Under the pieces are notes generated by a model, which ran no database searches, had not been told where the DNA came from, and was given only the letters and a program-made list of their open reading frames with translations. The translations under genes and the position numbers were made by a program. From an uncultured virus (IMG/VR IMGVR_UViG_3300011855_000001) (Duplodnaviria; Heunggongvirae; Uroviricota; Caudoviricetes): DNA of 64,000 nt. This document shows, in pieces, positions 1 through 64,000 of the stretch. The first letter of the stretch is position 1. Every line of letters begins with the position of its first letter. The DNA lies in IMG/VR virus record IMGVR_UViG_3300011855_000001, positions 1 through 64,000 of that record. One strand, given 5' to 3'.

Positions 1-116
1 AATGGCCTGAGCCACCATCTAACCCGGCATATGAGCGTCTGGAGTATGCCGTCACCAAAATGCGCGAAGCGCTTACCCAGTTGAAGGAGAAAACCGATGC
101 CACTGCCACCGTTTAA
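1..116 (+). CDS. 3' end of a hypothetical protein (partial)
   Basis: Open frame from nt 3 (WPEPPSN...TATV*) overlapping the next gene's RBS and start. Confidence 0.5.
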   Translation, partial: WPEPPSNPAYERLEYAVTKMREALTQLKEKTDATATV

Positions 117-516
117 TGACACATTCCCGCACGTATCAGTTGAGGTCAGCGAACTGAATCAGCTGCGGGCCATCAGGGACGCCGCAATGCAGCTGCTGCG
201 CTGCAAAGGTCGCTACCACTCCGAACTCAATTACAAAGCGCTGGCTGAGGCGCTGGGCGTTACCTCAATCCCTGACTTTAGCCCGTGGCATGACCGAAAT
301 AAAACCCAGCCTATCCTGCCGGAATCACAGGTGGCCGGAGGTGACATTCTTGATGCGTTTCCGGTACTGACGCGCTGGAAGGGGCAACGGAATCCCTGCG
401 TCGGCTACTATATTGGCAATAACCAATTCCAGCACGCTGACGGAACATTAGAGGGATCGGTTGGCTGGGGTGGCAAGGTTTACCAGTGTGTTGAATGGCT
501 GGAGTTGCCAGAATGA
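97..516 (+). CDS. hypothetical phage protein with a DUF551-like C-terminus
   Basis: AAGGAG RBS; ends VEWLELPE, resembling the xWxxLPE end of DUF551-type proteins. Confidence 0.65.
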   Translation: MPLPPFNDTFPHVSVEVSELNQLRAIRDAAMQLLRCKGRYHSELNYKALAEALGVTSIPDFSPWHDRNKTQPILPESQVAGGDILDAFPVLTRWKGQRNPCVGYYIGNNQFQHADGTLEGSVGWGGKVYQCVEWLELPE

Positions 517-752
517 CCGCGCGTGCATACATGGGGCCGAAGCGCCGGGATCAGTTTGTCGATCCGCTGCCGGGCGCAATCATGAAGGCACGCCAGATGA
601 ACATGGACGATCCGAACCACGCGCATTTCTGCGTCGTGCAGTGTCATGGGGAGGTGCAGGTGCTGCGGCATATCGACAGCAGCTGGCGAGTGCTCTACAG
701 CACGCGGCATGACGAGGAAAAGAAGACGTTTCTCCGGCAAAAGTACCATTAA
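513..752 (+). CDS. hypothetical protein
   Basis: ATGA overlap with the previous gene; followed by a terminator. Confidence 0.65.
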   Translation: MTARAYMGPKRRDQFVDPLPGAIMKARQMNMDDPNHAHFCVVQCHGEVQVLRHIDSSWRVLYSTRHDEEKKTFLRQKYH

Positions 753-780
753 AAATAAAGCCCCTTACGGGGCTTTTTTT
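752..780. terminator. bidirectional intrinsic terminator
   Basis: AAAGCCCC-TTAC-GGGGCTTT flanked by A and T runs, between convergent genes. Confidence 0.8.
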
Positions 781-3664
781 ATAGCGGTAAATCTTCCTGA
801 ATCGCGCCTACATCGAGGCATTCATGGATTGGAATGGCTACGCACGCCTTGGCACCGTCGCCGCGAACTACGCGCCGTTTGGTGCGCTCAGCGCCGGGGA
901 TTCGCATCAGCTGGCCCGGCAAGTTGGTAGAGAATGACTGCTCAGAGATCATCTTTTTAAGCTGACCGGGCATACTGACAAGCACCAGCACGCGCCCGTC
1001 AAATTCATCATATTTCATGCCCAGATAACTCAGCGCCGTAATGGCGTCATTCATCTGGATGCTGCCCGGAATATCCAGCTTGGCGTTATGCTTCCCGGCA
1101 TAGACGCGGGCCAGCAGGTCACGCACGGAATACTCAATCGTGTTGTATTTGACGAGGCTTGAGAGCAGGAAGGAAAGCGCCTGCTGGGCATCATCATCCT
1201 CTTTCTCAGGCAGGGAGTCAGACCAGTCGAATTGCTCCAGATAGGCCAGAGCGACTTCCTCAGACGGCGCAACATCGTGATCCAGCATATAGTCACCCGC
1301 CATGAGCGTGCCCAGCTGGTCAGTATTACGCTGCGAGCCAAAGGCTTTCAGGCCGATGCGCCGGAATACGTTTACGGCTTTCAGGATCTCCGGCATCAGC
1401 ATGACGCTGCGGGACACCCAGCGATCAGGGAATGACTCATCCTCAAGCTGGAGGCGCATTTCGTACTCGGTATCAAGCCAGACTTGCTTTGCTTCTGCGT
1501 CGGTTGGATCGGAGGCGTTGAGCTCCAGCAGGGTAAAGCGGTCGCTATCGGCTTTCTTGTCGATCTGCGGGTTGATGGAGCCGAACATAAACATGCTGCT
1601 GATCAGGTAGCTTTGTTCGTCACCTGAGGCTGAGCCTTTCGCAGTTTTAGCGCGGGACAGGCTGGATGCCTGCCGGGCCATCGTCATGACCGCAGCCATG
1701 CTTTCCTTGCTCTTACGGTCATTACTCTCCGCCTCATCCATCCCCACGGGCTGCGACTTATTACGCAGCGTCTGACGGATCCCCGCCTCTGACGAGTTAC
1801 CCTGGAAATACAGCATCGAATCGCCCAGAATCCCGGCGTAATGGTTGAGCACGGTGGATTTACCAGAGCCTGCTGGCCCGGTGATCCAGATGTGCGGACG
1901 CCATGGCAGGATCCCACAGATAGGCGCGAGGAATGTCCAGCCGCAAAGCAGGTTGGCGAACTGCGGACGCCGCCAGCGCAGGCGATTGGCAATATTCCGC
2001 ACTTCCCGCGCCTGCACATCCGTTAAGGCCGTCATAATTTTCACCAGCGGCTTGGTGATGGTGTAGACGTAACTGCCGGGAATGAAGCGCAGCGGGTGAT
2101 CTTTCCCGTTGTAAATCGCCCCGGTGCCATAATGGAAAATCAGCGCATCACCATCACGCCATGCGCCCGGCGCTCTTACCTTGGCCTCGTCGAACGGGCC
2201 AACGATGTGGGAGATTTTGATCAGGTCGTTTTGCGCGGTGGCAATCTCAAACTGATCCTTAGAGTTGAGGTAATGATCATCCCACCACTCCTTCGGAGCC
2301 AGCATATAGAGGTTGCTGGCCTGCATCTGATTGGTTTTCAGGTTAACGACTTCTTTCATCGCGTTGACGTAGAAGAAGTAATGGAGGCTGCGGTGCCCCA
2401 GAAAACGAAAATGCGGGTTATTGGAGTAAATCGCCCGGTCAATGCTGGCATTCTGGTTCATTTTCTCAGTGTCGAGAGCCTTGGCCCACGGGGCTGGCTC
2501 CTCTCCTGAGGCGTCGGCTGACTCCTCGCCTTCATCGTCATCCAGAGGGCTTGGCAGCACTGGCGGAGGAGGATTAAGCACGATGTCAAACTGCGCGGCT
2601 ACCACGTCCAGACCTTCACGGCAGTGCAGATCGTTGAAGTCGGTCGGCTCGCCTTCCAGTGACGCGAACTGCGGGAAGATAGCCTGACCGCCCAGAATCT
2701 CAGCAGCCTCTTTCCCCTTCTTGCGCCCGGCGTTGTTAGGGACGGATTTAACAAAGGTGAACTGGTCATTGTCACCGCCGATCAGGAAGCGGGGATTTTT
2801 CCCGGACTTTTTCAGCTTCTCTTTAAGCGCCTTGGCGACGTTGACGAGGTTCCCGGCATCCAGACAGACGATAACGGCGTGCCCGGTGGCTTCATGGATA
2901 GAGGCCCCGGTGGCGTAGCCCTCGCACAGGATGAAAACCATGCGGTCATTGATGGTCTTCGGCTTGCCGATCATGTGATAGCGGCCCATCTTCGCGCCGC
3001 CCGGTAAAAACAGCTTGTTGGTCGCGTCCTCAGGCACCGATGAAGGCGGGACGATGGCTTGGAGTGACCAGATTTTTTTCGGGTTGAACACATCCACCAG
3101 CGGCATCAGCAGCGCGGTATCTGTCAGCTTTTTCCAGTACCCCCGGTCTTCTTTCTCGACGGGAGGCACCCATACCGACCACGGGCCAACGCGGAGCCCG
3201 TAGGCTTTGACCTGCTTGGCTTTCAGGTAGTCATGGTCTGCTGGCACATCTTCACTGGCAGCATCCCAGATATTCGTTGCAATGACGGATTTCTTTTCTT
3301 CCTTCTCGGCACGCTCTTTCTGGCGCAACGCATCACGCGCAGCGCACTCAGCTTTAAACTTGGCCTTTTCCTCAGCCGACAGCGGGGCAAAGTTGCCTTC
3401 CATCTGCCATTTAATGCCTTCGGGGGAAGTTTTGCGGTGATCGCCAAAGACACCAGCCGGGCGATCATCGTAATAGAATTTAAACCATCCGGGCTCGCCA
3501 TGGCTGGCATCCTCAGGACGGAAGCGATCAGGCGGTGAGCCTGCGAGAGAAGGTAAAATTTCGCCGTGGTATTCAATACCAGCATCGAACATAGCAGCGC
3601 GAAAGGCTTCGGTAGCGTCTGCTAGTGTTGGTCTTTCTGAATAGTTATTAGATTCGTTAGCCAC
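779..3664 (-). CDS. DNA primase-helicase (TOPRIM + P-loop)
   Basis: TOPRIM motifs CEGYATG, DND and TDFND; Walker A GPAGSGKS; Walker B MDE; GTG start with AAGGA RBS. Confidence 0.85.
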   Translation of the reverse strand: MANESNNYSERPTLADATEAFRAAMFDAGIEYHGEILPSLAGSPPDRFRPEDASHGEPGWFKFYYDDRPAGVFGDHRKTSPEGIKWQMEGNFAPLSAEEKAKFKAECAARDALRQKERAEKEEKKSVIATNIWDAASEDVPADHDYLKAKQVKAYGLRVGPWSVWVPPVEKEDRGYWKKLTDTALLMPLVDVFNPKKIWSLQAIVPPSSVPEDATNKLFLPGGAKMGRYHMIGKPKTINDRMVFILCEGYATGASIHEATGHAVIVCLDAGNLVNVAKALKEKLKKSGKNPRFLIGGDNDQFTFVKSVPNNAGRKKGKEAAEILGGQAIFPQFASLEGEPTDFNDLHCREGLDVVAAQFDIVLNPPPPVLPSPLDDDEGEESADASGEEPAPWAKALDTEKMNQNASIDRAIYSNNPHFRFLGHRSLHYFFYVNAMKEVVNLKTNQMQASNLYMLAPKEWWDDHYLNSKDQFEIATAQNDLIKISHIVGPFDEAKVRAPGAWRDGDALIFHYGTGAIYNGKDHPLRFIPGSYVYTITKPLVKIMTALTDVQAREVRNIANRLRWRRPQFANLLCGWTFLAPICGILPWRPHIWITGPAGSGKSTVLNHYAGILGDSMLYFQGNSSEAGIRQTLRNKSQPVGMDEAESNDRKSKESMAAVMTMARQASSLSRAKTAKGSASGDEQSYLISSMFMFGSINPQIDKKADSDRFTLLELNASDPTDAEAKQVWLDTEYEMRLQLEDESFPDRWVSRSVMLMPEILKAVNVFRRIGLKAFGSQRNTDQLGTLMAGDYMLDHDVAPSEEVALAYLEQFDWSDSLPEKEDDDAQQALSFLLSSLVKYNTIEYSVRDLLARVYAGKHNAKLDIPGSIQMNDAITALSYLGMKYDEFDGRVLVLVSMPGQLKKMISEQSFSTNLPGQLMRIPGAERTKRRVVRGDGAKACVAIPIHECLDVGAIQEDLPL

Positions 3665-3673
3665 GTCTGTTCC

Positions 3674-3785
3674 TTAACAAATATCTAACATGAGCCCGCT
3701 CCGTTGTTTTAAGGATGCCGGGAGAAGGGTAAAGGAACGGAAACCCCGCTACCCGGTAGCTAATCGGGCAGTCCCCCGGCAAATG
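3674..3785 (-). promoter_or_regulatory. structured leader with a 5-codon mini-ORF upstream of the primase
   Basis: Nested stems; mini-ORF MLDIC* (3691-3674) whose TAA is part of the primase SD. Confidence 0.45.
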
Positions 3786-3833
3786 TCATATCTGACGGGT
3801 GCTAATTTAAGCCGCTTCGCTCGGAGTGTCTAA

Positions 3834-4283
3834 TCATTTTTGCACTTTTTTCTTATTGACGAACCACTGCTTAACGACTAACTCAGCCTCCTCCGGGCTG
3901 TTAGCGAAACCAGCGATGCCTCCGGCAGCATTCACCCGATCAATGGTCTCCTGCTGCTCTTTTGTCCGCTTCCCACCCTCGGAGCGTTTGGCATCAAAGA
4001 CGCTGTAAACTGCGATTTTGCTGCCCACCATTTCCGGCGTGATTTCTACAGTGATATACCCGTTGAGGTCAAGCGTGCCTGTAACAGATTCGCCTGAGGT
4101 CGTGGAGAAGCCCAGAGCGATGCTGCGGGGCTGTTTGATTAGCATCCCCTGCGGCGTCTTCGTGCAGCCGCGAGGGCCCAGCGAGGAGAGCCATGCACGC
4201 CCTGTGTTGATGCGGAAGAATCGCCCGCCAAGTTTCGACAGCTTGGCCCAGATCTGTTTTTGCGTTTCGTTTTCTAATGCCAT
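3834..4283 (-). CDS. VRR-NUC domain nuclease
   Basis: ENE.Q..I, FFRINTG, GTLDL, DAK, EQ and GGIAG pattern typical of VRR-NUC. Confidence 0.75.
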   Translation of the reverse strand: MALENETQKQIWAKLSKLGGRFFRINTGRAWLSSLGPRGCTKTPQGMLIKQPRSIALGFSTTSGESVTGTLDLNGYITVEITPEMVGSKIAVYSVFDAKRSEGGKRTKEQQETIDRVNAAGGIAGFANSPEEAELVVKQWFVNKKKVQK

Positions 4284-4299
4284 GGGATTGTCCTCTTGT

Positions 4300-4326
4300 A
4301 AAAAAGCGCCGGAGGTCGGCGCTTTG
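4300..4326 (-). terminator. intrinsic terminator after ssb
   Basis: AAAGCGCC/GGCGCTTT stem with a U-run on the minus strand. Confidence 0.65.
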
Positions 4327-4350
4327 GATTTTTATGCTATGAAGGCCAGA

Positions 4351-4872
4351 TTAGAACGGGATATCATCATCGAAGTCCATCGGTGGCTCAGAGCCTTGTC
4401 CGCCTTGCGTCTGATTTTGTGGTGGACGCTGCTGCTGGCGTGGCTGCTGATTGCCCTTAGGCTGCTGAGGCTGGCCCCAGCCCCCTTGTTGCTGGCCTCC
4501 GCCTTGGCCTTTTCCACTCTGCTGACCTTTGCTGTTCGGGCCCTTCTCGCCAAACTGGAAGGTATTAGCAAGGATCTCGGTCGTGTACTTCTTCACGCCG
4601 TCCTGCTCCCACTCGCGCGTCTGGAGTTTCCCATGCACTAAGATCTCATCGCCTTTGCGCATGTACTCGCCAACGACCTCAGCGGCTTTGTTCCATAATA
4701 CAACACGGTGCCACTCAGTTTTTTCTTTCTGTTCGCCCGTGTTCTTGTCGCGCCAGCGCTCGGAAGTCGCCACGCTCAGGGTACAGGTGGCAGCGCCGCC
4801 TGCGGTGTAACGTACCTCAGGATCCGCACCTAAGCGTCCCTGAACAATAACCATGTTAATTGATGCGCCCAT
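4351..4872 (-). CDS. ssb: single-stranded DNA-binding protein
   Basis: [20 protein letters not shown]-rich linker, C-terminal DFDDDIPF. Confidence 0.97.
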
Positions 4873-4885
4873 TTATCGTTCCTCG

Positions 4886-6616
4886 TTAGAAATATTGCGG
4901 CTCATCGCCGTTTTGTTGCGGTTTGAAATAATCCAGCACGCTGGCACCATTTTTGATAGCTGAATAGACAACGCGCATGGCGCTGATATCGTCCATAGTG
5001 AAGTTTCCTACCGGGATCCCCATGTGGGCTTCCAGCTGTTCCTCGTTGACGCCAAAGGCAGCAAACGCAGCGATCAAGCGCTCGCAGCGGTCTTTGAGCA
5101 TCTGCTGCTCCTGCTCGATCTGGAGATAAACTTTCTTCATGCGGGCTTCCAGCATACGCTGAGCCCACTGCGGCTTATAACCACGCTCAGCAGCCAGCGC
5201 CAGCAGCTCGTCAAGTGTCTCAGCTCGCGCGGTCTCTTTGCGCTTCTGCGCGGACACGCGACGGGCTTCCTCCTTGGCGGCTTCCTTCTGGCGTTTCTTC
5301 ATCATTTCCGGCGTCAGCTCCAGCATGTTCTCGTCGGAGTGATCCAGCTTGAGGGCTACTGCACGCTCAATCTCCGCGCCGCAGTCCGGGCAGACCATAT
5401 CGACTCCTGACGCCGGGTTATTGAGACGATGGATGCGCCCGGCTTCCTTACCCTCGCCGCGATAGAAGACATAGAAGCATTTACCGCACTGCACCAGCGC
5501 ACTGCTGGCGCTGCTTTTCTTCTCGGTAAAGTCCATATCGCTGTCCAGCGACCATTCGCGCTCCATTTCAGCCGGGCCGTGCTCGAAGATCATCCCGGCA
5601 TGGTCGAGGACGTAGCAGCATTCTTTTCCCGGTGCCGGGCGCAGCCCGCGTCCGATAACCTGCAAATAGCTGGAGAGGGACATGGAGAGGCGCAGGAGGA
5701 TAATCACCTCGATCTCCGGCACATCCACGCCCTCGATCAGGATGCCGACGAAAGCGACCATCAGCAGCTCACGCCGGGCCAGTCTGCCCAGCACGTCAGC
5801 GCGGCGCTCGTCATCATCCTCACCGCAGAGCACTTCTGCCGGAATGCCTGCCCGGCTGAATTCATCCGCTACGTGAGTGGCGTGCGCGATGGTAACGCAC
5901 CATGCGATCCCCGGCTTGCCATAGCACTTCGCCCGGTACTGCTTAACGGCGTCGCCGTTGAGCGCTGGCGTGTCCATGGCTTCCTCAACCTGCTGCTGGT
6001 TGTAGTCGCCCATCTTCGTGGTGAACTGCGAGGTATTGACGCGGGTCTCACCGACGAAATAGCGCGGACGTACCAGGAATCCGCGACGAATCAGCTCACC
6101 AATAGAGATAACCTGAATCAGGCGATCAAAGTGCCCGCCATACTCGCGGCCCAGTGGCTTGTTATCCAGACGGCAAGGGGAGCCAGTAACGCCCAGCACT
6201 TTGGCATTAGGCCAGTGAGCCAGAATTTTGTGGTAGGTCGCTGCCGCCGACAGATGCGATTCGTCGATAACGATGATGTCAGGCGTGAAGGGGCATTTTT
6301 TGAGGCGGCGAGCCAGTGACTGAATAGACGCCACCTGCACCAGATGATGATACTGCTCGCGGTTCCCAGCCATGATAATGCCGTGGGGAATACCGAAAGC
6401 GGACATTTTAGCCGACGCCTGCTTGATCAACAGATCGCGGTGCGCCAGCACCAGCACGCGTCGGCCTTTTAATGCCGCGTTTTTGGCTATCTCGCAGAAA
6501 ACTACAGTCTTACCTGCACCTGTAGCCATGACCAAAAGCACACCGCGAACCTCGCGGAAGGCGACGCGTGTCGCACTGACTGCATCGCCCTGATAATCAC
6601 GCAGCTCAAAAGCCAT
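4886..6616 (-). CDS. superfamily 2 helicase with a Zn-finger
   Basis: LRDYQ, ATGAGKT, DESH, TGSP, QVIGRGLR; CxxC...CxxC. Confidence 0.92.
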   Translation of the reverse strand: MAFELRDYQGDAVSATRVAFREVRGVLLVMATGAGKTVVFCEIAKNAALKGRRVLVLAHRDLLIKQASAKMSAFGIPHGIIMAGNREQYHHLVQVASIQSLARRLKKCPFTPDIIVIDESHLSAAATYHKILAHWPNAKVLGVTGSPCRLDNKPLGREYGGHFDRLIQVISIGELIRRGFLVRPRYFVGETRVNTSQFTTKMGDYNQQQVEEAMDTPALNGDAVKQYRAKCYGKPGIAWCVTIAHATHVADEFSRAGIPAEVLCGEDDDERRADVLGRLARRELLMVAFVGILIEGVDVPEIEVIILLRLSMSLSSYLQVIGRGLRPAPGKECCYVLDHAGMIFEHGPAEMEREWSLDSDMDFTEKKSSASSALVQCGKCFYVFYRGEGKEAGRIHRLNNPASGVDMVCPDCGAEIERAVALKLDHSDENMLELTPEMMKKRQKEAAKEEARRVSAQKRKETARAETLDELLALAAERGYKPQWAQRMLEARMKKVYLQIEQEQQMLKDRCERLIAAFAAFGVNEEQLEAHMGIPVGNFTMDDISAMRVVYSAIKNGASVLDYFKPQQNGDEPQYF

Positions 6617-6670
6617 CTTTCTCTCCGTGAACGAGTGCGGAATAAAGGGGGAAGGGGCCGCACCCGTTAA

Positions 6671-7012
6671 TTATTTTGCTTTCTTTTCTTCTCGCTCTTG
6701 GCGCAGGAATTCCCCGCGCTGTTCGTCGGTCATGCTTTCCAGCATATCCCGGCGCTCCTGCTGAGCGGCTTCTACTTTTACCAGCTCGTCGATAAAGAGA
6801 TCAACGACCATGATGGATTTCGGGATGCGCTCGAACCAGCGATCCGGTGTAGAGCGGCTAACGCCCGCTCGACGGCAGAGCTCAGCAATAGAGATACCGC
6901 AGGCATCAGCACGTTTGCGGATGTCTTTAATCCTCAGGTCGAAGTCCTCAGAAAACGAGCGTTCGAACTCAGGCGCTTTAACTGGGGGCTTAATGCCTTT
7001 TCGTGGTGCCAT
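6671..7012 (-). CDS. Cro-like HTH DNA-binding protein
   Basis: ISIAELCRRAGVSRST HTH; first gene of a divergent operon. Confidence 0.7.
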   Translation of the reverse strand: MAPRKGIKPPVKAPEFERSFSEDFDLRIKDIRKRADACGISIAELCRRAGVSRSTPDRWFERIPKSIMVVDLFIDELVKVEAAQQERRDMLESMTDEQRGEFLRQEREEKKAK

Positions 7013-7080
7013 TTTATACTCCGTTTACAAATCGGCTCGATGTTATCTAATTTGCAGCGATTACGCCACAGGATTATCAC

Positions 7081-7109
7081 TTGCAGCGTCCAAAATTTGC
7101 GTATAGAAT
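7081..7109 (+). promoter_or_regulatory. sigma70-like promoter of the recombination operon
   Basis: TTGCAG-17nt-TAGAAT. Confidence 0.7.
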
Positions 7110-7140
7110 CGCCGTCACACCCCAAACGATGGACGCTAAC

Positions 7141-8028
7141 ATGAAAACTATCGGATATTCAGAGCACCCGTTAGGCTTCGTTGATATTGATAACGACGCC
7201 TATCACGCAGGGCCGGGGGTCAGTAAATCACACCTTGACCTGATTCGTCGTAAGTCACCGAAACATTACTGGCACCGTTACCTTAACCCAGAGCGCGAGC
7301 CTGAGGAGAAGACCGTACCCATGATCGTTGGGCAGGCGACGCACTTTGCGATCCTCCAGCCTGAGCTCTTTGAGTTGCGCGTGGTAAAAGGGCTGGAACA
7401 TGCCCGCCGTTCAAACGCAGAGAAGCAGGCATGGTCTGAGTTTGAGGCCGCTAATAAAGGCAATTACATCGTAAGCGCCGATATGTACGACCGGATCCGC
7501 TACATCCGCGACGCCGTTTGGTCAGAGCCTGAGTGCGCTGGCTTGCTGGCGGGGATCATCCCTGAGCAGTCCGTATATGGATTGATGGATATCCCGACGC
7601 TGGAAGGTGACGAGCTCGTTACCGATGAAAATGGTGTGGTGATGCAGGGGCTGGTTAAGTGCCAGTTTGACGGCATCGCGCCGGACTTCTCTTATGCGCT
7701 CGACCTGAAAAGCACGGAAGATGCCAGCGAGGAGGGCTTTGCCCGTTCCATGGCTAACTACCGTTATGACGTGCAGGATGCCTGGTATGAAATGGTCAGC
7801 GAATCGGCCTTTAACCGTCACCCTGAGGAATTCATTTTCCTGTGTTATGAGAAAGAGCCGCCTTACGTGTCCGGGATCTACTGGTGTACTAAGACTGACC
7901 GTATGCTGGCATCACAGGCCGCACGCCGCGACTTTGCGAAAATTGAGCATCATCGCCGCCTTGGGGTATGGCCTCAGTACAGCGCCACACCTCGCACTAT
8001 CAGCCTGCCCGGCTGGTATCGTCGTTAA
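7141..8028 (+). CDS. RecE/exonuclease VIII-like PD-(D/E)XK nuclease
   Basis: YHAGPGVSKSHLD, GQATH, KCQFD, DLKST, YRYDVQDAWY. Confidence 0.85.
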   Translation: MKTIGYSEHPLGFVDIDNDAYHAGPGVSKSHLDLIRRKSPKHYWHRYLNPEREPEEKTVPMIVGQATHFAILQPELFELRVVKGLEHARRSNAEKQAWSEFEAANKGNYIVSADMYDRIRYIRDAVWSEPECAGLLAGIIPEQSVYGLMDIPTLEGDELVTDENGVVMQGLVKCQFDGIAPDFSYALDLKSTEDASEEGFARSMANYRYDVQDAWYEMVSESAFNRHPEEFIFLCYEKEPPYVSGIYWCTKTDRMLASQAARRDFAKIEHHRRLGVWPQYSATPRTISLPGWYRR

Positions 8029-8046
8029 TTTAAAAGGAAGCCCATC

Positions 8047-9381
8047 ATGTATGTTACTCGCGTAAAAATTACCAACGTTCTCGGCATTGATCACCTCGAC
8101 TTTGAGCCGGGCAAAATCACTGAGATCTCCGGCCCTAACGGCTCCGGTAAAACTTCCGTGCTGGAAACCATTCAGGCCGTGTTGAAAGGCGGTAACGATG
8201 CTACCCTGCTGCGTAAGGGTGCCGCCAAAGGTGAAGCCGTTCTGGTACTGGATGACGGCACGGAGATCACCCGCGCCATTACTGCGACCACCAGCACGAC
8301 GACCGTCCGCGACGCCGAAGGGAAGAAGCAGCCCCGACCTTCTGACATCCTGCGTAACCTGACCGACCTTTACAGCGCTAACCCGGTTGAATTCCTCCGT
8401 GCCCCGAAAAAAGACCGTGTGCGCGTGCTGCTGGAGACCATGCCACTCAAAGTGGATGCCGCTGCCATTGAGGAGATTACCGGGGAGCCGTGCAGCGCGA
8501 CCGAAAACGCCCATGCGGTAGACGTGATCAACGGTCTGCATAAGGGCTACTACGACGAGCGCACTGGCGTTAACCGCGTCATTGACGAGAAGAAAAAAAG
8601 CATCAAGCAGCTGAAAGAGGCGGTGCCTGAGGCCCCGGCTGGCGTTGAGGGCAGCGAGGACGAGATCCGCATTGCCATTAAGACTGCCGACGATGCCCGC
8701 GACGCGGAAGAAAAGCGCATCAGCGAGAAGCTGAGCACCATTAAGACGCAGATGGCAGAAGAAGCCGGGAAGATTGATACCGCGCTGGCTGAGGCCATTG
8801 CCAAGCTCCAGCAGGAAGCGGAAGCCAACAAACAGGCGCTGCGTGACAAGCTGGCTGGCATTCAGGTTGCCGCTGAGAAGCAGCGCACTAAAAACATCAC
8901 CACCCACAGCGAGACCACGGCACCGCTGATCGCCGCGCTGAATCTGATTGTGGCGAACCGTGACGCGCACGCCAAACGTGAGCAGACGCTGAAAAACATC
9001 ACCCAGCTGGAAACCGACCTCGAAAAATTCCAGGATGATGCGCTGCGTCTGGATAAGATCATGGCTGGTCTGGAGGCGTACAAAGCGACGCTGCTGGCAT
9101 CCCTGCCGATCCCCGGTCTGGAAGTCCGCGCGGGCGAGATCTTCCGTGATGATGTAGCTTTTGACCGTCTGAACACGGCTCAGCAGGTGAGCATCGCGGT
9201 GGAGATCGCCAAGCTGCGCACGGGTGAGCTCGGCTGCTGCTGTGTGGACGGTCTGGAGTTGCTGGATCCTGCTGCGTATGAGGCATTCAAAGCGCAGGCC
9301 GTAGAATCGGGCCTCCAGATGTTTATTTCTAAGGTGACGGGCGAAGATTTTACTATTAATCCGCAGGGCACTGTAGCATAA
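8047..9381 (+). CDS. SMC/Rad50-like ATPase with coiled coil
   Basis: Walker A GPNGSGKT, long coiled coil, LNTAQQ signature, variant Walker B VDGLELLD. Confidence 0.8.
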   Translation: MYVTRVKITNVLGIDHLDFEPGKITEISGPNGSGKTSVLETIQAVLKGGNDATLLRKGAAKGEAVLVLDDGTEITRAITATTSTTTVRDAEGKKQPRPSDILRNLTDLYSANPVEFLRAPKKDRVRVLLETMPLKVDAAAIEEITGEPCSATENAHAVDVINGLHKGYYDERTGVNRVIDEKKKSIKQLKEAVPEAPAGVEGSEDEIRIAIKTADDARDAEEKRISEKLSTIKTQMAEEAGKIDTALAEAIAKLQQEAEANKQALRDKLAGIQVAAEKQRTKNITTHSETTAPLIAALNLIVANRDAHAKREQTLKNITQLETDLEKFQDDALRLDKIMAGLEAYKATLLASLPIPGLEVRAGEIFRDDVAFDRLNTAQQVSIAVEIAKLRTGELGCCCVDGLELLDPAAYEAFKAQAVESGLQMFISKVTGEDFTINPQGTVA

Positions 9382-9429
9382 TCATTTTTGCTTAAAGGCG
9401 GGGCGCAAGCCCCCTAACGGAGTCATATA

Positions 9430-10728
9430 ATGAGTAACCAACCTGTAAACCATACGCCGATTGTGCGCCAGCAGGATTCCGGCAATTTCAATATGACATC
9501 TGGCCCCGGTCTCCCGGCTGACCAGATGAATAGCAGCGTCGTTTCCATTGAGCAGCAGCGTGCCATCGCAGAAGCTCAGGGCCAGCTGGTACTGGCGAAG
9601 CGCTTCCCGCGTAACTTCGCTCAGGCCATGGAGGAGATCCTGACCTCCTGCGCCTATATGGAGTTTGCGGAGGAAGCCTTTTACGCCCTTCCGCGTGGCG
9701 GTCAGACCGTGCGCGGCCCATCCATCCGTCTGGCTGAGGAGATTGCCCGCTGTTACGGTAACTTCCAGTACGGGCACCGTGAGCTCGCGCGTAATGAGGG
9801 CGAGAGCGTGGTTGAGGTGTACGCGTGGGACGTTGAGAAGAATAACCGCAGCACCCGCCAGATCACGATCCCTCATATCATGGACACGCGAAGCGGTGGC
9901 AAGAAGCTGACTGGTCAGAAAGAGATCACCGACTACATTGCCAACGTGGCATCCAAGCAGATGCGTTCCCGTATTCTGGCCCTGCTGCCTAAGCCGCTGG
10001 TCGCCGCCGCCGTCAGACGTTGCGAGGAGACTCTGGCAGGCACTGGTGAGCAGAATGTACAGCAGCGTCTGGACAAGATGCAGGCGATGTTTATCAAGTA
10101 CGGCGTGACCGTCAAGATGCTGGAAAGCTATCTCAAGCACCCGCTGTCTGAGACCACCACCGACGAGATCACCGACCTGATCGCGGTGTACACCGCTATT
10201 AAAGACGGTGGCAACGCCAAAGACTTCTTTACCGTGTCCAGCGATCCGGTCGATGACGAGAGCAGCAAAAACGTCAAAGACATTATCGCCAAAAACAACG
10301 CCGCAGCCGCTGGCGCTGGTACTGGCAATAAGCCGAACGTCAATACCCAGCCGACCGGGCAGCGACTGGTTAAGCCTGAGCCACAGCCTCAGGATAACGC
10401 ACAAGCTGGCAATGACGCGCAGGCAGCAGCTCAGGAGACTAAGACTGCTACCAAAAGCGATAAGAAGAATGCAAGCGCTGGCACTGGCAAGAAAACAGCT
10501 GCAAACGCCAAAACCGAAGCCGAAGCAGCCCAGCATCCTGAGGATAAAACTGGGGTAGATACTGCTGGCGCTACCGTTGATGGTCAGAGCGCTGGCGCTA
10601 ATACGCCGCTGCCGGATTCTCACCCTGAGGAACCGCTGCCGCCGCAGGAAGAAGACGCGCCAAACGTTGACCTGACGCCGCCGCCGATGGATATCCCACC
10701 GCCAGAAAGCGAAGACGATTATTTCTAA
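9430..10728 (+). CDS. putative recombination / ssDNA-annealing protein
   Basis: AKRFPR...GPSIRLAE core; lies downstream of the exonuclease; acidic disordered tail. Function is inferred from context. Confidence 0.55.
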   Translation: MSNQPVNHTPIVRQQDSGNFNMTSGPGLPADQMNSSVVSIEQQRAIAEAQGQLVLAKRFPRNFAQAMEEILTSCAYMEFAEEAFYALPRGGQTVRGPSIRLAEEIARCYGNFQYGHRELARNEGESVVEVYAWDVEKNNRSTRQITIPHIMDTRSGGKKLTGQKEITDYIANVASKQMRSRILALLPKPLVAAAVRRCEETLAGTGEQNVQQRLDKMQAMFIKYGVTVKMLESYLKHPLSETTTDEITDLIAVYTAIKDGGNAKDFFTVSSDPVDDESSKNVKDIIAKNNAAAAGAGTGNKPNVNTQPTGQRLVKPEPQPQDNAQAGNDAQAAAQETKTATKSDKKNASAGTGKKTAANAKTEAEAAQHPEDKTGVDTAGATVDGQSAGANTPLPDSHPEEPLPPQEEDAPNVDLTPPPMDIPPPESEDDYF

Positions 10729-10764
10729 CAATCGGGCCTCCGGGCCCTTAACTGGAGCATTACC

Positions 10765-11040
10765 ATGCTGACTAAAGCACAAATCGTGGAACACATCGCC
10801 AAAGAGCAGAATATCACCAAGTCACAGGCTGAGCGCTTTTACAGCTGCTTCACCCAGCTGGTGACTGATACCCTGAAAGCTGGCGAAGAAGTAAAACTGA
10901 ATGGCGTCGGCACGCTGAAAGTGGCTGCGCGTGCAGCTCGTACAGTGCGCAATCCGGCTACAGGTGCCCCTCTGGATATCCCGGAAACCCGTACCGTGAA
11001 GTTTTCTGTAACCAAAGACCTGAAAGACGCGCTGAATTAA
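10765..11040 (+). CDS. HU/IHF-family DNA-binding protein
   Basis: TKAQIVEHIA, GVGTL, ARTVRNPATG. Confidence 0.92.
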   Translation: MLTKAQIVEHIAKEQNITKSQAERFYSCFTQLVTDTLKAGEEVKLNGVGTLKVAARAARTVRNPATGAPLDIPETRTVKFSVTKDLKDALN

Positions 11041-11071
11041 TCAGCGCCCTATTACAAAAGGATTCCCTGAT

Positions 11072-11099
11072 AAAAGGCCCTTCACAGGGCCTTTTCTTT
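11072..11099 (+). terminator. intrinsic terminator
   Basis: AAAAGGCCCT-TCAC-AGGGCCTTTTCTTT. Confidence 0.75.
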
Positions 11100-11111
11100 C
11101 TGGAGGTACCA

Positions 11112-11477
11112 ATGCTCAGGAAAGATGTTGTGCAGGTGCTGGAAGGACTGGCGAAGGATTTACCGCCCCCGCCGACGCCTGAGGAAGTCCGCAAGATACG
11201 CGCCCGGCACGCTGGGCACATCAGCCCGGTCACGGTCTGCGAATGTGGGTGGAGTGACTTTTTTCACCGCATGGGGTGCCGGAACCAGACGGACTTTCTT
11301 GATAATACCGGGCATCAAATTAAATGGCTGTTCCTCGCGCACGATGGCCCGTTAGAAGGCAGCGGCAGCAGGATTATTGAACACGGCGTCCATTTTTGTT
11401 TCACGGGAGATAACGATGCAATTCACCCAGACTCAGGGGTCAGCGATCCAGCAAGTAGCGAAGTGGGCGAACAGTAA
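11112..11477 (+). CDS. hypothetical protein
   Basis: GGAGG RBS; Cys/His-containing; overlaps the next gene. Confidence 0.6.
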   Translation: MLRKDVVQVLEGLAKDLPPPPTPEEVRKIRARHAGHISPVTVCECGWSDFFHRMGCRNQTDFLDNTGHQIKWLFLAHDGPLEGSGSRIIEHGVHFCFTGDNDAIHPDSGVSDPASSEVGEQ

Positions 11478-12528
11478 GGGCGGGCCTCAGGTCATGCGCC
11501 TGTTTGGCTACGCGGGAACCGGGAAAACGACCGTTGCCAAAGCTATCGCTGAGGAGGTCAAAGGTACCGTGCTGTTTGGCGCGTTCACGGGTAAAGCCTC
11601 GCTGGTCATGCGTAAGAAAGGCTGCATTAACGCCAGCACGCTGCACAGCCTGATATACAAACAGGATGAAGACGCGCTGCCGGGGCCGCATCCTAAGTTT
11701 ATTCTTAACCCTGAAAGCTCCCTCAATTACTGCCGCCTGCTGATTGTCGATGAATGCTCAATGGTCGGCCCTGATCTCGGTGCTGACCTCCTCAGCTTTA
11801 ACCGCAAAATTCTGGTGCTGGGCGATCCGGCACAGCTCCAGCCCGTCAACGGCGAGGGCTATTTCTGCGCTCCCGGCGTCCGGCCTGATATCATGCTCAC
11901 TGAGGTTCACCGCTCGGCGGCTGAATCGCCTATCATCCGGTTGTCTATGGACTTGCGCGAGGGGCGTCGCCTCCAGTACGGCACCTATGGTGACAGCTGC
12001 ATCATTGAGCGCAAGCACCTCGGACAGCGCCGCGTGCTGGAATCTGACATCGTGCTTTGCGGCATGAATAAAACCCGCATCAACCTCAATGAGAAGATCA
12101 GGAAGCTGAAAGGGGTTGAGAGCCCATTCCCGGTGGCTGGCGATAAGCTGATTTGCCTCAAAAACGACAAAGAGCTCCAGATGTACAACGGCTCGATCTG
12201 GACGGCGAAGCACGCCGCAGAGCCAGACCGGAACGGGCTGGTAATGCTCACCGTCGAGACTGAGGACGATCCGAACGTTGATTACCCGGTTGAGGTCGTG
12301 GTACCGGAGAAATTCTTTCTGGGCCGGGAGAAAGAGCTCCACTGGACTGAGTTGCAGGGCATCCAGCAGATGTACTATGGCAACGCGATCACCTGCCATA
12401 AAGCGCAGGGCTCAGAGTGGGAGCATGTTGTGATATTCGACGAGGGCGGGATCTTTAAACAGGATGCGTGGCGCTGGCGGTATACGGCGATTACACGCGC
12501 CAGCGAGCGGTTTACCTATATCATGTGA
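11416..12528 (+). CDS. Dda/RecD-like superfamily 1B helicase
   Basis: GYAGTGKT, VDECSM, GDPAQL, AITCHKAQGSEW, YTAITRA; GGAG RBS before ATG 11416. Confidence 0.92.
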   Translation: MQFTQTQGSAIQQVAKWANSKGGPQVMRLFGYAGTGKTTVAKAIAEEVKGTVLFGAFTGKASLVMRKKGCINASTLHSLIYKQDEDALPGPHPKFILNPESSLNYCRLLIVDECSMVGPDLGADLLSFNRKILVLGDPAQLQPVNGEGYFCAPGVRPDIMLTEVHRSAAESPIIRLSMDLREGRRLQYGTYGDSCIIERKHLGQRRVLESDIVLCGMNKTRINLNEKIRKLKGVESPFPVAGDKLICLKNDKELQMYNGSIWTAKHAAEPDRNGLVMLTVETEDDPNVDYPVEVVVPEKFFLGREKELHWTELQGIQQMYYGNAITCHKAQGSEWEHVVIFDEGGIFKQDAWRWRYTAITRASERFTYIM

Positions 12529-12792
12529 TTACATGCCTTGGCTGGCTACCCAGTCAGCCTTATTTTTGTCCCGCGTGGCACAATCGCCGTACATGCCTAA
12601 CAGGTCAGAATATGCCTTATACAGCGTCCCCATGTTTTCGCCGGGGTCGAGGTCTACGGCAGGGCAGGTCACGCGCAGCGATTCGCTCATGTGAGGCTTG
12701 GCCTGATCAACGACAACCTGCGTCGCCGGGCGAGGCTTATCGCTACAACCAGCGATAAAAGTCAGGGCGGCCACCAGCATCAGTTTTTTCAT
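12529..12792 (-). CDS. o-spanin (lipoprotein)
   Basis: Signal peptide with lipobox IAGC; last gene of the lysis cassette. Confidence 0.8.
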   Translation of the reverse strand: MKKLMLVAALTFIAGCSDKPRPATQVVVDQAKPHMSESLRVTCPAVDLDPGENMGTLYKAYSDLLGMYGDCATRDKNKADWVASQGM

Positions 12793-13250
12793 TTTGATGC
12801 CTCCGCAGGAACTACTCCGATGAATTGCGCGTTGATATCCCGTGTCTTATTGAGCAGGATCTCACGACCGGACGCGGGGAGTTTACAGTCGGTATAGACT
12901 GTCTTTTCGGTCTCTTTCTGAATGGTGTTGTTGTAGGTCTTGTTGACGATCTGGATGTTGTTCAGCGCGGTGAGGAAGTTTTTCTCCACGATCTGAGCAC
13001 GATGCTCAGCATCAATGCGCCGGGCCTCCTTCTCCTGTAAGGCTACGTTCTGAGCATCAATCAGGGCCTGACGTTCCCCCGCCATGCGTAGCGCTTCGGA
13101 CTCCGTACCCGATTTAAACCCAAAATAAAGGCCGGAACCGCCAGCGCCCATCATTGCGATAAGGCAAGCAACAATTATCCATGGGACAGCTTTTGTTCTA
13201 ACGACTGCGGCACCCGCAATCTCTACCGTTTCTTTCAGTGGATTACTCAT
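12789..13250 (-). CDS. i-spanin
   Basis: N-terminal TM, coiled coil, C-terminal Cys; adjacent to the o-spanin. Confidence 0.75.
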   Translation of the reverse strand: MSNPLKETVEIAGAAVVRTKAVPWIIVACLIAMMGAGGSGLYFGFKSGTESEALRMAGERQALIDAQNVALQEKEARRIDAEHRAQIVEKNFLTALNNIQIVNKTYNNTIQKETEKTVYTDCKLPASGREILLNKTRDINAQFIGVVPAEASK

Positions 13251-13705
13251 TGGATTATCCTTAGGTTTACAGGTGGCAAAATAACCACCGTGTCACCGTT
13301 GATAATACCGTCACGGAAACTTACAGTGCTTCTGATTCTGTAGTCTCCCACAGGAAGATCAGGCATAACGAATGCGTAAGATTTCAGATGGCACCCACCA
13401 TCAGTAAGGATATCTAAAGATGGTAGCGGGAAAACAGTGCCTTCAGGCGAGACCAGCGCCGGGGAGGCACTGAGTTTTAACTTGCCCTTTACGCAATACA
13501 GCCGCTCAATTCTGACCTCATCACCAGCCCTGAAATTCATGGATTTTTCGCCGTGAGCATCCAGCGGCTCAGTGCGCTTTACCGTGAACGTCGCTGTGTC
13601 AGTAAAGATGTAAAACCATCCCCCGGCAAGAAAAACAGCCAGGACGAATAGGTATGTAAGGGCTCCTACTAGCGCCCTCCTGTGCTTGCAATTTCTGGTC
13701 GTCAT
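13247..13705 (-). CDS. membrane-anchored periplasmic protein of the lysis cassette
   Basis: One N-terminal TM followed by a beta-rich domain with two Cys. Confidence 0.65.
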   Translation of the reverse strand: MTTRNCKHRRALVGALTYLFVLAVFLAGGWFYIFTDTATFTVKRTEPLDAHGEKSMNFRAGDEVRIERLYCVKGKLKLSASPALVSPEGTVFPLPSLDILTDGGCHLKSYAFVMPDLPVGDYRIRSTVSFRDGIINGDTVVILPPVNLRIIQ

Positions 13706-13914
13706 TTAATGATCACTTTTGCCAGTACAGCCATCATGACGGATGACAGGACAGCGGTTGCTAAACCGTAGGCGATCAGTTTTACAGGCGTAAATTCTTC
13801 ACGGGTGATCTTTTCTTTGACCAGATTCTCCAGTGTCGATACCTTCTCCTGTAACCGAACCACGTTCATATTTAGCTCAGTAATTTTTTTGATGTCATCG
13901 GAGTCTAGTGCCAT
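13702..13914 (-). CDS. small coiled-coil + TM protein (holin-like)
   Basis: Coiled coil then one C-terminal TM; inside the lysis cassette. Confidence 0.6.
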   Translation of the reverse strand: MALDSDDIKKITELNMNVVRLQEKVSTLENLVKEKITREEFTPVKLIAYGLATAVLSSVMMAVLAKVIIK

Positions 13915-13920
13915 CGCTAA

Positions 13921-14601
13921 TCACTCAAAGTATGGAATATATTTAGCACGGCGAACATGAATAATGTTCGATACGTACTCTCGGTTTATTCTGAAAAACG
14001 ACTGACCATAGCCCTGTTTTGGGGTTTTGGATTTCAGGCTGTACCGCTCGACGTGATTCCACCAGCGGGACGAATCGCAGCCCCGCGTGTTGGCGCACAG
14101 GCGACGATCCTGCAACACTCCACCCTCTCCCCCGTTATAAGCACTCAGCGTAAAGGCCAGTCGCTCATCAGCGTTCGCCGCACCTTTCTGGCGGCTGAAA
14201 ATGGCTTTATCCATTTCCACGATGGCTTTGAGTTGATAATCGGCATCATATCGGTTCTCCCAGCTCCAGCCCTTGAGGCTTTTATGAGTTGCTGCCAGCT
14301 CGCTGATTTTATCGAACCGAATAGAGCCATCTTTGTTGTATGCGCGGGTAAACTGCCCCAGCCCGATCCCGTTCTCCCGGCTGGTTTTTAGCTCAGCACG
14401 AGGATCCCAGCAGCGGGAGTGTTTCAGGGTGATGCAGCTTTCCTGCTCAATCTGCCCCGCCAGAAACGATGGCGTCGGGGCGTCGGGCCAGATGGTGCGC
14501 TGGGCCTGCACCAGATCCGGCAAATATTTTTCAGCCTTGGGAGGGACTGCTCCCAGCGCCAGCACCGGAACCAGCGCAAGCATCCAGAGCACCGATTTCA
14601 T
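13921..14601 (-). CDS. endolysin, lytic transglycosylase (SLT) with signal peptide
   Basis: QIEQES, GLGQF, AYNGG; hydrophobic N-terminus; ATGA overlap with the holin. Confidence 0.85.
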   Translation of the reverse strand: MKSVLWMLALVPVLALGAVPPKAEKYLPDLVQAQRTIWPDAPTPSFLAGQIEQESCITLKHSRCWDPRAELKTSRENGIGLGQFTRAYNKDGSIRFDKISELAATHKSLKGWSWENRYDADYQLKAIVEMDKAIFSRQKGAANADERLAFTLSAYNGGEGGVLQDRRLCANTRGCDSSRWWNHVERYSLKSKTPKQGYGQSFFRINREYVSNIIHVRRAKYIPYFE

Positions 14602-14918
14602 GCCTTGGCCCACGTCACAAGTGACAGGATGAGCAGCCCTACGAAAAGTAGCAGGCCAGCCACGACGATCCCAGCCGCCTTATTCCCCTCATGCGCTTCC
14701 CTGAGGAGCCTCGTCAGCTCGATCTGAGGAAACATCATACGGGAAACGATGACAGCCAGCCCGGTGATGATTGGCGCGACCAGAAGCCACTGCACGACCG
14801 TAATGGTCATGGCCTTGTCGATAAACCACAGGATGATAAAACAGGGGAGGATCATCAGTAGAGCGGTCTTATCGACCAGCGCCCGCAGGCGTTTGACGAT
14901 GGATTGTAAAGCGTTCAT
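14598..14918 (-). CDS. putative holin
   Basis: Three hydrophobic segments; directly upstream of the endolysin. Confidence 0.75.
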   Translation of the reverse strand: MNALQSIVKRLRALVDKTALLMILPCFIILWFIDKAMTITVVQWLLVAPIITGLAVIVSRMMFPQIELTRLLREAHEGNKAAGIVVAGLLLFVGLLILSLVTWAKA

Positions 14919-14948
14919 AAAAAAGCCCTCATGCGTTTGTATGAGGGC
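14919..14948 (-). terminator. terminator-like hairpin covering the holin RBS
   Basis: GCCCTCAT-8nt-ATGAGGGC-TTTTTT immediately before the holin ATG. Confidence 0.7.
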
Positions 14949-14964
14949 AGTTTTACATCACGAC
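14949..14964 (-). promoter_or_regulatory. late promoter motif (lysis)
   Basis: GTCGTGATG-T-AAAACT. Confidence 0.75.
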
Positions 14965-14975
14965 TGGGAACAGTC

Positions 14976-17438
14976 TTATTTTTGGGCAGACTCCAGCTGC
15001 TTAACGCGAGCCGACAGCACTTGAATTGCTGCCAGCGCATCAAGCAGCAGCACATTGCTATCCAGCGTCAGCGTTTCCACGCTGTTAGGTGTTTTAACCG
15101 CATGGACATACTCAGGATCTACCTGCCGCGCCTGCTGAGCAATAATCCCGCGACGGACGACATCAGGTTTCATCTGATCGATGGTATACCGGAAGGTTTT
15201 CATTTCCAGCGCGTTGATGTTTGCCAGCGACAGCTTGCCATCATACGGCTTAATGTCCGTCTTAAACTGCTCATCAGAAAGCGCATTTTTCTGGAATTCC
15301 CACGCTGACTGACTGGCGTTATTCTGGTCATTCGCATTTTCGCCGTAAATCCTACCGCCCATAGCAAAGTAATAGTTTCCATACCATTGACCATCGCCAT
15401 CCATTCGTAGCACCGTCTCAGGCCACTGCGTCGTCCCGCGAGAGATAAGCCCCAGCGTCGTGCGCATAGGGTAGTTAGCCCCATTGCTACCAGATGCCGA
15501 ACCAAAACTGAGCGCCGGAACAAAGCCACCGGAGTTATTGCTAACGGTTTTCAGCCACAGAGGGGCACGCCCAGCTTTAGGTTCACCCCATCCGCCCTGA
15601 TACGCATCAATCTGCGTAGTCTTGGTCACAGTGTCCTGTGCCAGATACGAATACCAGTTAGTGAATCGTGCCGATGGGTTTGCTATTCTGATACGGAACT
15701 TCGGAGGTGCATCAACCGCCATCGGGAATGCCTGCTGGAAGTAGTTTCCACCACTCCCGGTGTGGTAGCCCTCAGCGAGGTTTAACCCCATCCAGTAGTT
15801 AAATGGCTTACCGATATTTGGAGCCGCTGAATTGTCACCCGAATAGAAAATACAGGTGTCCAGATTCGGGATATCCGGGTTAGGGATTTGCCCCACCAGC
15901 TGAGCGGTCAATTTACCGTTAGAGATACCCGCCTGAGTTACTCTCGCAGAGGTTACAACCTGCCCGTTAGTATCAACAGATAACGTGCCGCGATTCGTCT
16001 TGTTGAGTACATCTTCAACAGAAATGGTCGCGTAGTTATACACCCCATATTTGTTATCAGAATAGAACTGGGCTTTATAAGCATCCGCACCAGCGATCTG
16101 GTAGATGGAGTTAATCGAACCACCTGGCACAATCGTATTAACTGCCGGGGCAGTGGTATCACCAGTCAGCACATTAAAGACTGTATTCTGCGCAGAGAAA
16201 GTGCCACTGGCGCGGATGATCCAGATACCTACAGCTGAGTTTGGACGAACTTCTGCGGCTGAGTCACGACCATATGCGGCATTAGATAAAGAAGCATCGA
16301 ATTTCGCCCATGCCGAGGCGCTACTTCCCACTACCTGAGGATTGATAATCCTGTTTTCATTACGGGCCTCAATTTTAAACGCACCAGTACCAGAGAAAAA
16401 AGTACCAATACTTAAATCTGAGGCGATTGAGGAAATCGTACCGTTAATATTCGGAGCAGCGTTTACGCGCATTTCACCAACAGTGCCGCTTTGTGCCTCA
16501 GCAGCAGCCGAATGACCGCGAAGGAAAACACCAGTGATACTACCAGTCTGCTGACCGTTAAGATCTGGCACGCGGAATTCAGTCGTAGACGTATCGTAAG
16601 CATAACAGGCGCGTTTATTGAGGTTTCCCTGCCAAGTAGCTTCATTCGTTGACGTCAATACGTTGTTGTTTACCGCAGCCCAGAGATCAGGCGCATCGGT
16701 TTTCAGGACTTTTTGACCATCTGCCGGGATGTAGCCAGCTGGGATTTTGGCACGCGAGCCGTTAAACCACTCCACAGCGCCGATGAAGTTATTCATCACA
16801 CCATTCATGGATGCGCCGCCTGAACCCCCAGAAGACGCTTTCAGCTGCCGGAGAGTAACAGCGTCATAATCACCAGCAGCATCACCACCTAAGCGCAGCG
16901 GGCCGCTGAGCGCGTTTAATGAGGTAATGTCATTATTCGCGCCGGATGCTGCGAGTCCGGTAACAGCCCCGGTCTTCCCGTTGACGCTGGTCACGTTGGT
17001 GCTGGTCAGCTCGCGCCAGTTGCTTAGCACGCTCGGCGGCATCTGGGTGAGGATGAAGGTTTTACCAAGATCCTCACGGATAGCGATATCTCCGCGCTCA
17101 CATTGCAGGCCAAGCATACTGGCCTCATTTGGCACGACAAAGGTATCAACCACAGCGATAGATGGCATCAGTGAGCCATCGATCTTCCCGTCCGGGCCAG
17201 TCTGCACCACCGTAGACGGCAGGTTAGATTTATTCAGCTTACCCTGCGCGTCCAGCTTGGCGATGACATCAGACAGCATATCATCGGCAATTTTCCCGGT
17301 GTTCTCGTCACGCGTTACCACCAGCACGTCAAGCAAGTTAAACGTGTCGCGCAGCCGCTCCACGTCATCTTGCAGGAAGTTGTCAGTGAACGGCAGTAAA
17401 AGCCCCAGACGGGGCGTTTTCTGGTCTACTAAAGCCAT
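14976..17438 (-). CDS. tail fibre 1 (collar domain, C-terminal S74-like chaperone)
   Basis: FIGAVEWF...FRVPDL collar-like segment; SDEQFKTDI...GIIAQ chaperone motif. Confidence 0.85.
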   Translation of the reverse strand: MALVDQKTPRLGLLLPFTDNFLQDDVERLRDTFNLLDVLVVTRDENTGKIADDMLSDVIAKLDAQGKLNKSNLPSTVVQTGPDGKIDGSLMPSIAVVDTFVVPNEASMLGLQCERGDIAIREDLGKTFILTQMPPSVLSNWRELTSTNVTSVNGKTGAVTGLAASGANNDITSLNALSGPLRLGGDAAGDYDAVTLRQLKASSGGSGGASMNGVMNNFIGAVEWFNGSRAKIPAGYIPADGQKVLKTDAPDLWAAVNNNVLTSTNEATWQGNLNKRACYAYDTSTTEFRVPDLNGQQTGSITGVFLRGHSAAAEAQSGTVGEMRVNAAPNINGTISSIASDLSIGTFFSGTGAFKIEARNENRIINPQVVGSSASAWAKFDASLSNAAYGRDSAAEVRPNSAVGIWIIRASGTFSAQNTVFNVLTGDTTAPAVNTIVPGGSINSIYQIAGADAYKAQFYSDNKYGVYNYATISVEDVLNKTNRGTLSVDTNGQVVTSARVTQAGISNGKLTAQLVGQIPNPDIPNLDTCIFYSGDNSAAPNIGKPFNYWMGLNLAEGYHTGSGGNYFQQAFPMAVDAPPKFRIRIANPSARFTNWYSYLAQDTVTKTTQIDAYQGGWGEPKAGRAPLWLKTVSNNSGGFVPALSFGSASGSNGANYPMRTTLGLISRGTTQWPETVLRMDGDGQWYGNYYFAMGGRIYGENANDQNNASQSAWEFQKNALSDEQFKTDIKPYDGKLSLANINALEMKTFRYTIDQMKPDVVRRGIIAQQARQVDPEYVHAVKTPNSVETLTLDSNVLLLDALAAIQVLSARVKQLESAQK

Positions 17439-17447
17439 TTTTTATCC

Positions 17448-18719
17448 TTATACCAGAGATACGCGGCAGTTAGTGACGTATACGCGCTTGTTAGCGCCAC
17501 CTTTCAGAATCACCTTCACACGCACCGCAGCACCAGCGATCAGTTTGCCGTTGGTTGTGACGCCCGCAGTGGTGTCACCAGCCTTGATCGTAAATTTGCG
17601 GTCGGTCATGTTGGCCTGATTGCCCGGCGTTGATCCGGTCTGCTCCAGCTTAGTCCAGACCATTGAGCTCGACGGGTTCGTGTCGATAGCCAGATACACC
17701 TCAATGGTCGCGTTGTTTGCATCGACCGCCGTCAGGTATACCGTTGCCGCCATCGGGTTCTGCGGGTCGCCAGCGAAAGCACGACTAACGTATGATCCTT
17801 CTGCGCTGATAGAGCCAGCGATCAGCTGTGAGCCCGGATCCAGCAATGCAGATGCGTAGCCGTCAGGCGTAGAGCGCACTACCGCAGACACTTTGATGTC
17901 CCCGGTGATCGCAGACGCGTTCTGGATAACCTGCCCATCAGAAACGGTCTGCGTGGTGCCGTTCGGGAACTCCAGCAGGAAGTTAGCGTCGGCCCCGGTC
18001 GCCGGAACAGTCGAAAGCATGGACACAAGGAAGTCAGTTGCGTTGTTCACGCTCACGGTGCCTAGCGGCATGGTTTTCGATGCCTGAGTGTATTTGCGGC
18101 AAAGCAGGCGGAACGTCAGATCGCGGTCTTGGTGCGCCGTCCACGTTGACGCGTTCGCAGAGCTCAGCAGTACGCCTACCTGATACGGCTGGCTGGAAAC
18201 GTAGCCACCACCTGCGAGGTTAGGTTTTCCCAGCTCAGAGATCCCCACAGCCATGTCGGCATCGTTACAGAGTACCACCACGGCATACTCGGTATTCGGC
18301 AGGCTGTAGAACGGCTCAGCGAATACCACGCGGTTATAAGCGCCCTCAACGATGTTAGCCGGATCCAGTCTGCCTTCCGCCAGAATGGTCGTGGTCGGGA
18401 AGCCTACCTGAGTGTCGCGCAGCTGGACGATTAGCGGGGTATTGCCCTTCTTCGTCACCCAGATCTCAACCGCAGCCAGATGGCGTGCAGAGTCAGCGAT
18501 AAAGGTCTGCGCCAGCGGATCGTAATACGCCTGCGAAACGTTGGTGACTTTGCGCATGTTGTTGGTAACGACAGTACCCTGCCCGGTAAACATCGCGTCG
18601 CCGTTGCCGCCCTGAGTGCCTTTAAATTGCACCAGTTTTGTCCCCGCCCTTACCTTGGGCGGGATTTTGAACTTGCCGCGCACTACGCCATTGGCATCGG
18701 CTTTTAATGAAGTTGGCAT
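17448..18719 (-). CDS. baseplate/tail structural protein (DUF4815-like C-terminal part)
   Basis: DPLAQTF, GVLLSSANASTWT, DLTFRL motifs. Confidence 0.7.
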   Translation of the reverse strand: MPTSLKADANGVVRGKFKIPPKVRAGTKLVQFKGTQGGNGDAMFTGQGTVVTNNMRKVTNVSQAYYDPLAQTFIADSARHLAAVEIWVTKKGNTPLIVQLRDTQVGFPTTTILAEGRLDPANIVEGAYNRVVFAEPFYSLPNTEYAVVVLCNDADMAVGISELGKPNLAGGGYVSSQPYQVGVLLSSANASTWTAHQDRDLTFRLLCRKYTQASKTMPLGTVSVNNATDFLVSMLSTVPATGADANFLLEFPNGTTQTVSDGQVIQNASAITGDIKVSAVVRSTPDGYASALLDPGSQLIAGSISAEGSYVSRAFAGDPQNPMAATVYLTAVDANNATIEVYLAIDTNPSSSMVWTKLEQTGSTPGNQANMTDRKFTIKAGDTTAGVTTNGKLIAGAAVRVKVILKGGANKRVYVTNCRVSLV

Positions 18720-18732
18720 TTAAAACTCCTTA

Positions 18733-20853
18733 TTACGGCGTCGGGTTGACAGAGATACTGTCAAAGAATACGGAATCCAGCGGCTCATCCGGCGCAAAGC
18801 CAGTCAGGACAAAGGCCACGTCGATTTCACGCAGGTACTCATCATCGCGGGTAGTCGTGCTCACCAGCTCAGTGGTTTCCGTCGATCCTGTGACCTGAGT
18901 CGTGCCGTGGATGCCCAGCTGGAATGACCACGGCGCGTACACTACCGTTGTGAAATAACGCGTTTCAGCGGATAGCCAGTTGGTCTCAGTGCGCACCCAG
19001 CGGTCGATTGACGGGTTGAGCGTGACCTGAGCCGGGAACGGCGCAAACGCCATGTACGGGTTAACTTTCATTTCCCCGGTACGCGCGGTGTTACTCAGTA
19101 CGGTCTCGTACACAAAGTCACACGACAGCTGAGAGGTGATATCCGCGCTTGGTGTTGACACGTCAGTGACTGCCGGGCCAGCGATAGGCAGCTGTAATGC
19201 GCCTGACGCGATGGCGGCGGTCTGCGTGAACGATGGATCGCGGTTATCTTCCCCGGTCATCGGATCGACAAATACGCCTTTCTTCGCAGCACTCTCGCGG
19301 GTGTTAACATCCGTCAGGAGGTTCAGCTGGGCGATGAGGTCAGTCATGGTGTCCATGCGCTGATTCATGCCTTCCAGATCCGACATTGAGACCATGCGCA
19401 CGGCGTCGCTGATCACATAGTCCTGATTATGGCCTGAGCCCTGAGGGCCGGAATACCAGGTATGATAGACCTGAGCCAGTGCGAGGACGTTGCTCGGTAC
19501 CTGCGGATAAATTGGGTTGAAGTCAGACGCAACGCCGTTAATCCAGCTGAATTTCCCGGTCTCGTCGATAACCAGACGGTCAATACGTGGCAGCTTACTT
19601 TCGTAAGAAACCAAAATATCGGTACCAGCCACCGCGCCAGTGATCTGGAATGCGGTATCAGTGAAGCTGTCCGCCATCGCCAGACCATCGGTGTAGGTAT
19701 AGATGGCGTGATATTTCTGGCCCACGGCTGGCTCTTTGGAGCCCGTACCGCTCAGCGACCAGTCAATCTGGTCAGTGATGTCCTGCCCGGTGCTGGTTTT
19801 CGCGTACTGCCAGTCAGTGCCCTTAATGTAGACCACTTCCGCAGGAGTGCCGCCCGGCCCTGCTGGTACATAGACCTTACTGATCGCTTTCGCGGTCGGC
19901 TGTCCAAGGTTGTCGATACCGCCTGCCTGCTGCCCGCGTGTCAGCTCCTCATCGGTCTGACGGGTGATCACCACTTTGGTGATGCGGTTGATAGGCGGAC
20001 GGAACACGTCAACGGATTCGGTACCACCGCCCTTGGCGTTATGCGCCTCAGAGTCGATGACTTTCAGATCCGGCGTGAATGCCTGCAACAGACGGCGTGC
20101 AGCTGGCAGCGCGATAGCGAAACCATTAACACGGGCGCGGCCTGCGTCGATGTTGAACACGTACTTTTGCGAGCCCGGATCATCATCCATGCGGGAAACG
20201 CGCATACCGCTCACCACGTAGTTGGAACCATTCGAGTCCACGTCATACTTGGCGATAGCCTGCGTTACCGCGTCGAGGTTCGGCGGGGGCTCTTTCGCAC
20301 GCAGCTGACCATCATCCACGTAGTAGATCGGGAAGAATTCAGCCCCAGTCGTGCCGTCGCCCTGCCAGCCCCACGTAGGAATGATTTGCAGACGTTCAGC
20401 GCCCGGCTCGTTATAACCACGCGTACCCGCTGCCGGATCAAGCAGTGCCGGGTCATCAGCAGAGGTGATGATCTTCTGAATCATCCAGACGCCGATAACA
20501 ACAGTCCCGGTCTTCGAGATCGAGAAGCTGCCCGGCCCTACGCCGCGCATCGCGCCAGCCAGATAAATCGCACCTGACTCCAGCGTGACTTTTGCCATGG
20601 TGGAGTTTGTCGGGTCATCATCCAGAATGCAGCGAGCATCGCGGGAAATGTCGCCGTCCTTAAACAAGGAGTCAGCGATGCTTTTCAGGCGGGCCTGAGA
20701 AGCAGATACGATTTCGTTGGCCTCAGCGGACTGGAAGATGCGCCCGGCGACAAACATCGGTCGGTCGTAGTTCTTCCCGTCTTGCGAGCCATCTAAGATG
20801 CGGTCATAGAATCCGTCGAGTGGAATCGTGCCGCCAGTCACAGGGGTAGACAT
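18733..20853 (-). CDS. baseplate/tail structural protein (DUF4815-like N-terminal part)
   Basis: FQSAEANE, LLDPAAG.GAERL, LPRID, GVFVDP, VNPY motifs. Confidence 0.7.
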   Translation of the reverse strand: MSTPVTGGTIPLDGFYDRILDGSQDGKNYDRPMFVAGRIFQSAEANEIVSASQARLKSIADSLFKDGDISRDARCILDDDPTNSTMAKVTLESGAIYLAGAMRGVGPGSFSISKTGTVVIGVWMIQKIITSADDPALLDPAAGTRGYNEPGAERLQIIPTWGWQGDGTTGAEFFPIYYVDDGQLRAKEPPPNLDAVTQAIAKYDVDSNGSNYVVSGMRVSRMDDDPGSQKYVFNIDAGRARVNGFAIALPAARRLLQAFTPDLKVIDSEAHNAKGGGTESVDVFRPPINRITKVVITRQTDEELTRGQQAGGIDNLGQPTAKAISKVYVPAGPGGTPAEVVYIKGTDWQYAKTSTGQDITDQIDWSLSGTGSKEPAVGQKYHAIYTYTDGLAMADSFTDTAFQITGAVAGTDILVSYESKLPRIDRLVIDETGKFSWINGVASDFNPIYPQVPSNVLALAQVYHTWYSGPQGSGHNQDYVISDAVRMVSMSDLEGMNQRMDTMTDLIAQLNLLTDVNTRESAAKKGVFVDPMTGEDNRDPSFTQTAAIASGALQLPIAGPAVTDVSTPSADITSQLSCDFVYETVLSNTARTGEMKVNPYMAFAPFPAQVTLNPSIDRWVRTETNWLSAETRYFTTVVYAPWSFQLGIHGTTQVTGSTETTELVSTTTRDDEYLREIDVAFVLTGFAPDEPLDSVFFDSISVNPTP

Positions 20854-20864
20854 TCAGGCGCTCC

Positions 20865-21416
20865 TTAGAACTGGATAACGAATTCAAACTGCTGACGGAT
20901 AGTTTCGGCGCGAGTCAGTTTGTCGATGTACTCAAGCACCAGCAGCTGTCCCGGCGAGGTGTATTCAGCCACAGCATTCGGAGCAGCAGCAGCCATCAGA
21001 TAATCCGGGAAATTCGGGTTATAGGCATTCTGCCCGGCAGGCTGAGCACCCAGTGGTACAGTGTTGATAAACACGCCAAGCTCACGAATTACTGGGTTAG
21101 TGCCCGGCGCATTCGGATCCACGGCTGCGTCTTTGAAGTCAAACGCAAAGCGCAGGTACAGGAATTTAGTCGGGTTCGTGGTGAATTCAAAACGGTTGCC
21201 CGGCACCACGATGGAGCCATTTGGATCCAGTACCACATAAGATTTCTGAGTCACCACGCGGCGACCGATTTCCTTCACCAGCCCGGTGGCAGATGCAGGT
21301 TCAGTCGGTCGGGAGGCATCCCATGACGGATCGCCAGCGCCCCACGCACAGTGAATGGTTTGGTTCATGATTGCGGTGGCCACTGCGGCGCGACCAGCTT
21401 CCACTAAAATTGCCAT
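20865..21416 (-). CDS. baseplate protein
   Basis: AWGAGD, IRELGVF; GGAGG RBS; baseplate context. Confidence 0.7.
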   Translation of the reverse strand: MAILVEAGRAAVATAIMNQTIHCAWGAGDPSWDASRPTEPASATGLVKEIGRRVVTQKSYVVLDPNGSIVVPGNRFEFTTNPTKFLYLRFAFDFKDAAVDPNAPGTNPVIRELGVFINTVPLGAQPAGQNAYNPNFPDYLMAAAAPNAVAEYTSPGQLLVLEYIDKLTRAETIRQQFEFVIQF

Positions 21417-21440
21417 AAGTCCCTCCAAAGGATTGGCGTT

Positions 21441-21456
21441 AGATTAAAGTCACGAC
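21441..21456 (-). promoter_or_regulatory. late promoter motif
   Basis: GTCGTGACT-T-TAATCT. Confidence 0.7.
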
Positions 21457-21460
21457 GCTG

Positions 21461-22855
21461 TTAAGGTGTCGGGTTAGTTGGGTCAGTAGGGTCTGCGCCA
21501 TACATCCAGTCATTGTCGGTGTCCCAGTTGTCAGGGTCTTCCCATGTAGCACCACTGATTTTTGTGGCGTAAACCTTCGCCCCTGTGAGCATTCCGCTGG
21601 CATCGAGGAAGAATTTATTTTCCTCTTTGTAGTGGTTGGAAAACACCATCCACTCATATGGCTTGCTCCACGTCTGGAAGCCGCGCCATGTACCTGCATC
21701 GCGCCATGTTTTCAGCGCTTCCGGGTAGGCTTGGGCGAATTTAATGTTTGATGCGCCCAGTCCACCCATCCACGCGGCTACCACATGGGCGTCCGCCGTA
21801 TAGCTGAGCAGATGACTGTCTTTGCCCCATACGCGGCCCAGCAGGCGCTCTTTTGGTGTCAGCATGGATTGTCTGGAGGTGATCGCGGCTTTGTAGTGCA
21901 TAGCCAGCTCGACCGGAGTATCAAAGCGCATATCATCGAGTCGGTAATACTCGTTGAAGGCGATGAAGGCGATGCGCATATCCCAGATACTCGTCCAGAT
22001 CTCGCCTACCAGCGGATCGTTGACGTAATAACGCATACGCGGCTCAGGCGTCATGATGTCAACGCCTGCGGCCTTGTTGCGCTGGATGATCGGGATAATC
22101 TTCTCAGTCCAGTCCAGCGGGGGAATGGTCTGGTAGCTGACAGGCTTAATCAGGAAGTACCCAATTGAGTCCTTATCATAGAAGCGGCTCGCGCTGTCAA
22201 AGCGACCGTAGTCGAGGCGGAAAATGTCATTCCACGGCTCCTCAATGGTCACATCGTACCCGGTCAGCTCCTTGATCGTGTTCTCAATGGCGATGGCGTT
22301 CACGCGGATGCGAAACGCCTCTTTGGGAATCAGTGCCTGATAGTCTTTATCGCTCATCCCATCCGGGCGAGTGATGCCGAACAGCTTCCCCCAGTAGGCC
22401 AGCCAGCTGCCTTCTGCCTGCGTGATGATCATCTGCCTGAGGGCTTGGGTCACGGCGGCGCGGGCATCCCGGATCATCGTGGCATAGGCCCCCATAATCA
22501 CATGCAGCTCGTCGGCAAAGCCCATAACCCATGACGGCGTAGCCTTCTGCACCAGTGTGCTACCCTCCAGCATGATGCGGGCGCTGAGCGCTTTGCTGTC
22601 AGTCTGGAGGTTGAAGATATCGAATCCATCCAAGGCCAGCTGTGCTGCCAGCTGCTCCACCGTCAGCGCGGTAAGGTCATACGTGTAATCGTATGTGCCA
22701 CCGGGCAGCAGGTTGATAATCAGTTTTTCTTCGGCAACGTTCAGGCGCAGGTCTGAGGTTTTGCGTGAAATAGCAAACAGCCGGACTTCCTCGGCGGAGG
22801 TGTCGAATACGGCGCGGTGCAGGTTACTCAGGAGGCGCTTTAGCGTTGTTTTCAT
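21461..22855 (-). CDS. baseplate wedge protein (gpI-like)
   Basis: AEGSWLAYWGKLFGITR..GMSD..Y and KAAG motifs; follows gpJ. Confidence 0.7.
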   Translation of the reverse strand: MKTTLKRLLSNLHRAVFDTSAEEVRLFAISRKTSDLRLNVAEEKLIINLLPGGTYDYTYDLTALTVEQLAAQLALDGFDIFNLQTDSKALSARIMLEGSTLVQKATPSWVMGFADELHVIMGAYATMIRDARAAVTQALRQMIITQAEGSWLAYWGKLFGITRPDGMSDKDYQALIPKEAFRIRVNAIAIENTIKELTGYDVTIEEPWNDIFRLDYGRFDSASRFYDKDSIGYFLIKPVSYQTIPPLDWTEKIIPIIQRNKAAGVDIMTPEPRMRYYVNDPLVGEIWTSIWDMRIAFIAFNEYYRLDDMRFDTPVELAMHYKAAITSRQSMLTPKERLLGRVWGKDSHLLSYTADAHVVAAWMGGLGASNIKFAQAYPEALKTWRDAGTWRGFQTWSKPYEWMVFSNHYKEENKFFLDASGMLTGAKVYATKISGATWEDPDNWDTDNDWMYGADPTDPTNPTP

Positions 22856-23967
22856 GGCAGCACGATCCCTAAGGTGGAGATAGTCACCTGATCATCGGAG
22901 GAGGTCAGCACCTCATTCTGTCCACAGGTGATGTTGGCGCTCATGGAAACCGTGACCTTTTCAATACCAGCCACCTGCAATGCCGCCGATTTCACATCGT
23001 CCGGTCGCAGAATTTCCCCGGCTTGTACAGAGCCCAGCAGGCTGTAATAGGCGTTGCGGATGGATTGCTTGGTAGCTGGCGTCAGGGTGTAGCCAGACTG
23101 CATCCCGACGAGGAAGGTCATCGGCACGACTCGCGCCGACATCGCGCCGACATCGGTACGCACCCCAGCAGCTGAGTAACCGGGAATCCTCTCTCCGGTC
23201 GTGGGATCCTGATACCCGGTAATAATTTCCTGAGCGCGGGCCAGCAGCGCCGGGCTCGGAGCGCCAAGGTTAGACCAGATGTACAGATGGTTATAGCCCA
23301 GCGTGTAGTCATAGCCGCGTCGGGTGACGAATTCCACCATCACACCATTGGAGTCCCTGATCACCGCCGTAGTCAGCGCGTACATCAGGGATTCGTAGGT
23401 GCCACGGGAAAGGGATGCAATATACGACGCAAAGCGTACCATGCGATCAGCTTCGGTCTCCGCATCGCTGCCCCCGGTGATCTCCGTGTTGGAGATCGTG
23501 AAGTCTGCCGGGGCGAAGAAAGGCGAGGAGTTAATCTCACCTACGGCAGCATTACCCTTAAAGCCCGGTGATAATGCCTGCACAGGCACGCGGATAGTCG
23601 CCTCGGTAATGGGCCATGTCATTTCACCGCTCGATGCGTACTGGCGTCCATCCTTCGCCGTGAATACGGTGCCCTTCTGGATCGTAATCGGCTGAGTCAG
23701 CGGCTTGTTTGTGGTTACAGTGACGAGGCCGGACGCATAAGTAGCGCCCAGCAGGACGAAATTAAACGAGCGATAAGTGGCGACCGGGATCGCCTCCAGA
23801 AGCCCGTTAAACATTTGGATGTAGAGCTCCTCTACCTCTTGGGCGGGAGCCTCAATCAGCGTTCGGGAAACAGAGCCCGGCTGGAGGTCAGTAATTTTAA
23901 CGGTCGTGCCGCGCACATAGTTGAGCGCCCCGGCGACGATACTGACAAAGTTTTTGATCTGAAACAT
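22852..23967 (-). CDS. baseplate J-like protein
   Basis: GSVSRTLIEA, GGSDAETEAD. Confidence 0.85.
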   Translation of the reverse strand: MFQIKNFVSIVAGALNYVRGTTVKITDLQPGSVSRTLIEAPAQEVEELYIQMFNGLLEAIPVATYRSFNFVLLGATYASGLVTVTTNKPLTQPITIQKGTVFTAKDGRQYASSGEMTWPITEATIRVPVQALSPGFKGNAAVGEINSSPFFAPADFTISNTEITGGSDAETEADRMVRFASYIASLSRGTYESLMYALTTAVIRDSNGVMVEFVTRRGYDYTLGYNHLYIWSNLGAPSPALLARAQEIITGYQDPTTGERIPGYSAAGVRTDVGAMSARVVPMTFLVGMQSGYTLTPATKQSIRNAYYSLLGSVQAGEILRPDDVKSAALQVAGIEKVTVSMSANITCGQNEVLTSSDDQVTISTLGIVLP

Positions 23968-23997
23968 GCGCAGGCCCACCATCAGCAGAATGCCGAT

Positions 23998-24013
23998 AGT
24001 GTGCCATCACGAC
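23998..24013 (-). promoter_or_regulatory. late promoter motif
   Basis: GTCGTGATG-G-CACACT. Confidence 0.75.
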
Positions 24014-24018
24014 CAGCC

Positions 24019-24636
24019 TCAGACGTCCACCTTGAGGTCGATAGCTGCGCCAGCGATAGGCGTCAGGTCGGCGCTGATACTCATCGCATCGCCGTTCTGA
24101 GTGGCGACCACGCTGTTAACCGAAGCCACGCGGTAATCAGCTTTCAGTGACGCTTTGACGTAGCCAGCGCCCAGAGTGGTTTTCGTCGGGCCAGTGACCA
24201 CACCATGCAGGAGGTTCACCTTGCAGCCATATTCCGGGTGGCGATGAAGCTGCCCGGTCGGCGTGCGGATCCGGTGATTCAGCTGCTGAGTCAGGTTGTC
24301 GAGCCCTGCGCATACTGCGAGATCCCCATCCACGGCTTTCAGGCGACGGTTGACCATCAGACAATCGCGTTCGAACAGCTGATCGTAATCGGTCTTGTCG
24401 GTGTACACGCCTGCGGGGGCCGGGACGCGGATCAGGGATCCATTCAGCAGCACGCCATCCTTCACGGCGGTAGGGTCATCCGTCAGATACGGATAGGTCA
24501 GCGAATTGAGCCAGAGCAGCTCAGCCCAGCGATTTGCGTCGTTGAGCTCGCGTCGGGCCACCGTTTGCAGGTCATCGCCGTATTGGGTCTGTACCAGCCG
24601 ATAAGACGGCATCTGGCGTTCGAATTCATTAGCCAT
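24019..24636 (-). CDS. baseplate wedge protein (LysM-like + gp25-like)
   Basis: GDDLQTVA...RW..L..LN; GLDNLTQ, HPEYG, DYRV. Confidence 0.75.
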   Translation of the reverse strand: MANEFERQMPSYRLVQTQYGDDLQTVARRELNDANRWAELLWLNSLTYPYLTDDPTAVKDGVLLNGSLIRVPAPAGVYTDKTDYDQLFERDCLMVNRRLKAVDGDLAVCAGLDNLTQQLNHRIRTPTGQLHRHPEYGCKVNLLHGVVTGPTKTTLGAGYVKASLKADYRVASVNSVVATQNGDAMSISADLTPIAGAAIDLKVDV

Positions 24637-25813
24637 TGTAAGAGATCCCGTTATTAATCGTGGTCAGGTGGCGATTGAGCTCAGCCACATCCTTTGGAGC
24701 CATTACCGGATCGTTGTTACCCAGCTCGGACACGGAAGCCGCTGCCGCACTGGACAGCTGTACCGGAGATTTCTTGTCATCCATCAGGGCAAAGGCGTTA
24801 CTGTCCACATAGAGGCTGCGTGCGCTGCCGCCAGTCGTTGATGAGCAGTTTGACGCCCCGTACAGTCCATCGTAGTTGTCATAAGTTTTACGCGGCTTGA
24901 GTGAGTTTTTAAAGATACATACCACTTCCTGAAACGAGCCGGAAACACGCATAAACGCCTGTTTAACATCATCAGGGATATCCGCGATGTTGGACAGCGT
25001 GCGGTTGAGGTTTACCCCGACGCGGGCCATATCGTGCGCGATGCCGATCAGGTCATTCGCGGTACCGTTGATGGCGTTCTGTCCGGTAGCGATAACGCTG
25101 TTTACCGTGTTGAAAATGCGGTTTGCGCTTTCGGTAAAGGCCCGGACGGTTGAGGCAAACGGCGCGATAGCGGCATTTTTCAGATCCACCGCCTGCTTAA
25201 TCCATCCCTCAATATCCTTTCCGTAGCCCTCAATGGTGCTTACCACGTCATTAAGCGCTTTCAGGCCGGAGAAGATAGAGCCGGAGAAAGGCAGGATCAT
25301 CAGCGGATTATCAATGTCCGTATCGACACACTGGAGATTCATCGAATACTGGAACAGCAGCGGACGGGAGCGGGATCGGCGCAGCACAAAGTTGGACGGC
25401 GAGACCACCCATGTAAAGTTGTTCAGCATATCCACGTACAGGAGTTTCACCTGACGGGGATCCTGCCCGTTGTCGATGGCCTGCTGTTTGGCCTGAGGGT
25501 ACTGGTGCGCGATCAGCTGATTGAGGGTTTCAAACGCCTGAGCACCATCCTCGCCGGAGCCCTGCGCGGTTCTCCAGCCAGTATGCCCGCTGATACTCAG
25601 TTTCGGGAGGCCCTCGCCAAACTGATCCTCCCAGCCCTGCACGCCACGCCCCAGCGTCTGCGTAACGTTGGAGCGCAGTGGTTCCTCGCGTGTGAAGTCT
25701 TCCGGGCGCAGCTTGAGCGTTACCGGGGAATTGAGCCCGGACGGCGTTTGCAGCACGAAAGCAATTGGCTTTACGCCTGCTCGCTGGTCGGTTGGCCTGC
25801 TGCTTAGAAACAT
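24629..25813 (-). CDS. tail tube initiator / baseplate protein
   Basis: LSISGHTG, RSRPLLFQY; position in the baseplate module. Confidence 0.6.
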   Translation of the reverse strand: MFLSSRPTDQRAGVKPIAFVLQTPSGLNSPVTLKLRPEDFTREEPLRSNVTQTLGRGVQGWEDQFGEGLPKLSISGHTGWRTAQGSGEDGAQAFETLNQLIAHQYPQAKQQAIDNGQDPRQVKLLYVDMLNNFTWVVSPSNFVLRRSRSRPLLFQYSMNLQCVDTDIDNPLMILPFSGSIFSGLKALNDVVSTIEGYGKDIEGWIKQAVDLKNAAIAPFASTVRAFTESANRIFNTVNSVIATGQNAINGTANDLIGIAHDMARVGVNLNRTLSNIADIPDDVKQAFMRVSGSFQEVVCIFKNSLKPRKTYDNYDGLYGASNCSSTTGGSARSLYVDSNAFALMDDKKSPVQLSSAAAASVSELGNNDPVMAPKDVAELNRHLTTINNGISYNG

Positions 25814-25824
25814 GGATTATCCCC

Positions 25825-26607
25825 TTACTCCGGTGTTTTGGTCTTGCTGCCGCCAGACTGGACGCCACCATGAATGTGCCCGATTTGGCTGATATTACCC
25901 GCGATCTGGTCGCCGTCAGATTTCACCATGCCGTTGGTAGTGATATCGCCATCGACGTGCAGTTTTTGCGTTGCATGAACCATCGGCGTGTCCAGCAGAA
26001 TACCGTCACTCGCTTTGATAGTCGCCTGCGTACATTCCGCATAGATTTCATCCTGGGCAATCAGGCGCACTTTACCCTCAGGGGTAAAGGTCAGCTCCAC
26101 CACGTTCCCAGCCATGCCGATGCGGAAATAAGGCTTTGTTCCAGTGTTCCGGTCAACAGCCAGATTTTTGTCAAAGTTTGCCCCGGCAAAGTCGCGGCGA
26201 TCCGGTTTGGTACCCATGGTGATGTAAGCGCCGGACGGGTGCAGCAGCCCGGTGTTACCTTCTGCGTCGGTGTACCGGATCACGTCAGAGTCAGAGCGCT
26301 CAAACTCCAGCCCGTCCTCATCAAAGGTCATCTGGCTGATCTGCGGGTACAGGAAGCCCGTGACGACCGGGGAGCTCCCGATAAAGTCCACCGTCGCCAT
26401 GACCTCCTGCCCAGTCTGCTGGCTGATATTCCACTTATCCGCCCCACGGTCACGCACGCGGGGGATCTTATTGCTCCCAGTACGCGCTGAGCCTGAGGCA
26501 GTCAGCACCTGCACTCCGGCAAAGCGGGCATAGTTGTCTACCATGATGAGGTCACAGGCGTGGTCTTTGGGATAGCTCGCCACCACAATGGCTTTACGCA
26601 GGGCCAT
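25825..26607 (-). CDS. baseplate central spike (gpV-like)
   Basis: C-terminal HIHGGVQSG motif. Confidence 0.85.
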   Translation of the reverse strand: MALRKAIVVASYPKDHACDLIMVDNYARFAGVQVLTASGSARTGSNKIPRVRDRGADKWNISQQTGQEVMATVDFIGSSPVVTGFLYPQISQMTFDEDGLEFERSDSDVIRYTDAEGNTGLLHPSGAYITMGTKPDRRDFAGANFDKNLAVDRNTGTKPYFRIGMAGNVVELTFTPEGKVRLIAQDEIYAECTQATIKASDGILLDTPMVHATQKLHVDGDITTNGMVKSDGDQIAGNISQIGHIHGGVQSGGSKTKTPE

Positions 26608-28175
26608 CAGAAAATATCCTTTTTGAGAGAAAACAGGGCATCCAGATCCTTCCCGGCGCTGGTCAGGTCATTGCCACGGGTAGCCTGTTCTTTCAGCCAT
26701 GGGCTTACGCCTCCCCCGGTGCTGCTGACGCGTTCGGCAAATCCGGTACCGCGTGCAAACTCCAGCGCGGTGCTGTATGAGTTGTACGGGATGAAATTAT
26801 CCTGCACGCTCATGATATAGGCGCTCCATGAGATTTGCCCATCCAGCACGGTGAGGTAATCACCGCTGCGGAGCGCATCGGTCGAGTTATCCCGCGTCGG
26901 GCCACCCTTCATGGACAGAGCACCAAACTCCAGCACCACGTTGTCTTTGTTGGACTGGATCATGATGTCACGGCGATCCTTAATCCAGTCGAGCATATAG
27001 CCGCTGCGCTGCTCCTGCGCGTTCTGCTCCTGCCCACTGGAAACGCTGGTCACATCGTCCGGGCTCATCACCGAATCGGCGTACATGGCACGCACGCCAT
27101 AGTATTTCTTCGCCGTGTTCGGGTATTCCATGGTCTGCTGGGTACCGCCAGCCATAATGGCCTCAACCTTGCGATAAATGTCATCGACCATCGCAAAGCG
27201 GTTATTCGTCACCCAGTAATAGTTATAAACGCTCGAATCGTTGCGCGTCTGGCGGATATCGGAGATATAGCCATCTGGTACCGTTCCGTTTTTCGGCGGC
27301 TGCGGCAGGTTCTGAATGGCTCTCCCGGTCATCAGGTCAATTGCTGGTACCGGACGCCAGACGAGGTATACGCCATCCTCGCGGTCTTCAATAAAGAGCT
27401 CATTCCATACGCCCACATCCAGATACTGCTTCATGAGATCGTATACTGAGCCCTCCTGATTCATCCAGCTGTCAGACACTGAGCCTGAGGCTTGCAGATC
27501 AGGCTTGATGACGCGCGGCACGCCGTTGTTTTGCGGCAGCAGGGTATCAAGCAGCGGGTTAATGGCTTTGTCCAGCAGCAGGTTGATGAATTCAGCCCCG
27601 GTGATGACGTTCTTCACGTTGCCACCAAACTGCTCGAAGAAATTCCACCCGGTCAGCAGCGGTGCCGAACCGTCATAGCTTGGGATGTAGAGCAGCTGGA
27701 ATGACTGGAGGATCTTGCCGTAATCCTGCCCGCTCACCACCACCGTTCGCATCGGCTTGCCATCCTTGCCCATCTGGCGACCACGGCTGATCTCGCTGAC
27801 GAATCCGCGCATCTTAATCGGCAGGGGATTCGGGCAGGGGCCGATCCCGTTCCACATGCGGATCTCTACCACGTCCATTGGCTCTACGAGCCCATAAATG
27901 GACTCCAGCCCGGAGCGGTCGAGTACCGGGCCCATGTTCTGCCCGGACACGTTCGGCTTGTCTGAGAAGCTCAGGGAGAAGGTACCGCAGGGTTGCCCGA
28001 TGTTCTTCGTGGTGCTGATACTTGTCCCATCACCAAAAAACGGCGTCAGGTCAATGTATGCCTCTTTGTTGGCGTAGCGCTCAGAAGTAGGAAGGCCAGC
28101 CTCTCCGGGCTGGCGCATGATGGACTTGTACAGGCGCACGCTGATCTTCGGCGTGGCGACGATAACTTTTGGCAT
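26607..28175 (-). CDS. baseplate hub protein
   Basis: Lies between tape measure and spike; SGQDYGKIL, WNELFIEDRE. Confidence 0.65.
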   Translation of the reverse strand: MPKVIVATPKISVRLYKSIMRQPGEAGLPTSERYANKEAYIDLTPFFGDGTSISTTKNIGQPCGTFSLSFSDKPNVSGQNMGPVLDRSGLESIYGLVEPMDVVEIRMWNGIGPCPNPLPIKMRGFVSEISRGRQMGKDGKPMRTVVVSGQDYGKILQSFQLLYIPSYDGSAPLLTGWNFFEQFGGNVKNVITGAEFINLLLDKAINPLLDTLLPQNNGVPRVIKPDLQASGSVSDSWMNQEGSVYDLMKQYLDVGVWNELFIEDREDGVYLVWRPVPAIDLMTGRAIQNLPQPPKNGTVPDGYISDIRQTRNDSSVYNYYWVTNNRFAMVDDIYRKVEAIMAGGTQQTMEYPNTAKKYYGVRAMYADSVMSPDDVTSVSSGQEQNAQEQRSGYMLDWIKDRRDIMIQSNKDNVVLEFGALSMKGGPTRDNSTDALRSGDYLTVLDGQISWSAYIMSVQDNFIPYNSYSTALEFARGTGFAERVSSTGGGVSPWLKEQATRGNDLTSAGKDLDALFSLKKDIF

Positions 28176-28177
28176 TC

Positions 28178-30958
28178 TTACCTCGTTGCGAAGCTGCGCG
28201 GTTGGCTAAAGCTGGAGCTCACTGGCAGCTGTTCGGTTTTAATAACCTGCCCCGAAGAATCTTTATACTGTACCTCCAGCGGAGCCGCCTTAATATCAAT
28301 CCGTCCACCAGTCTGAGGCATCGTTTTCGGGTCGATGTTGTTCAGGTCTTTCAGCTTATCTTCCCACGCATAGACGCCCGGCGCATAGTTCCGGTTTTCA
28401 GATGTGTAACGCCCGGCCCCGGTACCGCCGTTGTAACGGCTCAGGGCTTCATATTCGTTACCACCAGCAGCATCCAGATCGTCGCGGAGGTGCGCAGCAC
28501 CAGCCATGATATTCCCGCGTTGGGTGTAGATATCGTACTGGCGCATATATTTGGCGTTCCACTTCGGTACCAGCTGAGCAGCACCGATAGCGCCAGCGCG
28601 GCTGACCGCTTTGTTACTGAAACGGGATTCCTGCGCGATCAGTCCACGTAACAGGCTTGGGCGGATGTTGTACTTCTTCGCCGCGTCCTGAATGTCCTTT
28701 TCCATGCTTTTCGCGCGCGCAGCCATATCGCCCGGCACGTTCTCCGGCAGACTGGCTTTCGCGTTTTCGATCAGCGCAGCCGGAGAATCGCCCAGCGTTG
28801 AGGTGTCCATGGCCCCGGTTTCCGCTGACGAGCTATACCCACCTGCGAGCTCATCAACACGGCGATTCATCGCAGCAGTTTCAATATCGCGCTGACGGTT
28901 GTTTGCGGCCTGCTTATCAATGATTGCTTTACGCTTGGCATTCGCCTCAGCGTCATTCCCTGTCACCATGTTCAGCTTGGCTTGCAATTCGCGGTTGGCA
29001 TTGTCGAAACGCATATCAATGCGACGTTTGCCCTGCGATTTCTCGCGGTCGATATAGTTCTGCCTCAGGCTGGCTTCATCGCCCACACCAGCCATCTTGA
29101 CCAGTGCCATACGCATTATATCCAGCGACGGCAGAGCGCGATCTGCAAAGCGGGTCATGGTGTTGTCCAGCTTCGCTACGTTATCGCGGATCTGGGATCC
29201 TTCTGTTTTGGTGCCACCGTGAACGCTGACCAGCTCAGCCATTACATCTTTCAGCTTCTCGGTATCGCTGCCCTTATAGGCACCCATCAGGCGTTGACGC
29301 TCGGCATCGGTCAGGTCTTTTCGGCCCAGATAATCCTTCGCCATGCTGCCCAGACCAGTACCACCCCCCTCAATGATCCCCATCTGAGCCATCAGCTGCG
29401 GGGTCACGTTCAGGCCCAGACGCTTGGCGCGAGAGTCCGCCCCGGTTAACTGCGTCATAGAGGTATTGGAGAGGGTCATGGCCTCATTAAGCCCGGTGCC
29501 CATATGGTTAGCCAGCGCCATGTAATACTCAGGTGTACCCTGCCCATACTGGCGAGCCATCTGGCGTTTAACCAGATCAAACATGGTTGTGCTGCCCTGC
29601 GGGCCAGCGCCAAACGCGCGACCGTATGGCGTGTTAGCGCCAAAGGCGGAGCTCAGCGTGCCAAACATCCCAGTTTCCTGAAACGCTCGCGTCTGGTACG
29701 GGTTCAGGCCCGCTGCCATACCCATTCTGGCGGTGAAGGCTTGGGACGCTTCACCCATGTTGCCGCCGCGTGACAGGGACGCGTTGACGCGGCTCAGGAG
29801 CGATGCAGCGCCCTGCACATCCATTCCCGGCAGGCCAGTTTGCATCAGGCCAGCCAGAGCGCCGCCATAGCCAGCGACGTTTGGCCCGGTCAGGCTTTGC
29901 CGTGCTGCCGTGGTGGCGAAGTTGGTGATCGCCTCCATGGCTTCATTGGCCTGCCCGAAAGCGCCGGATTTACCGATGGCCTCACCGATAAGCGCACCCA
30001 TGCGGCGAGTGTCCTGATCGGAGCGCCCGATATTAGCACCGCGTAGCCGCGCCATGCTTCCGGCTACGCTATTCGGATCCAGACCAAAGGTACGCGCCAT
30101 GCCCCCGGCAGTGAGCAGCCCGGTCATCGGGTTCTCACCCGGTCGCAGGTTCGCGCGGGAATAGCTTGACGCCATTGCAATAGCATCGGAGGTCTTCATG
30201 CCCAGCGTATCAGCCAGACCGCCTGCGCCACCGATGGAGTTTTTCAGCACAGCATACGAGGCAACGCCCCCGACCTGACGATACAGTTTATCGAGGCCAA
30301 TGGCGTTATCCTGCGCCTGCGCGACCTTATCCGCGATAGCACCGATGATCTTACCCACGCCCAGCGCAGCCAGACCGCCCACAAGCCCCATCAGGCCAGC
30401 GCCAGCACCAGCCGATAACCCGGTGCTCAGAGCACTGGAAAATACACCACCGACCGGGCCCGTTGCTCGCAGCCCGGACTGCATGATATTAAGCCCATGA
30501 GCGCCCCAGCCTTGACGCCAGTTGAATCCACCACCGCTTCCACCACTTCCCGGAGGCAGCGCTGGAGGCGGCGTCGGAGGTGTTGGGCGCGGTGGCTTCG
30601 GCTTTGGGTTATCGTCAAAATCCACGCCAAGAAATTGCAGCATAGACTGCATTTTCTTGATGCGTTCAGCCTGATCGCCATACATCTTTTTCCAGTCAGC
30701 CATGAGCGGGTTAGTCGAGCCTTGGCCCGTTTTACCCATAGTTGTTCTGAGCTCAGTCTGTACTTTAAGCAGCTTCTGCATCTGCTTGATGAAGGCGTCC
30801 AGATCCTCTTTCGATTTGACGTTAATCGGCTCAAACTTCTGGTTGTTGGCCTGACCGACCTGCGACGCGAGGATGCGGATCTGGTCATTAACCATCTGGA
30901 TCTGCTGTTTCAGGTCTGCCGCATCGAACTGGGCACTAACCGGAATTTTAATTGCCAT
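28178..30958 (-). CDS. tape measure protein with C-terminal SLT domain
   Basis: Ala/Gly-rich helical body; IAQESRF...GAAQLVP...YNGG. Confidence 0.85.
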   Translation of the reverse strand: MAIKIPVSAQFDAADLKQQIQMVNDQIRILASQVGQANNQKFEPINVKSKEDLDAFIKQMQKLLKVQTELRTTMGKTGQGSTNPLMADWKKMYGDQAERIKKMQSMLQFLGVDFDDNPKPKPPRPTPPTPPPALPPGSGGSGGGFNWRQGWGAHGLNIMQSGLRATGPVGGVFSSALSTGLSAGAGAGLMGLVGGLAALGVGKIIGAIADKVAQAQDNAIGLDKLYRQVGGVASYAVLKNSIGGAGGLADTLGMKTSDAIAMASSYSRANLRPGENPMTGLLTAGGMARTFGLDPNSVAGSMARLRGANIGRSDQDTRRMGALIGEAIGKSGAFGQANEAMEAITNFATTAARQSLTGPNVAGYGGALAGLMQTGLPGMDVQGAASLLSRVNASLSRGGNMGEASQAFTARMGMAAGLNPYQTRAFQETGMFGTLSSAFGANTPYGRAFGAGPQGSTTMFDLVKRQMARQYGQGTPEYYMALANHMGTGLNEAMTLSNTSMTQLTGADSRAKRLGLNVTPQLMAQMGIIEGGGTGLGSMAKDYLGRKDLTDAERQRLMGAYKGSDTEKLKDVMAELVSVHGGTKTEGSQIRDNVAKLDNTMTRFADRALPSLDIMRMALVKMAGVGDEASLRQNYIDREKSQGKRRIDMRFDNANRELQAKLNMVTGNDAEANAKRKAIIDKQAANNRQRDIETAAMNRRVDELAGGYSSSAETGAMDTSTLGDSPAALIENAKASLPENVPGDMAARAKSMEKDIQDAAKKYNIRPSLLRGLIAQESRFSNKAVSRAGAIGAAQLVPKWNAKYMRQYDIYTQRGNIMAGAAHLRDDLDAAGGNEYEALSRYNGGTGAGRYTSENRNYAPGVYAWEDKLKDLNNIDPKTMPQTGGRIDIKAAPLEVQYKDSSGQVIKTEQLPVSSSFSQPRSFATR

Positions 30959-31272
30959 CTACGTCTTCCCAGTCGTTAACTTCGGTTATGTCGGTTTCGC
31001 TACCTGCTGGCGTTTGCTCCCCGGATTCTGCTTCCTCTGCCCACTGCTGCATGATCGCAGTAGCATCAAAGGATTCATCCTCGACGACATCCATCATCTT
31101 CGGATTATCCTGATACGTGTGGGCCCAGTATTCAGTCAGCCGTTCCTCAAACGTTGTCTCCATGTACAGGGGGCTGTTCGGGGGCAGGCGGAATGTCCGG
31201 CGATACCACAGATCCACCGTGTTCACCATTTTCCGCGCTGTTTTCTTCGCCCGGTGTTCTAGGTTTTCTGCG
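30948..31272 (-). CDS. tail assembly chaperone, frameshift-extension part
   Basis: +1 frame overlapping the upstream chaperone ORF; precedes the tape measure. Confidence 0.65.
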
Positions 31273-31575
31273 AAATGTTTCCTCACGCTCTCTCAGAGCG
31301 GCAAACACACGCCCCAGCTTCTGATACGTTTCGTCATCCAGCGGATCCATGTTTTCCATGTCCCAGCCTTCTGGAGCGTCAACTACCAGCACGCGCAAGG
31401 TTGAAAGGTATTCAGCGAGAGTGATCAGCCATGCGGTCGGTTCCACGCCGCCAGCCATTGACGCGTATTCGCGCTGGATCTCCACCTCAATAGCCATGGT
31501 TCGACGCGCCGCACGGAAGCGACCGATATCCGGCACGTCAAAGTAATAGTCATTTGCTTTTGGTTGTCTTGCCAC
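31147..31575 (-). CDS. tail assembly chaperone
   Basis: Between tube and tape measure; GAGGA RBS; GTG start. Confidence 0.75.
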   Translation of the reverse strand: MARQPKANDYYFDVPDIGRFRAARRTMAIEVEIQREYASMAGGVEPTAWLITLAEYLSTLRVLVVDAPEGWDMENMDPLDDETYQKLGRVFAALREREETFRRKPRTPGEENSAENGEHGGSVVSPDIPPAPEQPPVHGDNV

Positions 31576-31597
31576 GTTGGAATCCTCGGAAAGGGAG

Positions 31598-31621
31598 AAA
31601 GAAGCCGCCCCGAAGGGCGGC
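31598..31621 (-). terminator. terminator after the tail tube gene
   Basis: GCCGCCC-TTCG-GGGCGGC-TTCTTT. Confidence 0.7.
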
Positions 31622-31630
31622 AGGTATCAC

Positions 31631-32053
31631 TTACGCGCCGTCACCGCTCACGTCCAGCGCGTTAAACTGGGCGTTGGAGGTAACGATGGCGTGTTTCTGG
31701 GTCTCGATGGAACCAGATGCGTAGCTCACGCCAGTGTACTTACGCAGCAGAGCGCCAGTCAGGCCATCATACTGCTCAATGTCGAATACCAGACCTTGCA
31801 GCACGGCGTCGCCGTTCTCCGGCACAATGCCCGCAGCTTGCAGCTGGGACTTGTTCAGGAGCATGGCGCTCACGCTCAGCTGGTGACGCGCCATAGTCGG
31901 CACCCACTCCTGTACGTGAATGTCACCGATACCGGAAGCAGGTTCCGGCGCGTAGTCATCGTTCATAGAAATGTTCTGGATCAGGCCGATCTGCTTGCCA
32001 TCAAAGATGACCTTGATCTGGTTGCCTGACCGTACATTGCGGTTCTGCTTCAT
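31631..32053 (-). CDS. tail tube protein
   Basis: 140 aa directly after the sheath; AAGGAG RBS. Confidence 0.8.
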   Translation of the reverse strand: MKQNRNVRSGNQIKVIFDGKQIGLIQNISMNDDYAPEPASGIGDIHVQEWVPTMARHQLSVSAMLLNKSQLQAAGIVPENGDAVLQGLVFDIEQYDGLTGALLRKYTGVSYASGSIETQKHAIVTSNAQFNALDVSGDGA

Positions 32054-32063
32054 CGCTTACTCC

Positions 32064-33860
32064 TTAGACGGTCGCGGTGCCGCTGTACGGACGAGCGTAC
32101 ATGGTCACGAGGATGTAGTTGTTAGGGACGACCGGGGATGCCTCGTACTGAATACGCATTACATCGCCCTCAACAGTCCCGGTAATGTTGCGGAATGCCG
32201 GGCTGTTTTCGTCACCCGCCAGCACTGCCGGGCCCATTGGTTCTGGCTTAGCCAGCTCAGTCAGCTGACCTTTAACAGTGCTCAGTGCCTGAGACAGCAG
32301 GATCGGGGACTGCTTGGAGCCGCGCAGCTGATCCACCGCCTGACGCACGTTACGCTGTGTGAAGTCGATAGCCACGCCGCAGGACTGCTCGCGTTTGTTG
32401 AATTTGCTATCAACCAGCCAGGTCGAAATGGACTGCGTGATTTTGTAGCCAGTATCGGTGTTCTCGATAGGCATCACGCCGCCAAGGATCAGCTCGTCGG
32501 TCTCGGTCGGGTTGTCTAGATCGCGCTCCAGCCCGTTCACGCTGATCACCTTGTTGGTGAGCGGAGTGCCCGGATTCACGCCGCCAAACGCGGCGGCCAC
32601 CAGTGCTGCGGTCATGTACGCCGGGCGCAGCGTCAGCACGCCAGTGTCGTCATACGCGTAGTGCCCGATGTGAACCAGAGAAACGCGGTCGCTGTTCAGT
32701 ACCTTGGCGCGGCGAATTGCTTCCTCGTTGGAGGTGCTGATCGGCGTGCCGACGATAGCGCGGCGCTCTTTGTAGCGGTTTGAGTTGAACTCAACATGCG
32801 CCTTAACGAAACCATGTACGGCTTCATCACCGGAGCACGCTGCCACCCACTGCACGTTGCGCTCTTTCGCCAGCAGATCCAGAGCATTGCTCCAGTCAGC
32901 AGGCAGCGGAGCCACGACAGGCTGAGAGGTCAGGTATTTGTAATCCTGAATCTGCGGGCCATGCCAGATGGCAATCGCGTTAGCAGCGTTCAGCTCGAAG
33001 TCCAGCCAGTTGCCTACGGCATCCTTAAACCATTTCTGGAAGCTGTAGCCGTTCCAGTAGAAGTCGGCGTCCAGCGTTGGCGTAGCGGTATCAGTTTTAT
33101 ATGCCTTCTGATCCAGCACGCTCGGAGATAGAGAACGATAACCAGTGCTCAGGAACGTCATTTCGAACGGTTTCGCGCCGGATGCGTTAGCGGTCACGCT
33201 GTTCACGTAATCAGCGATGTCGCCCAGCGTTTTATACTGGGTTAAATCCAGCTCAATCTTCTGGAGTACGCCATCGCCGCCCTGCTCGTCAGTGACGATC
33301 TCAAAGACGCCCGGAGCTACCAGAATATGGCAGTCCTTCTCTTTGATTTTGAGGTGTACGCCCGGCGCGTTGATGTCGTTGCCAGTCACAGACCATGCAG
33401 ATGCGCCAGTGCCGCCAGCGACGGTCACGGTGTACAGGCCAGCTTTTGAGCCCTGCTCAATCTTGGCTTTGATGCCCAGATCGGTTTTGCTGTACGCCTT
33501 GCCTTTCAACGTGCCGAAAGCGCCAGTGGCATTCGTCGTCCCTGCGATAATTGGCAGGTCGAGGGTGGCCTGAAACGCTTTGTTTACGCGGATAGCGATG
33601 ACAGTCTGAGGAGAGCCAGTCTGAGAGGACGGGGAGAAGGCTTTCACCACCGCATCGCAGAGCTCGCCACCGACCAGCGCCTGTTTAGCCGCGTTGGGGG
33701 TGCTGAATTTCAGCAGTTTGAATGACTCACCACCATCAGCCTGACCGATGTAGGCAACAACGTTCGTTACCGACAGGTTCTGGTTCAGCATGGCGTCATC
33801 GTTCACTGCGGATGCAGTGGTAGGCGTCGTCAGCAGTTGACCATTAAAAAATACGCTCAT
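32064..33860 (-). CDS. tail sheath protein
   Basis: GGELCDA, PLTNK, C-terminal PVVPNNYI. Confidence 0.88.
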   Translation of the reverse strand: MSVFFNGQLLTTPTTASAVNDDAMLNQNLSVTNVVAYIGQADGGESFKLLKFSTPNAAKQALVGGELCDAVVKAFSPSSQTGSPQTVIAIRVNKAFQATLDLPIIAGTTNATGAFGTLKGKAYSKTDLGIKAKIEQGSKAGLYTVTVAGGTGASAWSVTGNDINAPGVHLKIKEKDCHILVAPGVFEIVTDEQGGDGVLQKIELDLTQYKTLGDIADYVNSVTANASGAKPFEMTFLSTGYRSLSPSVLDQKAYKTDTATPTLDADFYWNGYSFQKWFKDAVGNWLDFELNAANAIAIWHGPQIQDYKYLTSQPVVAPLPADWSNALDLLAKERNVQWVAACSGDEAVHGFVKAHVEFNSNRYKERRAIVGTPISTSNEEAIRRAKVLNSDRVSLVHIGHYAYDDTGVLTLRPAYMTAALVAAAFGGVNPGTPLTNKVISVNGLERDLDNPTETDELILGGVMPIENTDTGYKITQSISTWLVDSKFNKREQSCGVAIDFTQRNVRQAVDQLRGSKQSPILLSQALSTVKGQLTELAKPEPMGPAVLAGDENSPAFRNITGTVEGDVMRIQYEASPVVPNNYILVTMYARPYSGTATV

Positions 33861-33869
33861 GTGATCCCC

Positions 33870-34100
33870 TTAGATCAGCGGAGTTTCGAGGAATTCCGCA
33901 TAACGTTTTTCGTAAGCGGATGGAATATCGCGCACGCGCCCGGCAGATGTCTCTTTCGTCCAGAAGCCAGTGATCAGCACATAGCGCTTTTCGGTCAAAG
34001 ACAGACGCGTGCAAAACTCGTCAAGCGATAGTGGGATCTCAGTGCTTACTGCCGCTGCATCCACTTCCGCTGCGATTGCTTTTGATGGTTGTTTAGCCAT
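33870..34100 (-). CDS. small tail-associated hypothetical protein
   Basis: GAGG RBS; lies between the completion protein and the sheath. Confidence 0.65.
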   Translation of the reverse strand: MAKQPSKAIAAEVDAAAVSTEIPLSLDEFCTRLSLTEKRYVLITGFWTKETSAGRVRDIPSAYEKRYAEFLETPLI

Positions 34101-34935
34101 TAGGATTAACCTCAGTAATGACATCCACGATAGTGGCATCAGATTTAAGCCCTACGCGGATCGGCGCAGTGCAGTTGAAATTCCCGGTAACAAGGTACAT
34201 AGGGGAATCATATTCGCCGCTCACCGCATCTTCGGTGCTCAGCGATAACTTAGGCAGCGTGATCCCGGCGTCTGCCAGCACGGTCAGATTGGCGATGATC
34301 ACACGGCGGATGGCCTTTCTCAGCTCCAGACGCTCATCCGGGTTGAGAGACCAGCCAGTAATGGAAATATTGACATCTGCGAGCCAGCCAGCCTGCTCAG
34401 TAAACATGTCGTCGGCTTCATCCATGTACTCAACGTTGATGGCGTCGCCAATAAAGCGCTCGCTTGGCTCCTCGCTTTCCAGCGACAGAGTGACGCATGG
34501 CAGCATCAGGTTGTTTTCCATCTGCGGTGGCGCGGTGAAAACTTGGATATAGCCCAGCTCATTCATCAGCGTTTTGCGCTCGACCTCTACCATCAGCCCG
34601 GCTTCCAGACGGTCGCGCAGCAGCTGGAGCGTATCGGTAGACGCATCCTGATAGGTCGCCATCGGCGTCCCGTAGTTCTCGTTGCTGGGCTCCCAGATGC
34701 CATTGACGTAGTAAAACGCCTTGTAGAAATACTTGACGTTGTTCTGGAGGAAGTGGTGATCGACAAACGCGATGTTGTCCCCCTCGTAAACGATAAGGGC
34801 GTCCGGGTCGCTCATGTCGTCCTTAATCCCTGAGCGGGGGAGGCGCAGCACTTGCCAAGCCGTCGCGCCAGCGGGAGGCTGGAGGAACACTTGCAGTGCG
34901 TTGCCGCAGGACTGGGGCAGAATCAGCGTAATCAT
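34093..34935 (-). CDS. tail completion/terminator protein
   Basis: Position upstream of the sheath; apparently leaderless. Confidence 0.65.
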   Translation of the reverse strand: MITLILPQSCGNALQVFLQPPAGATAWQVLRLPRSGIKDDMSDPDALIVYEGDNIAFVDHHFLQNNVKYFYKAFYYVNGIWEPSNENYGTPMATYQDASTDTLQLLRDRLEAGLMVEVERKTLMNELGYIQVFTAPPQMENNLMLPCVTLSLESEEPSERFIGDAINVEYMDEADDMFTEQAGWLADVNISITGWSLNPDERLELRKAIRRVIIANLTVLADAGITLPKLSLSTEDAVSGEYDSPMYLVTGNFNCTAPIRVGLKSDATIVDVITEVNPNG

Positions 34936-34941
34936 GGCTAT

Positions 34942-34977
34942 ATTGTGCCGTCACGACGCCGGGCGTGATGCTAACCT
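34942..34977. promoter_or_regulatory. back-to-back late promoters
   Basis: Minus: GTCGTGACG-G-CACAAT (34957-34942); plus: GGCGTGATG-C-TAACCT (34962-34977). Confidence 0.75.
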
Positions 34978-34994
34978 TTGAATCGGAGGCGCTT

Positions 34995-35834
34995 ATGGCT
35001 AAAGACTATTCAATCCAGATCAACCTCGGTAGTACCATGGATATCCTCGGAATTATCAACAAAGAGGTGTTCCCCTACCTGCATCAGGCCGTCAACGCGG
35101 TCGGGAATAAGCTCGCCCAAAACTGGCAGGAGGAGGTATACAAGGCGAAATTGTGGAGCGGCGAAAAAGACCAGTACGCCAAGTCAATCAGCTGGCAAAT
35201 GACCGGGGATTTCTCCGGCTATGTCGAGGCGACGTATAAATGGGCTGAGGAAATTGAGAGTGGACGCCCTGAGCGCGATCTGAAAAAGATGCTCAATACC
35301 TCGCTGAAAGTCCGCCGTACAAAGTCCGGCAAACGCTTCCTCGTCATCCCCTTCCGGCATAACGTGAAGGATATGCCGGACGAGCTCTACGCGCAGGCCA
35401 AAGCGCTGGAAGCCTCCAAAGTCGTCGGGCAGACGCAACGCCGTACCGGGGAGGTAACTTTCCTCTCTCGCAAAACCGGGATGCAGCCCGCCAAGCGACA
35501 GACGCCATTTCTGACCAACGTTAAGACGCATGGCCCGATGATGGTCAATCAGGCCCAGTACAAATGGGGCGGACGCATTCACGCGGGCTACTTCGGCCCT
35601 AACCCGAAAGGCAAGGTCGATCATGCGGCAGGCATGGTGCGGTTCGATACCAGCAGCGGCAAGCAGAAGTCCAGCGCCTACATGACATTCAGGATCATGA
35701 TGGAAGGCCAGCAGGGCTGGGTAGTGAAGCCGCAGCCGGGCAAATGGATTGCGCGGAAGGTGCGCGATGATATGGCCCCGAAGGCAGAGGAAGCATTCAA
35801 AGCCGCGATGGGCTGGACGCTGAAAGTGAAGTAA
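34995..35834 (+). CDS. putative neck/tail-completion protein on the opposite strand
   Basis: GGAGG RBS; basic protein with YAKSI, DLKKML, FLVIPFRH, YMTFRIM. Function inferred from context. Confidence 0.65.
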   Translation: MAKDYSIQINLGSTMDILGIINKEVFPYLHQAVNAVGNKLAQNWQEEVYKAKLWSGEKDQYAKSISWQMTGDFSGYVEATYKWAEEIESGRPERDLKKMLNTSLKVRRTKSGKRFLVIPFRHNVKDMPDELYAQAKALEASKVVGQTQRRTGEVTFLSRKTGMQPAKRQTPFLTNVKTHGPMMVNQAQYKWGGRIHAGYFGPNPKGKVDHAAGMVRFDTSSGKQKSSAYMTFRIMMEGQQGWVVKPQPGKWIARKVRDDMAPKAEEAFKAAMGWTLKVK

Positions 35835-35861
35835 AAAAAAAGCCGCGAGGCGAGTCGCGGC
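35833..35861 (-). terminator. terminator between convergent genes
   Basis: GCCGCGA/TCGCGGC stem followed by a T-run on the minus strand. Confidence 0.7.
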
Positions 35862-35944
35862 ACGTCAAAGTAGGCGTTCAAACAGCTTTTTTATTTTCAG
35901 GCAAATGGACTATAGACAGGGGTACCTGACTGGTCAACGTCTTT

Positions 35945-36604
35945 TTAGCTGATATTTCTCGCGCTACGACCGTAGAGGTCGAATTTGCGAAGCACGACAC
36001 GTTTTGGCAGGCGCATCCCTTGGTGCTCGTTACGGTCTGACGGGTAGGCATCCAGCATGAAATATTCGCTGTAGCGCTCCCCGGTGATCGTGTACTGCTT
36101 GCCCGCTGGCGGCTCGCCACCGTTAGGCCATGTCAGTTTCCCCTTGGGGTCTACCTCAGGGATCCCGCCCTCAATAACGCCCGTCCTGGTATCATTAAGC
36201 CAGAATACCCGCTCAATGCTCTTAGGATAGCGCCTGAGGCGTTCAGTCGGTGCGCCGTGGGTCAGCACATCTGAGAAGCCGTCGAGGCCATCCAGCGTGG
36301 TTACGCGGTCATATTGTCCGCCCCAGTCCCATGCTGGCTGATCCTCCGGCAGACTCACCACCATGTCGCCATGTTCCCACAAGCCCATTTTTGCCCATTT
36401 CATCTGGGTTTCCTGACTGGCGATGCCCACCACCATTTCCTCCGGCGCATCCCAGATCCTGCCCATCCCGGTACAGAGCGGGCAGGTCGGGTCAGCAGAT
36501 CCAGACTGCGCATTACGGCACGGGCAGGCCCAGTTACGCGCCCAGAGGACGCGCTGACCGATATTATTCAGGTGACGGTTAAAGTTTTGTTGGCTGAAAC
36601 GCAT
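35945..36604 (-). CDS. head closure / neck protein
   Basis: CPC...CPLCTG.G Zn-like motif; follows the adaptor. Confidence 0.65.
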   Translation of the reverse strand: MRFSQQNFNRHLNNIGQRVLWARNWACPCRNAQSGSADPTCPLCTGMGRIWDAPEEMVVGIASQETQMKWAKMGLWEHGDMVVSLPEDQPAWDWGGQYDRVTTLDGLDGFSDVLTHGAPTERLRRYPKSIERVFWLNDTRTGVIEGGIPEVDPKGKLTWPNGGEPPAGKQYTITGERYSEYFMLDAYPSDRNEHQGMRLPKRVVLRKFDLYGRSARNIS

Positions 36605-36614
36605 ATTCTCCCCC

Positions 36615-37730
36615 TTAGAAAATCATGCTCCGCACGCCATGGATAGCAGCCTGCAAGCCACCATTCCCGCTTTTCTCCGGCCCGTCGATGATGCGATCGA
36701 TCTGGTCTTGATACTTGCTCAGATCGACGCTCATGGACTCGCTCAGGCCATCGGCGCTGATAGAGCCGGACTGCGGCAGGAAAGTGTCAGTGATGATCTT
36801 CGTCACCGCCAGTTTCATGATGGCGTCGATGAGATCAGGGTACTGGGTAGCGGCGTCCACCAGCCCGGCTGTGTAGTCGAGGTGAACCATCTGCGGGATG
36901 CGGCTTTGCCACGTCAGCGCGGTGAAGCCAAGCACGGAGGTAGTCACCAGCGTGGCGTTAGTCACCGGAATGATCTCAACGTGCCCATACTTCTGATCGA
37001 TGCGCAGCCACTCCTGCGGGATATCAAAATACTGCCCCCCGGCAGACGGCATGATGAAGCGCAGACGCTGCACATTCACCACCGGATGATGACGCGTGAC
37101 AAAGTAGCCCCACTTGTCGCGGTCGAACATGGTCGGCTCATAGTCCTGCGGCGTGTCTTTTACCCACGGCTCACCGTTCAGCTCAGCGATCTGGTCATCG
37201 GTCGGAGTGCTTTGGAATACCCGCGTCGGGACGAGGAACACACGCAGACGGCGAGAGATTTCGGCCTCGGCGGCAATCAGTTTGCGCCAGATATAATCAT
37301 CGGAAACTTTCATATCGCGCAGGGCACCCGCTGACGCTGCCATAAGCTGATCCTCGCGCAGCTGCGGGATCACCAGCTCTTTGATAAACAGCTGCGACCG
37401 GGTGAGCTCAAACGGCTCCTTAATCTCAGCCGGGAACATGGCCCGACCGACCGGGAAGCCGGACACGCACAGGATCACGTCATTGCGCGTGGCGAATTCA
37501 GCCTGGTAAGGATCGGTCGTCCCGTCGATAACGATGACGATGGCACCATTTTTCAGGTTGGTACCCGTAGCAGTCAGGTCAACAGGCGTTTGCTTGTTGG
37601 CGATCAGCTGGCCCTGTTTGGTAATCAGCGCCCACGTCAGGGACTCCCCGCCAGTCAGCGCGATGGGTTTCCCGTCTTTTTTCAGCTCTACAATGACCGT
37701 ACTGACGGTATTGCGTTCAATGGTAATCAT
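36615..37730 (-). CDS. head-tail adaptor
   Basis: SISADGLSES motif; position after the capsid genes. Confidence 0.7.
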   Translation of the reverse strand: MITIERNTVSTVIVELKKDGKPIALTGGESLTWALITKQGQLIANKQTPVDLTATGTNLKNGAIVIVIDGTTDPYQAEFATRNDVILCVSGFPVGRAMFPAEIKEPFELTRSQLFIKELVIPQLREDQLMAASAGALRDMKVSDDYIWRKLIAAEAEISRRLRVFLVPTRVFQSTPTDDQIAELNGEPWVKDTPQDYEPTMFDRDKWGYFVTRHHPVVNVQRLRFIMPSAGGQYFDIPQEWLRIDQKYGHVEIIPVTNATLVTTSVLGFTALTWQSRIPQMVHLDYTAGLVDAATQYPDLIDAIMKLAVTKIITDTFLPQSGSISADGLSESMSVDLSKYQDQIDRIIDGPEKSGNGGLQAAIHGVRSMIF

Positions 37731-37743
37731 GCGTTACTCCAAT

Positions 37744-37768
37744 AAAAAAGCCGCCCTGAGGCGGCTTA
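37744..37768 (-). terminator. intrinsic terminator
   Basis: AAGCCGCC-TCAG-GGCGGCTTTTTT. Confidence 0.75.
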
Positions 37769-37792
37769 ACAGGGCTTTACGCCAGCTGCAAA

Positions 37793-38482
37793 TTACGAAA
37801 TAGTGATAGAGCAGGTTGCCGGAGATCCGGTGATGGTCTGCCCGGCCTTAGCCGTCGCTGTTACTGTCACTGTGCCAGTAGCATCAGCGTCCAGAGTCAA
37901 CACGCCAGTAGTCGGAGCTACTGCGCCACCTTTAGAGCCAGCTACCGGGCTCACTACATAATCGAAGTCGGTCGCTACAGCGCCGCCCGTGCCAACATCA
38001 AACATCTGAGCGAAAGTCACAGTCGCGCCAGCGGCTGCGGTCACACCTGTTTTAGCAGCAATGGTCTTAACCGGAGCAGGTGGCGTAATGCCAGCAATAA
38101 CGGCGTCCACAGCCTGATCCACGATATCACCGAAACCTATATCAGCCAGCCCCAGATTGAGGTTGTTAAGCACGCGCACCAGCTCGGCACGCTTATGTGG
38201 GGTAAGCGCCTGAGCAGCTGCCTCGCGCTGCGCCTGAGAGTGCAGGAAAGCCTGCATCAGGTCGCCAAAGCCCAGCTTGGCAGTGCCAAGGTTGAGATTG
38301 TTGAGCAGGCGTCCAATGTCGGAAGCCTGCGCATCGGTGATGCTGGTATCGGTCGTGCCAGTGTCCAGCAGGTTAACAAAGTGTGTCCCGAAGTCGGCGG
38401 CGGCGATGCCCAGATTCAGGTTGTTCAGCAGGTGCTTTAGTTTACCTTTTGAACTTTCAGAGAGTGTCACAAGGGCGACCAT
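37793..38482 (-). CDS. putative head decoration protein (3 repeats + Ig-like domain)
   Basis: Three LNNLNLG...FG repeats; Thr/Ala/Val-rich beta C-terminus. Confidence 0.6.
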   Translation of the reverse strand: MVALVTLSESSKGKLKHLLNNLNLGIAAADFGTHFVNLLDTGTTDTSITDAQASDIGRLLNNLNLGTAKLGFGDLMQAFLHSQAQREAAAQALTPHKRAELVRVLNNLNLGLADIGFGDIVDQAVDAVIAGITPPAPVKTIAAKTGVTAAAGATVTFAQMFDVGTGGAVATDFDYVVSPVAGSKGGAVAPTTGVLTLDADATGTVTVTATAKAGQTITGSPATCSITIS

Positions 38483-38502
38483 AGCCGACTCCTATAAGCA
38501 GA

Positions 38503-38898
38503 TTATTCAGCCCCTTTAGCCGATTCCGCTGCCAGCCGCGCCTTGCGCTCAGCAGGAGTTTCGCGCTTAGGGGTTTGCGTATTTGCAGTGGCTTTTTTAG
38601 CCCCTGCCCCTTTCTGGATTTTACTGTCACTACCTGCCGCAGGGGCTTGCGGTTTCACATCTGGTTTCACTTCCTGCTTAATCTCCGGCACTGGCACCTT
38701 CGGAGTGTTTTCTTCCGGCTTCTTAGGCGCTTCCTCAGCGATAAAACCGGGAATGGTAAGGTAGCGTGCCACCTGCTCCTCAGTGAGGTCAGGGGACAGG
38801 TAACGGTACTCGCCTTCTGGCGCTTCCAGCTGAGTGAACGTCATCCCGTCAAGTTTGCAGTCAGGGCCCATCTGGTGAATGTTAATTACTTTTGGCAT
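38503..38898 (-). CDS. hypothetical virion-associated protein
   Basis: GAGGA RBS; follows the capsid gene; disordered C-terminal tail. Confidence 0.65.
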   Translation of the reverse strand: MPKVINIHQMGPDCKLDGMTFTQLEAPEGEYRYLSPDLTEEQVARYLTIPGFIAEEAPKKPEENTPKVPVPEIKQEVKPDVKPQAPAAGSDSKIQKGAGAKKATANTQTPKRETPAERKARLAAESAKGAE

Positions 38899-38924
38899 GG
38901 TTGGAATCCTCAATTTTCAGAAAC

Positions 38925-38947
38925 AAAAGGGCCCCGTAGGGCCCTTC
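38925..38947 (-). terminator. terminator after the major capsid gene
   Basis: AAGGGCCC-TACG-GGGCCCTTT. Confidence 0.7.
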
Positions 38948-38961
38948 AAATCGCCTACTGG

Positions 38962-40494
38962 TTATTCGCCAGTATGCGGACGCCATTTTGCCTGAGTAGG
39001 CAGAATGTTTTTGATGTAGCCATGGTGTTTCGGCTTGGTAATACGCAGATAACCAAACAGGAACTGGAACCATGACATTACAGGCATCCCGCCTACACCG
39101 AATGGCAGAGGGATCTTGGTCATCGGTTGGAACTGACGCCAGCCGATTGCATCCGCGCCAGCGCCAAGGTTCAGCATTGGTACACAGATGGTGCCCGGCA
39201 GAGTGCGGTTGTCGTCGTGGAACTTGGTCTTACCACCAGCGGAGCTAGAGGTATCAATTTTCACGTAACCGACCAGACGCATATCGCGCAGGGTGTCCAG
39301 ATCATCAGCAGCTTTCGCCACGTCCTGACGACCACGATAGATGGCGAAGCCGCCGCAATCAGTGGATGCCGGGTTGGTGATGGACAGCACGATTTCTTCG
39401 CCAGAGGCAACAGTAACCTGATCCACGATCACCGCTTCGGACAGGCCAGCGCCGGAGGTGCTGATACCTGCGATAGCGTAGACGTACTTACCAGCACGTT
39501 TGCCAGTGAAGCGAGCCGCGCCGTTTGTAGCCGCTGCGCCAGTTGTCGCGCCCGGTTTCAGTGCGGAGTTTTTCGCCGCCAGATCCGGGTTGGTCAGCTG
39601 GAACACATGCACCATCGGGTTGGTCTCGTCATGGATAAAGGTATCCATGTGAGTTTTCAGGGTGCCAGTAGTCAGGCGGATCCCGTTAACATGACCACCG
39701 ATAGTTGGTGTGTTCTGGCCTTCTGGCATCCAGCGGAATGCTGGATCTAAGCCCATGTTCAGATCGTTCTGAACAGAGTTAGGCAGGAAGATATCGGTTG
39801 ACTGGCCCCAGTTGCCGTAGGAGTTAACTTCTACGTTAATCTGAGACATCGGCTCAACGCTGTTCAGCGCGGTACCGTTCAGGTCAACGATGTGCTCCGG
39901 TGCCATTTTCCCCGCAGCCACTTCTTTGTCGATCTGGGTAAAGATACCGTCAAACTGCGTACTAACAACGTCAGCGTTACCATGATAAAGCAGGTAGTTG
40001 GCGTCGGTCAGCAGTTGCAGTGCGCCGTTACGTTCTTCGACCGCAATCGGCTCAGCGATGTTTTTACCGATGTTCAGGACATAGCCGACCTGACGCAGAG
40101 ACATCAGGAATTTGACCAGACCTACTTCACGGCTGTATTCGCCCTGTGCGGCACGTACAACGCCCATCTGGGTGTTGGTAGAACCACCAAGGAAACCACC
40201 GACAGATGACTGGCGGCTGTATTCGTCAACGATGTTGATCGCGTTGGTCTGCTGCAACATGTTGAACAGCGTAAAGTGCTTGTTCTCCTGAATCGTGGTC
40301 TTCATCGCAGTATCAAGAGACTGCACGCCTAACGCGCCGCCGCCCTGCAATTTGCTCACGTCAGTCTGATAGTCCGAAGCCTGAAGCGCTTTGGTCAGCT
40401 CCTCAAACTGGGCCATATTACCGCCCAGAGAGCCGCCAAGAGCAGCTGCGCCGCCCGGCAATGCGTTCTGGAACAGTTGGGCGATGTTTTGCAT
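38962..40494 (-). CDS. major capsid protein
   Basis: LTKAL...GGGALGVQSLD N-terminus resembling SPO1/Twort-type capsids; strong RBS; position. Confidence 0.85.
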   Translation of the reverse strand: MQNIAQLFQNALPGGAAALGGSLGGNMAQFEELTKALQASDYQTDVSKLQGGGALGVQSLDTAMKTTIQENKHFTLFNMLQQTNAINIVDEYSRQSSVGGFLGGSTNTQMGVVRAAQGEYSREVGLVKFLMSLRQVGYVLNIGKNIAEPIAVEERNGALQLLTDANYLLYHGNADVVSTQFDGIFTQIDKEVAAGKMAPEHIVDLNGTALNSVEPMSQINVEVNSYGNWGQSTDIFLPNSVQNDLNMGLDPAFRWMPEGQNTPTIGGHVNGIRLTTGTLKTHMDTFIHDETNPMVHVFQLTNPDLAAKNSALKPGATTGAAATNGAARFTGKRAGKYVYAIAGISTSGAGLSEAVIVDQVTVASGEEIVLSITNPASTDCGGFAIYRGRQDVAKAADDLDTLRDMRLVGYVKIDTSSSAGGKTKFHDDNRTLPGTICVPMLNLGAGADAIGWRQFQPMTKIPLPFGVGGMPVMSWFQFLFGYLRITKPKHHGYIKNILPTQAKWRPHTGE

Positions 40495-40555
40495 CGTTTA
40501 CTCTCCTGAGTAGTTAAAGTGTTCCCGACCGTAGAGCGGCGGGAGTCGGGAAAAA

Positions 40556-41245
40556 TTACAGGCCAGTGCCCAGCACTTTCGCCAGAATCGCCGGATCAGG
40601 CTGATAACCGTTGCGCAGTGCGCAGTCGATCATGTTCAGCTGCACGCCAGTGATCTTGCCTTCGTTGTATGCAACGTTGGACTTAATCATCAGGTCAGCG
40701 CCAGTGATCTGGGTATCTTCCGGCTGCTCAGTCGTTGCCTGAGTACCTGCCATGGATTTTGCCATCACGACAACCTGAGATTTACGCCCAGCACCCTGAG
40801 CGCCTGCATTAATCTGGTTCTGCTGCAATGACTTGATCAGCTCGCCCTGAGCCGCGATGGTGTTACCCATACGCTCCATCATGGACATCATCAGCGGGAA
40901 ACCAGTATTCAGCGCTTCGTTGGTGCTGTTTACGGATTTTTGCAGGGTTTCCAGCACTTCGGTGGCGTCGATCATCTGCTCACCATTTGCGCCTTCTACC
41001 GCAGGCAGAGATTTAGTCAGCTCGGTGTTTTCGCCCTGACCTTTGTTCTCGCCGTTCTCGTCTTTGTTTTCTTCGGTGTTTTCACCGGAACCAGCGCCAG
41101 CGCCTTCGCCGTTGTTGGCAGGGGATTCACCCGCAGCCGCCTGGATATTTTTGTCATCCTGAGCGGCTGGAATTGATTTCGCTAAAGTCTCTTTCTGCGA
41201 AGCATCGAGAGTCTGGAGCGTTTCCAGCAGATTTTTAAAGGACAT
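40556..41245 (-). CDS. capsid scaffold protein
   Basis: Lies between protease and capsid; helical/disordered; many xxKS motifs. Confidence 0.7.
   Translation of the reverse strand: MSFKNLLETLQTLDASQKETLAKSIPAAQDDKNIQAAAGESPANNGEGAGAGSGENTEENKDENGENKGQGENTELTKSLPAVEGANGEQMIDATEVLETLQKSVNSTNEALNTGFPLMMSMMERMGNTIAAQGELIKSLQQNQINAGAQGAGRKSQVVVMAKSMAGTQATTEQPEDTQITGADLMIKSNVAYNEGKITGVQLNMIDCALRNGYQPDPAILAKVLGTGL
40756..40771 (-). promoter_or_regulatory. internal late promoter motif upstream of the capsid gene
   Basis: GTCGTGATG-G-CAAAAT inside the scaffold CDS. Confidence 0.55.
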
Positions 41246-41248
41246 AAT

Positions 41249-42133
41249 TTAGCCTCTTTGTTGTAAGGAAATATCGCTCAGAAAGCGATGCACCCAAGCA
41301 GCCGCCTCGGATGGCGACATACTAAAGTTTGCGGCGCAGTATTGCGCCAGACCTTCTTCTGAGGTCAGGTAATCGGCGGTGATAGCACCGGAGATTAACG
41401 CGACGCTCAGCTGGTCACGGAACTCGTAATAGCTGATCGGCTGGTTGCTGCCCGTATCAAGCGACTGCACACCAAAGGCACCGCCCCCAGTCAGCTGGCT
41501 CATATCGCTGCAATAAGACGCCTCCAGCGCCTTGCTCAGCACGATCCCGCCCATGGATTTGGTCAGGGTGCCGATAGGCGACAGGGAGGCAGTGCGCAGA
41601 TGCTGGTTAACTGGCGTCTGGGACAGCGCGATATTCGTCCAGCGGACTTTATCGACCATTGTGACTTTTTGCTGGGTTTCCGGGTCTACCTGCACGCTTT
41701 TAGCGAGCACGGCACCACCGACAGAAGGGTACCAGCGCTGAGGCGGATTAAGCTGCGTCATTGATTCCCAGACCATGTTTGCATTCTCAGCCATCGGGCC
41801 AGTGCCCTCATACAGCTGCGCTTTTACAAACGTGGTGTTGCCATCGATCTTGACATCGACCGGGCGACCAATTTCGTAGCTTTTGGCTTCTTTGAGCGAC
41901 ATCCCCAGCTTTTGCCCGATAACGGTAAAGTGGTCAATGTCGATGTTACCGAATTTTAAAAACAGGTCGGTACTCTCAGCGAGGGCCTTAGCCATGATCT
42001 TCTCATTCGTCTGGTCGAGCCCTTCATTGGACGCCTCCAGAAAGATAAAACGCTTCCCGCCCTCGGCTTTCGCGTGGGCTTTGAGCATCATATCCATGCG
42101 GATAAGGTTGTCGGTATTCTCGGTGTCGATCAT
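41249..42133 (-). CDS. prohead protease
   Basis: EASNE..D, DIDH, PSVGG, IALSQTPVN. Confidence 0.8.
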   Translation of the reverse strand: MIDTENTDNLIRMDMMLKAHAKAEGGKRFIFLEASNEGLDQTNEKIMAKALAESTDLFLKFGNIDIDHFTVIGQKLGMSLKEAKSYEIGRPVDVKIDGNTTFVKAQLYEGTGPMAENANMVWESMTQLNPPQRWYPSVGGAVLAKSVQVDPETQQKVTMVDKVRWTNIALSQTPVNQHLRTASLSPIGTLTKSMGGIVLSKALEASYCSDMSQLTGGGAFGVQSLDTGSNQPISYYEFRDQLSVALISGAITADYLTSEEGLAQYCAANFSMSPSEAAAWVHRFLSDISLQQRG

Positions 42134-42161
42134 GGGGTTTGCCCTTTCAAAACATGCTTAA

Positions 42162-42177
42162 ATTCTGCCGTCACGAC
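42162..42177 (-). promoter_or_regulatory. late promoter motif (protease-scaffold-capsid)
   Basis: GTCGTGACG-G-CAGAAT. Confidence 0.75.
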
Positions 42178-42186
42178 GCAAATACG

Positions 42187-43326
42187 TCATGCAAGGATTT
42201 TTTCGAGCAGCGCCGCAAAATCAGGGTCGTCACCCGGTTGCGCTTTCGTGGTGGCCACCCAGCGCCCCCGGCAGTGTGGATGCGCCAGCCCGGCAGGAAG
42301 TTGCCAGAGCTCGTCCTCAGTCCGCTTCACCAGCTTCCCGGCGACGCGCTTATATGGCGACGCTGAGCGCCCGATATTGTTTTTACCGGGCCAGATCATC
42401 GTCGCGGGATCTTTGTTGGGGTAATCAGCCGGAACTACCGTGGCGATCTTCCCGTGAATTTTTTTGCAGAATGGGCAGGCGGTGCCGTACATTTCGACAC
42501 GCTTCACTTTTGACATCGGCTCGCACGCGGCGATAAAGCCCTGTAGCTGGCACTCTCCAGCCTCTGTGACGGCGATTCGACGCCAGTCCCTGTTCAGCTG
42601 CGAGAAGTTGTCAAAAAGCTCCTGCTGGAGCGCCTGCTGCGTTCCCGGCTCACCCAGCTGTTTGCGCTCCTCGCTGCGCATGATCACGCCGCGCATCATC
42701 TTCCGGGTGTTGTCCGCCAGATTGACCACGTTCTCAGCCGCGCGAGCGCTGGCAAAGTCCAGCGTGGTCTTTTCGATTTTGGTCAGCGGTACGCCACCGG
42801 ATTCCTCTTTGGTGTTGGGTAGGGCCATCAGCAGCTTGGCGGCGTCGTTAGCCGTCAGCTCTTTCTCCCAGTTAGCCTGGACTTTTCCCAGCAGCGTGGC
42901 TTTGGTTGCCAGCCAGTCGGCTTCCGCGATCAGGACATCCTTCGGCATGTAGGTTTGCACCGTCAGCTCGACGGCGAGAAAATGATCGTCCAGTGTCCAC
43001 TGGTCGAACGGCAGCACGCGCAGGTACAGATCCACCAGCTCGCGCTCCTCCTCAGTCCAGACCTGCATCATGCCCACCTGCGGCTTTGGCTGCGGTTTTC
43101 CGGCCTTCTGGTTCTTACCCAGCTCCCACGCCTCAATCGCCTTTCTGACGTTGCCCAGATGCAGCAGGCCGCGCTGGGTGAACAGCTCCACCAGCTTGCG
43201 GATAAGCGGGCTTTCGTGCGGACGCCAGATATCGCCATCTTCGCCACCGCGAATGGCTTTGTGCATGGTCTCCAGCACTTCATTGGTCACGTATGGCGTG
43301 AGCGATGTCAGATCGAGCGTAATGAT
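42187..43326 (-). CDS. MuF-like head morphogenesis protein (probable ATC start)
   Basis: RDWRRIAVTE, CPFC, HPHCR; TAAGGAG SD lies 8 nt before an in-frame ATC at 43326. Confidence 0.75.
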   Translation of the reverse strand: MITLDLTSLTPYVTNEVLETMHKAIRGGEDGDIWRPHESPLIRKLVELFTQRGLLHLGNVRKAIEAWELGKNQKAGKPQPKPQVGMMQVWTEEERELVDLYLRVLPFDQWTLDDHFLAVELTVQTYMPKDVLIAEADWLATKATLLGKVQANWEKELTANDAAKLLMALPNTKEESGGVPLTKIEKTTLDFASARAAENVVNLADNTRKMMRGVIMRSEERKQLGEPGTQQALQQELFDNFSQLNRDWRRIAVTEAGECQLQGFIAACEPMSKVKRVEMYGTACPFCKKIHGKIATVVPADYPNKDPATMIWPGKNNIGRSASPYKRVAGKLVKRTEDELWQLPAGLAHPHCRGRWVATTKAQPGDDPDFAALLEKILA

Positions 43327-43346
43327 GGCGTAGTCTCCTTAAATTA

Positions 43347-43546
43347 GGTGCCCCCCTTCTGGGAGGGGCGTGCAACCATTCGGCTACCCTTGCGGGCTGG
43401 TTGCTGCGTTCGCTGGCACAGTCACGCAGAGGCCCATCAGCCTCACCCTCAGTCAGCGTGAGGGAGGATTCCCCGGAGGCTCAACCTCCTCCAAGCCCCG
43501 GCGACTAGCGGGGAATGCACAGGTTTGCTTTCGCAATCGGAGCACC
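43347..43546 (-). ncRNA. putative 200-nt structured RNA
   Basis: Closing stem GGTGCTCC/GGGGCACC; GAAA and GCAA tetraloops on the minus strand; several internal stems. Confidence 0.55.
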
Positions 43547-43552
43547 AAAAAC

Positions 43553-45307
43553 TTACAGGTCGGGCAGACCAAACGATTTGTAGAGCCCTTCCTCGTCGAG
43601 GTTCTGCAACGTGTTATGCAGCTCATCGAATTTTTTCTTATTGTCGGCTTGCAGCTGCTCCTGCTCGGCCTGCTGCTGTGCAGCTGCGTCGGCGTCGTCA
43701 GGGTTGGCAGGATCAGCGCCCGGCTCCTCGCCCGGCTGCTGTAGCTCGGCCTGCTGCGCCATCTGCTCGGCTTGAATATCAGCGTTGACCTTAGCCATAT
43801 AAGGCTGCATCGAAACGCTGTTAAGCGGGGAGTTGGCCCAGTCTTCTTTGATTTCTTCCCAGTTGCGAGCGCGGCGTGCTTCGTTGACGGTAAGGAGCGT
43901 TTTCTCCTCGTCCCACGCCTGCTTCGGATCCTTCTCATCCAGACCTGTCCAGCGGAACACGTACTTATCTGAGAAGTCGGAAATGATGTAATCGGTGAAT
44001 AAGTCCTCAAAGTGCGACAGCAGCGGTCGCAGGCCCTTATCCTTCGAGTTGATCAGCTTCTCCTCCGTGTCACTGCCGGACAGCGAACTGGTACCAGCAG
44101 TGAAGGATTCGAAGTTGATCTCGTCCGGGGCGATGCCATAAATAGCGCAGATGATCGCGGTTAAGAACGTCATCCATTTGGCAAACATGATCTCGTTAAC
44201 GTCTACGCCAAAGTTTTCAAATTTCGCCGTGGATTCCGAAGTTTTGGAAACCATGACGGGCAATGTCCATGCGTTATTGATGCCCTTCACCATGCTATTC
44301 CAGTACCGCTTAAAGGAGTTGAGATCCTCGGTAGAATAGTCGCCGGAGAGATGGAGCAGACCTTTCGGGATGGCGTTCGAGTCGAAATACTTCTGGTTGT
44401 ACGTCATGGCGTTCAGGAAGCCCGTGACGGTGTTTACCAGCAGCTCAGTTTCGCTCATCCCGTAACCGCCGTTCAGCACATCGGTGCGGGTGTTGCGCGG
44501 AACATAGATCAGGTCGTTGTAGGTGTAAGCGGTGCGGATGTTACCCTGCACCACCTGTAATGCGAAAATCTCATCATCGCCCTTGTACCCGTCCTCGGTG
44601 CAGAGGCGGATCGTGGCACCATCGACGGCATAAAGCCCGTCCATGCCCAGCGAGCGGTTTTTCTTGAATTCGGTCTCAATCGGCGCGGAGTCCATCACCA
44701 GCGAGTCGCGCACCAGCTTGCTCATGAAGCCTGAGAAGTTATCGCGCTTGAGGCGAGCACGCACGCGGGGGTTACTCTCCCAGCCGCAGTTTTGCATGAA
44801 CATTTGCAGCGCGTTGATGGAGTCCTGCTCGGCTTTCGCCAGCCGCTGTGAGCCGTTCTGCTCTTTCAGGCGAATCTGGAAGCCGGGGCCCACGCCTTTC
44901 TCACTGGCGCGGCAGAAGCGTTTGATCTGGCGGATGCGGGTCATCACCACCGCCGACAGGATTGGCGTCTTGTCCACCATGTAGCGCATGGCATCAAAGC
45001 CAAAGTTTGTCGGACGCTCGTACCAGTCGCCCAGAATCTGCACCTGACGGTCATCCAGCCAGACGGACTGCATACCTTCTTTCTTGCCCTCGCGGACAGC
45101 CTGAGAAGGGTAATCGACCAGCGTATTTTTCTGGAGGGACTTGTAAAATTCCTGATCAGCATATGACTGGGCAATATGCTGAATCAGCGGGGCCAGATCC
45201 GGCACGCTGGAAGGCATTGCAGCTTTCTGCGCTTGCGCCATCGCATCCTGCTGTTCGTCGGCAGGCGCGGCAGGGTTGTGCGCGGTTTGGATGGCGTTGT
45301 CAGACAT
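43553..45307 (-). CDS. portal protein
   Basis: AVDGATIR, GYGMSETE, YFDSNAIPKGLL, LTVNEAR; AAAGG RBS before ATG 45307. Confidence 0.9.
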   Translation of the reverse strand: MSDNAIQTAHNPAAPADEQQDAMAQAQKAAMPSSVPDLAPLIQHIAQSYADQEFYKSLQKNTLVDYPSQAVREGKKEGMQSVWLDDRQVQILGDWYERPTNFGFDAMRYMVDKTPILSAVVMTRIRQIKRFCRASEKGVGPGFQIRLKEQNGSQRLAKAEQDSINALQMFMQNCGWESNPRVRARLKRDNFSGFMSKLVRDSLVMDSAPIETEFKKNRSLGMDGLYAVDGATIRLCTEDGYKGDDEIFALQVVQGNIRTAYTYNDLIYVPRNTRTDVLNGGYGMSETELLVNTVTGFLNAMTYNQKYFDSNAIPKGLLHLSGDYSTEDLNSFKRYWNSMVKGINNAWTLPVMVSKTSESTAKFENFGVDVNEIMFAKWMTFLTAIICAIYGIAPDEINFESFTAGTSSLSGSDTEEKLINSKDKGLRPLLSHFEDLFTDYIISDFSDKYVFRWTGLDEKDPKQAWDEEKTLLTVNEARRARNWEEIKEDWANSPLNSVSMQPYMAKVNADIQAEQMAQQAELQQPGEEPGADPANPDDADAAAQQQAEQEQLQADNKKKFDELHNTLQNLDEEGLYKSFGLPDL

Positions 45308-45336
45308 ACGGTTAACCTTTGCAAAGTAGTCCGCAG

Positions 45337-45360
45337 AGAGTGACATCACGACATCACGAC
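45337..45360 (-). promoter_or_regulatory. late promoter with a tandemly duplicated motif (portal)
   Basis: GTCGTGAT-GTCGTGATG-T-CACTCT. Confidence 0.75.
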
Positions 45361-45362
45361 GC

Positions 45363-45411
45363 AAAATAATTTAAATACCCTCTTGCTATCATCTTTTTTG
45401 CGTGATTTAAT
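45363..45411 (+). promoter_or_regulatory. sigma70-like promoter of the RNA island
   Basis: AT-rich UP-like tract, TTGCTA-17nt-TTTAAT with TG extension. Confidence 0.5.
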
Positions 45412-45420
45412 CCATCCCGT

Positions 45421-45781
45421 AGCACTGATTGGGATGTTTTCCGATATTGAAATTTAACTTAGAAAGTTAATGTCAGTTATGGGACGGAAAGCATCAACCA
45501 ATGAGCGCTTGGCTTTGACTACTCAATACGGATTTGTCGTTATTTCACGTATACGGTTGTCAAGTGCTCAGCCAAATCCGATAAACCGGGTAGATCGATT
45601 CAGACGGCTAAGTGGAGCCTGACGATGAAAGCGCCGGATGAGGATGCCGAATGGCAAGGTACTGGCCTGACTTTCCCCCTTTCAAAGTAAAGGGGCTCGA
45701 TATATCAATCTGCTGGTTGCAGCCTTTTTACCGAATCGCTTTCGTGTATACCTCTCGAAACGCAGCCAGCAGATTGATATA
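45421..45781 (+). ncRNA. series of long hairpins upstream of the tRNA
   Basis: Stems at 45421-45509 and 45510-45574, and a 20-bp stem 45701-45720/45762-45781. Confidence 0.5.
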
Positions 45782-45788
45782 CCGATTT

Positions 45789-45864
45789 GATTCTGTAGCT
45801 ACAGCGGTAGAGCGGCGCACTGTTAATGCGCGGGTCGCTGGTTCGAATCCAGCCAGAATCGCCA
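45789..45864 (+). tRNA. tRNA-Asn (GTT)
   Basis: Acceptor GATTCTG/CAGAATC, discriminator G, CCA; anticodon arm GCGCA-CTGTTAA-TGCGC; T-loop TTCGAAT. Confidence 0.95.
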
Positions 45865-46057
45865 GAGTAATCATGGGTTGGTTACAAGCCTGTCAGAAGG
45901 CAATCCCGCCCCGGCTTCTCCTCAGGTCGCCGGGGCACCTTCCCAGAATTAAGGGCAGTCCCTTACTTCTGCGTCGGTAAGAGCGGAGAATCAGGAAATT
46001 TCGACCGTAGTACCAAAACATTGCTTCCTTGCCGCCCCCGTGGGCGGCTTTTTTTTT
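45865..46057 (+). ncRNA. putative antisense regulatory RNA in the tRNA trailer
   Basis: Hairpins whose loop regions are complementary to translation-start regions; ends at a terminator. Confidence 0.5.
46031..46057 (+). terminator. strong intrinsic terminator
   Basis: GCCGCCC-CCGT-GGGCGGC-T9. Confidence 0.85.
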
Positions 46058-46074
46058 AGCCTGAGGAGTAACCC

Positions 46075-46602
46075 ATGAATATCTTTCGCCGCATCCTGAA
46101 TAAAATCTTTGGCATCCCACCAGTGCCACCAGAGCCGAAGATCGAGCCGCCAAAGTTCGGCGGTGATTTCCCGCGCCCTGTCTCCGTAACGATGAAGGCT
46201 ACCCAGACCGTCAAGCAGGATCCGATGGCTGCGGCGGTCGCCCGCGCAAAAAGGGACGCGGAAAAAACTGCCGTAAAAGGCAAAGTCAGTAGCGCGAGCA
46301 GCAGCTCCACCACAAGCCCGGTATATGATCCACTAATGGATCCACTTAACCCATTAAGCCCGTTATATGTTGGCGTAACAGTTGAGGAACCGCGCCACCG
46401 CGTACAGCATCAGGACGCGACGACGATCAGCGATACCACCCACCGACACGTCGCCAGCCATTCTGAGCCATTGCGCAGCCAAAGCTCACACAGCAGCAGC
46501 CATTCGAGCCATGACTATGGCAGTAGCCACTCAAGCCACAGCAGCCACGACAGCGGCAGCTATGACCACGGCAGCAGCCACCATAGCGGCAGCGACTGGT
46601 AA
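46075..46602 (+). CDS. hypothetical protein with a His/Ser-rich tail
   Basis: GAGGAG RBS; DPLNPLSPLY motif; SSHSSHD repeats. Confidence 0.75.
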   Translation: MNIFRRILNKIFGIPPVPPEPKIEPPKFGGDFPRPVSVTMKATQTVKQDPMAAAVARAKRDAEKTAVKGKVSSASSSSTTSPVYDPLMDPLNPLSPLYVGVTVEEPRHRVQHQDATTISDTTHRHVASHSEPLRSQSSHSSSHSSHDYGSSHSSHSSHDSGSYDHGSSHHSGSDW

Positions 46603-49218
46603 TTAGCCGTCACCTTTCGAAATAAAGCCGGAGCAGCCAATATCCTCCGGCTTCACCAGCATCATGATCTCATGACAGGATCCGGTCTCCGGGTCGTAGT
46701 TAATACAGCGACCGCAGACATCCCCGCGATACTTCACGCTGTTCACCTCATCCATGTAACTCACCAGCGTCTGATCGACGCCGATATCCAGCGGGCTCAG
46801 TCGCTCGATCTTCACCTGCGGGGCATCCGGCAGAATAAACGTGCTGGTACCGTGCGCACGACTCCATGCCACATCGCACAGCAGGTTTGCGTATGAGAAG
46901 TGGGGATCGATGCCGATTTTCTTGACGCTGCGCTTGTACTGGTTCGTTTCCTCGTCTTTCTCAGCCACCAGCGCCGTTTTGGTGAAGTGGGTGAACATGA
47001 CCGGGGCAACGGCTTCCATACGCGTGACGCCCTTCTCACGAATCTCCTGCACCAGTCCCTGAGGGTCAGGGATGAGGCAGATCGGCTCGTCGGCAGTGAA
47101 GCGGGCCATGGAGACCTGCATACACTTATACTGGTCGATGCGGACGGTGTAGCGATCCTGCTCCTCCTCGTCGGTGCGCACATCAGACTTGTCCAGCTTC
47201 ATGCTGTCATTCCACTGGATCATGCCATCCGCTACAGTACCGAAGCTATTACAGATGAATACCCGGCCTTTGTGACGGTTGGCGAAGCGCTTGGCGTCGT
47301 TGTAGTTCGGGTTGATTTCCACCACGCAGCAAGCCACGCCGTACTGGTTCATCAGCTCGCTACAGCGGGCAAACGGGTCATCGCTGTAAATCATTTCGAT
47401 GTGGCAAATTGCTTGGTGACCGGATGGCAGTCTTTCTTTGATAACCACCACGTTAAACTGGCCCATCTGGTCAATGCCCATGTAGCAGTTGTCCGCGCGA
47501 GACTTCCACTGCACGCCAAAACGCTGACCATGCTTAACGCAATTAGCCAGGTGCTCCAGCGTTACCGGAACCAGCGACGGATCGAGGAACGGCTTGCCCA
47601 GCTTACGGTTATAAAAGTTTTTCATATCCGTAGCGTTGTTGAATGCGGAAATAATCTCGCCGGGGCTGATTGTCGGTGACAGGAACTGCGGGAAGTGCGC
47701 CGACCGGATGCAGGTTTCCCCCTCCTCATTCTCCGGCGCGTCCGGGATCCATTCACCGCGCTGCGTGTCCTCGATCCAGCCTCCGCAGCTGTAGCAGACA
47801 TAACGATGGCGTCGGGTGTCCGGGTCGTACTTGATGCACTGCGGGAAATAATCATCCAGCGGTTTCTTTTCGAGGCAGTGCGGGCACTCGGTATGGAAAC
47901 GGTACTGGGATCCCAGCTTGTACCAGTGGTGGATATCGGAGTCGGGCCAGTTGGCGGTGGAGCCCATCAGGCTGTAACGGATCGGGGATGCTGACAGACG
48001 TTCGCGGGTTTTCTCCATCTGCTCCAGCGACATTTCCTGCACCTCGTCGAAGCTCAGGACATCCATCGGGATGGATTCTGTAGTCGCGCGGCCCGATGTC
48101 CAGCTGAATACAAACATCGCCTCACCGATGCGACGGGTACGCACGTTACCTTCACCCTTCTTGCGCCCGCCCCCTTTCTCATCGTCCTGCACCATCAGCG
48201 CGTGTACCTCAGGTACGGTGCGCACAATCGGCATGAAGCGCTCAGAGGACTTGATCCCCGCCAGCGCGGCATCCGGCAAGAACATGCCGATAGTCATCGG
48301 CTGGAAGCGCAGGCCAAGGTAAATCACGGCGAGCATTTCCATGACGGTAAAGCCCACCTGCGCACACTTCATCAGCACCAGCGTTTTACGGTACGCCTCC
48401 TCGACGGTACTGGGGATCTGGTCGTAAATCCACGCCATCGCCGGGCGGTTGTCCAGCTTGAACGGGCGACCATCCACTTTAAGGCCCGTTTCGCCCAGCC
48501 GGATGCACCACTCCAGAAAGGTCTCATTTGGCTTGAGGATTTTCTGCGAGGCGGTCAGGACAAAGGTCGTATCGAGGAATTCAGCATCATAGCGCTGGCG
48601 CTTCTCATCCCCGGTCGTGCTGTCCATTTTCTCCAGGAATGCCGCGTCGAGGTTATGGCGGTTGGTCTCGGTCGGCACGCGGCGGCGGAACCAGTCGGCG
48701 TCCAGCTCGGCCTCCATCCACAGCCGATAAAAGTCGTGATTCTTCCCGTAGGCCCCGGAGAGGAACCATGCGCTGCCGTGGTACTCGCGCAGGCACTCAG
48801 CCAGCGTATCGCCCCACAGCTGCATGAAGTTATAAATCTCGCGCACATCGTCGATGATCATCAGGCCATACTGCCCGTTGACCTCTTTCATGCTATCAGC
48901 CGCATAAAGGTCAATGTACTGGCCCGACAGCAGCGTGATGCGCCTGCTGGTTGAGCTCTTGATAAGCGGATCGATGGCCTGCACGATCCGGGTGCGCACC
49001 TCCATAAGGTCTTTGTACGTGGCGCTCATCCACATCGCCGGGGCAGGGTTATTCATGATGCCCTGTTTCCCAGCCACCAGCGCCTCTATGCCAAGCGTTG
49101 TTTTTCCTGCCTTCTCGCCCATGGCAATAACGTTAAAACGCGCCGCACGGTCGATACAGACCTGCAACGCGTCATTGAGAATGGGCAGCTTAATTTTGAC
49201 GGTCTTTTGGCGTGCCAT
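46603..49218 (-). CDS. terminase large subunit (GpA-like) with an extra N-terminal degenerate ATPase domain
   Basis: KCAQVGFT, FDEV, GST, MGIDQ, DPHF; N-terminal GEKAGKT and IIDD. Confidence 0.85.
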   Translation of the reverse strand: MARQKTVKIKLPILNDALQVCIDRAARFNVIAMGEKAGKTTLGIEALVAGKQGIMNNPAPAMWMSATYKDLMEVRTRIVQAIDPLIKSSTSRRITLLSGQYIDLYAADSMKEVNGQYGLMIIDDVREIYNFMQLWGDTLAECLREYHGSAWFLSGAYGKNHDFYRLWMEAELDADWFRRRVPTETNRHNLDAAFLEKMDSTTGDEKRQRYDAEFLDTTFVLTASQKILKPNETFLEWCIRLGETGLKVDGRPFKLDNRPAMAWIYDQIPSTVEEAYRKTLVLMKCAQVGFTVMEMLAVIYLGLRFQPMTIGMFLPDAALAGIKSSERFMPIVRTVPEVHALMVQDDEKGGGRKKGEGNVRTRRIGEAMFVFSWTSGRATTESIPMDVLSFDEVQEMSLEQMEKTRERLSASPIRYSLMGSTANWPDSDIHHWYKLGSQYRFHTECPHCLEKKPLDDYFPQCIKYDPDTRRHRYVCYSCGGWIEDTQRGEWIPDAPENEEGETCIRSAHFPQFLSPTISPGEIISAFNNATDMKNFYNRKLGKPFLDPSLVPVTLEHLANCVKHGQRFGVQWKSRADNCYMGIDQMGQFNVVVIKERLPSGHQAICHIEMIYSDDPFARCSELMNQYGVACCVVEINPNYNDAKRFANRHKGRVFICNSFGTVADGMIQWNDSMKLDKSDVRTDEEEQDRYTVRIDQYKCMQVSMARFTADEPICLIPDPQGLVQEIREKGVTRMEAVAPVMFTHFTKTALVAEKDEETNQYKRSVKKIGIDPHFSYANLLCDVAWSRAHGTSTFILPDAPQVKIERLSPLDIGVDQTLVSYMDEVNSVKYRGDVCGRCINYDPETGSCHEIMMLVKPEDIGCSGFISKGDG

Positions 49219-49233
49219 TGTGAATCCTTGGGT

Positions 49234-49254
49234 AAAAGGGCCCCGAAGGGCCCT
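49234..49254 (-). terminator. terminator between fibre 2 and terminase
   Basis: AGGGCCC-TTCG-GGGCCCTTTT. Confidence 0.65.
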
Positions 49255-49262
49255 GAATGGGT

Positions 49263-52184
49263 TTATTTCTTGAGGTCAGCGATACGTGCTTTGGCTTCTT
49301 CTGGATTGGTCAGCGCCAGCTCCAGCAGGTCTACCAGCGTTTTAATCGCTTCGGTGTGATACGCGGCAGTTACGCCGGAATAGTTCAGGGCCAAGCCATC
49401 CTGCATAACGCTACCATCAGCTCGCGGGATTTCCGTCACCTTCACAGCCTCCGGGCACCAGTCCTGCACATCCTGTGCAATCAGTCCCACCTCGCGCTCG
49501 GTCTGACCTTCTTTGAGATAGGTCAAGCCCCGCCAGTTAAGAACCGCTTTGAGTGGCGTCTGCACTGGCCTCAGATCTGATTTAATGCGGATATCTGAGT
49601 TGTTGATATACGCTCCCTGAGCCACCAATGCACCATCAGGGTTAAAGCTCCAGTCACGGTAACTGTTTGCAGTACCATCATCACGGGTCGGCGTGATACG
49701 CAGCAGAATGCGACCTAATGATGTCCCAGAGTCTCGCGTGGCTCCAAGTCGCCACAGCGCGTTATACCATTTACCTTGTACCCAGTTAACGAAAGTGCCA
49801 GCTCCAATAGTTCCGGTCGCGTTATTAAGTTCAATATCGTTACTCTCATATGCTCGCACTCCACAACCACCACCCGCAGCAGTATGCAGATCGTTACAGG
49901 TAACGAGAGCGGAAATATCCAGCCTGTTTCCTGTATATGGTTTAATGTTGTTAGCCAGCAAATAACGTGGCACCGTCAAGTCACCATTGGTATCAAAGAT
50001 GAAGTTTTGGAAGTCCCCGGAAACCTCATTTTTTGCCTGAATGACAGCCATGCCCACGATAGATGATTCAGTGGTGGCATATCTTCCGCTGGCTACCAGC
50101 GAGGCCGAAAGTTTATCCGCGCCACCGATGGTATAGCGGGAATAGACCATCCCGCCCAGCACGCTCGTATTAGCACCCGGCGCGGTAGCATCACCAGAGA
50201 TCACGCTGAAATTGGTGTTCGCTGACTGGAAGGCACCAGAGGCGCGGATGATCCAGATGCCGACTGCCGTATTAGGACGGATCTCACCAGCGGAGCCTGT
50301 ATACACCTTGTCAGAGCGGGAGGCGTCAAAGGTGACTATTGTATTTCTTCCAGAGGAGTTTCCGGCAATGCTTCCAAAGTTTGCAGTTTGAGCCACATAT
50401 GGAGCCACCATTGAAAATGGCCCTGTAGCTCCATCAAAAATACTCAGAGACCTTGCATATGCTGGCTGTAAATTGCCCGTGATATTAGGTGCAGCAGACT
50501 CACGAACCTGTCCAACGTTAGCCGATAGGGAAGGCGCGGAACCATTGAGGAACGTGTTAGTGATAGAGCCAGTCTGCCCACCGTTAAGATCCGGCACGCG
50601 GAACGTGGTTGAACCATCCCCAAGGGAATAACTGCCACGGTTGTAATAAAACGATCCGCGCGCGTTGCTTGACTGCGTATTCCATTGCGCTTCCGTTACA
50701 GAGTTAAGGAAGTTGCTGGAGATAGCGGCCCAGAGGTCAGGGTAAGCAGAGCGCTGCAACGTCTGACCATCAGCAGCAACATAACCCGGTGGCAGCTTCG
50801 CACGCGAGCCGTTGAACCATTCGACCGCACCGATAAAGTTATTCAGCACGCCATTCATCGTCGGGCCAGAGCCGCCTGAGTTTGCTTTCAGCTGGCGCAG
50901 CGTAACTGCATCATAATCTCCTGCTGCGTCGGCATTCAGCGTAAGCGGGCCTTGCAGACCTGTCAGCTGGGTGATGTCACTATTAACGCCAGACTGTGCC
51001 CCTTTTCTCCAGTCGGTGAATACGCTGCCATCATAGCTGCGCGAAGCAATACGCCCACTTTTAGCGATGTAAACCTGAGTGACGCCACCAGATGCGCCGA
51101 ACGGGAATACAGTCAGCTGACCGGGCTCATCAAACGGGAAGTTGTTGGCTGCAACAGCACCAGCAGCACTGGTCAGAGATACCACGCCATAATGCGCCGG
51201 GAGAATGCGGTCATTCAGGTTGATAACCGTTGAAATGCCATCCATCTGGGCGACGGCTTTCACTTCGGATGCCGCAGGCGGGTTATCGCTGGTATACATC
51301 CGGCGTGGTGCGCTCCAGTTGGTCGTCGTGCGCGTGATGCGATAAACCCACGTTGGCGTCGCTCCCTCAGACGCGAAGATAAAGACAGTCGATGAGCGAT
51401 CCTCGTTGATGCCCTCACAGTGGATGCGCCACGCTGTAGCACCAGCGCCAGTGATGGTCGCTGGGAAGCCGTTGGCAGTAGTCGCATCAGCGGCCTTCAC
51501 GCGCATAGTTTCACCTACGCGCCAAACGTGCGAGGTGATCGTGTCTTCGGTGGCAGCGAAGTCGAAGTAAGGCAGTTTAATGCCCATAAGGCCAGCATAA
51601 CCCGCTGTGAGCACCGCGCCGTCGCGGGTGATGGTTGGACTGGCTATCTCCTGATCGGTCAGGGAGCGGGCGATATTCAGCGTTACGCCTCCGGTAGGCT
51701 GAGCACCGCTGCTGTGTGTCCAGTCGATTGTTGCACCGTTACCCGCGATCAGTAGGCCAGTCCATTTGCGCGGCGCAGTGCTCGGCGCGATGTTAAACCA
51801 GATCTCATAGGTATCTGCTGCGACCTCCACCAGCTTACCGCCAAGAATGGTCGCTGAATTCGCGCCAAGATTGGTCTGAGCAGTAACGGTGATGCGTGCC
51901 GGATCACCGACAGTGGTCACAGAGCCGTCGCCTGTCTGCATGACAATGTTGGCGAAGCCAGTACCAGTTACCACCATCAGCGTAATGGCAATTTTGCCCT
52001 GCGCGAGATTGGAGATCTTGCCCATCTTCTGCCAGCTATCTGACGTGATATCCCAGTCAGTGAGCATCACGGCATTTTTATCCAGCATGGTCAGAGCATC
52101 GGTCAGCTTGCCCACATCAATTTTTAACGGGTTAGTCAGGTATGGGACAGGAAGCCCAAGCCGGGGAGTAGTTTTGTCCACCAT
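49263..52184 (-). CDS. tail fibre 2 (paralogue of fibre 1)
   Basis: Shared TPRLGL N-terminus and collar segment; SDIRIK...GLIAQDV chaperone motif. Confidence 0.85.
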   Translation of the reverse strand: MVDKTTPRLGLPVPYLTNPLKIDVGKLTDALTMLDKNAVMLTDWDITSDSWQKMGKISNLAQGKIAITLMVVTGTGFANIVMQTGDGSVTTVGDPARITVTAQTNLGANSATILGGKLVEVAADTYEIWFNIAPSTAPRKWTGLLIAGNGATIDWTHSSGAQPTGGVTLNIARSLTDQEIASPTITRDGAVLTAGYAGLMGIKLPYFDFAATEDTITSHVWRVGETMRVKAADATTANGFPATITGAGATAWRIHCEGINEDRSSTVFIFASEGATPTWVYRITRTTTNWSAPRRMYTSDNPPAASEVKAVAQMDGISTVINLNDRILPAHYGVVSLTSAAGAVAANNFPFDEPGQLTVFPFGASGGVTQVYIAKSGRIASRSYDGSVFTDWRKGAQSGVNSDITQLTGLQGPLTLNADAAGDYDAVTLRQLKANSGGSGPTMNGVLNNFIGAVEWFNGSRAKLPPGYVAADGQTLQRSAYPDLWAAISSNFLNSVTEAQWNTQSSNARGSFYYNRGSYSLGDGSTTFRVPDLNGGQTGSITNTFLNGSAPSLSANVGQVRESAAPNITGNLQPAYARSLSIFDGATGPFSMVAPYVAQTANFGSIAGNSSGRNTIVTFDASRSDKVYTGSAGEIRPNTAVGIWIIRASGAFQSANTNFSVISGDATAPGANTSVLGGMVYSRYTIGGADKLSASLVASGRYATTESSIVGMAVIQAKNEVSGDFQNFIFDTNGDLTVPRYLLANNIKPYTGNRLDISALVTCNDLHTAAGGGCGVRAYESNDIELNNATGTIGAGTFVNWVQGKWYNALWRLGATRDSGTSLGRILLRITPTRDDGTANSYRDWSFNPDGALVAQGAYINNSDIRIKSDLRPVQTPLKAVLNWRGLTYLKEGQTEREVGLIAQDVQDWCPEAVKVTEIPRADGSVMQDGLALNYSGVTAAYHTEAIKTLVDLLELALTNPEEAKARIADLKK

Positions 52185-52217
52185 TTCCGGGATCTCTCTT
52201 GTTCAGGAATAGCGGAT

Positions 52218-52233
52218 ATTCTGGAATCACTAC
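52218..52233 (-). promoter_or_regulatory. variant late promoter motif
   Basis: GTAGTGATT-C-CAGAAT. Confidence 0.55.
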
Positions 52234-52241
52234 GGGGAAAT

Positions 52242-52265
52242 AAAAAGCCCGGACAGTGCCGGGCT
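52242..52265 (-). terminator. intrinsic terminator
   Basis: AGCCCGG-CACTGT-CCGGGCTTTTT. Confidence 0.75.
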
Positions 52266-52272
52266 GGAAGGT

Positions 52273-52527
52273 TTACCACTTGAATTGTCGCTGCTCGTCC
52301 TCGCAAGACTCGAACAGCTTATGCACGCCCCAGTAAACAGCCCCGGCGACGACGACCACCATCACAAGGCCCATCAGCATGGATCCGAATCCCAGAGCCG
52401 CGAGGCCAGAAGTGATGCCTGCTGCACTCAATCCTGAAACCTTCCCCAGAAGGCTGATCAGCAGGATAGGCGTTCCTGCCGCTGCTGCACCTGCTGTGAC
52501 TTGTTTTGCCACTGTGTACCCGTTCAT
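52273..52527 (-). CDS. small Gly/Ala-rich membrane protein
   Basis: GLSAAGITSGLAALG glycine-zipper-like segment plus a TM. Confidence 0.7.
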   Translation of the reverse strand: MNGYTVAKQVTAGAAAAGTPILLISLLGKVSGLSAAGITSGLAALGFGSMLMGLVMVVVVAGAVYWGVHKLFESCEDEQRQFKW

Positions 52528-52955
52528 TACCGCCCCTTTTTATGTGTCGCTGAGCGGTGCTGTCCGCTGTAGCGATGATTTCCGTATGCCTGCTCGTCAC
52601 GCCAGTTAATCTGCTGCTGACGCTTACCGGAATAAGCGGAGTAAGGCGGTTTTGGCTGGAGTTTAGCCATTACATGCCAAACGTCATAGCAGGCATCATG
52701 GAAACGGCGATCCGTTGTCGAGTCCTTGAAATTGCTGTACATCATTTCCGCGACGTACTGCGCCAGCATAGCTTGCAGCTCCTCGCGGTTGACGATCACT
52801 CGGAACTGATAATCGCGGTGATCGTGCGTGACCACTTCTTTGGTCGGGAAATATTTGTTCAGATGCTCTTTACGGCGAGCACGTACTTGGATCACTTCCG
52901 GGTCTTGCTTGTCTACGACAGCAGACAGGAAGCCATCAGATAAAATCAGCCACAT
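52527..52955 (-). CDS. conserved phage hypothetical protein
   Basis: MWL..DGFLS.V, VRAR, DY.FR, YSNFK pattern; GAGGA RBS. Confidence 0.75.
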   Translation of the reverse strand: MWLILSDGFLSAVVDKQDPEVIQVRARRKEHLNKYFPTKEVVTHDHRDYQFRVIVNREELQAMLAQYVAEMMYSNFKDSTTDRRFHDACYDVWHVMAKLQPKPPYSAYSGKRQQQINWRDEQAYGNHRYSGQHRSATHKKGR

Positions 52956-52992
52956 GGCGTATTCCTCAGGGTTGGATTGGTTAACTGCTGAG

Positions 52993-53021
52993 ATAATACG
53001 TCATGCGTGCCGTATGGTCAA
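52993..53021 (-). promoter_or_regulatory. early sigma70 promoter with palindromic operator
   Basis: TTGACC-17nt-TATTAT; ATACGTCA-TGCG-TGCCGTAT. Confidence 0.8.
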
Positions 53022-53881
53022 TCTTTTTTCTTACCTAAATACGCGTCAAGCACCATTTGATCGGGCTTCATGTTCATTAGCTCGCGCAGCTTGTCTTTTG
53101 GTACCAGCTGGACGGCCTGCGTTTCCCAGCCCATCGCCACCGGGGATCCTCCGACGCGCTTCGCCAGATACATGCGAGAAACGGACGTGGTGCGCTCAAA
53201 GTCACCCAGCACGCCAGTGATCTCGATTTGTAGCCCGGACTCCTCCCATGTCTCTTTGATGGCGTTCTGCTGGAGCGTGAGCCCCGGCTCAGTGCCACCC
53301 TTCGGGAAAGTGTTCTGGTAGCCGCCGAAAGCGTTGGTCGGGCTGATAATCCACACGCGACCGTCAGGCTCCTCAATGATGACGCCGGACGCTGGACGCT
53401 TCCCGGCTGGTACCATTAACGGCTGCTCGGTCATCTGTTTGGTGCCCTTCACAAAGGCCCAGCCCGCGTCAGTTTTCGGTGCGCCAGTCCACGGCGCGAC
53501 TGGGACGCCATTCAGCTCCTGCGGTGCTGCACCATTAGGCGTGAAGGTGGCCACCTCGTTGCTCGCGGCCCACGTTGGCGCTTCGGTCGGTTTGCTCGGA
53601 TGGTTAACCACGACGCGGTTGCCCTTCTCACCCAGTCGCGGATGGTGGACAATCTTCGTCGGTAGTCCTTTGCTGGCGGTAGTCCTGTGCGTGCCATACG
53701 GCGTCGTGGGCAGCGCTGGCTTGCGGTAATAGGCTTTCTTGGCCTGAGGCTTCGAAGGCGCTTTTGGGGCCGCAGGCGTATCAGGTTTGGCTGCTGCCTT
53801 CCCGTTGTCGTGCGGCTTCACCCATACGCCATCGCTCCGGCGATAACCCTTCACCTGCGCTTTCAGGAAAAGTTTAGTCAT
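53018..53881 (-). CDS. Nudix hydrolase with an N-terminal LFLKA-VKGY motif
   Basis: FPKGG...NAIKETWEESGL Nudix box; GGAG RBS before ATG 53881. Confidence 0.85.
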   Translation of the reverse strand: MTKLFLKAQVKGYRRSDGVWVKPHDNGKAAAKPDTPAAPKAPSKPQAKKAYYRKPALPTTPYGTHRTTASKGLPTKIVHHPRLGEKGNRVVVNHPSKPTEAPTWAASNEVATFTPNGAAPQELNGVPVAPWTGAPKTDAGWAFVKGTKQMTEQPLMVPAGKRPASGVIIEEPDGRVWIISPTNAFGGYQNTFPKGGTEPGLTLQQNAIKETWEESGLQIEITGVLGDFERTTSVSRMYLAKRVGGSPVAMGWETQAVQLVPKDKLRELMNMKPDQMVLDAYLGKKKD

Positions 53882-54356
53882 TGCCTTCCACTCCCAGCAT
53901 CCATTGCGCCATGGATTCGACGCTGGACTGCACGCGGGCGGCGATTTCGGCATCCTTCCCGCCCTTGTCAAATGCCTGGTAAATACTGATCGCAAAGCGG
54001 GCCATCGCGTGCGCGACAATCAGCGCGGGATCCGTTTCATCCTTAGCCAGCCCCTTCACGTTCTGGATCCAGCGCGGCAGCGCGAAGTCATTCCAGCCCG
54101 GCAGCACGCTAAAGCCTGCGGTTTTACCCACAAAGATGTTAGCGGTGTTCAGCGCCTGCGCCCGGTCGGCTTCCAGCGCTTCTTTCTCAGTCATCTGGTT
54201 GGCCTGCACCTTAGCGATGCGTCCCACGATGTCCTTGGCGAAGTTATTCAGGATGGTGCGTGCCACGTTGATATCGCCCAGATAAACGCTGCCATCAGCA
54301 GCGTTCAGACCTTCGATAAACCACGTTGGATCAGTATGTCGGTTCAATTCAGCCAC
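53874..54356 (-). CDS. hypothetical helical protein
   Basis: Coupled between the giant protein and the Nudix gene; GTG start. Confidence 0.7.
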   Translation of the reverse strand: MAELNRHTDPTWFIEGLNAADGSVYLGDINVARTILNNFAKDIVGRIAKVQANQMTEKEALEADRAQALNTANIFVGKTAGFSVLPGWNDFALPRWIQNVKGLAKDETDPALIVAHAMARFAISIYQAFDKGGKDAEIAARVQSSVESMAQWMLGVEGND

Positions 54357-54365
54357 AGAGCCCCC

Positions 54366-57300
54366 TTATACGCTCGGCAGGATGATACATTCCACAACGG
54401 TCATGCCGCTGCCGCCAAAGCCATCGGCGTCCTTAGTCCCCGATTCGTTCACCTTAGTGATGAGTAGGCGGGTATTAGGTGGCAGGATAATTTCTTTTTC
54501 CCCGGTATGGTGCGAGATAGATCCACCACTCGGAAGCGAGCCAGCGCCCGCATAGATACCTTTTACGCCGGGGCCTGCTGTCATTTTGAGGTGAATATTA
54601 CCACTCCACACGTCTGGACTGATAGACGTGGACATAATTGCAGGCTCCATGATGACCTTGCCGACCGACGCTTTCAGCTTGGAGAGATCACCGCTGCCCA
54701 GACTGAATTTGCGCCCGAACGTGGTACCCGGCGAAATTTCATGGCCCATACCAGACAGCGCCTGCGCTGCTGCTTTCGCTTCTGCGCTTGGGTTGCCCTT
54801 CCACAGTCCGCTGTTCATCTGCTTATAACTGCTACCAGTATACGCCTGCACGGCCTGCTTTTGTGTCATCGGCAGCTTTTCCCACACTTCCTGTGCTGCT
54901 TTGGCATAAGTGTTTGTGGTCAGCGTGCCAGCCTTGAAAGTGGTTTTAGTAATGCCAAGGTCTTCCGGCTCAACAATCCCCGGATGGCCCAGCACCAGCA
55001 GGTTCCCGATCTTGTCTGCATCGTTACCGCTCCAGTTTTCCGGCTTGTATTCTTCGTGCATCGAATACAGCGGGTGATCTCCTCCGATACGGAACTGCTC
55101 GGCTTCATGCCCGGCAAGCTGGCTCTTAATCTCGTTAATCGCCTGCATCGCGTAGCCTTTGATGTGCTGCGATGGGTGATCGAGCACTGGCACCTGTCCG
55201 GTAACAGCTCCGGTGTCTTTGTCAAAGGTTGGCGCGGTCAGGCCGCGAATGGCTTCCGGGTCTCCGGTCAGCGCCGCAGAATAAATGGCCTGCGCCGCGT
55301 CGTGGTTCCCTTTGTTCAGGAACTCTTTGGAGGACGGGCCGGATTTGCCAACGCCAGACCAGTTGAGGAAGTCAGGCGGGGTACTGATTTTCTCCGGCTT
55401 GAATTTCTGCATTTTGATGATCTGCTCGGCTTCCGGGTACTTCTCAGCCAGATACTCTTTGCGCTTGATGAGCGTTTCCACCAGCTCCTTTTTCGCCTTA
55501 TCATCGCCCGGCCCGTACTGGTTGACCATGTGCGCGATTTTGGCGTCGGAGATAGCCAGCACCTTGGAGACAGACGCGGCGATATCGGCCTCAGTCATGC
55601 CACCGAAGACGGCGGCGCTGTTCGCGTTCATCTTCGGATCCATCAGTGACTCCAGCTCCTTAACTACTGGGCCAAATTCTTTCTTCGCACCCTGCGCACG
55701 GAACATCAGCGAGCCGCCCGCATCGACGCGGTGAATGGTGCCGTCATCTTTCAGCTGCACGTTGTCTTTCGCCAGCCCCACGACATCCCAGTTACCCAGC
55801 CACGCATCAACGGCAAATCCTTCCAGCATACCCTTGGCCTTCGCCAGCGCTGCATGGGTTTTGGCCTTCTTGATGTTCTCCCACTTCGAGGCAATAGCCA
55901 TTTTCCCGTCCTTGGTGACGATCATGGCGTCCTGCGCGGACAGGCCAGCGGCGCTATACAGTTTCGCTGCCAGCACCTCAGCCTTGGCGTGCTCCTCGTT
56001 ATCCGGGAACTTCACATACCATTCCTGCCCATCGGCGTCCTTCATTTTCATGCCTTCATTCGAACCGCCTTGGTTGCCCCCGGTCACTGTCCACTCATCG
56101 ACGCTGATCGGCTCTTTCTTCTTCCACTGGTACTTTTTGACCTCCATCGGGCCATCAGCGGCAAGGCCATTCTCTGCCGGGTTGATGGTCGCGGCGGTAG
56201 CATTCATCAGCTGCGCGACGCCATTCATAGCATAGGTGCCATTCACCTCAGGGTTATAACCGGACTTAACCTTGATCCCATTAGCCATCAGCATCATCGA
56301 CGCATATTGCGCCAGCGCCTTTTTACCCGGCGCGGTCGGGCCATACTCCGTTGAGACCTTAATTTTCATCCCAAACTCGCCATAAATCAGCATCGAACCA
56401 TCGGCTTTCTGCATGATGACGCCTTTGGTGCCGCCGCCTTTGGTCAGCTTGGCTTTGAGGTTATCTACATATTTCATGTAGTGATCCTGCTGCCAAGCGC
56501 TCAGGCCAAGCGCAGCGAAGTCAGGTGCTGGGATCTCGTCAGGATTGGCCCTAACCCAGCGCCCGTTTTTCAGGATCAGCATCCCGTTGGCACCCGGCTT
56601 CATGTCGCCTTCTTTTGGGCCATCGTCGGCCTTCTTCGCATCTTCTTCGGCTACGGTGTTCTTGATAGCCGTCAGGATCCCGTCGATAGCCGCAGTGGCA
56701 AAATCGTTGATGGTTAGCACGCTCTTAATGGTGCTGACTGCATCAACCTTGTCCGGGTTGGCGTCGTAGTATTCCTTGCACGCCACCGATGCTTTGACGA
56801 CCTTTTGCAGCCCGCTTTTGGTCTCCGCGATGCTCTTGATGTCGTCCAGCAGTTTCAGGTCAATCATTCCCAGATCCGGCGCGGCAGTTTCCGGTGCTGG
56901 CGCAGGCTCCTCAGATCCGGTGATCTGATCCTGCACAAAGGTCATGGTGCTGATCGCGTAGTCCGTCATGCTCATTTTGACCAGATCGGTTCCCTGATTC
57001 GCCATCAGCGCATACGCGGATTCTTTGACGCTGTTCAGCACAGCCTCTTTCATTTCCTTCGAGTCGGTGTACTTCGCCAGCATCGCCATCGCTGCCAGAC
57101 CATCCAGCGCATCGGCATCCGCCATGCTATCGCCCTTGTAGCTGGCTTTCGGGATCCCCTGCGGGACGCCGTGCATGTTGATGCTATCTTTCAGCGTGGA
57201 CTGGAGGACAGGGATATGGGCCACGTTATCGCCTGCGGCCTTCACGATGTCCTGATAGGTGGCAGGGTTGTCGCCTTTCTTCGCCACGTATTCCTGCACA

Positions 57301-60300
57301 GCCATGAGCGTTTCGAGGTTGTCTTTGGCGTTGTTGAAGACCAGCCCAAGGTCATACATGTTTTTCGGCTTGCCCGGCGCAGCGGTCAGCTTGTCCAGCA
57401 CCTCAGCCATGTACTCCTTGTACTTGGTACCGTTGATCGTGGTGCTCGGCGTCACGTTCTGCTCATATTTCATAGCCTCAATGAGCAGCTTTTTGCTGTT
57501 CTCATCCTTCGCCAGTGTTGCAGCGATGGCGTAGCCCTGAAAATCAGTTGCCTCGGTCGAGTAGAAACCAACGTCCGGCTTAATCGGCAGGTTGAGCGGC
57601 TTGCCATGCTTTTTGAAGTAAGCCTGACCGATTTCAGACGCAGCGTAGACGTGCCCGCTGTTCATTTTCAGGATATTGTCGATAACAGTCGTGTATGCGC
57701 CCTTATCGCCATGGTTGTCCTTGATGAATTCCAGACCGATGCTGGTCGCATCATCGCCGTTCGCGCCAGCGAGGGCCTGTTTGAGCGCCACAATCTCGCT
57801 GCCCGCGCTGCCATTAGCTGAGGTCTCAGGCATATCCTGCTGTAAGATCCAGTGCCCATTATGGAAGACCAGCGTACCGCCTTTACCCTGCTTGGTATCA
57901 CCCTCCTGCGGGCCATCCTCTACCAGCCACTTATTGACCTCCTGCTGGTACAGTTTAACCTGCACAGCAGCTGGCTCGGAAAGGTGAAGCTCGCTCAGCT
58001 CATTAAAGTGCTTGGCGATCACATCAGGATCCGATTCTTTGCCTTTGTGAACTTCTTCGGCAATGACGTTATAGAGGGTCTGCACTTTCGTGCCATAGGT
58101 TTTCACCGTATCGCTGGTTGGTGATACCAGAGGTTTTTCTGGCTCAGTGCCGTAAGTCTCGCTCCACCATTTCCCGTAGGCTTTCTTACCTGCGATAAAG
58201 AATTCATTTGCCAGCTCGTTAAAGCCATTGTCCTTCATGGCCTCAGCCATCGCCACCAGCTGCGGCGCATCGTGACCGTTAGCCGTCATCCAGTCGCCAG
58301 CCATCGCATCGGCTTGCTTTTCGTCCTTGGCATCTGTCAGCATGTCAAACGCACTTTCCCACAGAGCGTAATCGTTCAGGATCGCTTTCTTCTCCTGCTT
58401 ACGCTCATGCTTAGTGGCAGTCTGCTCGGATTTCGCCGCAGCCTGAGACTTCTCGGCCCATGAATCGTACAGCTTCCCGACGCTGGACTCGGAGAAGGCC
58501 AGATCGCTACCGTAATAGGTAGACGCCTGCTCAATGAATGCCTCGCCTTTTGTCTTCGCCCACTCGTTGAACTCAGCCACATCGGCAAAATCCGGCAGCT
58601 GCGGCTCAGGGGTTGGCGCACGCTCCTGCTTGATCTGCGGTGGCGTCGGCAGGGATTTCACGGAGATATCGCCCAGCTCTTTCTTGGCGGCGGTCACGGC
58701 TTCGATGATCCACGCGGACAGATCAACCTTCTGGAAGGCATCAATCAGGTTCTGGTCATCACGGATCACTGTCACCATGTCGTTGATGTTGTCCACAGCC
58801 AGCGCCCAGTTACCCGCGTTGAGGTCATTCTGGATGTCCTCACAGATGCCGTCGATAAACGCATCACCAGTCTGCGGAGGATTGGAGAAAGTCTTCACTC
58901 CCTCAGGCTTAGGCGCAGCAGCAAGGCCCAGAGACTCCGCCAGATTGACCGCAGGCTCTTTGCCAGCCATTACCTGCTGGTAAACCTCATTCTGCGTGTT
59001 GGAGAAGCCGGAGATATGGCCCCAGTCGCCCTTCTCGTTAACCCACATACCAGATCCCGGATTCTTCGGATCCGCGACGATGACTGCGCTGGTATTGGTC
59101 GGGTAAACGCCTGCGTCTGGAGTCGTGGACAGCACGCCATTCCACATGTTCTTGATGACGTTTTGCTGCTTCTGGGTCAGGTGATTCGGCTTGCCCAGCT
59201 CCACCAGCTCGGTCGGGTACTCGCTATGGTGATAGTCGGAAATGTAGCCCAGATTGTCCGGGGTTTTGGTGTTACCACCAAAGCCGATCAGTTTCAGGTA
59301 CTGTCCAGCTTGGAACGGCTTAGCCAGCGGCTCACCCTTCTTGCTCATAGGCCATGCGGTCGCGTGCCCCATCAGCACTTTCAGGTACGGCTTACCGTCC
59401 TTGTCGTAGGTCTGGATGATTGAGCCTGCGGGCAGGTTCGGCATATCGGAGATCGACAGCTTCTGGCCCTTTTTGAACTCACCAGCGACAGGCTGATCCT
59501 TGAGCGGCTCGCCAGTCTCCTGATTGTGCCAGCGACCGTCTTTGAAAACCTGCATCCCGTTTTTGCCCATGCGGGTATCACCTTCCTGCGGGCCTTCCTC
59601 AGCCCGGACGGTTTTCTGCTGCTCAACCTCTGCGCTGGCCTTCTGATCCTTTTCTGCCTGGCTAAACTGGCCCAGCATTGGATGCACGGCGTCTTTGCCG
59701 ATAACCACTTTGATATCCGGGTAGCCCAGCGCTGCCAGCGCGTTATTCGCAGCCTTGGCTACTTTGAGCCCGTAGGTGTTTTTTCCGTATGTCATCGCCA
59801 GAATGCCGTTGATGTTGCCTACTTCGCCAGCGGCCTTGATAGCGGCGATCTGCGCGTTGTAGCTCTTGGCATTCTTAATGTTCTCCGCGACGGCGAACTG
59901 GCTCCAGTCGATAGCGTCCATGGCCTTCTTCGACACGGATGCTTTCGGGGCTGGCTTGCCTTCGGCGGTGTCCGGCTGCGCCGGGGAGGTAGCGATGATT
60001 TCAACCGCGCTCAATGGGCTCGGCTCCTCGGACTGCACCAGCGGCTTATTCGGATTCTCACCCGTCAGCAGCGCCAGCTTTTGCCCGTAGAGGTTCAGCA
60101 GCTTTTTGCTGTTCGGGGTGATGCCCTTCCAGCTTTTCGCCTTGCTCTTGATAGCTTCCAGCTCCGCCAGACTGGTGGCGTCGATAACCTTCTGAGCCTG
60201 CGCCTCATACGCGGTGCGCACGCCAGTGGAGTTTTTGCCGGATTCAAATTTAGGCATGACGATTTCGCCTGGCTTCGGTGCTTCGGCAGCAGGTGTTGAG

Positions 60301-61121
60301 GCTTTCTGGACTTCTTCTTTAGCTGCGTTTTTTTTCTCAGGTGAAGGAGACGGCCCATCTTTTGGCATAATAAGGCTTAGTTTTTTTGCTCCACCCGGTT
60401 CAGTTTTAAAGTATCCAAACTGCGTACCGTAATTCTCAATCGCGTGCAGCTGGTGCTGTTTTAAATCACCAATCTCAATAGTGATGACGTTATTTTTTAC
60501 TTTGTATGCTTCAATCGGTGGCAGACCTAGGTAACTCTCAATTCCAGAAACAATGGCTTGTTGTTTGGCTGTCAAATTACCTGTAGCTGGTTTTGTTGCT
60601 GCCTTTGCCTCTTGCGCTACGGCTTCAACGGCCTGCTCAGCCATCTGATCGACGGTCTCAGGCTCTCTCTCGTATGTGGCGATGGCAGGGTGCTCACCCG
60701 CTTTCTGGCCCGCGCTGACCTTCTCCTGCGAGCCCATTTGCTCCAGCAGATAGTTGGCAATCGCCACCAGCTTTTTACCGTGGGTGTTCACGCCATAGGA
60801 TGATCCCAGAATCGCCGCGATATCGCCGTTGGCAGCGTGCTGCAACAGGTTCGGGACGTGTTTCTGGTTGAAGTGCTTAATGTCTTTGTTAGTCGCCTCT
60901 TTCTCAGCAGGATAGAGCAGCTGGCTCGACTCCTCCTTAGGCATGGCGTAAGGCTTATGGCCTTTGCCACCAGCTTTAGGGTGCGCGGCTTTCGGGGCGT
61001 TCTTGACGCCCTTCATGTCCGGCGTGGTTTTCTTCCAGCGCCCATTGATCAGAGCATAGCCCGCTTGGTGGGCGAATTTTTGATTAAGTGCTTTTGCGAG
61101 GACAAGCATGGTGGCCACCAT
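54366..61121 (-). CDS. 2251-aa polyvalent protein: repeats + HipA/PI3K-like kinase + ADP-ribosyltransferase
   Basis: Kinase: GSN.G, YVK, E, DAWLGNWD, VDAG. ART: YTG..Y..MN..L, R, STS, EKE. Confidence 0.85.
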   Translation of the reverse strand: MVATMLVLAKALNQKFAHQAGYALINGRWKKTTPDMKGVKNAPKAAHPKAGGKGHKPYAMPKEESSQLLYPAEKEATNKDIKHFNQKHVPNLLQHAANGDIAAILGSSYGVNTHGKKLVAIANYLLEQMGSQEKVSAGQKAGEHPAIATYEREPETVDQMAEQAVEAVAQEAKAATKPATGNLTAKQQAIVSGIESYLGLPPIEAYKVKNNVITIEIGDLKQHQLHAIENYGTQFGYFKTEPGGAKKLSLIMPKDGPSPSPEKKNAAKEEVQKASTPAAEAPKPGEIVMPKFESGKNSTGVRTAYEAQAQKVIDATSLAELEAIKSKAKSWKGITPNSKKLLNLYGQKLALLTGENPNKPLVQSEEPSPLSAVEIIATSPAQPDTAEGKPAPKASVSKKAMDAIDWSQFAVAENIKNAKSYNAQIAAIKAAGEVGNINGILAMTYGKNTYGLKVAKAANNALAALGYPDIKVVIGKDAVHPMLGQFSQAEKDQKASAEVEQQKTVRAEEGPQEGDTRMGKNGMQVFKDGRWHNQETGEPLKDQPVAGEFKKGQKLSISDMPNLPAGSIIQTYDKDGKPYLKVLMGHATAWPMSKKGEPLAKPFQAGQYLKLIGFGGNTKTPDNLGYISDYHHSEYPTELVELGKPNHLTQKQQNVIKNMWNGVLSTTPDAGVYPTNTSAVIVADPKNPGSGMWVNEKGDWGHISGFSNTQNEVYQQVMAGKEPAVNLAESLGLAAAPKPEGVKTFSNPPQTGDAFIDGICEDIQNDLNAGNWALAVDNINDMVTVIRDDQNLIDAFQKVDLSAWIIEAVTAAKKELGDISVKSLPTPPQIKQERAPTPEPQLPDFADVAEFNEWAKTKGEAFIEQASTYYGSDLAFSESSVGKLYDSWAEKSQAAAKSEQTATKHERKQEKKAILNDYALWESAFDMLTDAKDEKQADAMAGDWMTANGHDAPQLVAMAEAMKDNGFNELANEFFIAGKKAYGKWWSETYGTEPEKPLVSPTSDTVKTYGTKVQTLYNVIAEEVHKGKESDPDVIAKHFNELSELHLSEPAAVQVKLYQQEVNKWLVEDGPQEGDTKQGKGGTLVFHNGHWILQQDMPETSANGSAGSEIVALKQALAGANGDDATSIGLEFIKDNHGDKGAYTTVIDNILKMNSGHVYAASEIGQAYFKKHGKPLNLPIKPDVGFYSTEATDFQGYAIAATLAKDENSKKLLIEAMKYEQNVTPSTTINGTKYKEYMAEVLDKLTAAPGKPKNMYDLGLVFNNAKDNLETLMAVQEYVAKKGDNPATYQDIVKAAGDNVAHIPVLQSTLKDSINMHGVPQGIPKASYKGDSMADADALDGLAAMAMLAKYTDSKEMKEAVLNSVKESAYALMANQGTDLVKMSMTDYAISTMTFVQDQITGSEEPAPAPETAAPDLGMIDLKLLDDIKSIAETKSGLQKVVKASVACKEYYDANPDKVDAVSTIKSVLTINDFATAAIDGILTAIKNTVAEEDAKKADDGPKEGDMKPGANGMLILKNGRWVRANPDEIPAPDFAALGLSAWQQDHYMKYVDNLKAKLTKGGGTKGVIMQKADGSMLIYGEFGMKIKVSTEYGPTAPGKKALAQYASMMLMANGIKVKSGYNPEVNGTYAMNGVAQLMNATAATINPAENGLAADGPMEVKKYQWKKKEPISVDEWTVTGGNQGGSNEGMKMKDADGQEWYVKFPDNEEHAKAEVLAAKLYSAAGLSAQDAMIVTKDGKMAIASKWENIKKAKTHAALAKAKGMLEGFAVDAWLGNWDVVGLAKDNVQLKDDGTIHRVDAGGSLMFRAQGAKKEFGPVVKELESLMDPKMNANSAAVFGGMTEADIAASVSKVLAISDAKIAHMVNQYGPGDDKAKKELVETLIKRKEYLAEKYPEAEQIIKMQKFKPEKISTPPDFLNWSGVGKSGPSSKEFLNKGNHDAAQAIYSAALTGDPEAIRGLTAPTFDKDTGAVTGQVPVLDHPSQHIKGYAMQAINEIKSQLAGHEAEQFRIGGDHPLYSMHEEYKPENWSGNDADKIGNLLVLGHPGIVEPEDLGITKTTFKAGTLTTNTYAKAAQEVWEKLPMTQKQAVQAYTGSSYKQMNSGLWKGNPSAEAKAAAQALSGMGHEISPGTTFGRKFSLGSGDLSKLKASVGKVIMEPAIMSTSISPDVWSGNIHLKMTAGPGVKGIYAGAGSLPSGGSISHHTGEKEIILPPNTRLLITKVNESGTKDADGFGGSGMTVVECIILPSV

Positions 61122-61138
61122 TCAACGAATAATGGCCC

Positions 61139-61154
61139 AGTGTGGCATCACGAC
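61139..61154 (-). promoter_or_regulatory. late promoter motif (effector cassette)
   Basis: GTCGTGATG-C-CACACT. Confidence 0.75.
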
Positions 61155-61363
61155 TAATTAACGTCTTTCACCTTCCTACCGAAGCGCTCCACGCACGCGA
61201 GAAACGCCTCCTGTTTCGTGTGGCAATACTCCGACAGCATGGTGGAGTGCTTGCCGTCCGTGAACTGGATTTCCCACTTCGCGGATCCGGTCTTTGGCGG
61301 GCCGGGCCAGTCAGCGGCGGCGTCGTATACCGCCTGCTGTTCTGGTGTCATGCGGTAACTCAA
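61154..61363 (-). CDS. hypothetical protein
   Basis: Overlap-coupled small ORF. Confidence 0.65.
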   Translation of the reverse strand: MSYRMTPEQQAVYDAAADWPGPPKTGSAKWEIQFTDGKHSTMLSEYCHTKQEAFLACVERFGRKVKDVN

Positions 61364-61800
61364 CGGCCTGCCGCCTTCTTGAGCTCCACGACGATACAGT
61401 GGAGCGTGTCCAGCTGTTCATCGGTCGCATGACTCAGCAGCTGGCTCAGGCCAAAGCCACCGCTCATTTCGTTCTGGATGACGCTGCGCATTGCTGCCTT
61501 GCGCTGCTCATAGGCAAAGTCAGCCTCGTCACGGTAAACGTCAAGCGCAGGATATCCGCCTGTCTTCGGAACATGGTTGTAATTACTCCAGTCCTTAATG
61601 GCGATGCGCTCCTGCCAGCACTCCGGCACGCTATTGGTCTCATTGGCGCGGTCAATGTCTGACTGCCGGGCGACGTAAAGCCATTTAGTGCCTTTGCGGA
61701 CAACAATCATGATCCCGCGTGGAGGGCTGCGCTTATCGCGCGGGCCAATAAACAGGGTGTCGCCTACTTTCAGGGCTTTCAGGTCAGTTTCTTTAAGCAT
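61360..61800 (-). CDS. hypothetical protein (SH3-like beta-barrel N-terminus)
   Basis: LKVGDTL...VVRKGTKWLYV; TAAGGA RBS. Confidence 0.7.
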   Translation of the reverse strand: MLKETDLKALKVGDTLFIGPRDKRSPPRGIMIVVRKGTKWLYVARQSDIDRANETNSVPECWQERIAIKDWSNYNHVPKTGGYPALDVYRDEADFAYEQRKAAMRSVIQNEMSGGFGLSQLLSHATDEQLDTLHCIVVELKKAAGR

Positions 61801-61809
61801 GGGGAATCC

Positions 61810-62142
61810 TTAAATTTTGATTAAATGGGCTTTGTGAATACGCACGGTGCCGTAGCTGTAGCGGCCTTTCTTACGGATATTCATCGCGTAATACTGCCGG
61901 AAGTCGATCCCCGGCTCATTCCAGTTAAGAGTCACGAAAATGCCGTGGACATGCAGGACATCCAGCGGGCGATCATTGCCACGGATAAACACGCGGTCGC
62001 CGGGCTTGAGCTCCTGCTTGGTGGATTGCATCACCTCCAGTGCAAGATCAGCGTCTACCTCAGTCGCATGGTAGCCAGCCTGCCACGTATACCAGCCATT
62101 CGCGCCAGCTGCGCGGATATGGTTTTTAATTGAGTTGATCAT
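61810..62142 (-). CDS. hypothetical protein
   Basis: TAAGGA RBS before ATG 62142. Confidence 0.7.
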   Translation of the reverse strand: MINSIKNHIRAAGANGWYTWQAGYHATEVDADLALEVMQSTKQELKPGDRVFIRGNDRPLDVLHVHGIFVTLNWNEPGIDFRQYYAMNIRKKGRYSYGTVRIHKAHLIKI

Positions 62143-62180
62143 GGGTTGGTTCCTTAAATGCCGCATCCATGCGGCCTGCG

Positions 62181-62786
62181 TTACGCTGCGATACCGCGCT
62201 GCCCGGTTGCGATAGCCAGACGCGCCTTGCGGTCATAGTGCCCGATCAGGCCCATGGTGATCAGGATCCCCGCCGCCAGAGAAATGATGACGAGCAGAAT
62301 CACCAGCTGCGCCTGCTTACTGTCTTTGCTGTCTCCGCCCTTGAATAGCTTGCTAACGCTATCCCACGCGCCGGACACGCCACCATTAGCAGCATTGTAG
62401 ATGTTATGGGCGCTGGCGAAGGTGTTCCATGCTGCCGTCCCCATGTTGGCCCAGTTGCGTTCCCGGTACGCCACGATCCAGCTATGCACAGTGATAAGCA
62501 GCCCTGTACCGATAGCAGGGATAATGATGCCCAGATACCAGAGGCTGATTGCCGCCTGCGCATATTTCTCGTCGAGGTGCCCGGTAAGGTACGCCACATA
62601 TACTTCAATGAAGATAATCACGCTGGAAAAGCCGATTGCGGCCTGAATAGCTCCGCACCAGACCAGCACCCGGATCCAGCCGCCAAGGCGTTTGGACTCG
62701 GCCCACATCGTCCCGCAGGTTTTACAGTTGAACCAGCTGATCAGCAGGTTGAGGGCCAGAATTCCCCACAGCAGTAACATTCCCAT
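62181..62786 (-). CDS. multi-pass membrane protein
   Basis: About four hydrophobic segments; AAGGA RBS. Confidence 0.75.
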   Translation of the reverse strand: MGMLLLWGILALNLLISWFNCKTCGTMWAESKRLGGWIRVLVWCGAIQAAIGFSSVIIFIEVYVAYLTGHLDEKYAQAAISLWYLGIIIPAIGTGLLITVHSWIVAYRERNWANMGTAAWNTFASAHNIYNAANGGVSGAWDSVSKLFKGGDSKDSKQAQLVILLVIISLAAGILITMGLIGHYDRKARLAIATGQRGIAA

Positions 62787-62829
62787 TTTGTTTCCTTTGA
62801 AAAGTGCCGGGAGCCGCCCGGCGCGGTTG

Positions 62830-63048
62830 TTATTTATCTTTCTCGCGGTTGTAGCGCTCATGGGTTAGCAGATCCCATGTATCGCCGTTATCCCGGCTCA
62901 GTAAACGCCAGCGGATGCCGACCTTTAACGAGATACCACCGCTGCGCTTGAGGTGGGTTATTGCTGCCTCTCCGCGCTGCCACATTTCCAGAATCTGCCC
63001 GGCTTTTATCAGCGCCTGAGCGGGAATTCCTTTCATTGCCTTGAACAT
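62830..63048 (-). CDS. ParE/RelE-like toxin-fold protein
   Basis: SLKVG.RWRLLSRD.G..W.L.THE.YN pattern, recalled from ParE-like proteins. Confidence 0.6.
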   Translation of the reverse strand: MFKAMKGIPAQALIKAGQILEMWQRGEAAITHLKRSGGISLKVGIRWRLLSRDNGDTWDLLTHERYNREKDK

Positions 63049-63085
63049 AATATAGCCTCACCTTGGGTTGGTGAGGCTATATTAT
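63047..63085. repeat. perfect 16-bp inverted repeat
   Basis: ATAATATAGCCTCACC-7nt-GGTGAGGCTATATTAT. Confidence 0.9.
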
Positions 63086-63107
63086 TACGTCATGGGTGAC
63101 GTGTCAA
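63079..63107 (-). promoter_or_regulatory. early sigma70 promoter with palindromic operator
   Basis: TTGACA-17nt-TAATAT; ACGTCA-TGGG-TGACGT. Confidence 0.8.
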
Positions 63108-63469
63108 CGGGTCGGCACCACTTCTACACCACCGTTGTAGTAGTCGCAGCGCACCCACATCTGAACATCCGGCCTGAACCGCGTCGGGCGCTGGGTTCGC
63201 CATCCCTGCCACGCCCCTGACTCACCTTTTGCGTAAATTTCCAGCTGCCCTACTTCAACCGTTGGCAGGTCACAGGCACGCATCCAGCGATAGTGTGGTT
63301 TGGTGCGACGAAGTGCCGGGCCGACCGCAGTATGCCAGTGGCGCAGCTGTGCCTCTGTCAGATGCTCAGGCCAGCGTGGCAAATCGGAATTCAGATGCTG
63401 AGGGTCAATCTGGAACAGGTACGCGTTATACGCTGCCTCGCCCAGAGTCATCGCTTTAGCTCGGCTCAT
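63104..63469 (-). CDS. hypothetical protein
   Basis: Starts directly after the upstream stop codon. Confidence 0.65.
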   Translation of the reverse strand: MSRAKAMTLGEAAYNAYLFQIDPQHLNSDLPRWPEHLTEAQLRHWHTAVGPALRRTKPHYRWMRACDLPTVEVGQLEIYAKGESGAWQGWRTQRPTRFRPDVQMWVRCDYYNGGVEVVPTR

Positions 63470-63470
63470 A

Positions 63471-63779
63471 TCAGTACGTCCTGAATCCGTTGCAGTTGCG
63501 CAGGAAGTCCACAAAGTCGGCCTTAAACTCTTTGGCCCGGTCGGCTTCGGAACTAAACCAGCCCGGCGTCGGCTCCCACGCTTCGATGATGTCAGCCATC
63601 TTGCCAGTAGTGCGCGGAGAGACCACCCACGGGTCAGTCGTTTTACGCTGCTCTACCTGCGGCAGCTTCGCCATGCCCGGCAGAAATACCAGCGTCCACC
63701 ATGTACCGTTGGCAATGTCATAGCCCGGCAGACGGTTCTCGTCGCCTTTACGGCGGCGGTCTTCGATAGAAATGGTCAT
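63471..63779 (-). CDS. hypothetical protein
   Basis: GGGGA RBS; ends DFLRNCNGFRTY. Confidence 0.7.
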   Translation of the reverse strand: MTISIEDRRRKGDENRLPGYDIANGTWWTLVFLPGMAKLPQVEQRKTTDPWVVSPRTTGKMADIIEAWEPTPGWFSSEADRAKEFKADFVDFLRNCNGFRTY

Positions 63780-63841
63780 ACAGATTTATCCCCCGTGTAA
63801 TCAGCCACTACCTTCCCGTTTTTGAAACAATCACAGGCCAT
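63776..63841 (-). CDS. 21-aa peptide
   Basis: AAGGA RBS; MACDCFKNGKVVADYTGDKSV*; ATGA overlap with the next gene. Confidence 0.5.
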   Translation of the reverse strand: MACDCFKNGKVVADYTGDKSV

Positions 63842-63917
63842 CAGGAATCCTTTTAGGGTTGGTTAAATAACCCGTAACGCACCGCGCTACGGGGCCTTAT
63901 TGCTTGATGCGTGGTTG

Positions 63918-63945
63918 ATGATACGTTATGTGTGCCGTAATGCAA
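63918..63945 (-). promoter_or_regulatory. early sigma70 promoter with palindromic operator
   Basis: TTGCAT-16nt-TATCAT; TACGTTA-TGTG-TGCCGTA. Confidence 0.7.
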
Positions 63946-64000
63946 GCATTATTTACGCTGCTGCTGACGTCCCAGCTCGAACCAGCGCCATGCGGTCGGG

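Follow-up and report, generated by a model that had tools for sequence, protein, structure and literature searches.

A conserved phage RNA family with four predicted pseudoknots, uncatalogued in Rfam

The RNA gap between the portal and MuF-like genes

The stretch of 64,000 nucleotides analysed here (called the window) belongs to a 95,548-bp record of a phage with direct terminal repeats. On its minus strand, the genes for the large terminase and the portal protein are followed by the RNA gap, a 367-aa ORF and the genes for a head protease, an unknown protein and the major head protein. The gene downstream of the gap most likely codes for a MuF-like minor head protein, as suggested by a weak match to PHROG 2662 and by the annotations of its relatives (minor head or particle-associated protein); no Pfam family matches it. 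These relatives are found in Aeromonas phage ST4, Pseudomonas phages Jeremy, Dolphis and Touem01, Bordetella phage PHB04 (Phabquatrovirus) and Morganella phage Mecenats66. Two features lie opposite to the late genes: a tRNA-Asn(GTT) gene at 45789–45864 (+), in a long gap between terminase and portal, and at 46075–46602 (+) a 175-aa ORF with a Ser/His/Gly/Asp-rich tail and no PHROG match.

The preliminary description of this DNA had reported a GC-rich non-coding gap between the portal and MuF genes. This was borne out: the gap lies on the minus strand between the portal stop codon (43553) and the MuF-like gene, with a GC content of 65% vs 55.7% for the window. All the complementary string pairs listed in that description are present, there is no U-tract at the end of the RNA, and this end precedes the Shine–Dalgarno (SD) sequence of the MuF-like gene by about 5–7 nt (5 nt to UAAGGAG). 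The gap is 100% identical in Escherichia phage ECML-606-1, 99.6% in Enterobacter phage phiT5282EW and 71% in Yersinia phage fHe-Yen8-01, and it carries no annotation in any of them. We found no paper naming fHe-Yen8-01 in the literature searched.

Table 1. Features of the portal–MuF junction and parts of the predicted RNA (positions in the window)
Feature	Position	Strand	Remarks
Portal gene	43553..45364	−	Stop codon 6 nt upstream of the RNA
Whole RNA, this subclade (200 nt)	43347..43546	−	Family-wide conserved part 43370–43528
P0 5' strand, closing stem with 43347–43350	43543..43546	−	Subclade only
P1a hairpin, GAAA loop	43525..43536	−	Subclade only; stem letters differ among three phages
S1 strand, pairs with loop L3 (43484–43487) = PK1	43521..43524	−	89.6% paired; 0/10000 permutations
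P2 hairpin; 8-nt loop pairs with 43420–43425 = PK2	43496..43513	−	Covariation and permutation test
P3 hairpin; loop consensus GGGCUAAG, window AGGUUGAG	43472..43495	−	98.5% paired; 6/7 pairs with two-sided changes
P4 hairpin; 7-nt loop pairs with 43411–43417 = PK3	43446..43464	−	Covariation and permutation test
P5 hairpin	43429..43444	−	Often GNRA-capped in relatives; missing in short forms
S2/S3 linker = 3' strands of PK2 and PK3 in tandem	43411..43425	−	Covariation and permutation test
3' core: NCGCAG, P6 (7 bp), G-U, P7, bulge AGYCGNA	43370..43413	−	Core alignments
PK4, bulged pyrimidine 43383	43406–43409 with 43380–43384	−	Within the 3' core
P8 GC-rich hairpin	43351..43368	−	No U-tract in the window; terminator-like in many relatives
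SD AGGAG (43335–43339) and probable ATC start (43324–43326) of the MuF-like gene	43324..43339	−	Inferred
MuF-like minor head gene	42187..43326	−	Probable label

As judged by compensatory changes among homologues, the RNA has a conserved fold, with six hairpins and four pseudoknots in the 5'-to-3' order S1, P2, P3, P4, P5, linker (PK2 and PK3 strands), core and P8. The GNRA and UUCG loops and the many G-U pairs suggest that it lies on the coding strand. The GCAA-capped hairpin noticed at the outset is P7, a real element whose loop varies freely. The GAAA-capped hairpin is also present but by eye is confined to the window, locus L025 (L numbers designate loci) and the Yersinia phage. The same three phages have a closing stem of 4–5 bp (by eye); the 8-bp length first proposed is specific to the window, where that version competes with P8.

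Covariation and the 45-nt 3' core

The RNA stands beyond chance by its conservation, not by its folding energy. The transcribed strand has a z-score of −1.07, with 27 of 200 shuffles folding equally well, and the opposite strand one of −2.37. We rejected the minimum-energy fold as the structure, since the pair probability of P3 is 0.03 for the single sequence vs 95–98% paired in homologues.

Loci were taken around relatives of the MuF-like protein in viral, metagenome and genome contigs (80 of 192, 80 of 107, plus 21). A descriptor search gave seeds, from which profile searches by sequence alone converged on 39 distinct sequences. Fifteen seeds were chosen partly for PK3 and P6 pairing, which gives some selection bias for those two helices, and the remaining rows entered by sequence alone. 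In the unedited MAFFT alignment of these 39 rows (51% mean identity), RNAalifold independently predicted P2, P3, P4, P5 and P6, with two-sided changes at 27 of 29 pairs. The 52-pair structure, three pseudoknots included, has 82.7% of its cells paired vs 64.7% after shuffling, and slid controls reach 35–47%. Two-sided changes affect 48 of its pairs, and none of 500 shuffles scored as high; the shuffles take no account of kinship. Support is lowest for the outer three pairs of PK3 (49.5% paired), where the alignment slips.

A permutation test that does not require column alignment of the partner strands compared the pairing of each loop with its own or a foreign strand in 51 sequences. For PK1, PK2 and PK3, none of 10000 permutations was as good as the true combination, compared with 6444, 1744 and 132 for mismatched controls. 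A pairing of loop L3 with the UAGYCG bulge was tried and rejected (6724 of 10000 permutations as good). Thus, the covariation that the preliminary description had proposed to look for in homologous gaps is present, and its view of the gap as a structured RNA that it did not recognise holds, with strong covariation and no Rfam family. Its drawing of the fold does not, and four pseudoknots and a wider family had escaped it. When 38 homologues were mapped onto the pairs of the window, one of its four stems was kept, CAACCA/UGGUUG, which is P6 and is paired in 82%. The other three are not conserved (CUGCGU/ACGCAG, 35%; CCUCAC/GUGAGG, 37%; UUCCCC/GGGGAA, 50%), and their strands belong to other helices and pseudoknots.

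The fourth pseudoknot lies within the 3' core, where NCGC pairs with the bulge AGYCGNA around an extruded pyrimidine. Among 50 cores, the inner two pairs of PK4 are invariant, the second is C-G in 48 and A-U in 2, and the outer one is C-G (23), G-C (13), G-U (4), A-U (1) or unpaired (9); the window and its nearest relatives have A-A there. Our core search pattern leaves the outer pair free. It is nevertheless formed in 35 of 38 well-formed distinct matches, vs ~17–18 expected from letter frequencies (hand calculation), and in 21 of 28 matches set aside for poor stems, some of which are real members. P6/P7 pairing served as a filter for part of the core set, and it is not independent evidence.

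P7 is variable in length and freely extended, and the 5' domain is optional. By eye, the 45-nt core with its invariant bases can also stand by itself: downstream of CII-like genes, within early clusters of hairpins that we take to be c4-like, before small-terminase genes and at the portal–MuF junction of an unrelated phage (L279). It often lies 15–30 nt ahead of a start codon. Some stand-alone cores (L223, L241, L261, L189 and L317) may have a divergent 5' domain. A well-formed core at L251 3001–3041 (−) is antisense to adaptor–portal genes, the sole such case seen.

Distribution and genetic surroundings

Among 93 related loci of ~90-kb phages, 43 have the RNA ahead of the MuF-like gene. In a quick tree of 93 distinct MuF-like proteins, one branch (SH-aLRT 98) has it in 40 of its 41 members, and its presence requires 4 changes on the tree vs 31 in shuffles. 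The other 50 loci are devoid of it, 48 of them with at least 3 kb of upstream sequence. Model R1 detected one copy per locus, on the strand of the head genes, in partly redundant sources (39 of 93, and 11 strong among 100); the genome of the window also has a single copy. Whole-record searches gave no match in Bordetella phage PHB04, nor in Mecenats66 and four sister records, with G804 and G805 among the records searched with the core model. In Mecenats66, a decayed or divergent core-like hairpin precedes the minor head gene (L022 2850–2940). The cultured carriers are phages of E. coli, Enterobacter, Yersinia, Aeromonas and Pseudomonas.

A first scan of IMG/VR by pattern yielded 98 stretches, and a second scan 41 that largely overlap with them. 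They include short forms of 125–150 nt without P5, whose knot sequences are wholly different yet still complementary; some also lose PK1, with a tetraloop in place of L3. Short forms are located either immediately downstream of genes of endolysin, spanin or holin type that face an integrase, or ahead of small-terminase genes. A same-strand stop codon usually lies no more than ~45 nt from the start of the 5' domain. The pattern matched once in each of two samples of 401 bacterial genomes, with one of these matches structured (L310); its reversed control gave 2 and 0. A core-model search of 151 genomes, with 40 candidates scored per genome, gave no match, and neither short forms nor cores led to new carriers when compared by BLAST with cultured phages and E. 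coli genomes. Judging from the pattern matches, the RNA is a phage element rather than a host riboswitch among the genomes searched. It is not always the 5' leader of one gene class, as a riboswitch or cis-acting leader would be.

This distribution bears on a role as a prohead or packaging RNA akin to phi29 pRNA, one of the functions initially suggested, in which loop–strand pairs between molecules would build a ring at the portal. In many phages, L279 with its unrelated junction among them, the RNA is a neighbour of portal, MuF-like or small-terminase genes. Like pRNA, it is a multibranch phage non-coding RNA in the 120–200-nt range with covarying loop pairings and head genes nearby, and covariation does not distinguish pairs within a molecule from pairs between molecules. 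However, two interlocking loops pair together in pRNA, whereas each loop of our RNA covaries with a single-stranded segment. A pRNA would be expected in every phage of the motor type; passages of PMC5066667 describe pRNA from phi29-like phages only. Our RNA is patchy in its clade: the 50 loci without it have the same head module and include two complete genomes searched whole, so that it does not qualify as a general packaging-motor RNA. Its carriers have a large terminase, and it also occurs after lysis genes and, as the core, in early regions of unrelated phages. A packaging function is thus weakened, and we consider it highly improbable.

A GTCGTGA..TANNNT motif, late-promoter-like by its form and place, was sought in 42 loci. 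It precedes the RNA in 10 (24–30 nt ahead), lies between the RNA and MuF in 19 (62–68 nt ahead of the MuF match in 18, 44 in one) and takes neither position in 13, including the window; it never takes both. Similar TCGTGAC..TANNNT/CANNNT motifs are present in the window before downstream genes (32094–32110 and 34933–34956, both −). A GC hairpin follows the RNA in 40 of the 42 loci, with a U-tract in 14. The distance between RNA and MuF ranges from 73 to 2693 nt, and where wide, the space contains sigma70-like promoters, tRNAs and c4-like hairpins.

The motif between RNA and MuF in 19 loci argues against a switch specific for MuF. More generally, translational control of the downstream gene (MuF or small terminase), with the ribosome site hidden or exposed by the RNA, appears very doubtful to us. 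It would agree with the proximity of the RNA to the SD in the window, with the non-AUG start in three phages and with cores near start codons in several unrelated phages. Against it are the very variable distance to MuF, the intervening motif and the absence of a same-strand downstream gene after lysis cassettes. The start of the MuF-like gene at ATC is itself probable, given an SD spacing kept in three phages and the N-termini of homologues. An SD 8–9 nt ahead of ATC or ATT was found only in the window, L025 and the Yersinia phage, and the non-AUG start, plausible as it is, is local to them. The other carriers inspected start MuF at ATG or GTG, which, like the intervening motif, weakens the earlier proposal of a cis-regulator of the non-AUG gene.

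The same surroundings bring to mind a cis-acting antiterminator or antipause RNA that would bind the host RNA polymerase, like HK022 put, for passage through the following hairpin. Both are phage cis elements that lie on the coding strand and in some cases have a promoter on one side and a terminator on the other. In L217, L262 and L310, the core lies ~30 nt after sigma70-like promoters and before terminators; most long forms have a terminator-like hairpin 3' of them, and a host partner would explain conservation across phage types. We nevertheless regard this function as unlikely. The RNA often ends an operon facing a convergent integrase, and MuF has its own promoter-like motif in 19 loci. 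For the site expected of put, near the operon start and upstream of terminators, the picture is mixed, as it is seen in some loci and not in those after lysis genes. In addition, put is described in passages of PMC9378689 as ~70 nt with two stems, a triplex and an A3–G7 duplex. Our RNA has four pseudoknots, and adjacent stems with a 5' duplex and triplex were not seen by eye in alignments A2 and A5.

Several minor features of these neighbourhoods were recorded. In L310 (1420–1650), L217 and L262, a sequence that we take to be Fur-box-like overlaps the sigma70-like promoter and is followed by the core, a CU-rich stretch and the terminator. The L310 core adjoins cas1, cas2 and a CRISPR array, upstream of an apparent remnant of a primase gene. 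Downstream of a sigma70-like promoter, the 400–2700-nt gaps between RNA and MuF in L040, L037, L106, L056, L076, L051, L044, L077, L080 and L189 contain tRNAs, c4-like hairpins and recurring small structured elements, which are for the most part absent from Rfam. In L035 (3460–3528), and similarly in L004–L008, a terminated small RNA with the anti-SD-like stretch UUUCCUCCCU is located just before the MuF promoter; that of L035 scores as Rfam anti-hemB. An uncharacterized domain of ~100 aa, free or fused to larger head-region proteins, is encoded near the portal in many loci (e.g. L072 2019–2336) and has no Pfam family. We rejected it as a protein partner of the RNA, as it is present with and without the RNA and missing from the genome of the window.

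Possible functions and related RNAs

A stable late RNA acting in trans, either with its own transcript or as a nuclease-resistant remnant of the late mRNA, could serve as a decoy or scaffold for host factors or be carried in the virion. In L030, L020 and L012, the RNA makes up a self-contained unit with the promoter-like motif and the U-tailed hairpin. The RNA heads clusters of tRNAs and non-coding RNAs in many loci, and it is kept in nearly all members of one clade. CU-rich, anti-SD-like P7/P8 loops are present in one Pseudomonas-type subclade and in L321 and L322. Such loops, complementary to Shine–Dalgarno sequences and inserted in the variable stems, were seen in L029, L036, L111, L114, L041, L043 (P7 and P8 loops), L321 and L322. 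However, the window has neither promoter-like motif nor U-tract, stand-alone cores often lie close before a start codon and a conserved seed sequence is absent. On balance we doubt a trans-acting role, the second likeliest of the readings.

We favour, with a probability of roughly one in three, that the RNA processes its own transcript or defines its ends. Of the functions initially suggested, a ribozyme is the leading candidate. Self-cleavage by the core, or cleavage by a host RNase that the core directs, would occur at the bulged pyrimidine of PK4 or next to it. The cut would split the late message between the portal and head genes, giving the downstream piece a protected 5' end, and the knotted 5' domain would cap the upstream message against 3'–5' exonucleases. 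Cutting would thereby adjust how much portal or lysis product is made relative to head proteins, and cores standing alone in non-coding RNA clusters would release small RNAs. Unrelated phages share this core although their portals and terminases differ. A phage protein is therefore an improbable partner, and we infer that the RNA targets either itself or a conserved enzyme of the host.

A cutting or end-defining element best accounts for an RNA that is indifferent to its gene context and to promoter position. The RNA has no fixed gene partner (portal–MuF junctions, sites after lysis or CII-like genes, sites before small terminase, tRNA and c4-like clusters), the late-promoter-like motif is before it, after it or absent, and it is rare in host chromosomes. 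Its small invariant core, variable P7 and optional peripheral domain correspond to the anatomy typical of small ribozymes; twister, pistol, hatchet and twister-sister likewise have compact pseudoknotted cores and dispensable peripheral stems. Against transcript processing, no known catalytic motif in Rfam matches the RNA of the window, even at E 10. In the 10 loci where the full form follows the promoter-like motif, a shield for the upstream message would be useless, and after lysis genes the downstream product would encode nothing. The L251 core is antisense to its neighbours, and the frequent GC hairpin, with or without U-tract, is equally compatible with a discrete transcript.

Phage ribozymes that process transcripts have a precedent in theta ribozymes (passages of PMC10879173). 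HDV-like and theta ribozymes resemble our RNA in a compact pseudoknotted core, the conservation of structure over sequence and a loose phage gene context. They differ in topology: they have a nested double pseudoknot with a catalytic C in J4/2, in contrast with the 4-bp bulged knot predicted here by covariation, and a conserved pairing loop inside the core, whereas L7 is free and variable. Tentatively, one of two further proposals may hold. Either the 45-nt core represents a novel self-cleaving ribozyme class, a portable mRNA-cutting module in unrelated proteobacterial phages whose detachable triple-pseudoknot domain would regulate it or protect the upstream message, or the full RNA is bound to the proheads or virions of tailed phages of the terminase type.

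The RNA is a real four-pseudoknot phage family uncatalogued in Rfam. Rfam 15 at gathering threshold gave no match on the element in the window and in 20 short-form, 12 further and 16 core loci, and the Rfam search of the gap that had initially been advised gave nothing credible with E up to 10. The only Rfam match in the window is the tRNA-Asn, which is also the only tRNA or tmRNA called by ARAGORN. Short-word resemblances to group I introns, tmRNA, IRES and FMN-, ZTP- or c-di-AMP-like motifs had no support from Rfam or ARAGORN and were rejected. The raiA motif, ROOL, GOLLD, OLE and the dicistrovirus IGR IRES share a multi-pseudoknot architecture with the RNA, but it is much smaller than ROOL, GOLLD and OLE and matches none of these families in Rfam. 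ROOL and GOLLD are found close to tRNAs in phages. The IGR IRES, with its three pseudoknots, stands ahead of a non-AUG start; an IRES must be tied to a downstream start, unlike our RNA. No description of such an RNA or of the words of its core was found in the literature, mainly in titles and abstracts and in passages of PMC10690425. Fremin et al. (2023) report 8495 candidate RNAs of 29–151 nt from IMG/VR, which may include the core or a short form without a name.

Whichever of the likely functions holds, the RNA would form a structurally new class within an already known functional kind. New classes of small ribozymes are rare. It would likewise be notable, if true, to find an RNA linked to packaging beyond the phi29 group, or a second family of antiterminator RNAs that bind polymerase. 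The modular build, a stand-alone core with three knots in front, offers a clean natural model for pseudoknot folding. With a fold defined to the base pair by compensatory changes, and with cultured carriers, these predictions are directly testable. Finally, 20 public sequencing runs contain the stretch, all as contigs. Four of them were aligned to the window: the element is uncovered in the pieces listed for the two metatranscriptomes, and in one run of unrecorded library type, a 253-nt contig spans 43234–43486.

What the first reader, a model, noticed from the sequence alone, without database searches (positions are those of the whole stretch)
45865..46078. tRNA-trailer RNA with two antisense loops matching translation starts: candidate multi-target RNA repressor
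Seen: element a (TCATGGGTTGGTTAC, 45871-45885) and loop b (CTCCTCAGG, 45918-45926) are complementary, in collinear order, to CCTGAGGAG-T-AACCCATGA, the SD and start of the next gene (46060-46078). Element a also pairs with early minus-strand leaders: 14 nt over the start at 62138-62151, 10 nt at 63856-63865, 9 nt at 63064-63072 and 7 nt at 52969-52975, where loop b adds an overlapping 8 nt (52963-52970). Three of these leaders follow the operator-bearing promoters. Known: P1 C4 and P4 CI are processed two-site antisense RNAs. Inference: a tRNA-released sRNA that silences an early regulon. Caveat: AC-rich leaders are common, so the short matches could be chance.
Basis: partly seen in the sequence, partly recalled or inferred. 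Interest (0 to 1): 0.85.

Follow-up and report, generated by a model that had tools for sequence, protein, structure and literature searches.

The report
Phage tRNA-trailer antisense small RNA
The 190 bases after a phage tRNA gene encode a conserved, folded small RNA with two exposed stretches that match the ribosome-binding sites of several of the phage's own genes, so it probably switches those genes off.

Summary
Element a and loop b are exact reverse complements of the SD and start codon of the next gene (0 of 200,000 shuffles match this). The 14-nt match at 62138-62151 is also real (P about 0.004).

The trailer (45865-46058) belongs to a 95.5-kb myovirus and ends in a strong terminator. 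It is nearly invariant in three close relatives. A diverged homologue in a second lineage (G001) keeps the same helices, with 6 compensatory pairs. Rfam has no match.

The key result comes from G001. Its element a has a different sequence, yet it too has a 14-nt perfect complement across a start codon of its own genome (P about 0.002). The swapped RNAs do worse, at 11-12 nt.

Loop b (CUCCUCAGG) is conserved. Its complement CCUGAGGA(G) marks the first genes behind operator-bearing promoters in both lineages.

Against this, the target genes are not orthologous. Pairing to the downstream gene is lost in G001. There are only two lineages, and the evidence for expression is weak.

Best reading (about 0.55): a multi-target antisense sRNA released by tRNA processing. 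It is not a member of the C4/CI family.

The parts
45789..45864 (+). tRNA-Asn (GTT) with encoded CCA. Its 3' processing would create the 5' end of the trailer RNA.
   Evidence: ARAGORN; Rfam tRNA 61.5 bits
45865..46058 (+). Trailer sRNA of about 194 nt: five helices (H1, H3, H4, H5 and the terminator) plus the small hairpin H2
   Evidence: Fold z=-3.0. Only one substitution (45917) and one T-run length change among window, phiT5282EW and ECML-606-1. Homologue in L009/G001. CM scores 235 and 157 bits. 6 compensatory pairs, 0 of 500 shuffles as high.
45867..45885 (+). H1 / element a: stem 45867-72 with 45880-85, loop AUGGGUU. This is the 5'-proximal seed.
   Evidence: G-C to A-U and U-G to C-G changes in L009 keep the stem.
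45888..45901 (+). H2, a small hairpin (GCCU/AGGC). In L009 it is GCC-GCAA-GGC.
   Evidence: It is not aligned by MAFFT; this reading comes from the two single folds.
45908..45936 (+). H3: G+C-rich stem with a 13-nt loop UUCUCCUCAGGUC holding loop b (45918-45926), an anti-SD sequence
   Evidence: The loop core CUCCUCAGG is identical in L009 while the stem differs.
45944..45971 (+). H4: outer CAGAA/UUCUG conserved, inner stem covaries with L009
45983..46008 (+). H5 hairpin with a CAGGA-containing loop
46031..46057 (+). Intrinsic terminator (7 G-C pairs, then T9). It is the 3' end of the sRNA.
   Evidence: conserved in L009
46060..46078 (+). SD (CCTGAGGAG) and start (AACCCATGA) of the next ORF. 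It is a two-site complement of b and a, and it starts 2 nt after the terminator T-run.
   Evidence: In a read-through RNA, element a pairs with it in cis.
46075..46602 (+). 175-aa ORF, Pro-rich at the N terminus and Ser/His-rich at the C terminus. No Pfam or PHROG family.
   Evidence: 141-aa homologue in L009 in the same position: tblastn gives 33% identity over 164 aligned residues; 47% in the MAFFT alignment.
62138..62151 (-). Best trans target of element a: 14 nt AACCAACCCAUGAU across the ATG (62142) of a 110-aa gene in the operon behind operator promoter 63100
   Evidence: Accessibility-corrected energy -16.0 kcal/mol, next best TIR -9.0. The same start is annotated in ECML-606-1.
9434..9443 (+). 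10-nt complement of a at +5..+14 of a plus-strand gene (ATG 9430, 432 aa, phrog_3657)
   Evidence: -9.0 kcal/mol
63064..63072 (-). ACCAACCCA in the loop and stem of the 5' leader hairpin of the ParE-like gene (ATG 63048), just after operator promoter 63100
63856..63865 (-). 10-nt complement of a in a leader (ATG 63841)
52963..52975 (-). CCTGAGGA (b) overlapping CCAACCC (a) in the leader of the 142-aa 'MWLILSDGF' gene (ATG 52955), behind the half-operator promoter at 53004
   Evidence: The orthologue in G001 has 12 nt to b'.
7300..7325 (+). 12+9-nt two-site complement inside the recE-like exonuclease ORF (codons for PEEKTVPMI). It is either a secondary target or chance.
   Evidence: It is not kept in G001, which uses synonymous codons.
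63088..63101 (-). Operator-like palindrome CGTCACCCATGACG between TTGACA and TAATAT

Best explanation
The DNA after tRNA-Asn encodes a small RNA of about 190 nt. It is transcribed with the tRNA(s), cut free at the tRNA 3' end (inferred: RNase E-type trailer cleavage), and ended by its own terminator.

The RNA exposes two elements. One is a seed near the 5' end (element a, containing CAU opposite AUG). The other is an anti-Shine-Dalgarno loop (b, CUCCUCAGG).

Alone or together, these pair with the ribosome-binding site and start codon of several phage mRNAs. Most of these are first or early genes of operons driven by sigma-70-like promoters that carry a palindromic operator. The gene directly downstream of the RNA is also a target.

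Pairing would block initiation and possibly trigger decay. This would add a post-transcriptional layer to the shut-off of that gene set.

Shown: conservation, structure, complementarity, and its specificity to the cognate genome. Inferred: processing, stability, repression and timing.
For: 1. The RNA is real and conserved.
- The trailer differs from phiT5282EW by one substitution and one T-run length change, and from ECML-606-1 by the T-run only. Over 1.3 kb those genomes are 96% and 87% identical.
- A diverged homologue (L009/G001, L055) keeps H1, H3, H4, H5 and the terminator. It shows 6 compensatory pairs (0 of 500 shuffles as high; slid controls give 0).
- There is one copy per genome.
- In G001 it follows a tRNA-like acceptor/T-arm/CCA element that ARAGORN and Rfam do not call.

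2. The own-gene two-site complement of 9+9 nt is reached by 0 of 200,000 shuffles.

3. Element a is specific to its own genome.
- The longest genome-wide complement (self masked) is 14 nt in both genomes, and both cover a start codon. The sites are window 62138-62151 and G001 77700-77713.
- The elements differ in sequence (UCAUGGGUUGGUU against CAUGUUGGGUGGUU).
- Shuffles give P=0.004 and 0.0017. Swapped elements reach 12 and 11 nt.
- TIRs with 8 or more nt to a: 6 of 127 and 4 of 103 cognate, against 1 and 1 swapped.
- Accessibility-corrected energy at or below -5 kcal/mol: 5 of 169 and 5 of 149 TIRs (two of the G001 entries are the same site), against 0 of 141 and 0 of 121 intragenic controls. 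The best values are -16.0 and -16.3, against -8.2 and -6.8 for swapped RNAs.

4. Two-site hits of 17 nt or more number 3 (window genome) and 4 (G001). The swapped maxima are 15 and 16. The null gives P(at least 3 such hits)=0.026 and 0.022.

5. The link to the operator regulon.
- Leaders behind 4 of 5 operator promoters in the window genome carry a or b complements.
- In G001, a variant operator (GCGTCG-N4-CGACGC) precedes leaders with 9-12 nt to b' or 10 nt to a'.
- Two orthologous genes keep the b complement in both lineages: 52955/G001 61975 and 92451/G001 5012.
- CCTGAGGA is present in 3 of 3 leaders of the MW.. gene from sRNA-bearing lineages and in 0 of 29 others.

6. Typical sRNA features are present: a terminator with T9 and a seed near the processed 5' end.

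7. A weak hint of transcription. Metatranscriptome contigs identical to the window cover 45548-46111, while the neighbouring genes show only sparse or variant contigs.
Against: - The best a-targets in the two lineages are non-homologous genes. The window's 110-aa gene has no G001 homologue. G001's 143-aa gene has a window-genome homologue at 72601 that matches only 8 nt of b.
- In G001 the downstream gene's start region pairs poorly with a' and with only 6 nt of b'.
- The exonuclease site is lost through synonymous codons in G001.
- The loop substitution in phiT5282EW is not compensated there.
- Hybrid-only duplex energies show no general TIR enrichment. In G001, 13 of 148 TIRs against 16 of 122 controls lie at or below -16 kcal/mol.
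- For loop b, one intragenic control in G001 scores best of all (-18.4).
- The anti-SD content of b and the CAU of a favour start sites by construction.
- The G001 operators were noticed by looking upstream of predicted targets, which is an ascertainment bias.
- The two lineages are sisters, so shared features may count as a single evolutionary event.
- In the single-sequence MFE of the window RNA, element a is paired long-range rather than free.
- No strand-specific or end-mapping RNA data exist. DNA carry-over in the RNA libraries cannot be excluded.
Confidence: 0.55

Rival explanations
1. The trailer is a structured RNA with a function other than base-pairing to mRNAs. It could be a processing or stability element of the tRNA operon, a protein-binding RNA, or a decoy. 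On this view the start-site matches are by-products of its anti-SD-like and CAUG content.
For: - Strong conservation and covariation of the helices, which antisense function alone would not require.
- Conserved CUUCUGC and GAGCRGAGAA segments with no target assigned.
- No general TIR enrichment in hybrid-only energies.
- Targets are not orthologous.
- T4 likewise carries stable RNAs of unknown function (RNAC, RNAD), described as such in PMC9697503 (passages). That they lie next to the T4 tRNA genes is recalled.
Against: - 14-nt perfect complements across start codons occur in both genomes with different seed sequences (P 0.004 and 0.0017).
- Cognate elements outperform swapped ones.
- The own-gene two-site match is reached by 0 of 200,000 shuffles.
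Confidence: 0.2
2. The sRNA acts mainly on the host. It would pair with host mRNAs or sponge host sRNAs, as the E. coli tRNA trailer 3'ETS-leuZ does. The phage matches would be secondary.
For: It shares tRNA-trailer biogenesis with 3'ETS-leuZ (mechanism recalled, not read here). Published phage sRNAs that act on host functions exist (listing, e.g. bioRxiv 10.1101/2024.10.31.621285, abstract only). Host targets were not examined.
Against: The phage's own genome holds the long perfect complements. Element a tracks the phage's own start sites across lineages, and the operator-regulon leaders carry the complements.
Confidence: 0.12
3. The trailer is a cis-acting leader of the downstream 175-aa ORF. 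The ORF can only be translated from terminator read-through RNA, and in that RNA a and b fold back on the SD and AUG to keep it silent.
For: - The SD starts 2 nt after the terminator T-run in both lineages, leaving no room for a separate promoter.
- The MFE of the read-through RNA pairs element a with the start codon.
- An RNA-library contig runs from 45796 across the terminator to 46111.
Against: The fold-back is absent in G001 although the RNA is conserved there. It does not explain the 14-nt matches to distant genes or the G001 matches. A strong terminator argues for a discrete short RNA.
Confidence: 0.1

Closest known systems
P1/P7 C4 and P4 CI antisense RNAs (Rfam C4 family)
   Same: A phage-encoded RNA cut out of a longer transcript. 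It uses two separate elements to pair with adjacent sites over the ribosome-binding site of a gene downstream in the same transcription unit. It acts alongside an operator-binding repressor (role of C4 in the c4-icd-ant operon: PMC8198154, passages). The two-element detail and RNase P processing are recalled.
   Different: No match to any Rfam model except tRNA at E up to 10. The RNA is about 190 nt rather than about 70-80 nt. It sits behind a tRNA and has its own terminator. It has several candidate targets scattered over the genome. The phage has no integrase or CI-like hit among 102 ORFs scanned, so this is not an immunity system as far as can be seen.
3'ETS-leuZ, the tRNA 3' trailer sRNA of E. 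coli
   Same: A functional base-pairing RNA that is the 3' external spacer of a tRNA transcript (recalled; the term appears in the reviews listed).
   Different: That RNA is short and sponges sRNAs. This one is phage-encoded and long and structured, and its complements are mRNA start sites.
T4 RNAC and RNAD (stable RNAs; their position beside the T4 tRNA genes is recalled)
   Same: Stable phage RNAs with no known function (PMC9697503, passages; the tRNA-gene neighbourhood is recalled, not in the passages read).
   Different: No sequence comparison was made here. No antisense targets are known for the T4 RNAs.
T4 RegB (and RegA), protein shut-off of early mRNAs
   Same: The functional logic is the same: early messages are silenced at their SD or start region once the phage programme advances (RegB: PMC9697503, passage; RegA recalled).
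   Different: Those are proteins. Here the proposed effector is an RNA.
Anti-SD loop sRNAs (e.g. Burkholderia anti-hemB, RF02837)
   Same: A hairpin loop UCUCCUC followed later by a terminator. There is a weak sub-threshold Rfam match (20.3 bits against a gathering score of 49.5, E=0.039).
   Different: The match is far below threshold and needs an 84-nt insertion. This is resemblance of design only.

Membership tests
C4/CI antisense RNA (Rfam C4 family, accession recalled) | Sequence and structure match to the family covariance model | tested here: not met
   cmscan of 45400-46300 at E up to 10 lists tRNA and six weak unrelated matches, none of them C4. The whole window at gathering scores gives tRNA only.
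C4/CI antisense RNA (Rfam C4 family, accession recalled) | Two elements pairing with adjacent sites over the RBS of a downstream gene of the same unit | tested here: inconclusive
   Met in the window lineage (9+9 nt). Not met in G001.
C4/CI antisense RNA (Rfam C4 family, accession recalled) | 5' end made by RNase P from a longer transcript | not testable with these tools
   Only contigs of RNA libraries were available.
tRNA 3'-trailer-derived sRNA (3'ETS type) | Starts directly after the CCA end of a tRNA in the same transcript | tested here: met
   The tRNA-Asn ends at 45864. There is a tRNA-like acceptor/T-arm/CCA element in G001. An RNA-library contig spans 45647-45915 (strand unknown).
tRNA 3'-trailer-derived sRNA (3'ETS type) | Released as a stable species by trailer cleavage | not testable with these tools
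   No end-mapping data.
Terminator-ended trans-acting (Hfq-type) sRNA | Intrinsic terminator with a long U tail at the 3' end | tested here: met
   7 G-C pairs plus T9; conserved in L009.
Terminator-ended trans-acting (Hfq-type) sRNA | Seed complementarity to several mRNAs beyond chance | tested here: met
   Only the top hits stand out; there is no general enrichment.
Terminator-ended trans-acting (Hfq-type) sRNA | Chaperone binding and seed-dependent regulation | not testable with these tools
   Needs experiments.
T4 RNAC/RNAD | Sequence or structure homology | not tested
   No T4 sequence was compared.

The most novel reading that the evidence does not exclude
This is an RNA counterpart of T4 RegA/RegB. 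A myovirus uses the spacer after its tRNA gene as a dual-seed 'anti-initiation-site' RNA: an anti-SD loop plus an anti-AUG 5' seed. Together with an operator-binding repressor, it shuts off a set of sigma-70-driven early operons. The seed and the start-site sequences co-evolve between phage lineages, and the tRNA, or even a decayed tRNA-like stub, is kept as the processing handle.
Probability: 0.4. Interest if true: 0.75.

Novelty: new variant of a known kind. Interest (0 to 1): 0.62.

Why it matters
Few phage small RNAs have known targets, and the stable RNAs of T4 (RNAC and RNAD) are still described as having no known function. That they lie beside the T4 tRNA genes is my recollection, not something read here.

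This locus would be a concrete, testable case in which a tRNA trailer of a phage is a multi-target translational repressor of the phage's own genes. It comes with named seeds, named targets and a natural 'compensatory' pair of lineages.

It also defines an RNA family absent from Rfam. It links that family to a set of operator-controlled promoters whose repressor is unknown.

Tried and rejected
**Searches for more relatives.**
- A pattern scan of viral contigs gave 8 stretches. Two are real (the two known lineages) and 6 are chance matches in coding DNA.
- The metagenome scan gave 1 stretch, identical to the G001 type.
- The genome-contig scan gave 4 stretches, all unrelated.
- The covariance model found only the window and L009 among 43 sources and 413,811 bases.
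- A search with the alignment of the 175-aa protein found only the same two lineages.
- Only 1 of 44 terminase-related loci (L004) has the tRNA-Asn.

**Energy scans.**
- Hybrid-only duplex energies were too noisy in this G+C-rich genome and gave no TIR enrichment.
- The whole-RNA scans with post-hoc accessibility missed the loop interactions and were replaced by the region-restricted scan.

**Compensatory change within the window lineage.**
- ECML-606-1 target sites are nearly identical to the window's, so they are uninformative.
- The phiT5282EW loop substitution at 45917 is not matched at the exonuclease site.

**RNA libraries.** Parts of 44800-47200 without contig cover, and the depths, say nothing about expression level, strand or ends.

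**Host targets.** Not searched, because short seeds cannot be found with the E. coli collection tool.

**Promoter of the tRNA/sRNA unit.** No convincing sigma-70 match (1 weak site against 1.2 expected).

**Earlier notes of this scan.** None exist for this genome or sequence.

**Papers on these phages.** Seven papers hold the name phiT5282 or ECML-606 and 6 were listed. One was opened (Phold preprint, one passage) and none was seen to describe this RNA. Supplements were not available. The searches brought up no report of a phage tRNA-trailer sRNA with mRNA targets, which does not prove that none exists.

Full report
**Context.** The window is the first 64 kb of a 95,548-bp phage genome, G+C 56%. 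PHROG hits show a myovirus. They include terminase (46603-49218, minus), portal (43553-45364, minus), sheath, baseplate and tail fibres, along with primase, helicases and a recE-like exonuclease. No integrase or repressor family appeared among the 102 ORFs scanned. Of 130 phage records that matched a 1.3-kb query, only two cover most of it: Enterobacter phage phiT5282EW (96.4%) and Escherichia phage ECML-606-1 (87.4%). One IMG/VR contig is of the same type (L004).

**The observation.**
- ARAGORN and Rfam place tRNA-Asn(GTT) at 45789-45864, with CCA encoded.
- The trailer that follows runs to a strong intrinsic terminator: 7 G-C pairs at 46031-46048, then nine T.
- Two bases after the T-run comes CCTGAGGAG-T-AACCCATGA, the SD and start of a 175-aa ORF (46075-46602).
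They lie in the order required for antiparallel pairing.
- None of 200,000 shuffles of the trailer reaches this 18-nt two-site match, and 9 reach 16 nt.
- The other claimed matches are all present.
- The 14-mer at 62138-62151 spans the ATG of a 110-aa gene whose start is annotated identically in ECML-606-1. A match that long is found by 0.4% of shuffled elements that keep CATG.
- The 7-10-nt matches are each within chance.

**The trailer is a conserved, folded RNA.**
- Among the window, phiT5282EW and ECML-606-1, the 194 nt differ by one substitution (45917) and the length of the T-run. The DNA upstream of the tRNA is rearranged: the relatives carry about 470 extra bases of tRNA-like sequence, and the window has a long inverted repeat instead.
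- A terminase relative at 80% identity holds a diverged version of the whole module between terminase and portal. This is L009, contig G001 of 86 kb, and the same sequence occurs in metagenome contig L055. The module there is a tRNA-like element, a 213-nt trailer, a terminator, and a 141-aa homologue of the ORF.
- The two trailers share the order of helices. H1 and H4 keep their pairing through compensatory changes. H3 has a different stem in each RNA, and each folds on its own. The loop core CUCCUCAGG is identical.
- On the model-fitted alignment, 6 of 39 pairs change on both sides. No shuffle out of 500 reaches this, and the slid controls give 0. The caveat is that there are only two divergent lineages and the alignment was fitted to the structure.
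- Rfam has nothing for the trailer. The best result is a far sub-threshold resemblance to an anti-SD sRNA.
- Pattern scans of three collections, a covariance-model search and a protein-guided search found no third lineage. There is one copy per genome.
- In G001 the element in front of the trailer has a 7-bp acceptor stem, a canonical T arm and CCA, but is not called as a tRNA. This fits selection for a processing handle.

**Cognate complementarity, the main new evidence.**
- G001's element a' has a different sequence: CAUGUUGGGUGGUU against UCAUGGGUUGGUU.
- Its longest complement in its own genome is again 14 nt and again covers a start codon. The site is AACCACCCAACATG at G001 77700-77713, a 143-aa gene, and it is contiguous with CTGAGGA, which matches b'.
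- An 11-nt match covers a second start at 5395-5405.
- Shuffles give P=0.0017 for 14 nt. The window's element finds only 11 nt in G001, and G001's element finds 12 nt in the window genome.
- Counting called start regions (-45..+6) with 8 nt or more to a gives 6 of 127 and 4 of 103 for cognate elements, against 1 and 1 for swapped ones.
- An accessibility-corrected scan, a rough stand-in for IntaRNA, places 62142 at -16.0 and G001 77702 at -16.3 kcal/mol. No intragenic control lies below -5 for element a (0 of 141 and 0 of 121). Swapped RNAs reach -8.2 and -6.8.
- Two-site hits of 17 nt or more number 3 in the window genome: 7300-7325, the own gene, and 73884-73903. They number 4 in G001. The swapped maxima are 15 and 16. 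With b fixed and a shuffled, P(at least 3 such hits) is 0.026 and 0.022.

**Link to an operator regulon.**
- In the window genome the palindrome ACGTCA-N4-TGACGT sits between -35- and -10-like boxes at 63100, 89875, 73950 and 66285, with a half-site at 53004.
- Four of these five promoters are followed by leaders with a or b complements:
  - ACCAACCCA at 63064 and at 89842, which are paralogous leaders and so count as one event;
  - ACCTGAGGA-act-ACCCATGA at 73884-73903;
  - CCAACCCTGAGGA at 52963-52975.
- The 14-nt target at 62142 is the third gene of the 63100 operon.
- G001 has a variant palindrome, GCGTCG-N4-CGACGC and near variants, before leaders with 9-12 nt to b' or 10 nt to a'. I noticed these by looking upstream of predicted targets, so the count is biased. 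The loose regex also hits many non-promoter sites.
- Two orthologous genes keep the b complement in both lineages although their leaders otherwise differ.
- Among 32 viral loci encoding relatives of the MWLILSDGF gene, CCTGAGGA is in the leader of 3 of 3 from the sRNA-bearing lineages and 0 of 29 others. This is consistent, but it is a single phylogenetic event.

**Results against the reading.**
- The strongest a-targets are non-homologous genes.
- G001's downstream gene pairs poorly with its own RNA.
- The 12+9-nt site inside the exonuclease gene encodes a conserved peptide and is lost through synonymous codons in G001.
- The phiT5282EW loop substitution is not compensated.
- Hybrid-only energies show no general start-site enrichment.
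- For loop b, one intragenic control in G001 scores best.
- All targets are proteins of unknown function, so 'early regulon' rests on promoter type alone.

**Expression.** Four wastewater metatranscriptome runs hold contigs identical to the window over 45548-45677, 45593-45752, 45647-45915 and 45796-46111. The last crosses the terminator into the ORF. The neighbouring portal, ORF and terminase regions show only short or variant contigs. Contigs give no strand, ends or level, and DNA carry-over is possible. This is a weak hint only.

**Mechanism proposed.**
- *Shown:* a conserved structured RNA directly behind a tRNA or tRNA-like element; a terminator; two conserved exposed elements; and cognate complementarity to start sites.
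- *Inferred:* co-transcription with the tRNA; release by trailer cleavage, giving a 5'-monophosphate seed; pairing of a (over AUG) and/or b (over SD); a block of initiation; and timing relative to the operator regulon.
- In the window lineage the ORF behind the terminator can also be silenced in cis on read-through RNA. This is lineage-specific.

**Comparison with known systems.**
- It works like P1 C4 / P4 CI: a processed, two-element antisense RNA beside an operator-repressor circuit (for C4's role). It fails the family's model and differs in size, context and number of targets.
- Its origin resembles the E. coli tRNA trailer sRNA 3'ETS-leuZ (recalled).
- It also recalls T4's RNAC and RNAD, described as RNAs of yet unknown function. 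Their position beside the T4 tRNA genes is my recollection.
- Its proposed role parallels T4 RegB and RegA (recalled).
- I rate it a new variant of a known kind, with a new RNA family.

Noticed in passing
window 45692-45786: Directly upstream of the tRNA-Asn the window has a long inverted repeat: ATATCAATCTGCTGG..., then about 40 nt, then ...CCAGCAGATTGATAT. phiT5282EW, ECML-606-1 and IMG/VR contig L048 carry about 470 bp at that position with two or more tRNA-like 3' halves (T arm plus CCA) that ARAGORN and Rfam do not call. The tRNA cluster is being remodelled while the trailer stays fixed.
   Followed up: partly
window 63088-63101 and 52990-53004; genome 89863-89876, 73938-73951, 66273-66286: A palindromic operator-like motif, ACGTCA-N4-TGACGT, lies inside sigma-70-like promoters. 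G001 has a variant, GCGTCG-N4-CGACGC. The binding protein is unknown.
   Followed up: partly
window 62833-63048 (minus): A 72-aa gene with a ParE-like toxin domain (PF24732, E=1.8e-16) is the first gene behind operator promoter 63100. No obvious antitoxin gene is adjacent. Its leader forms a hairpin (AGCCUCACC...GGUGAGGCU) whose loop carries the complement of the H1 loop.
   Followed up: no
window 54369-61121 (minus): A 2251-aa protein has a C-terminal ADP-ribosyltransferase domain (PF03496, residues 2146-2227) and no PHROG match.
   Followed up: no
window 9430-10728 (plus): The real gene here is on the plus strand (432 aa, phrog_3657, annotated in ECML-606-1). The longer minus-strand ORF at 9382-10794 is spurious.
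   Followed up: yes
window 46075-46602; L009 6635-7060: The ORF after the terminator is Pro-rich at its N terminus and has a Ser/His-rich repetitive C terminus ending in W. It belongs to no known family. In both lineages its SD abuts the terminator T-run, so it depends on read-through.
   Followed up: partly
G001 61976-62010 (minus), = L076 upstream of 301: The leader of the G001 MWLILSDGF orthologue carries its own anti-SD, CGCCUCCUC, which can pair with GAGGAGGCG. That sequence resembles loop b of the sRNA.
   Followed up: no
window 45470-45575: A block of about 105 nt upstream of the tRNA region is conserved in ECML-606-1 while its flanks diverge. It is covered by RNA-library contigs (X19, X20). 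Its function is unknown.
   Followed up: no
genome 66508-72198 (outside the window; L069): Four DNA methyltransferase genes lie in a row, one of them fused to a ParB-like nuclease domain.
   Followed up: no
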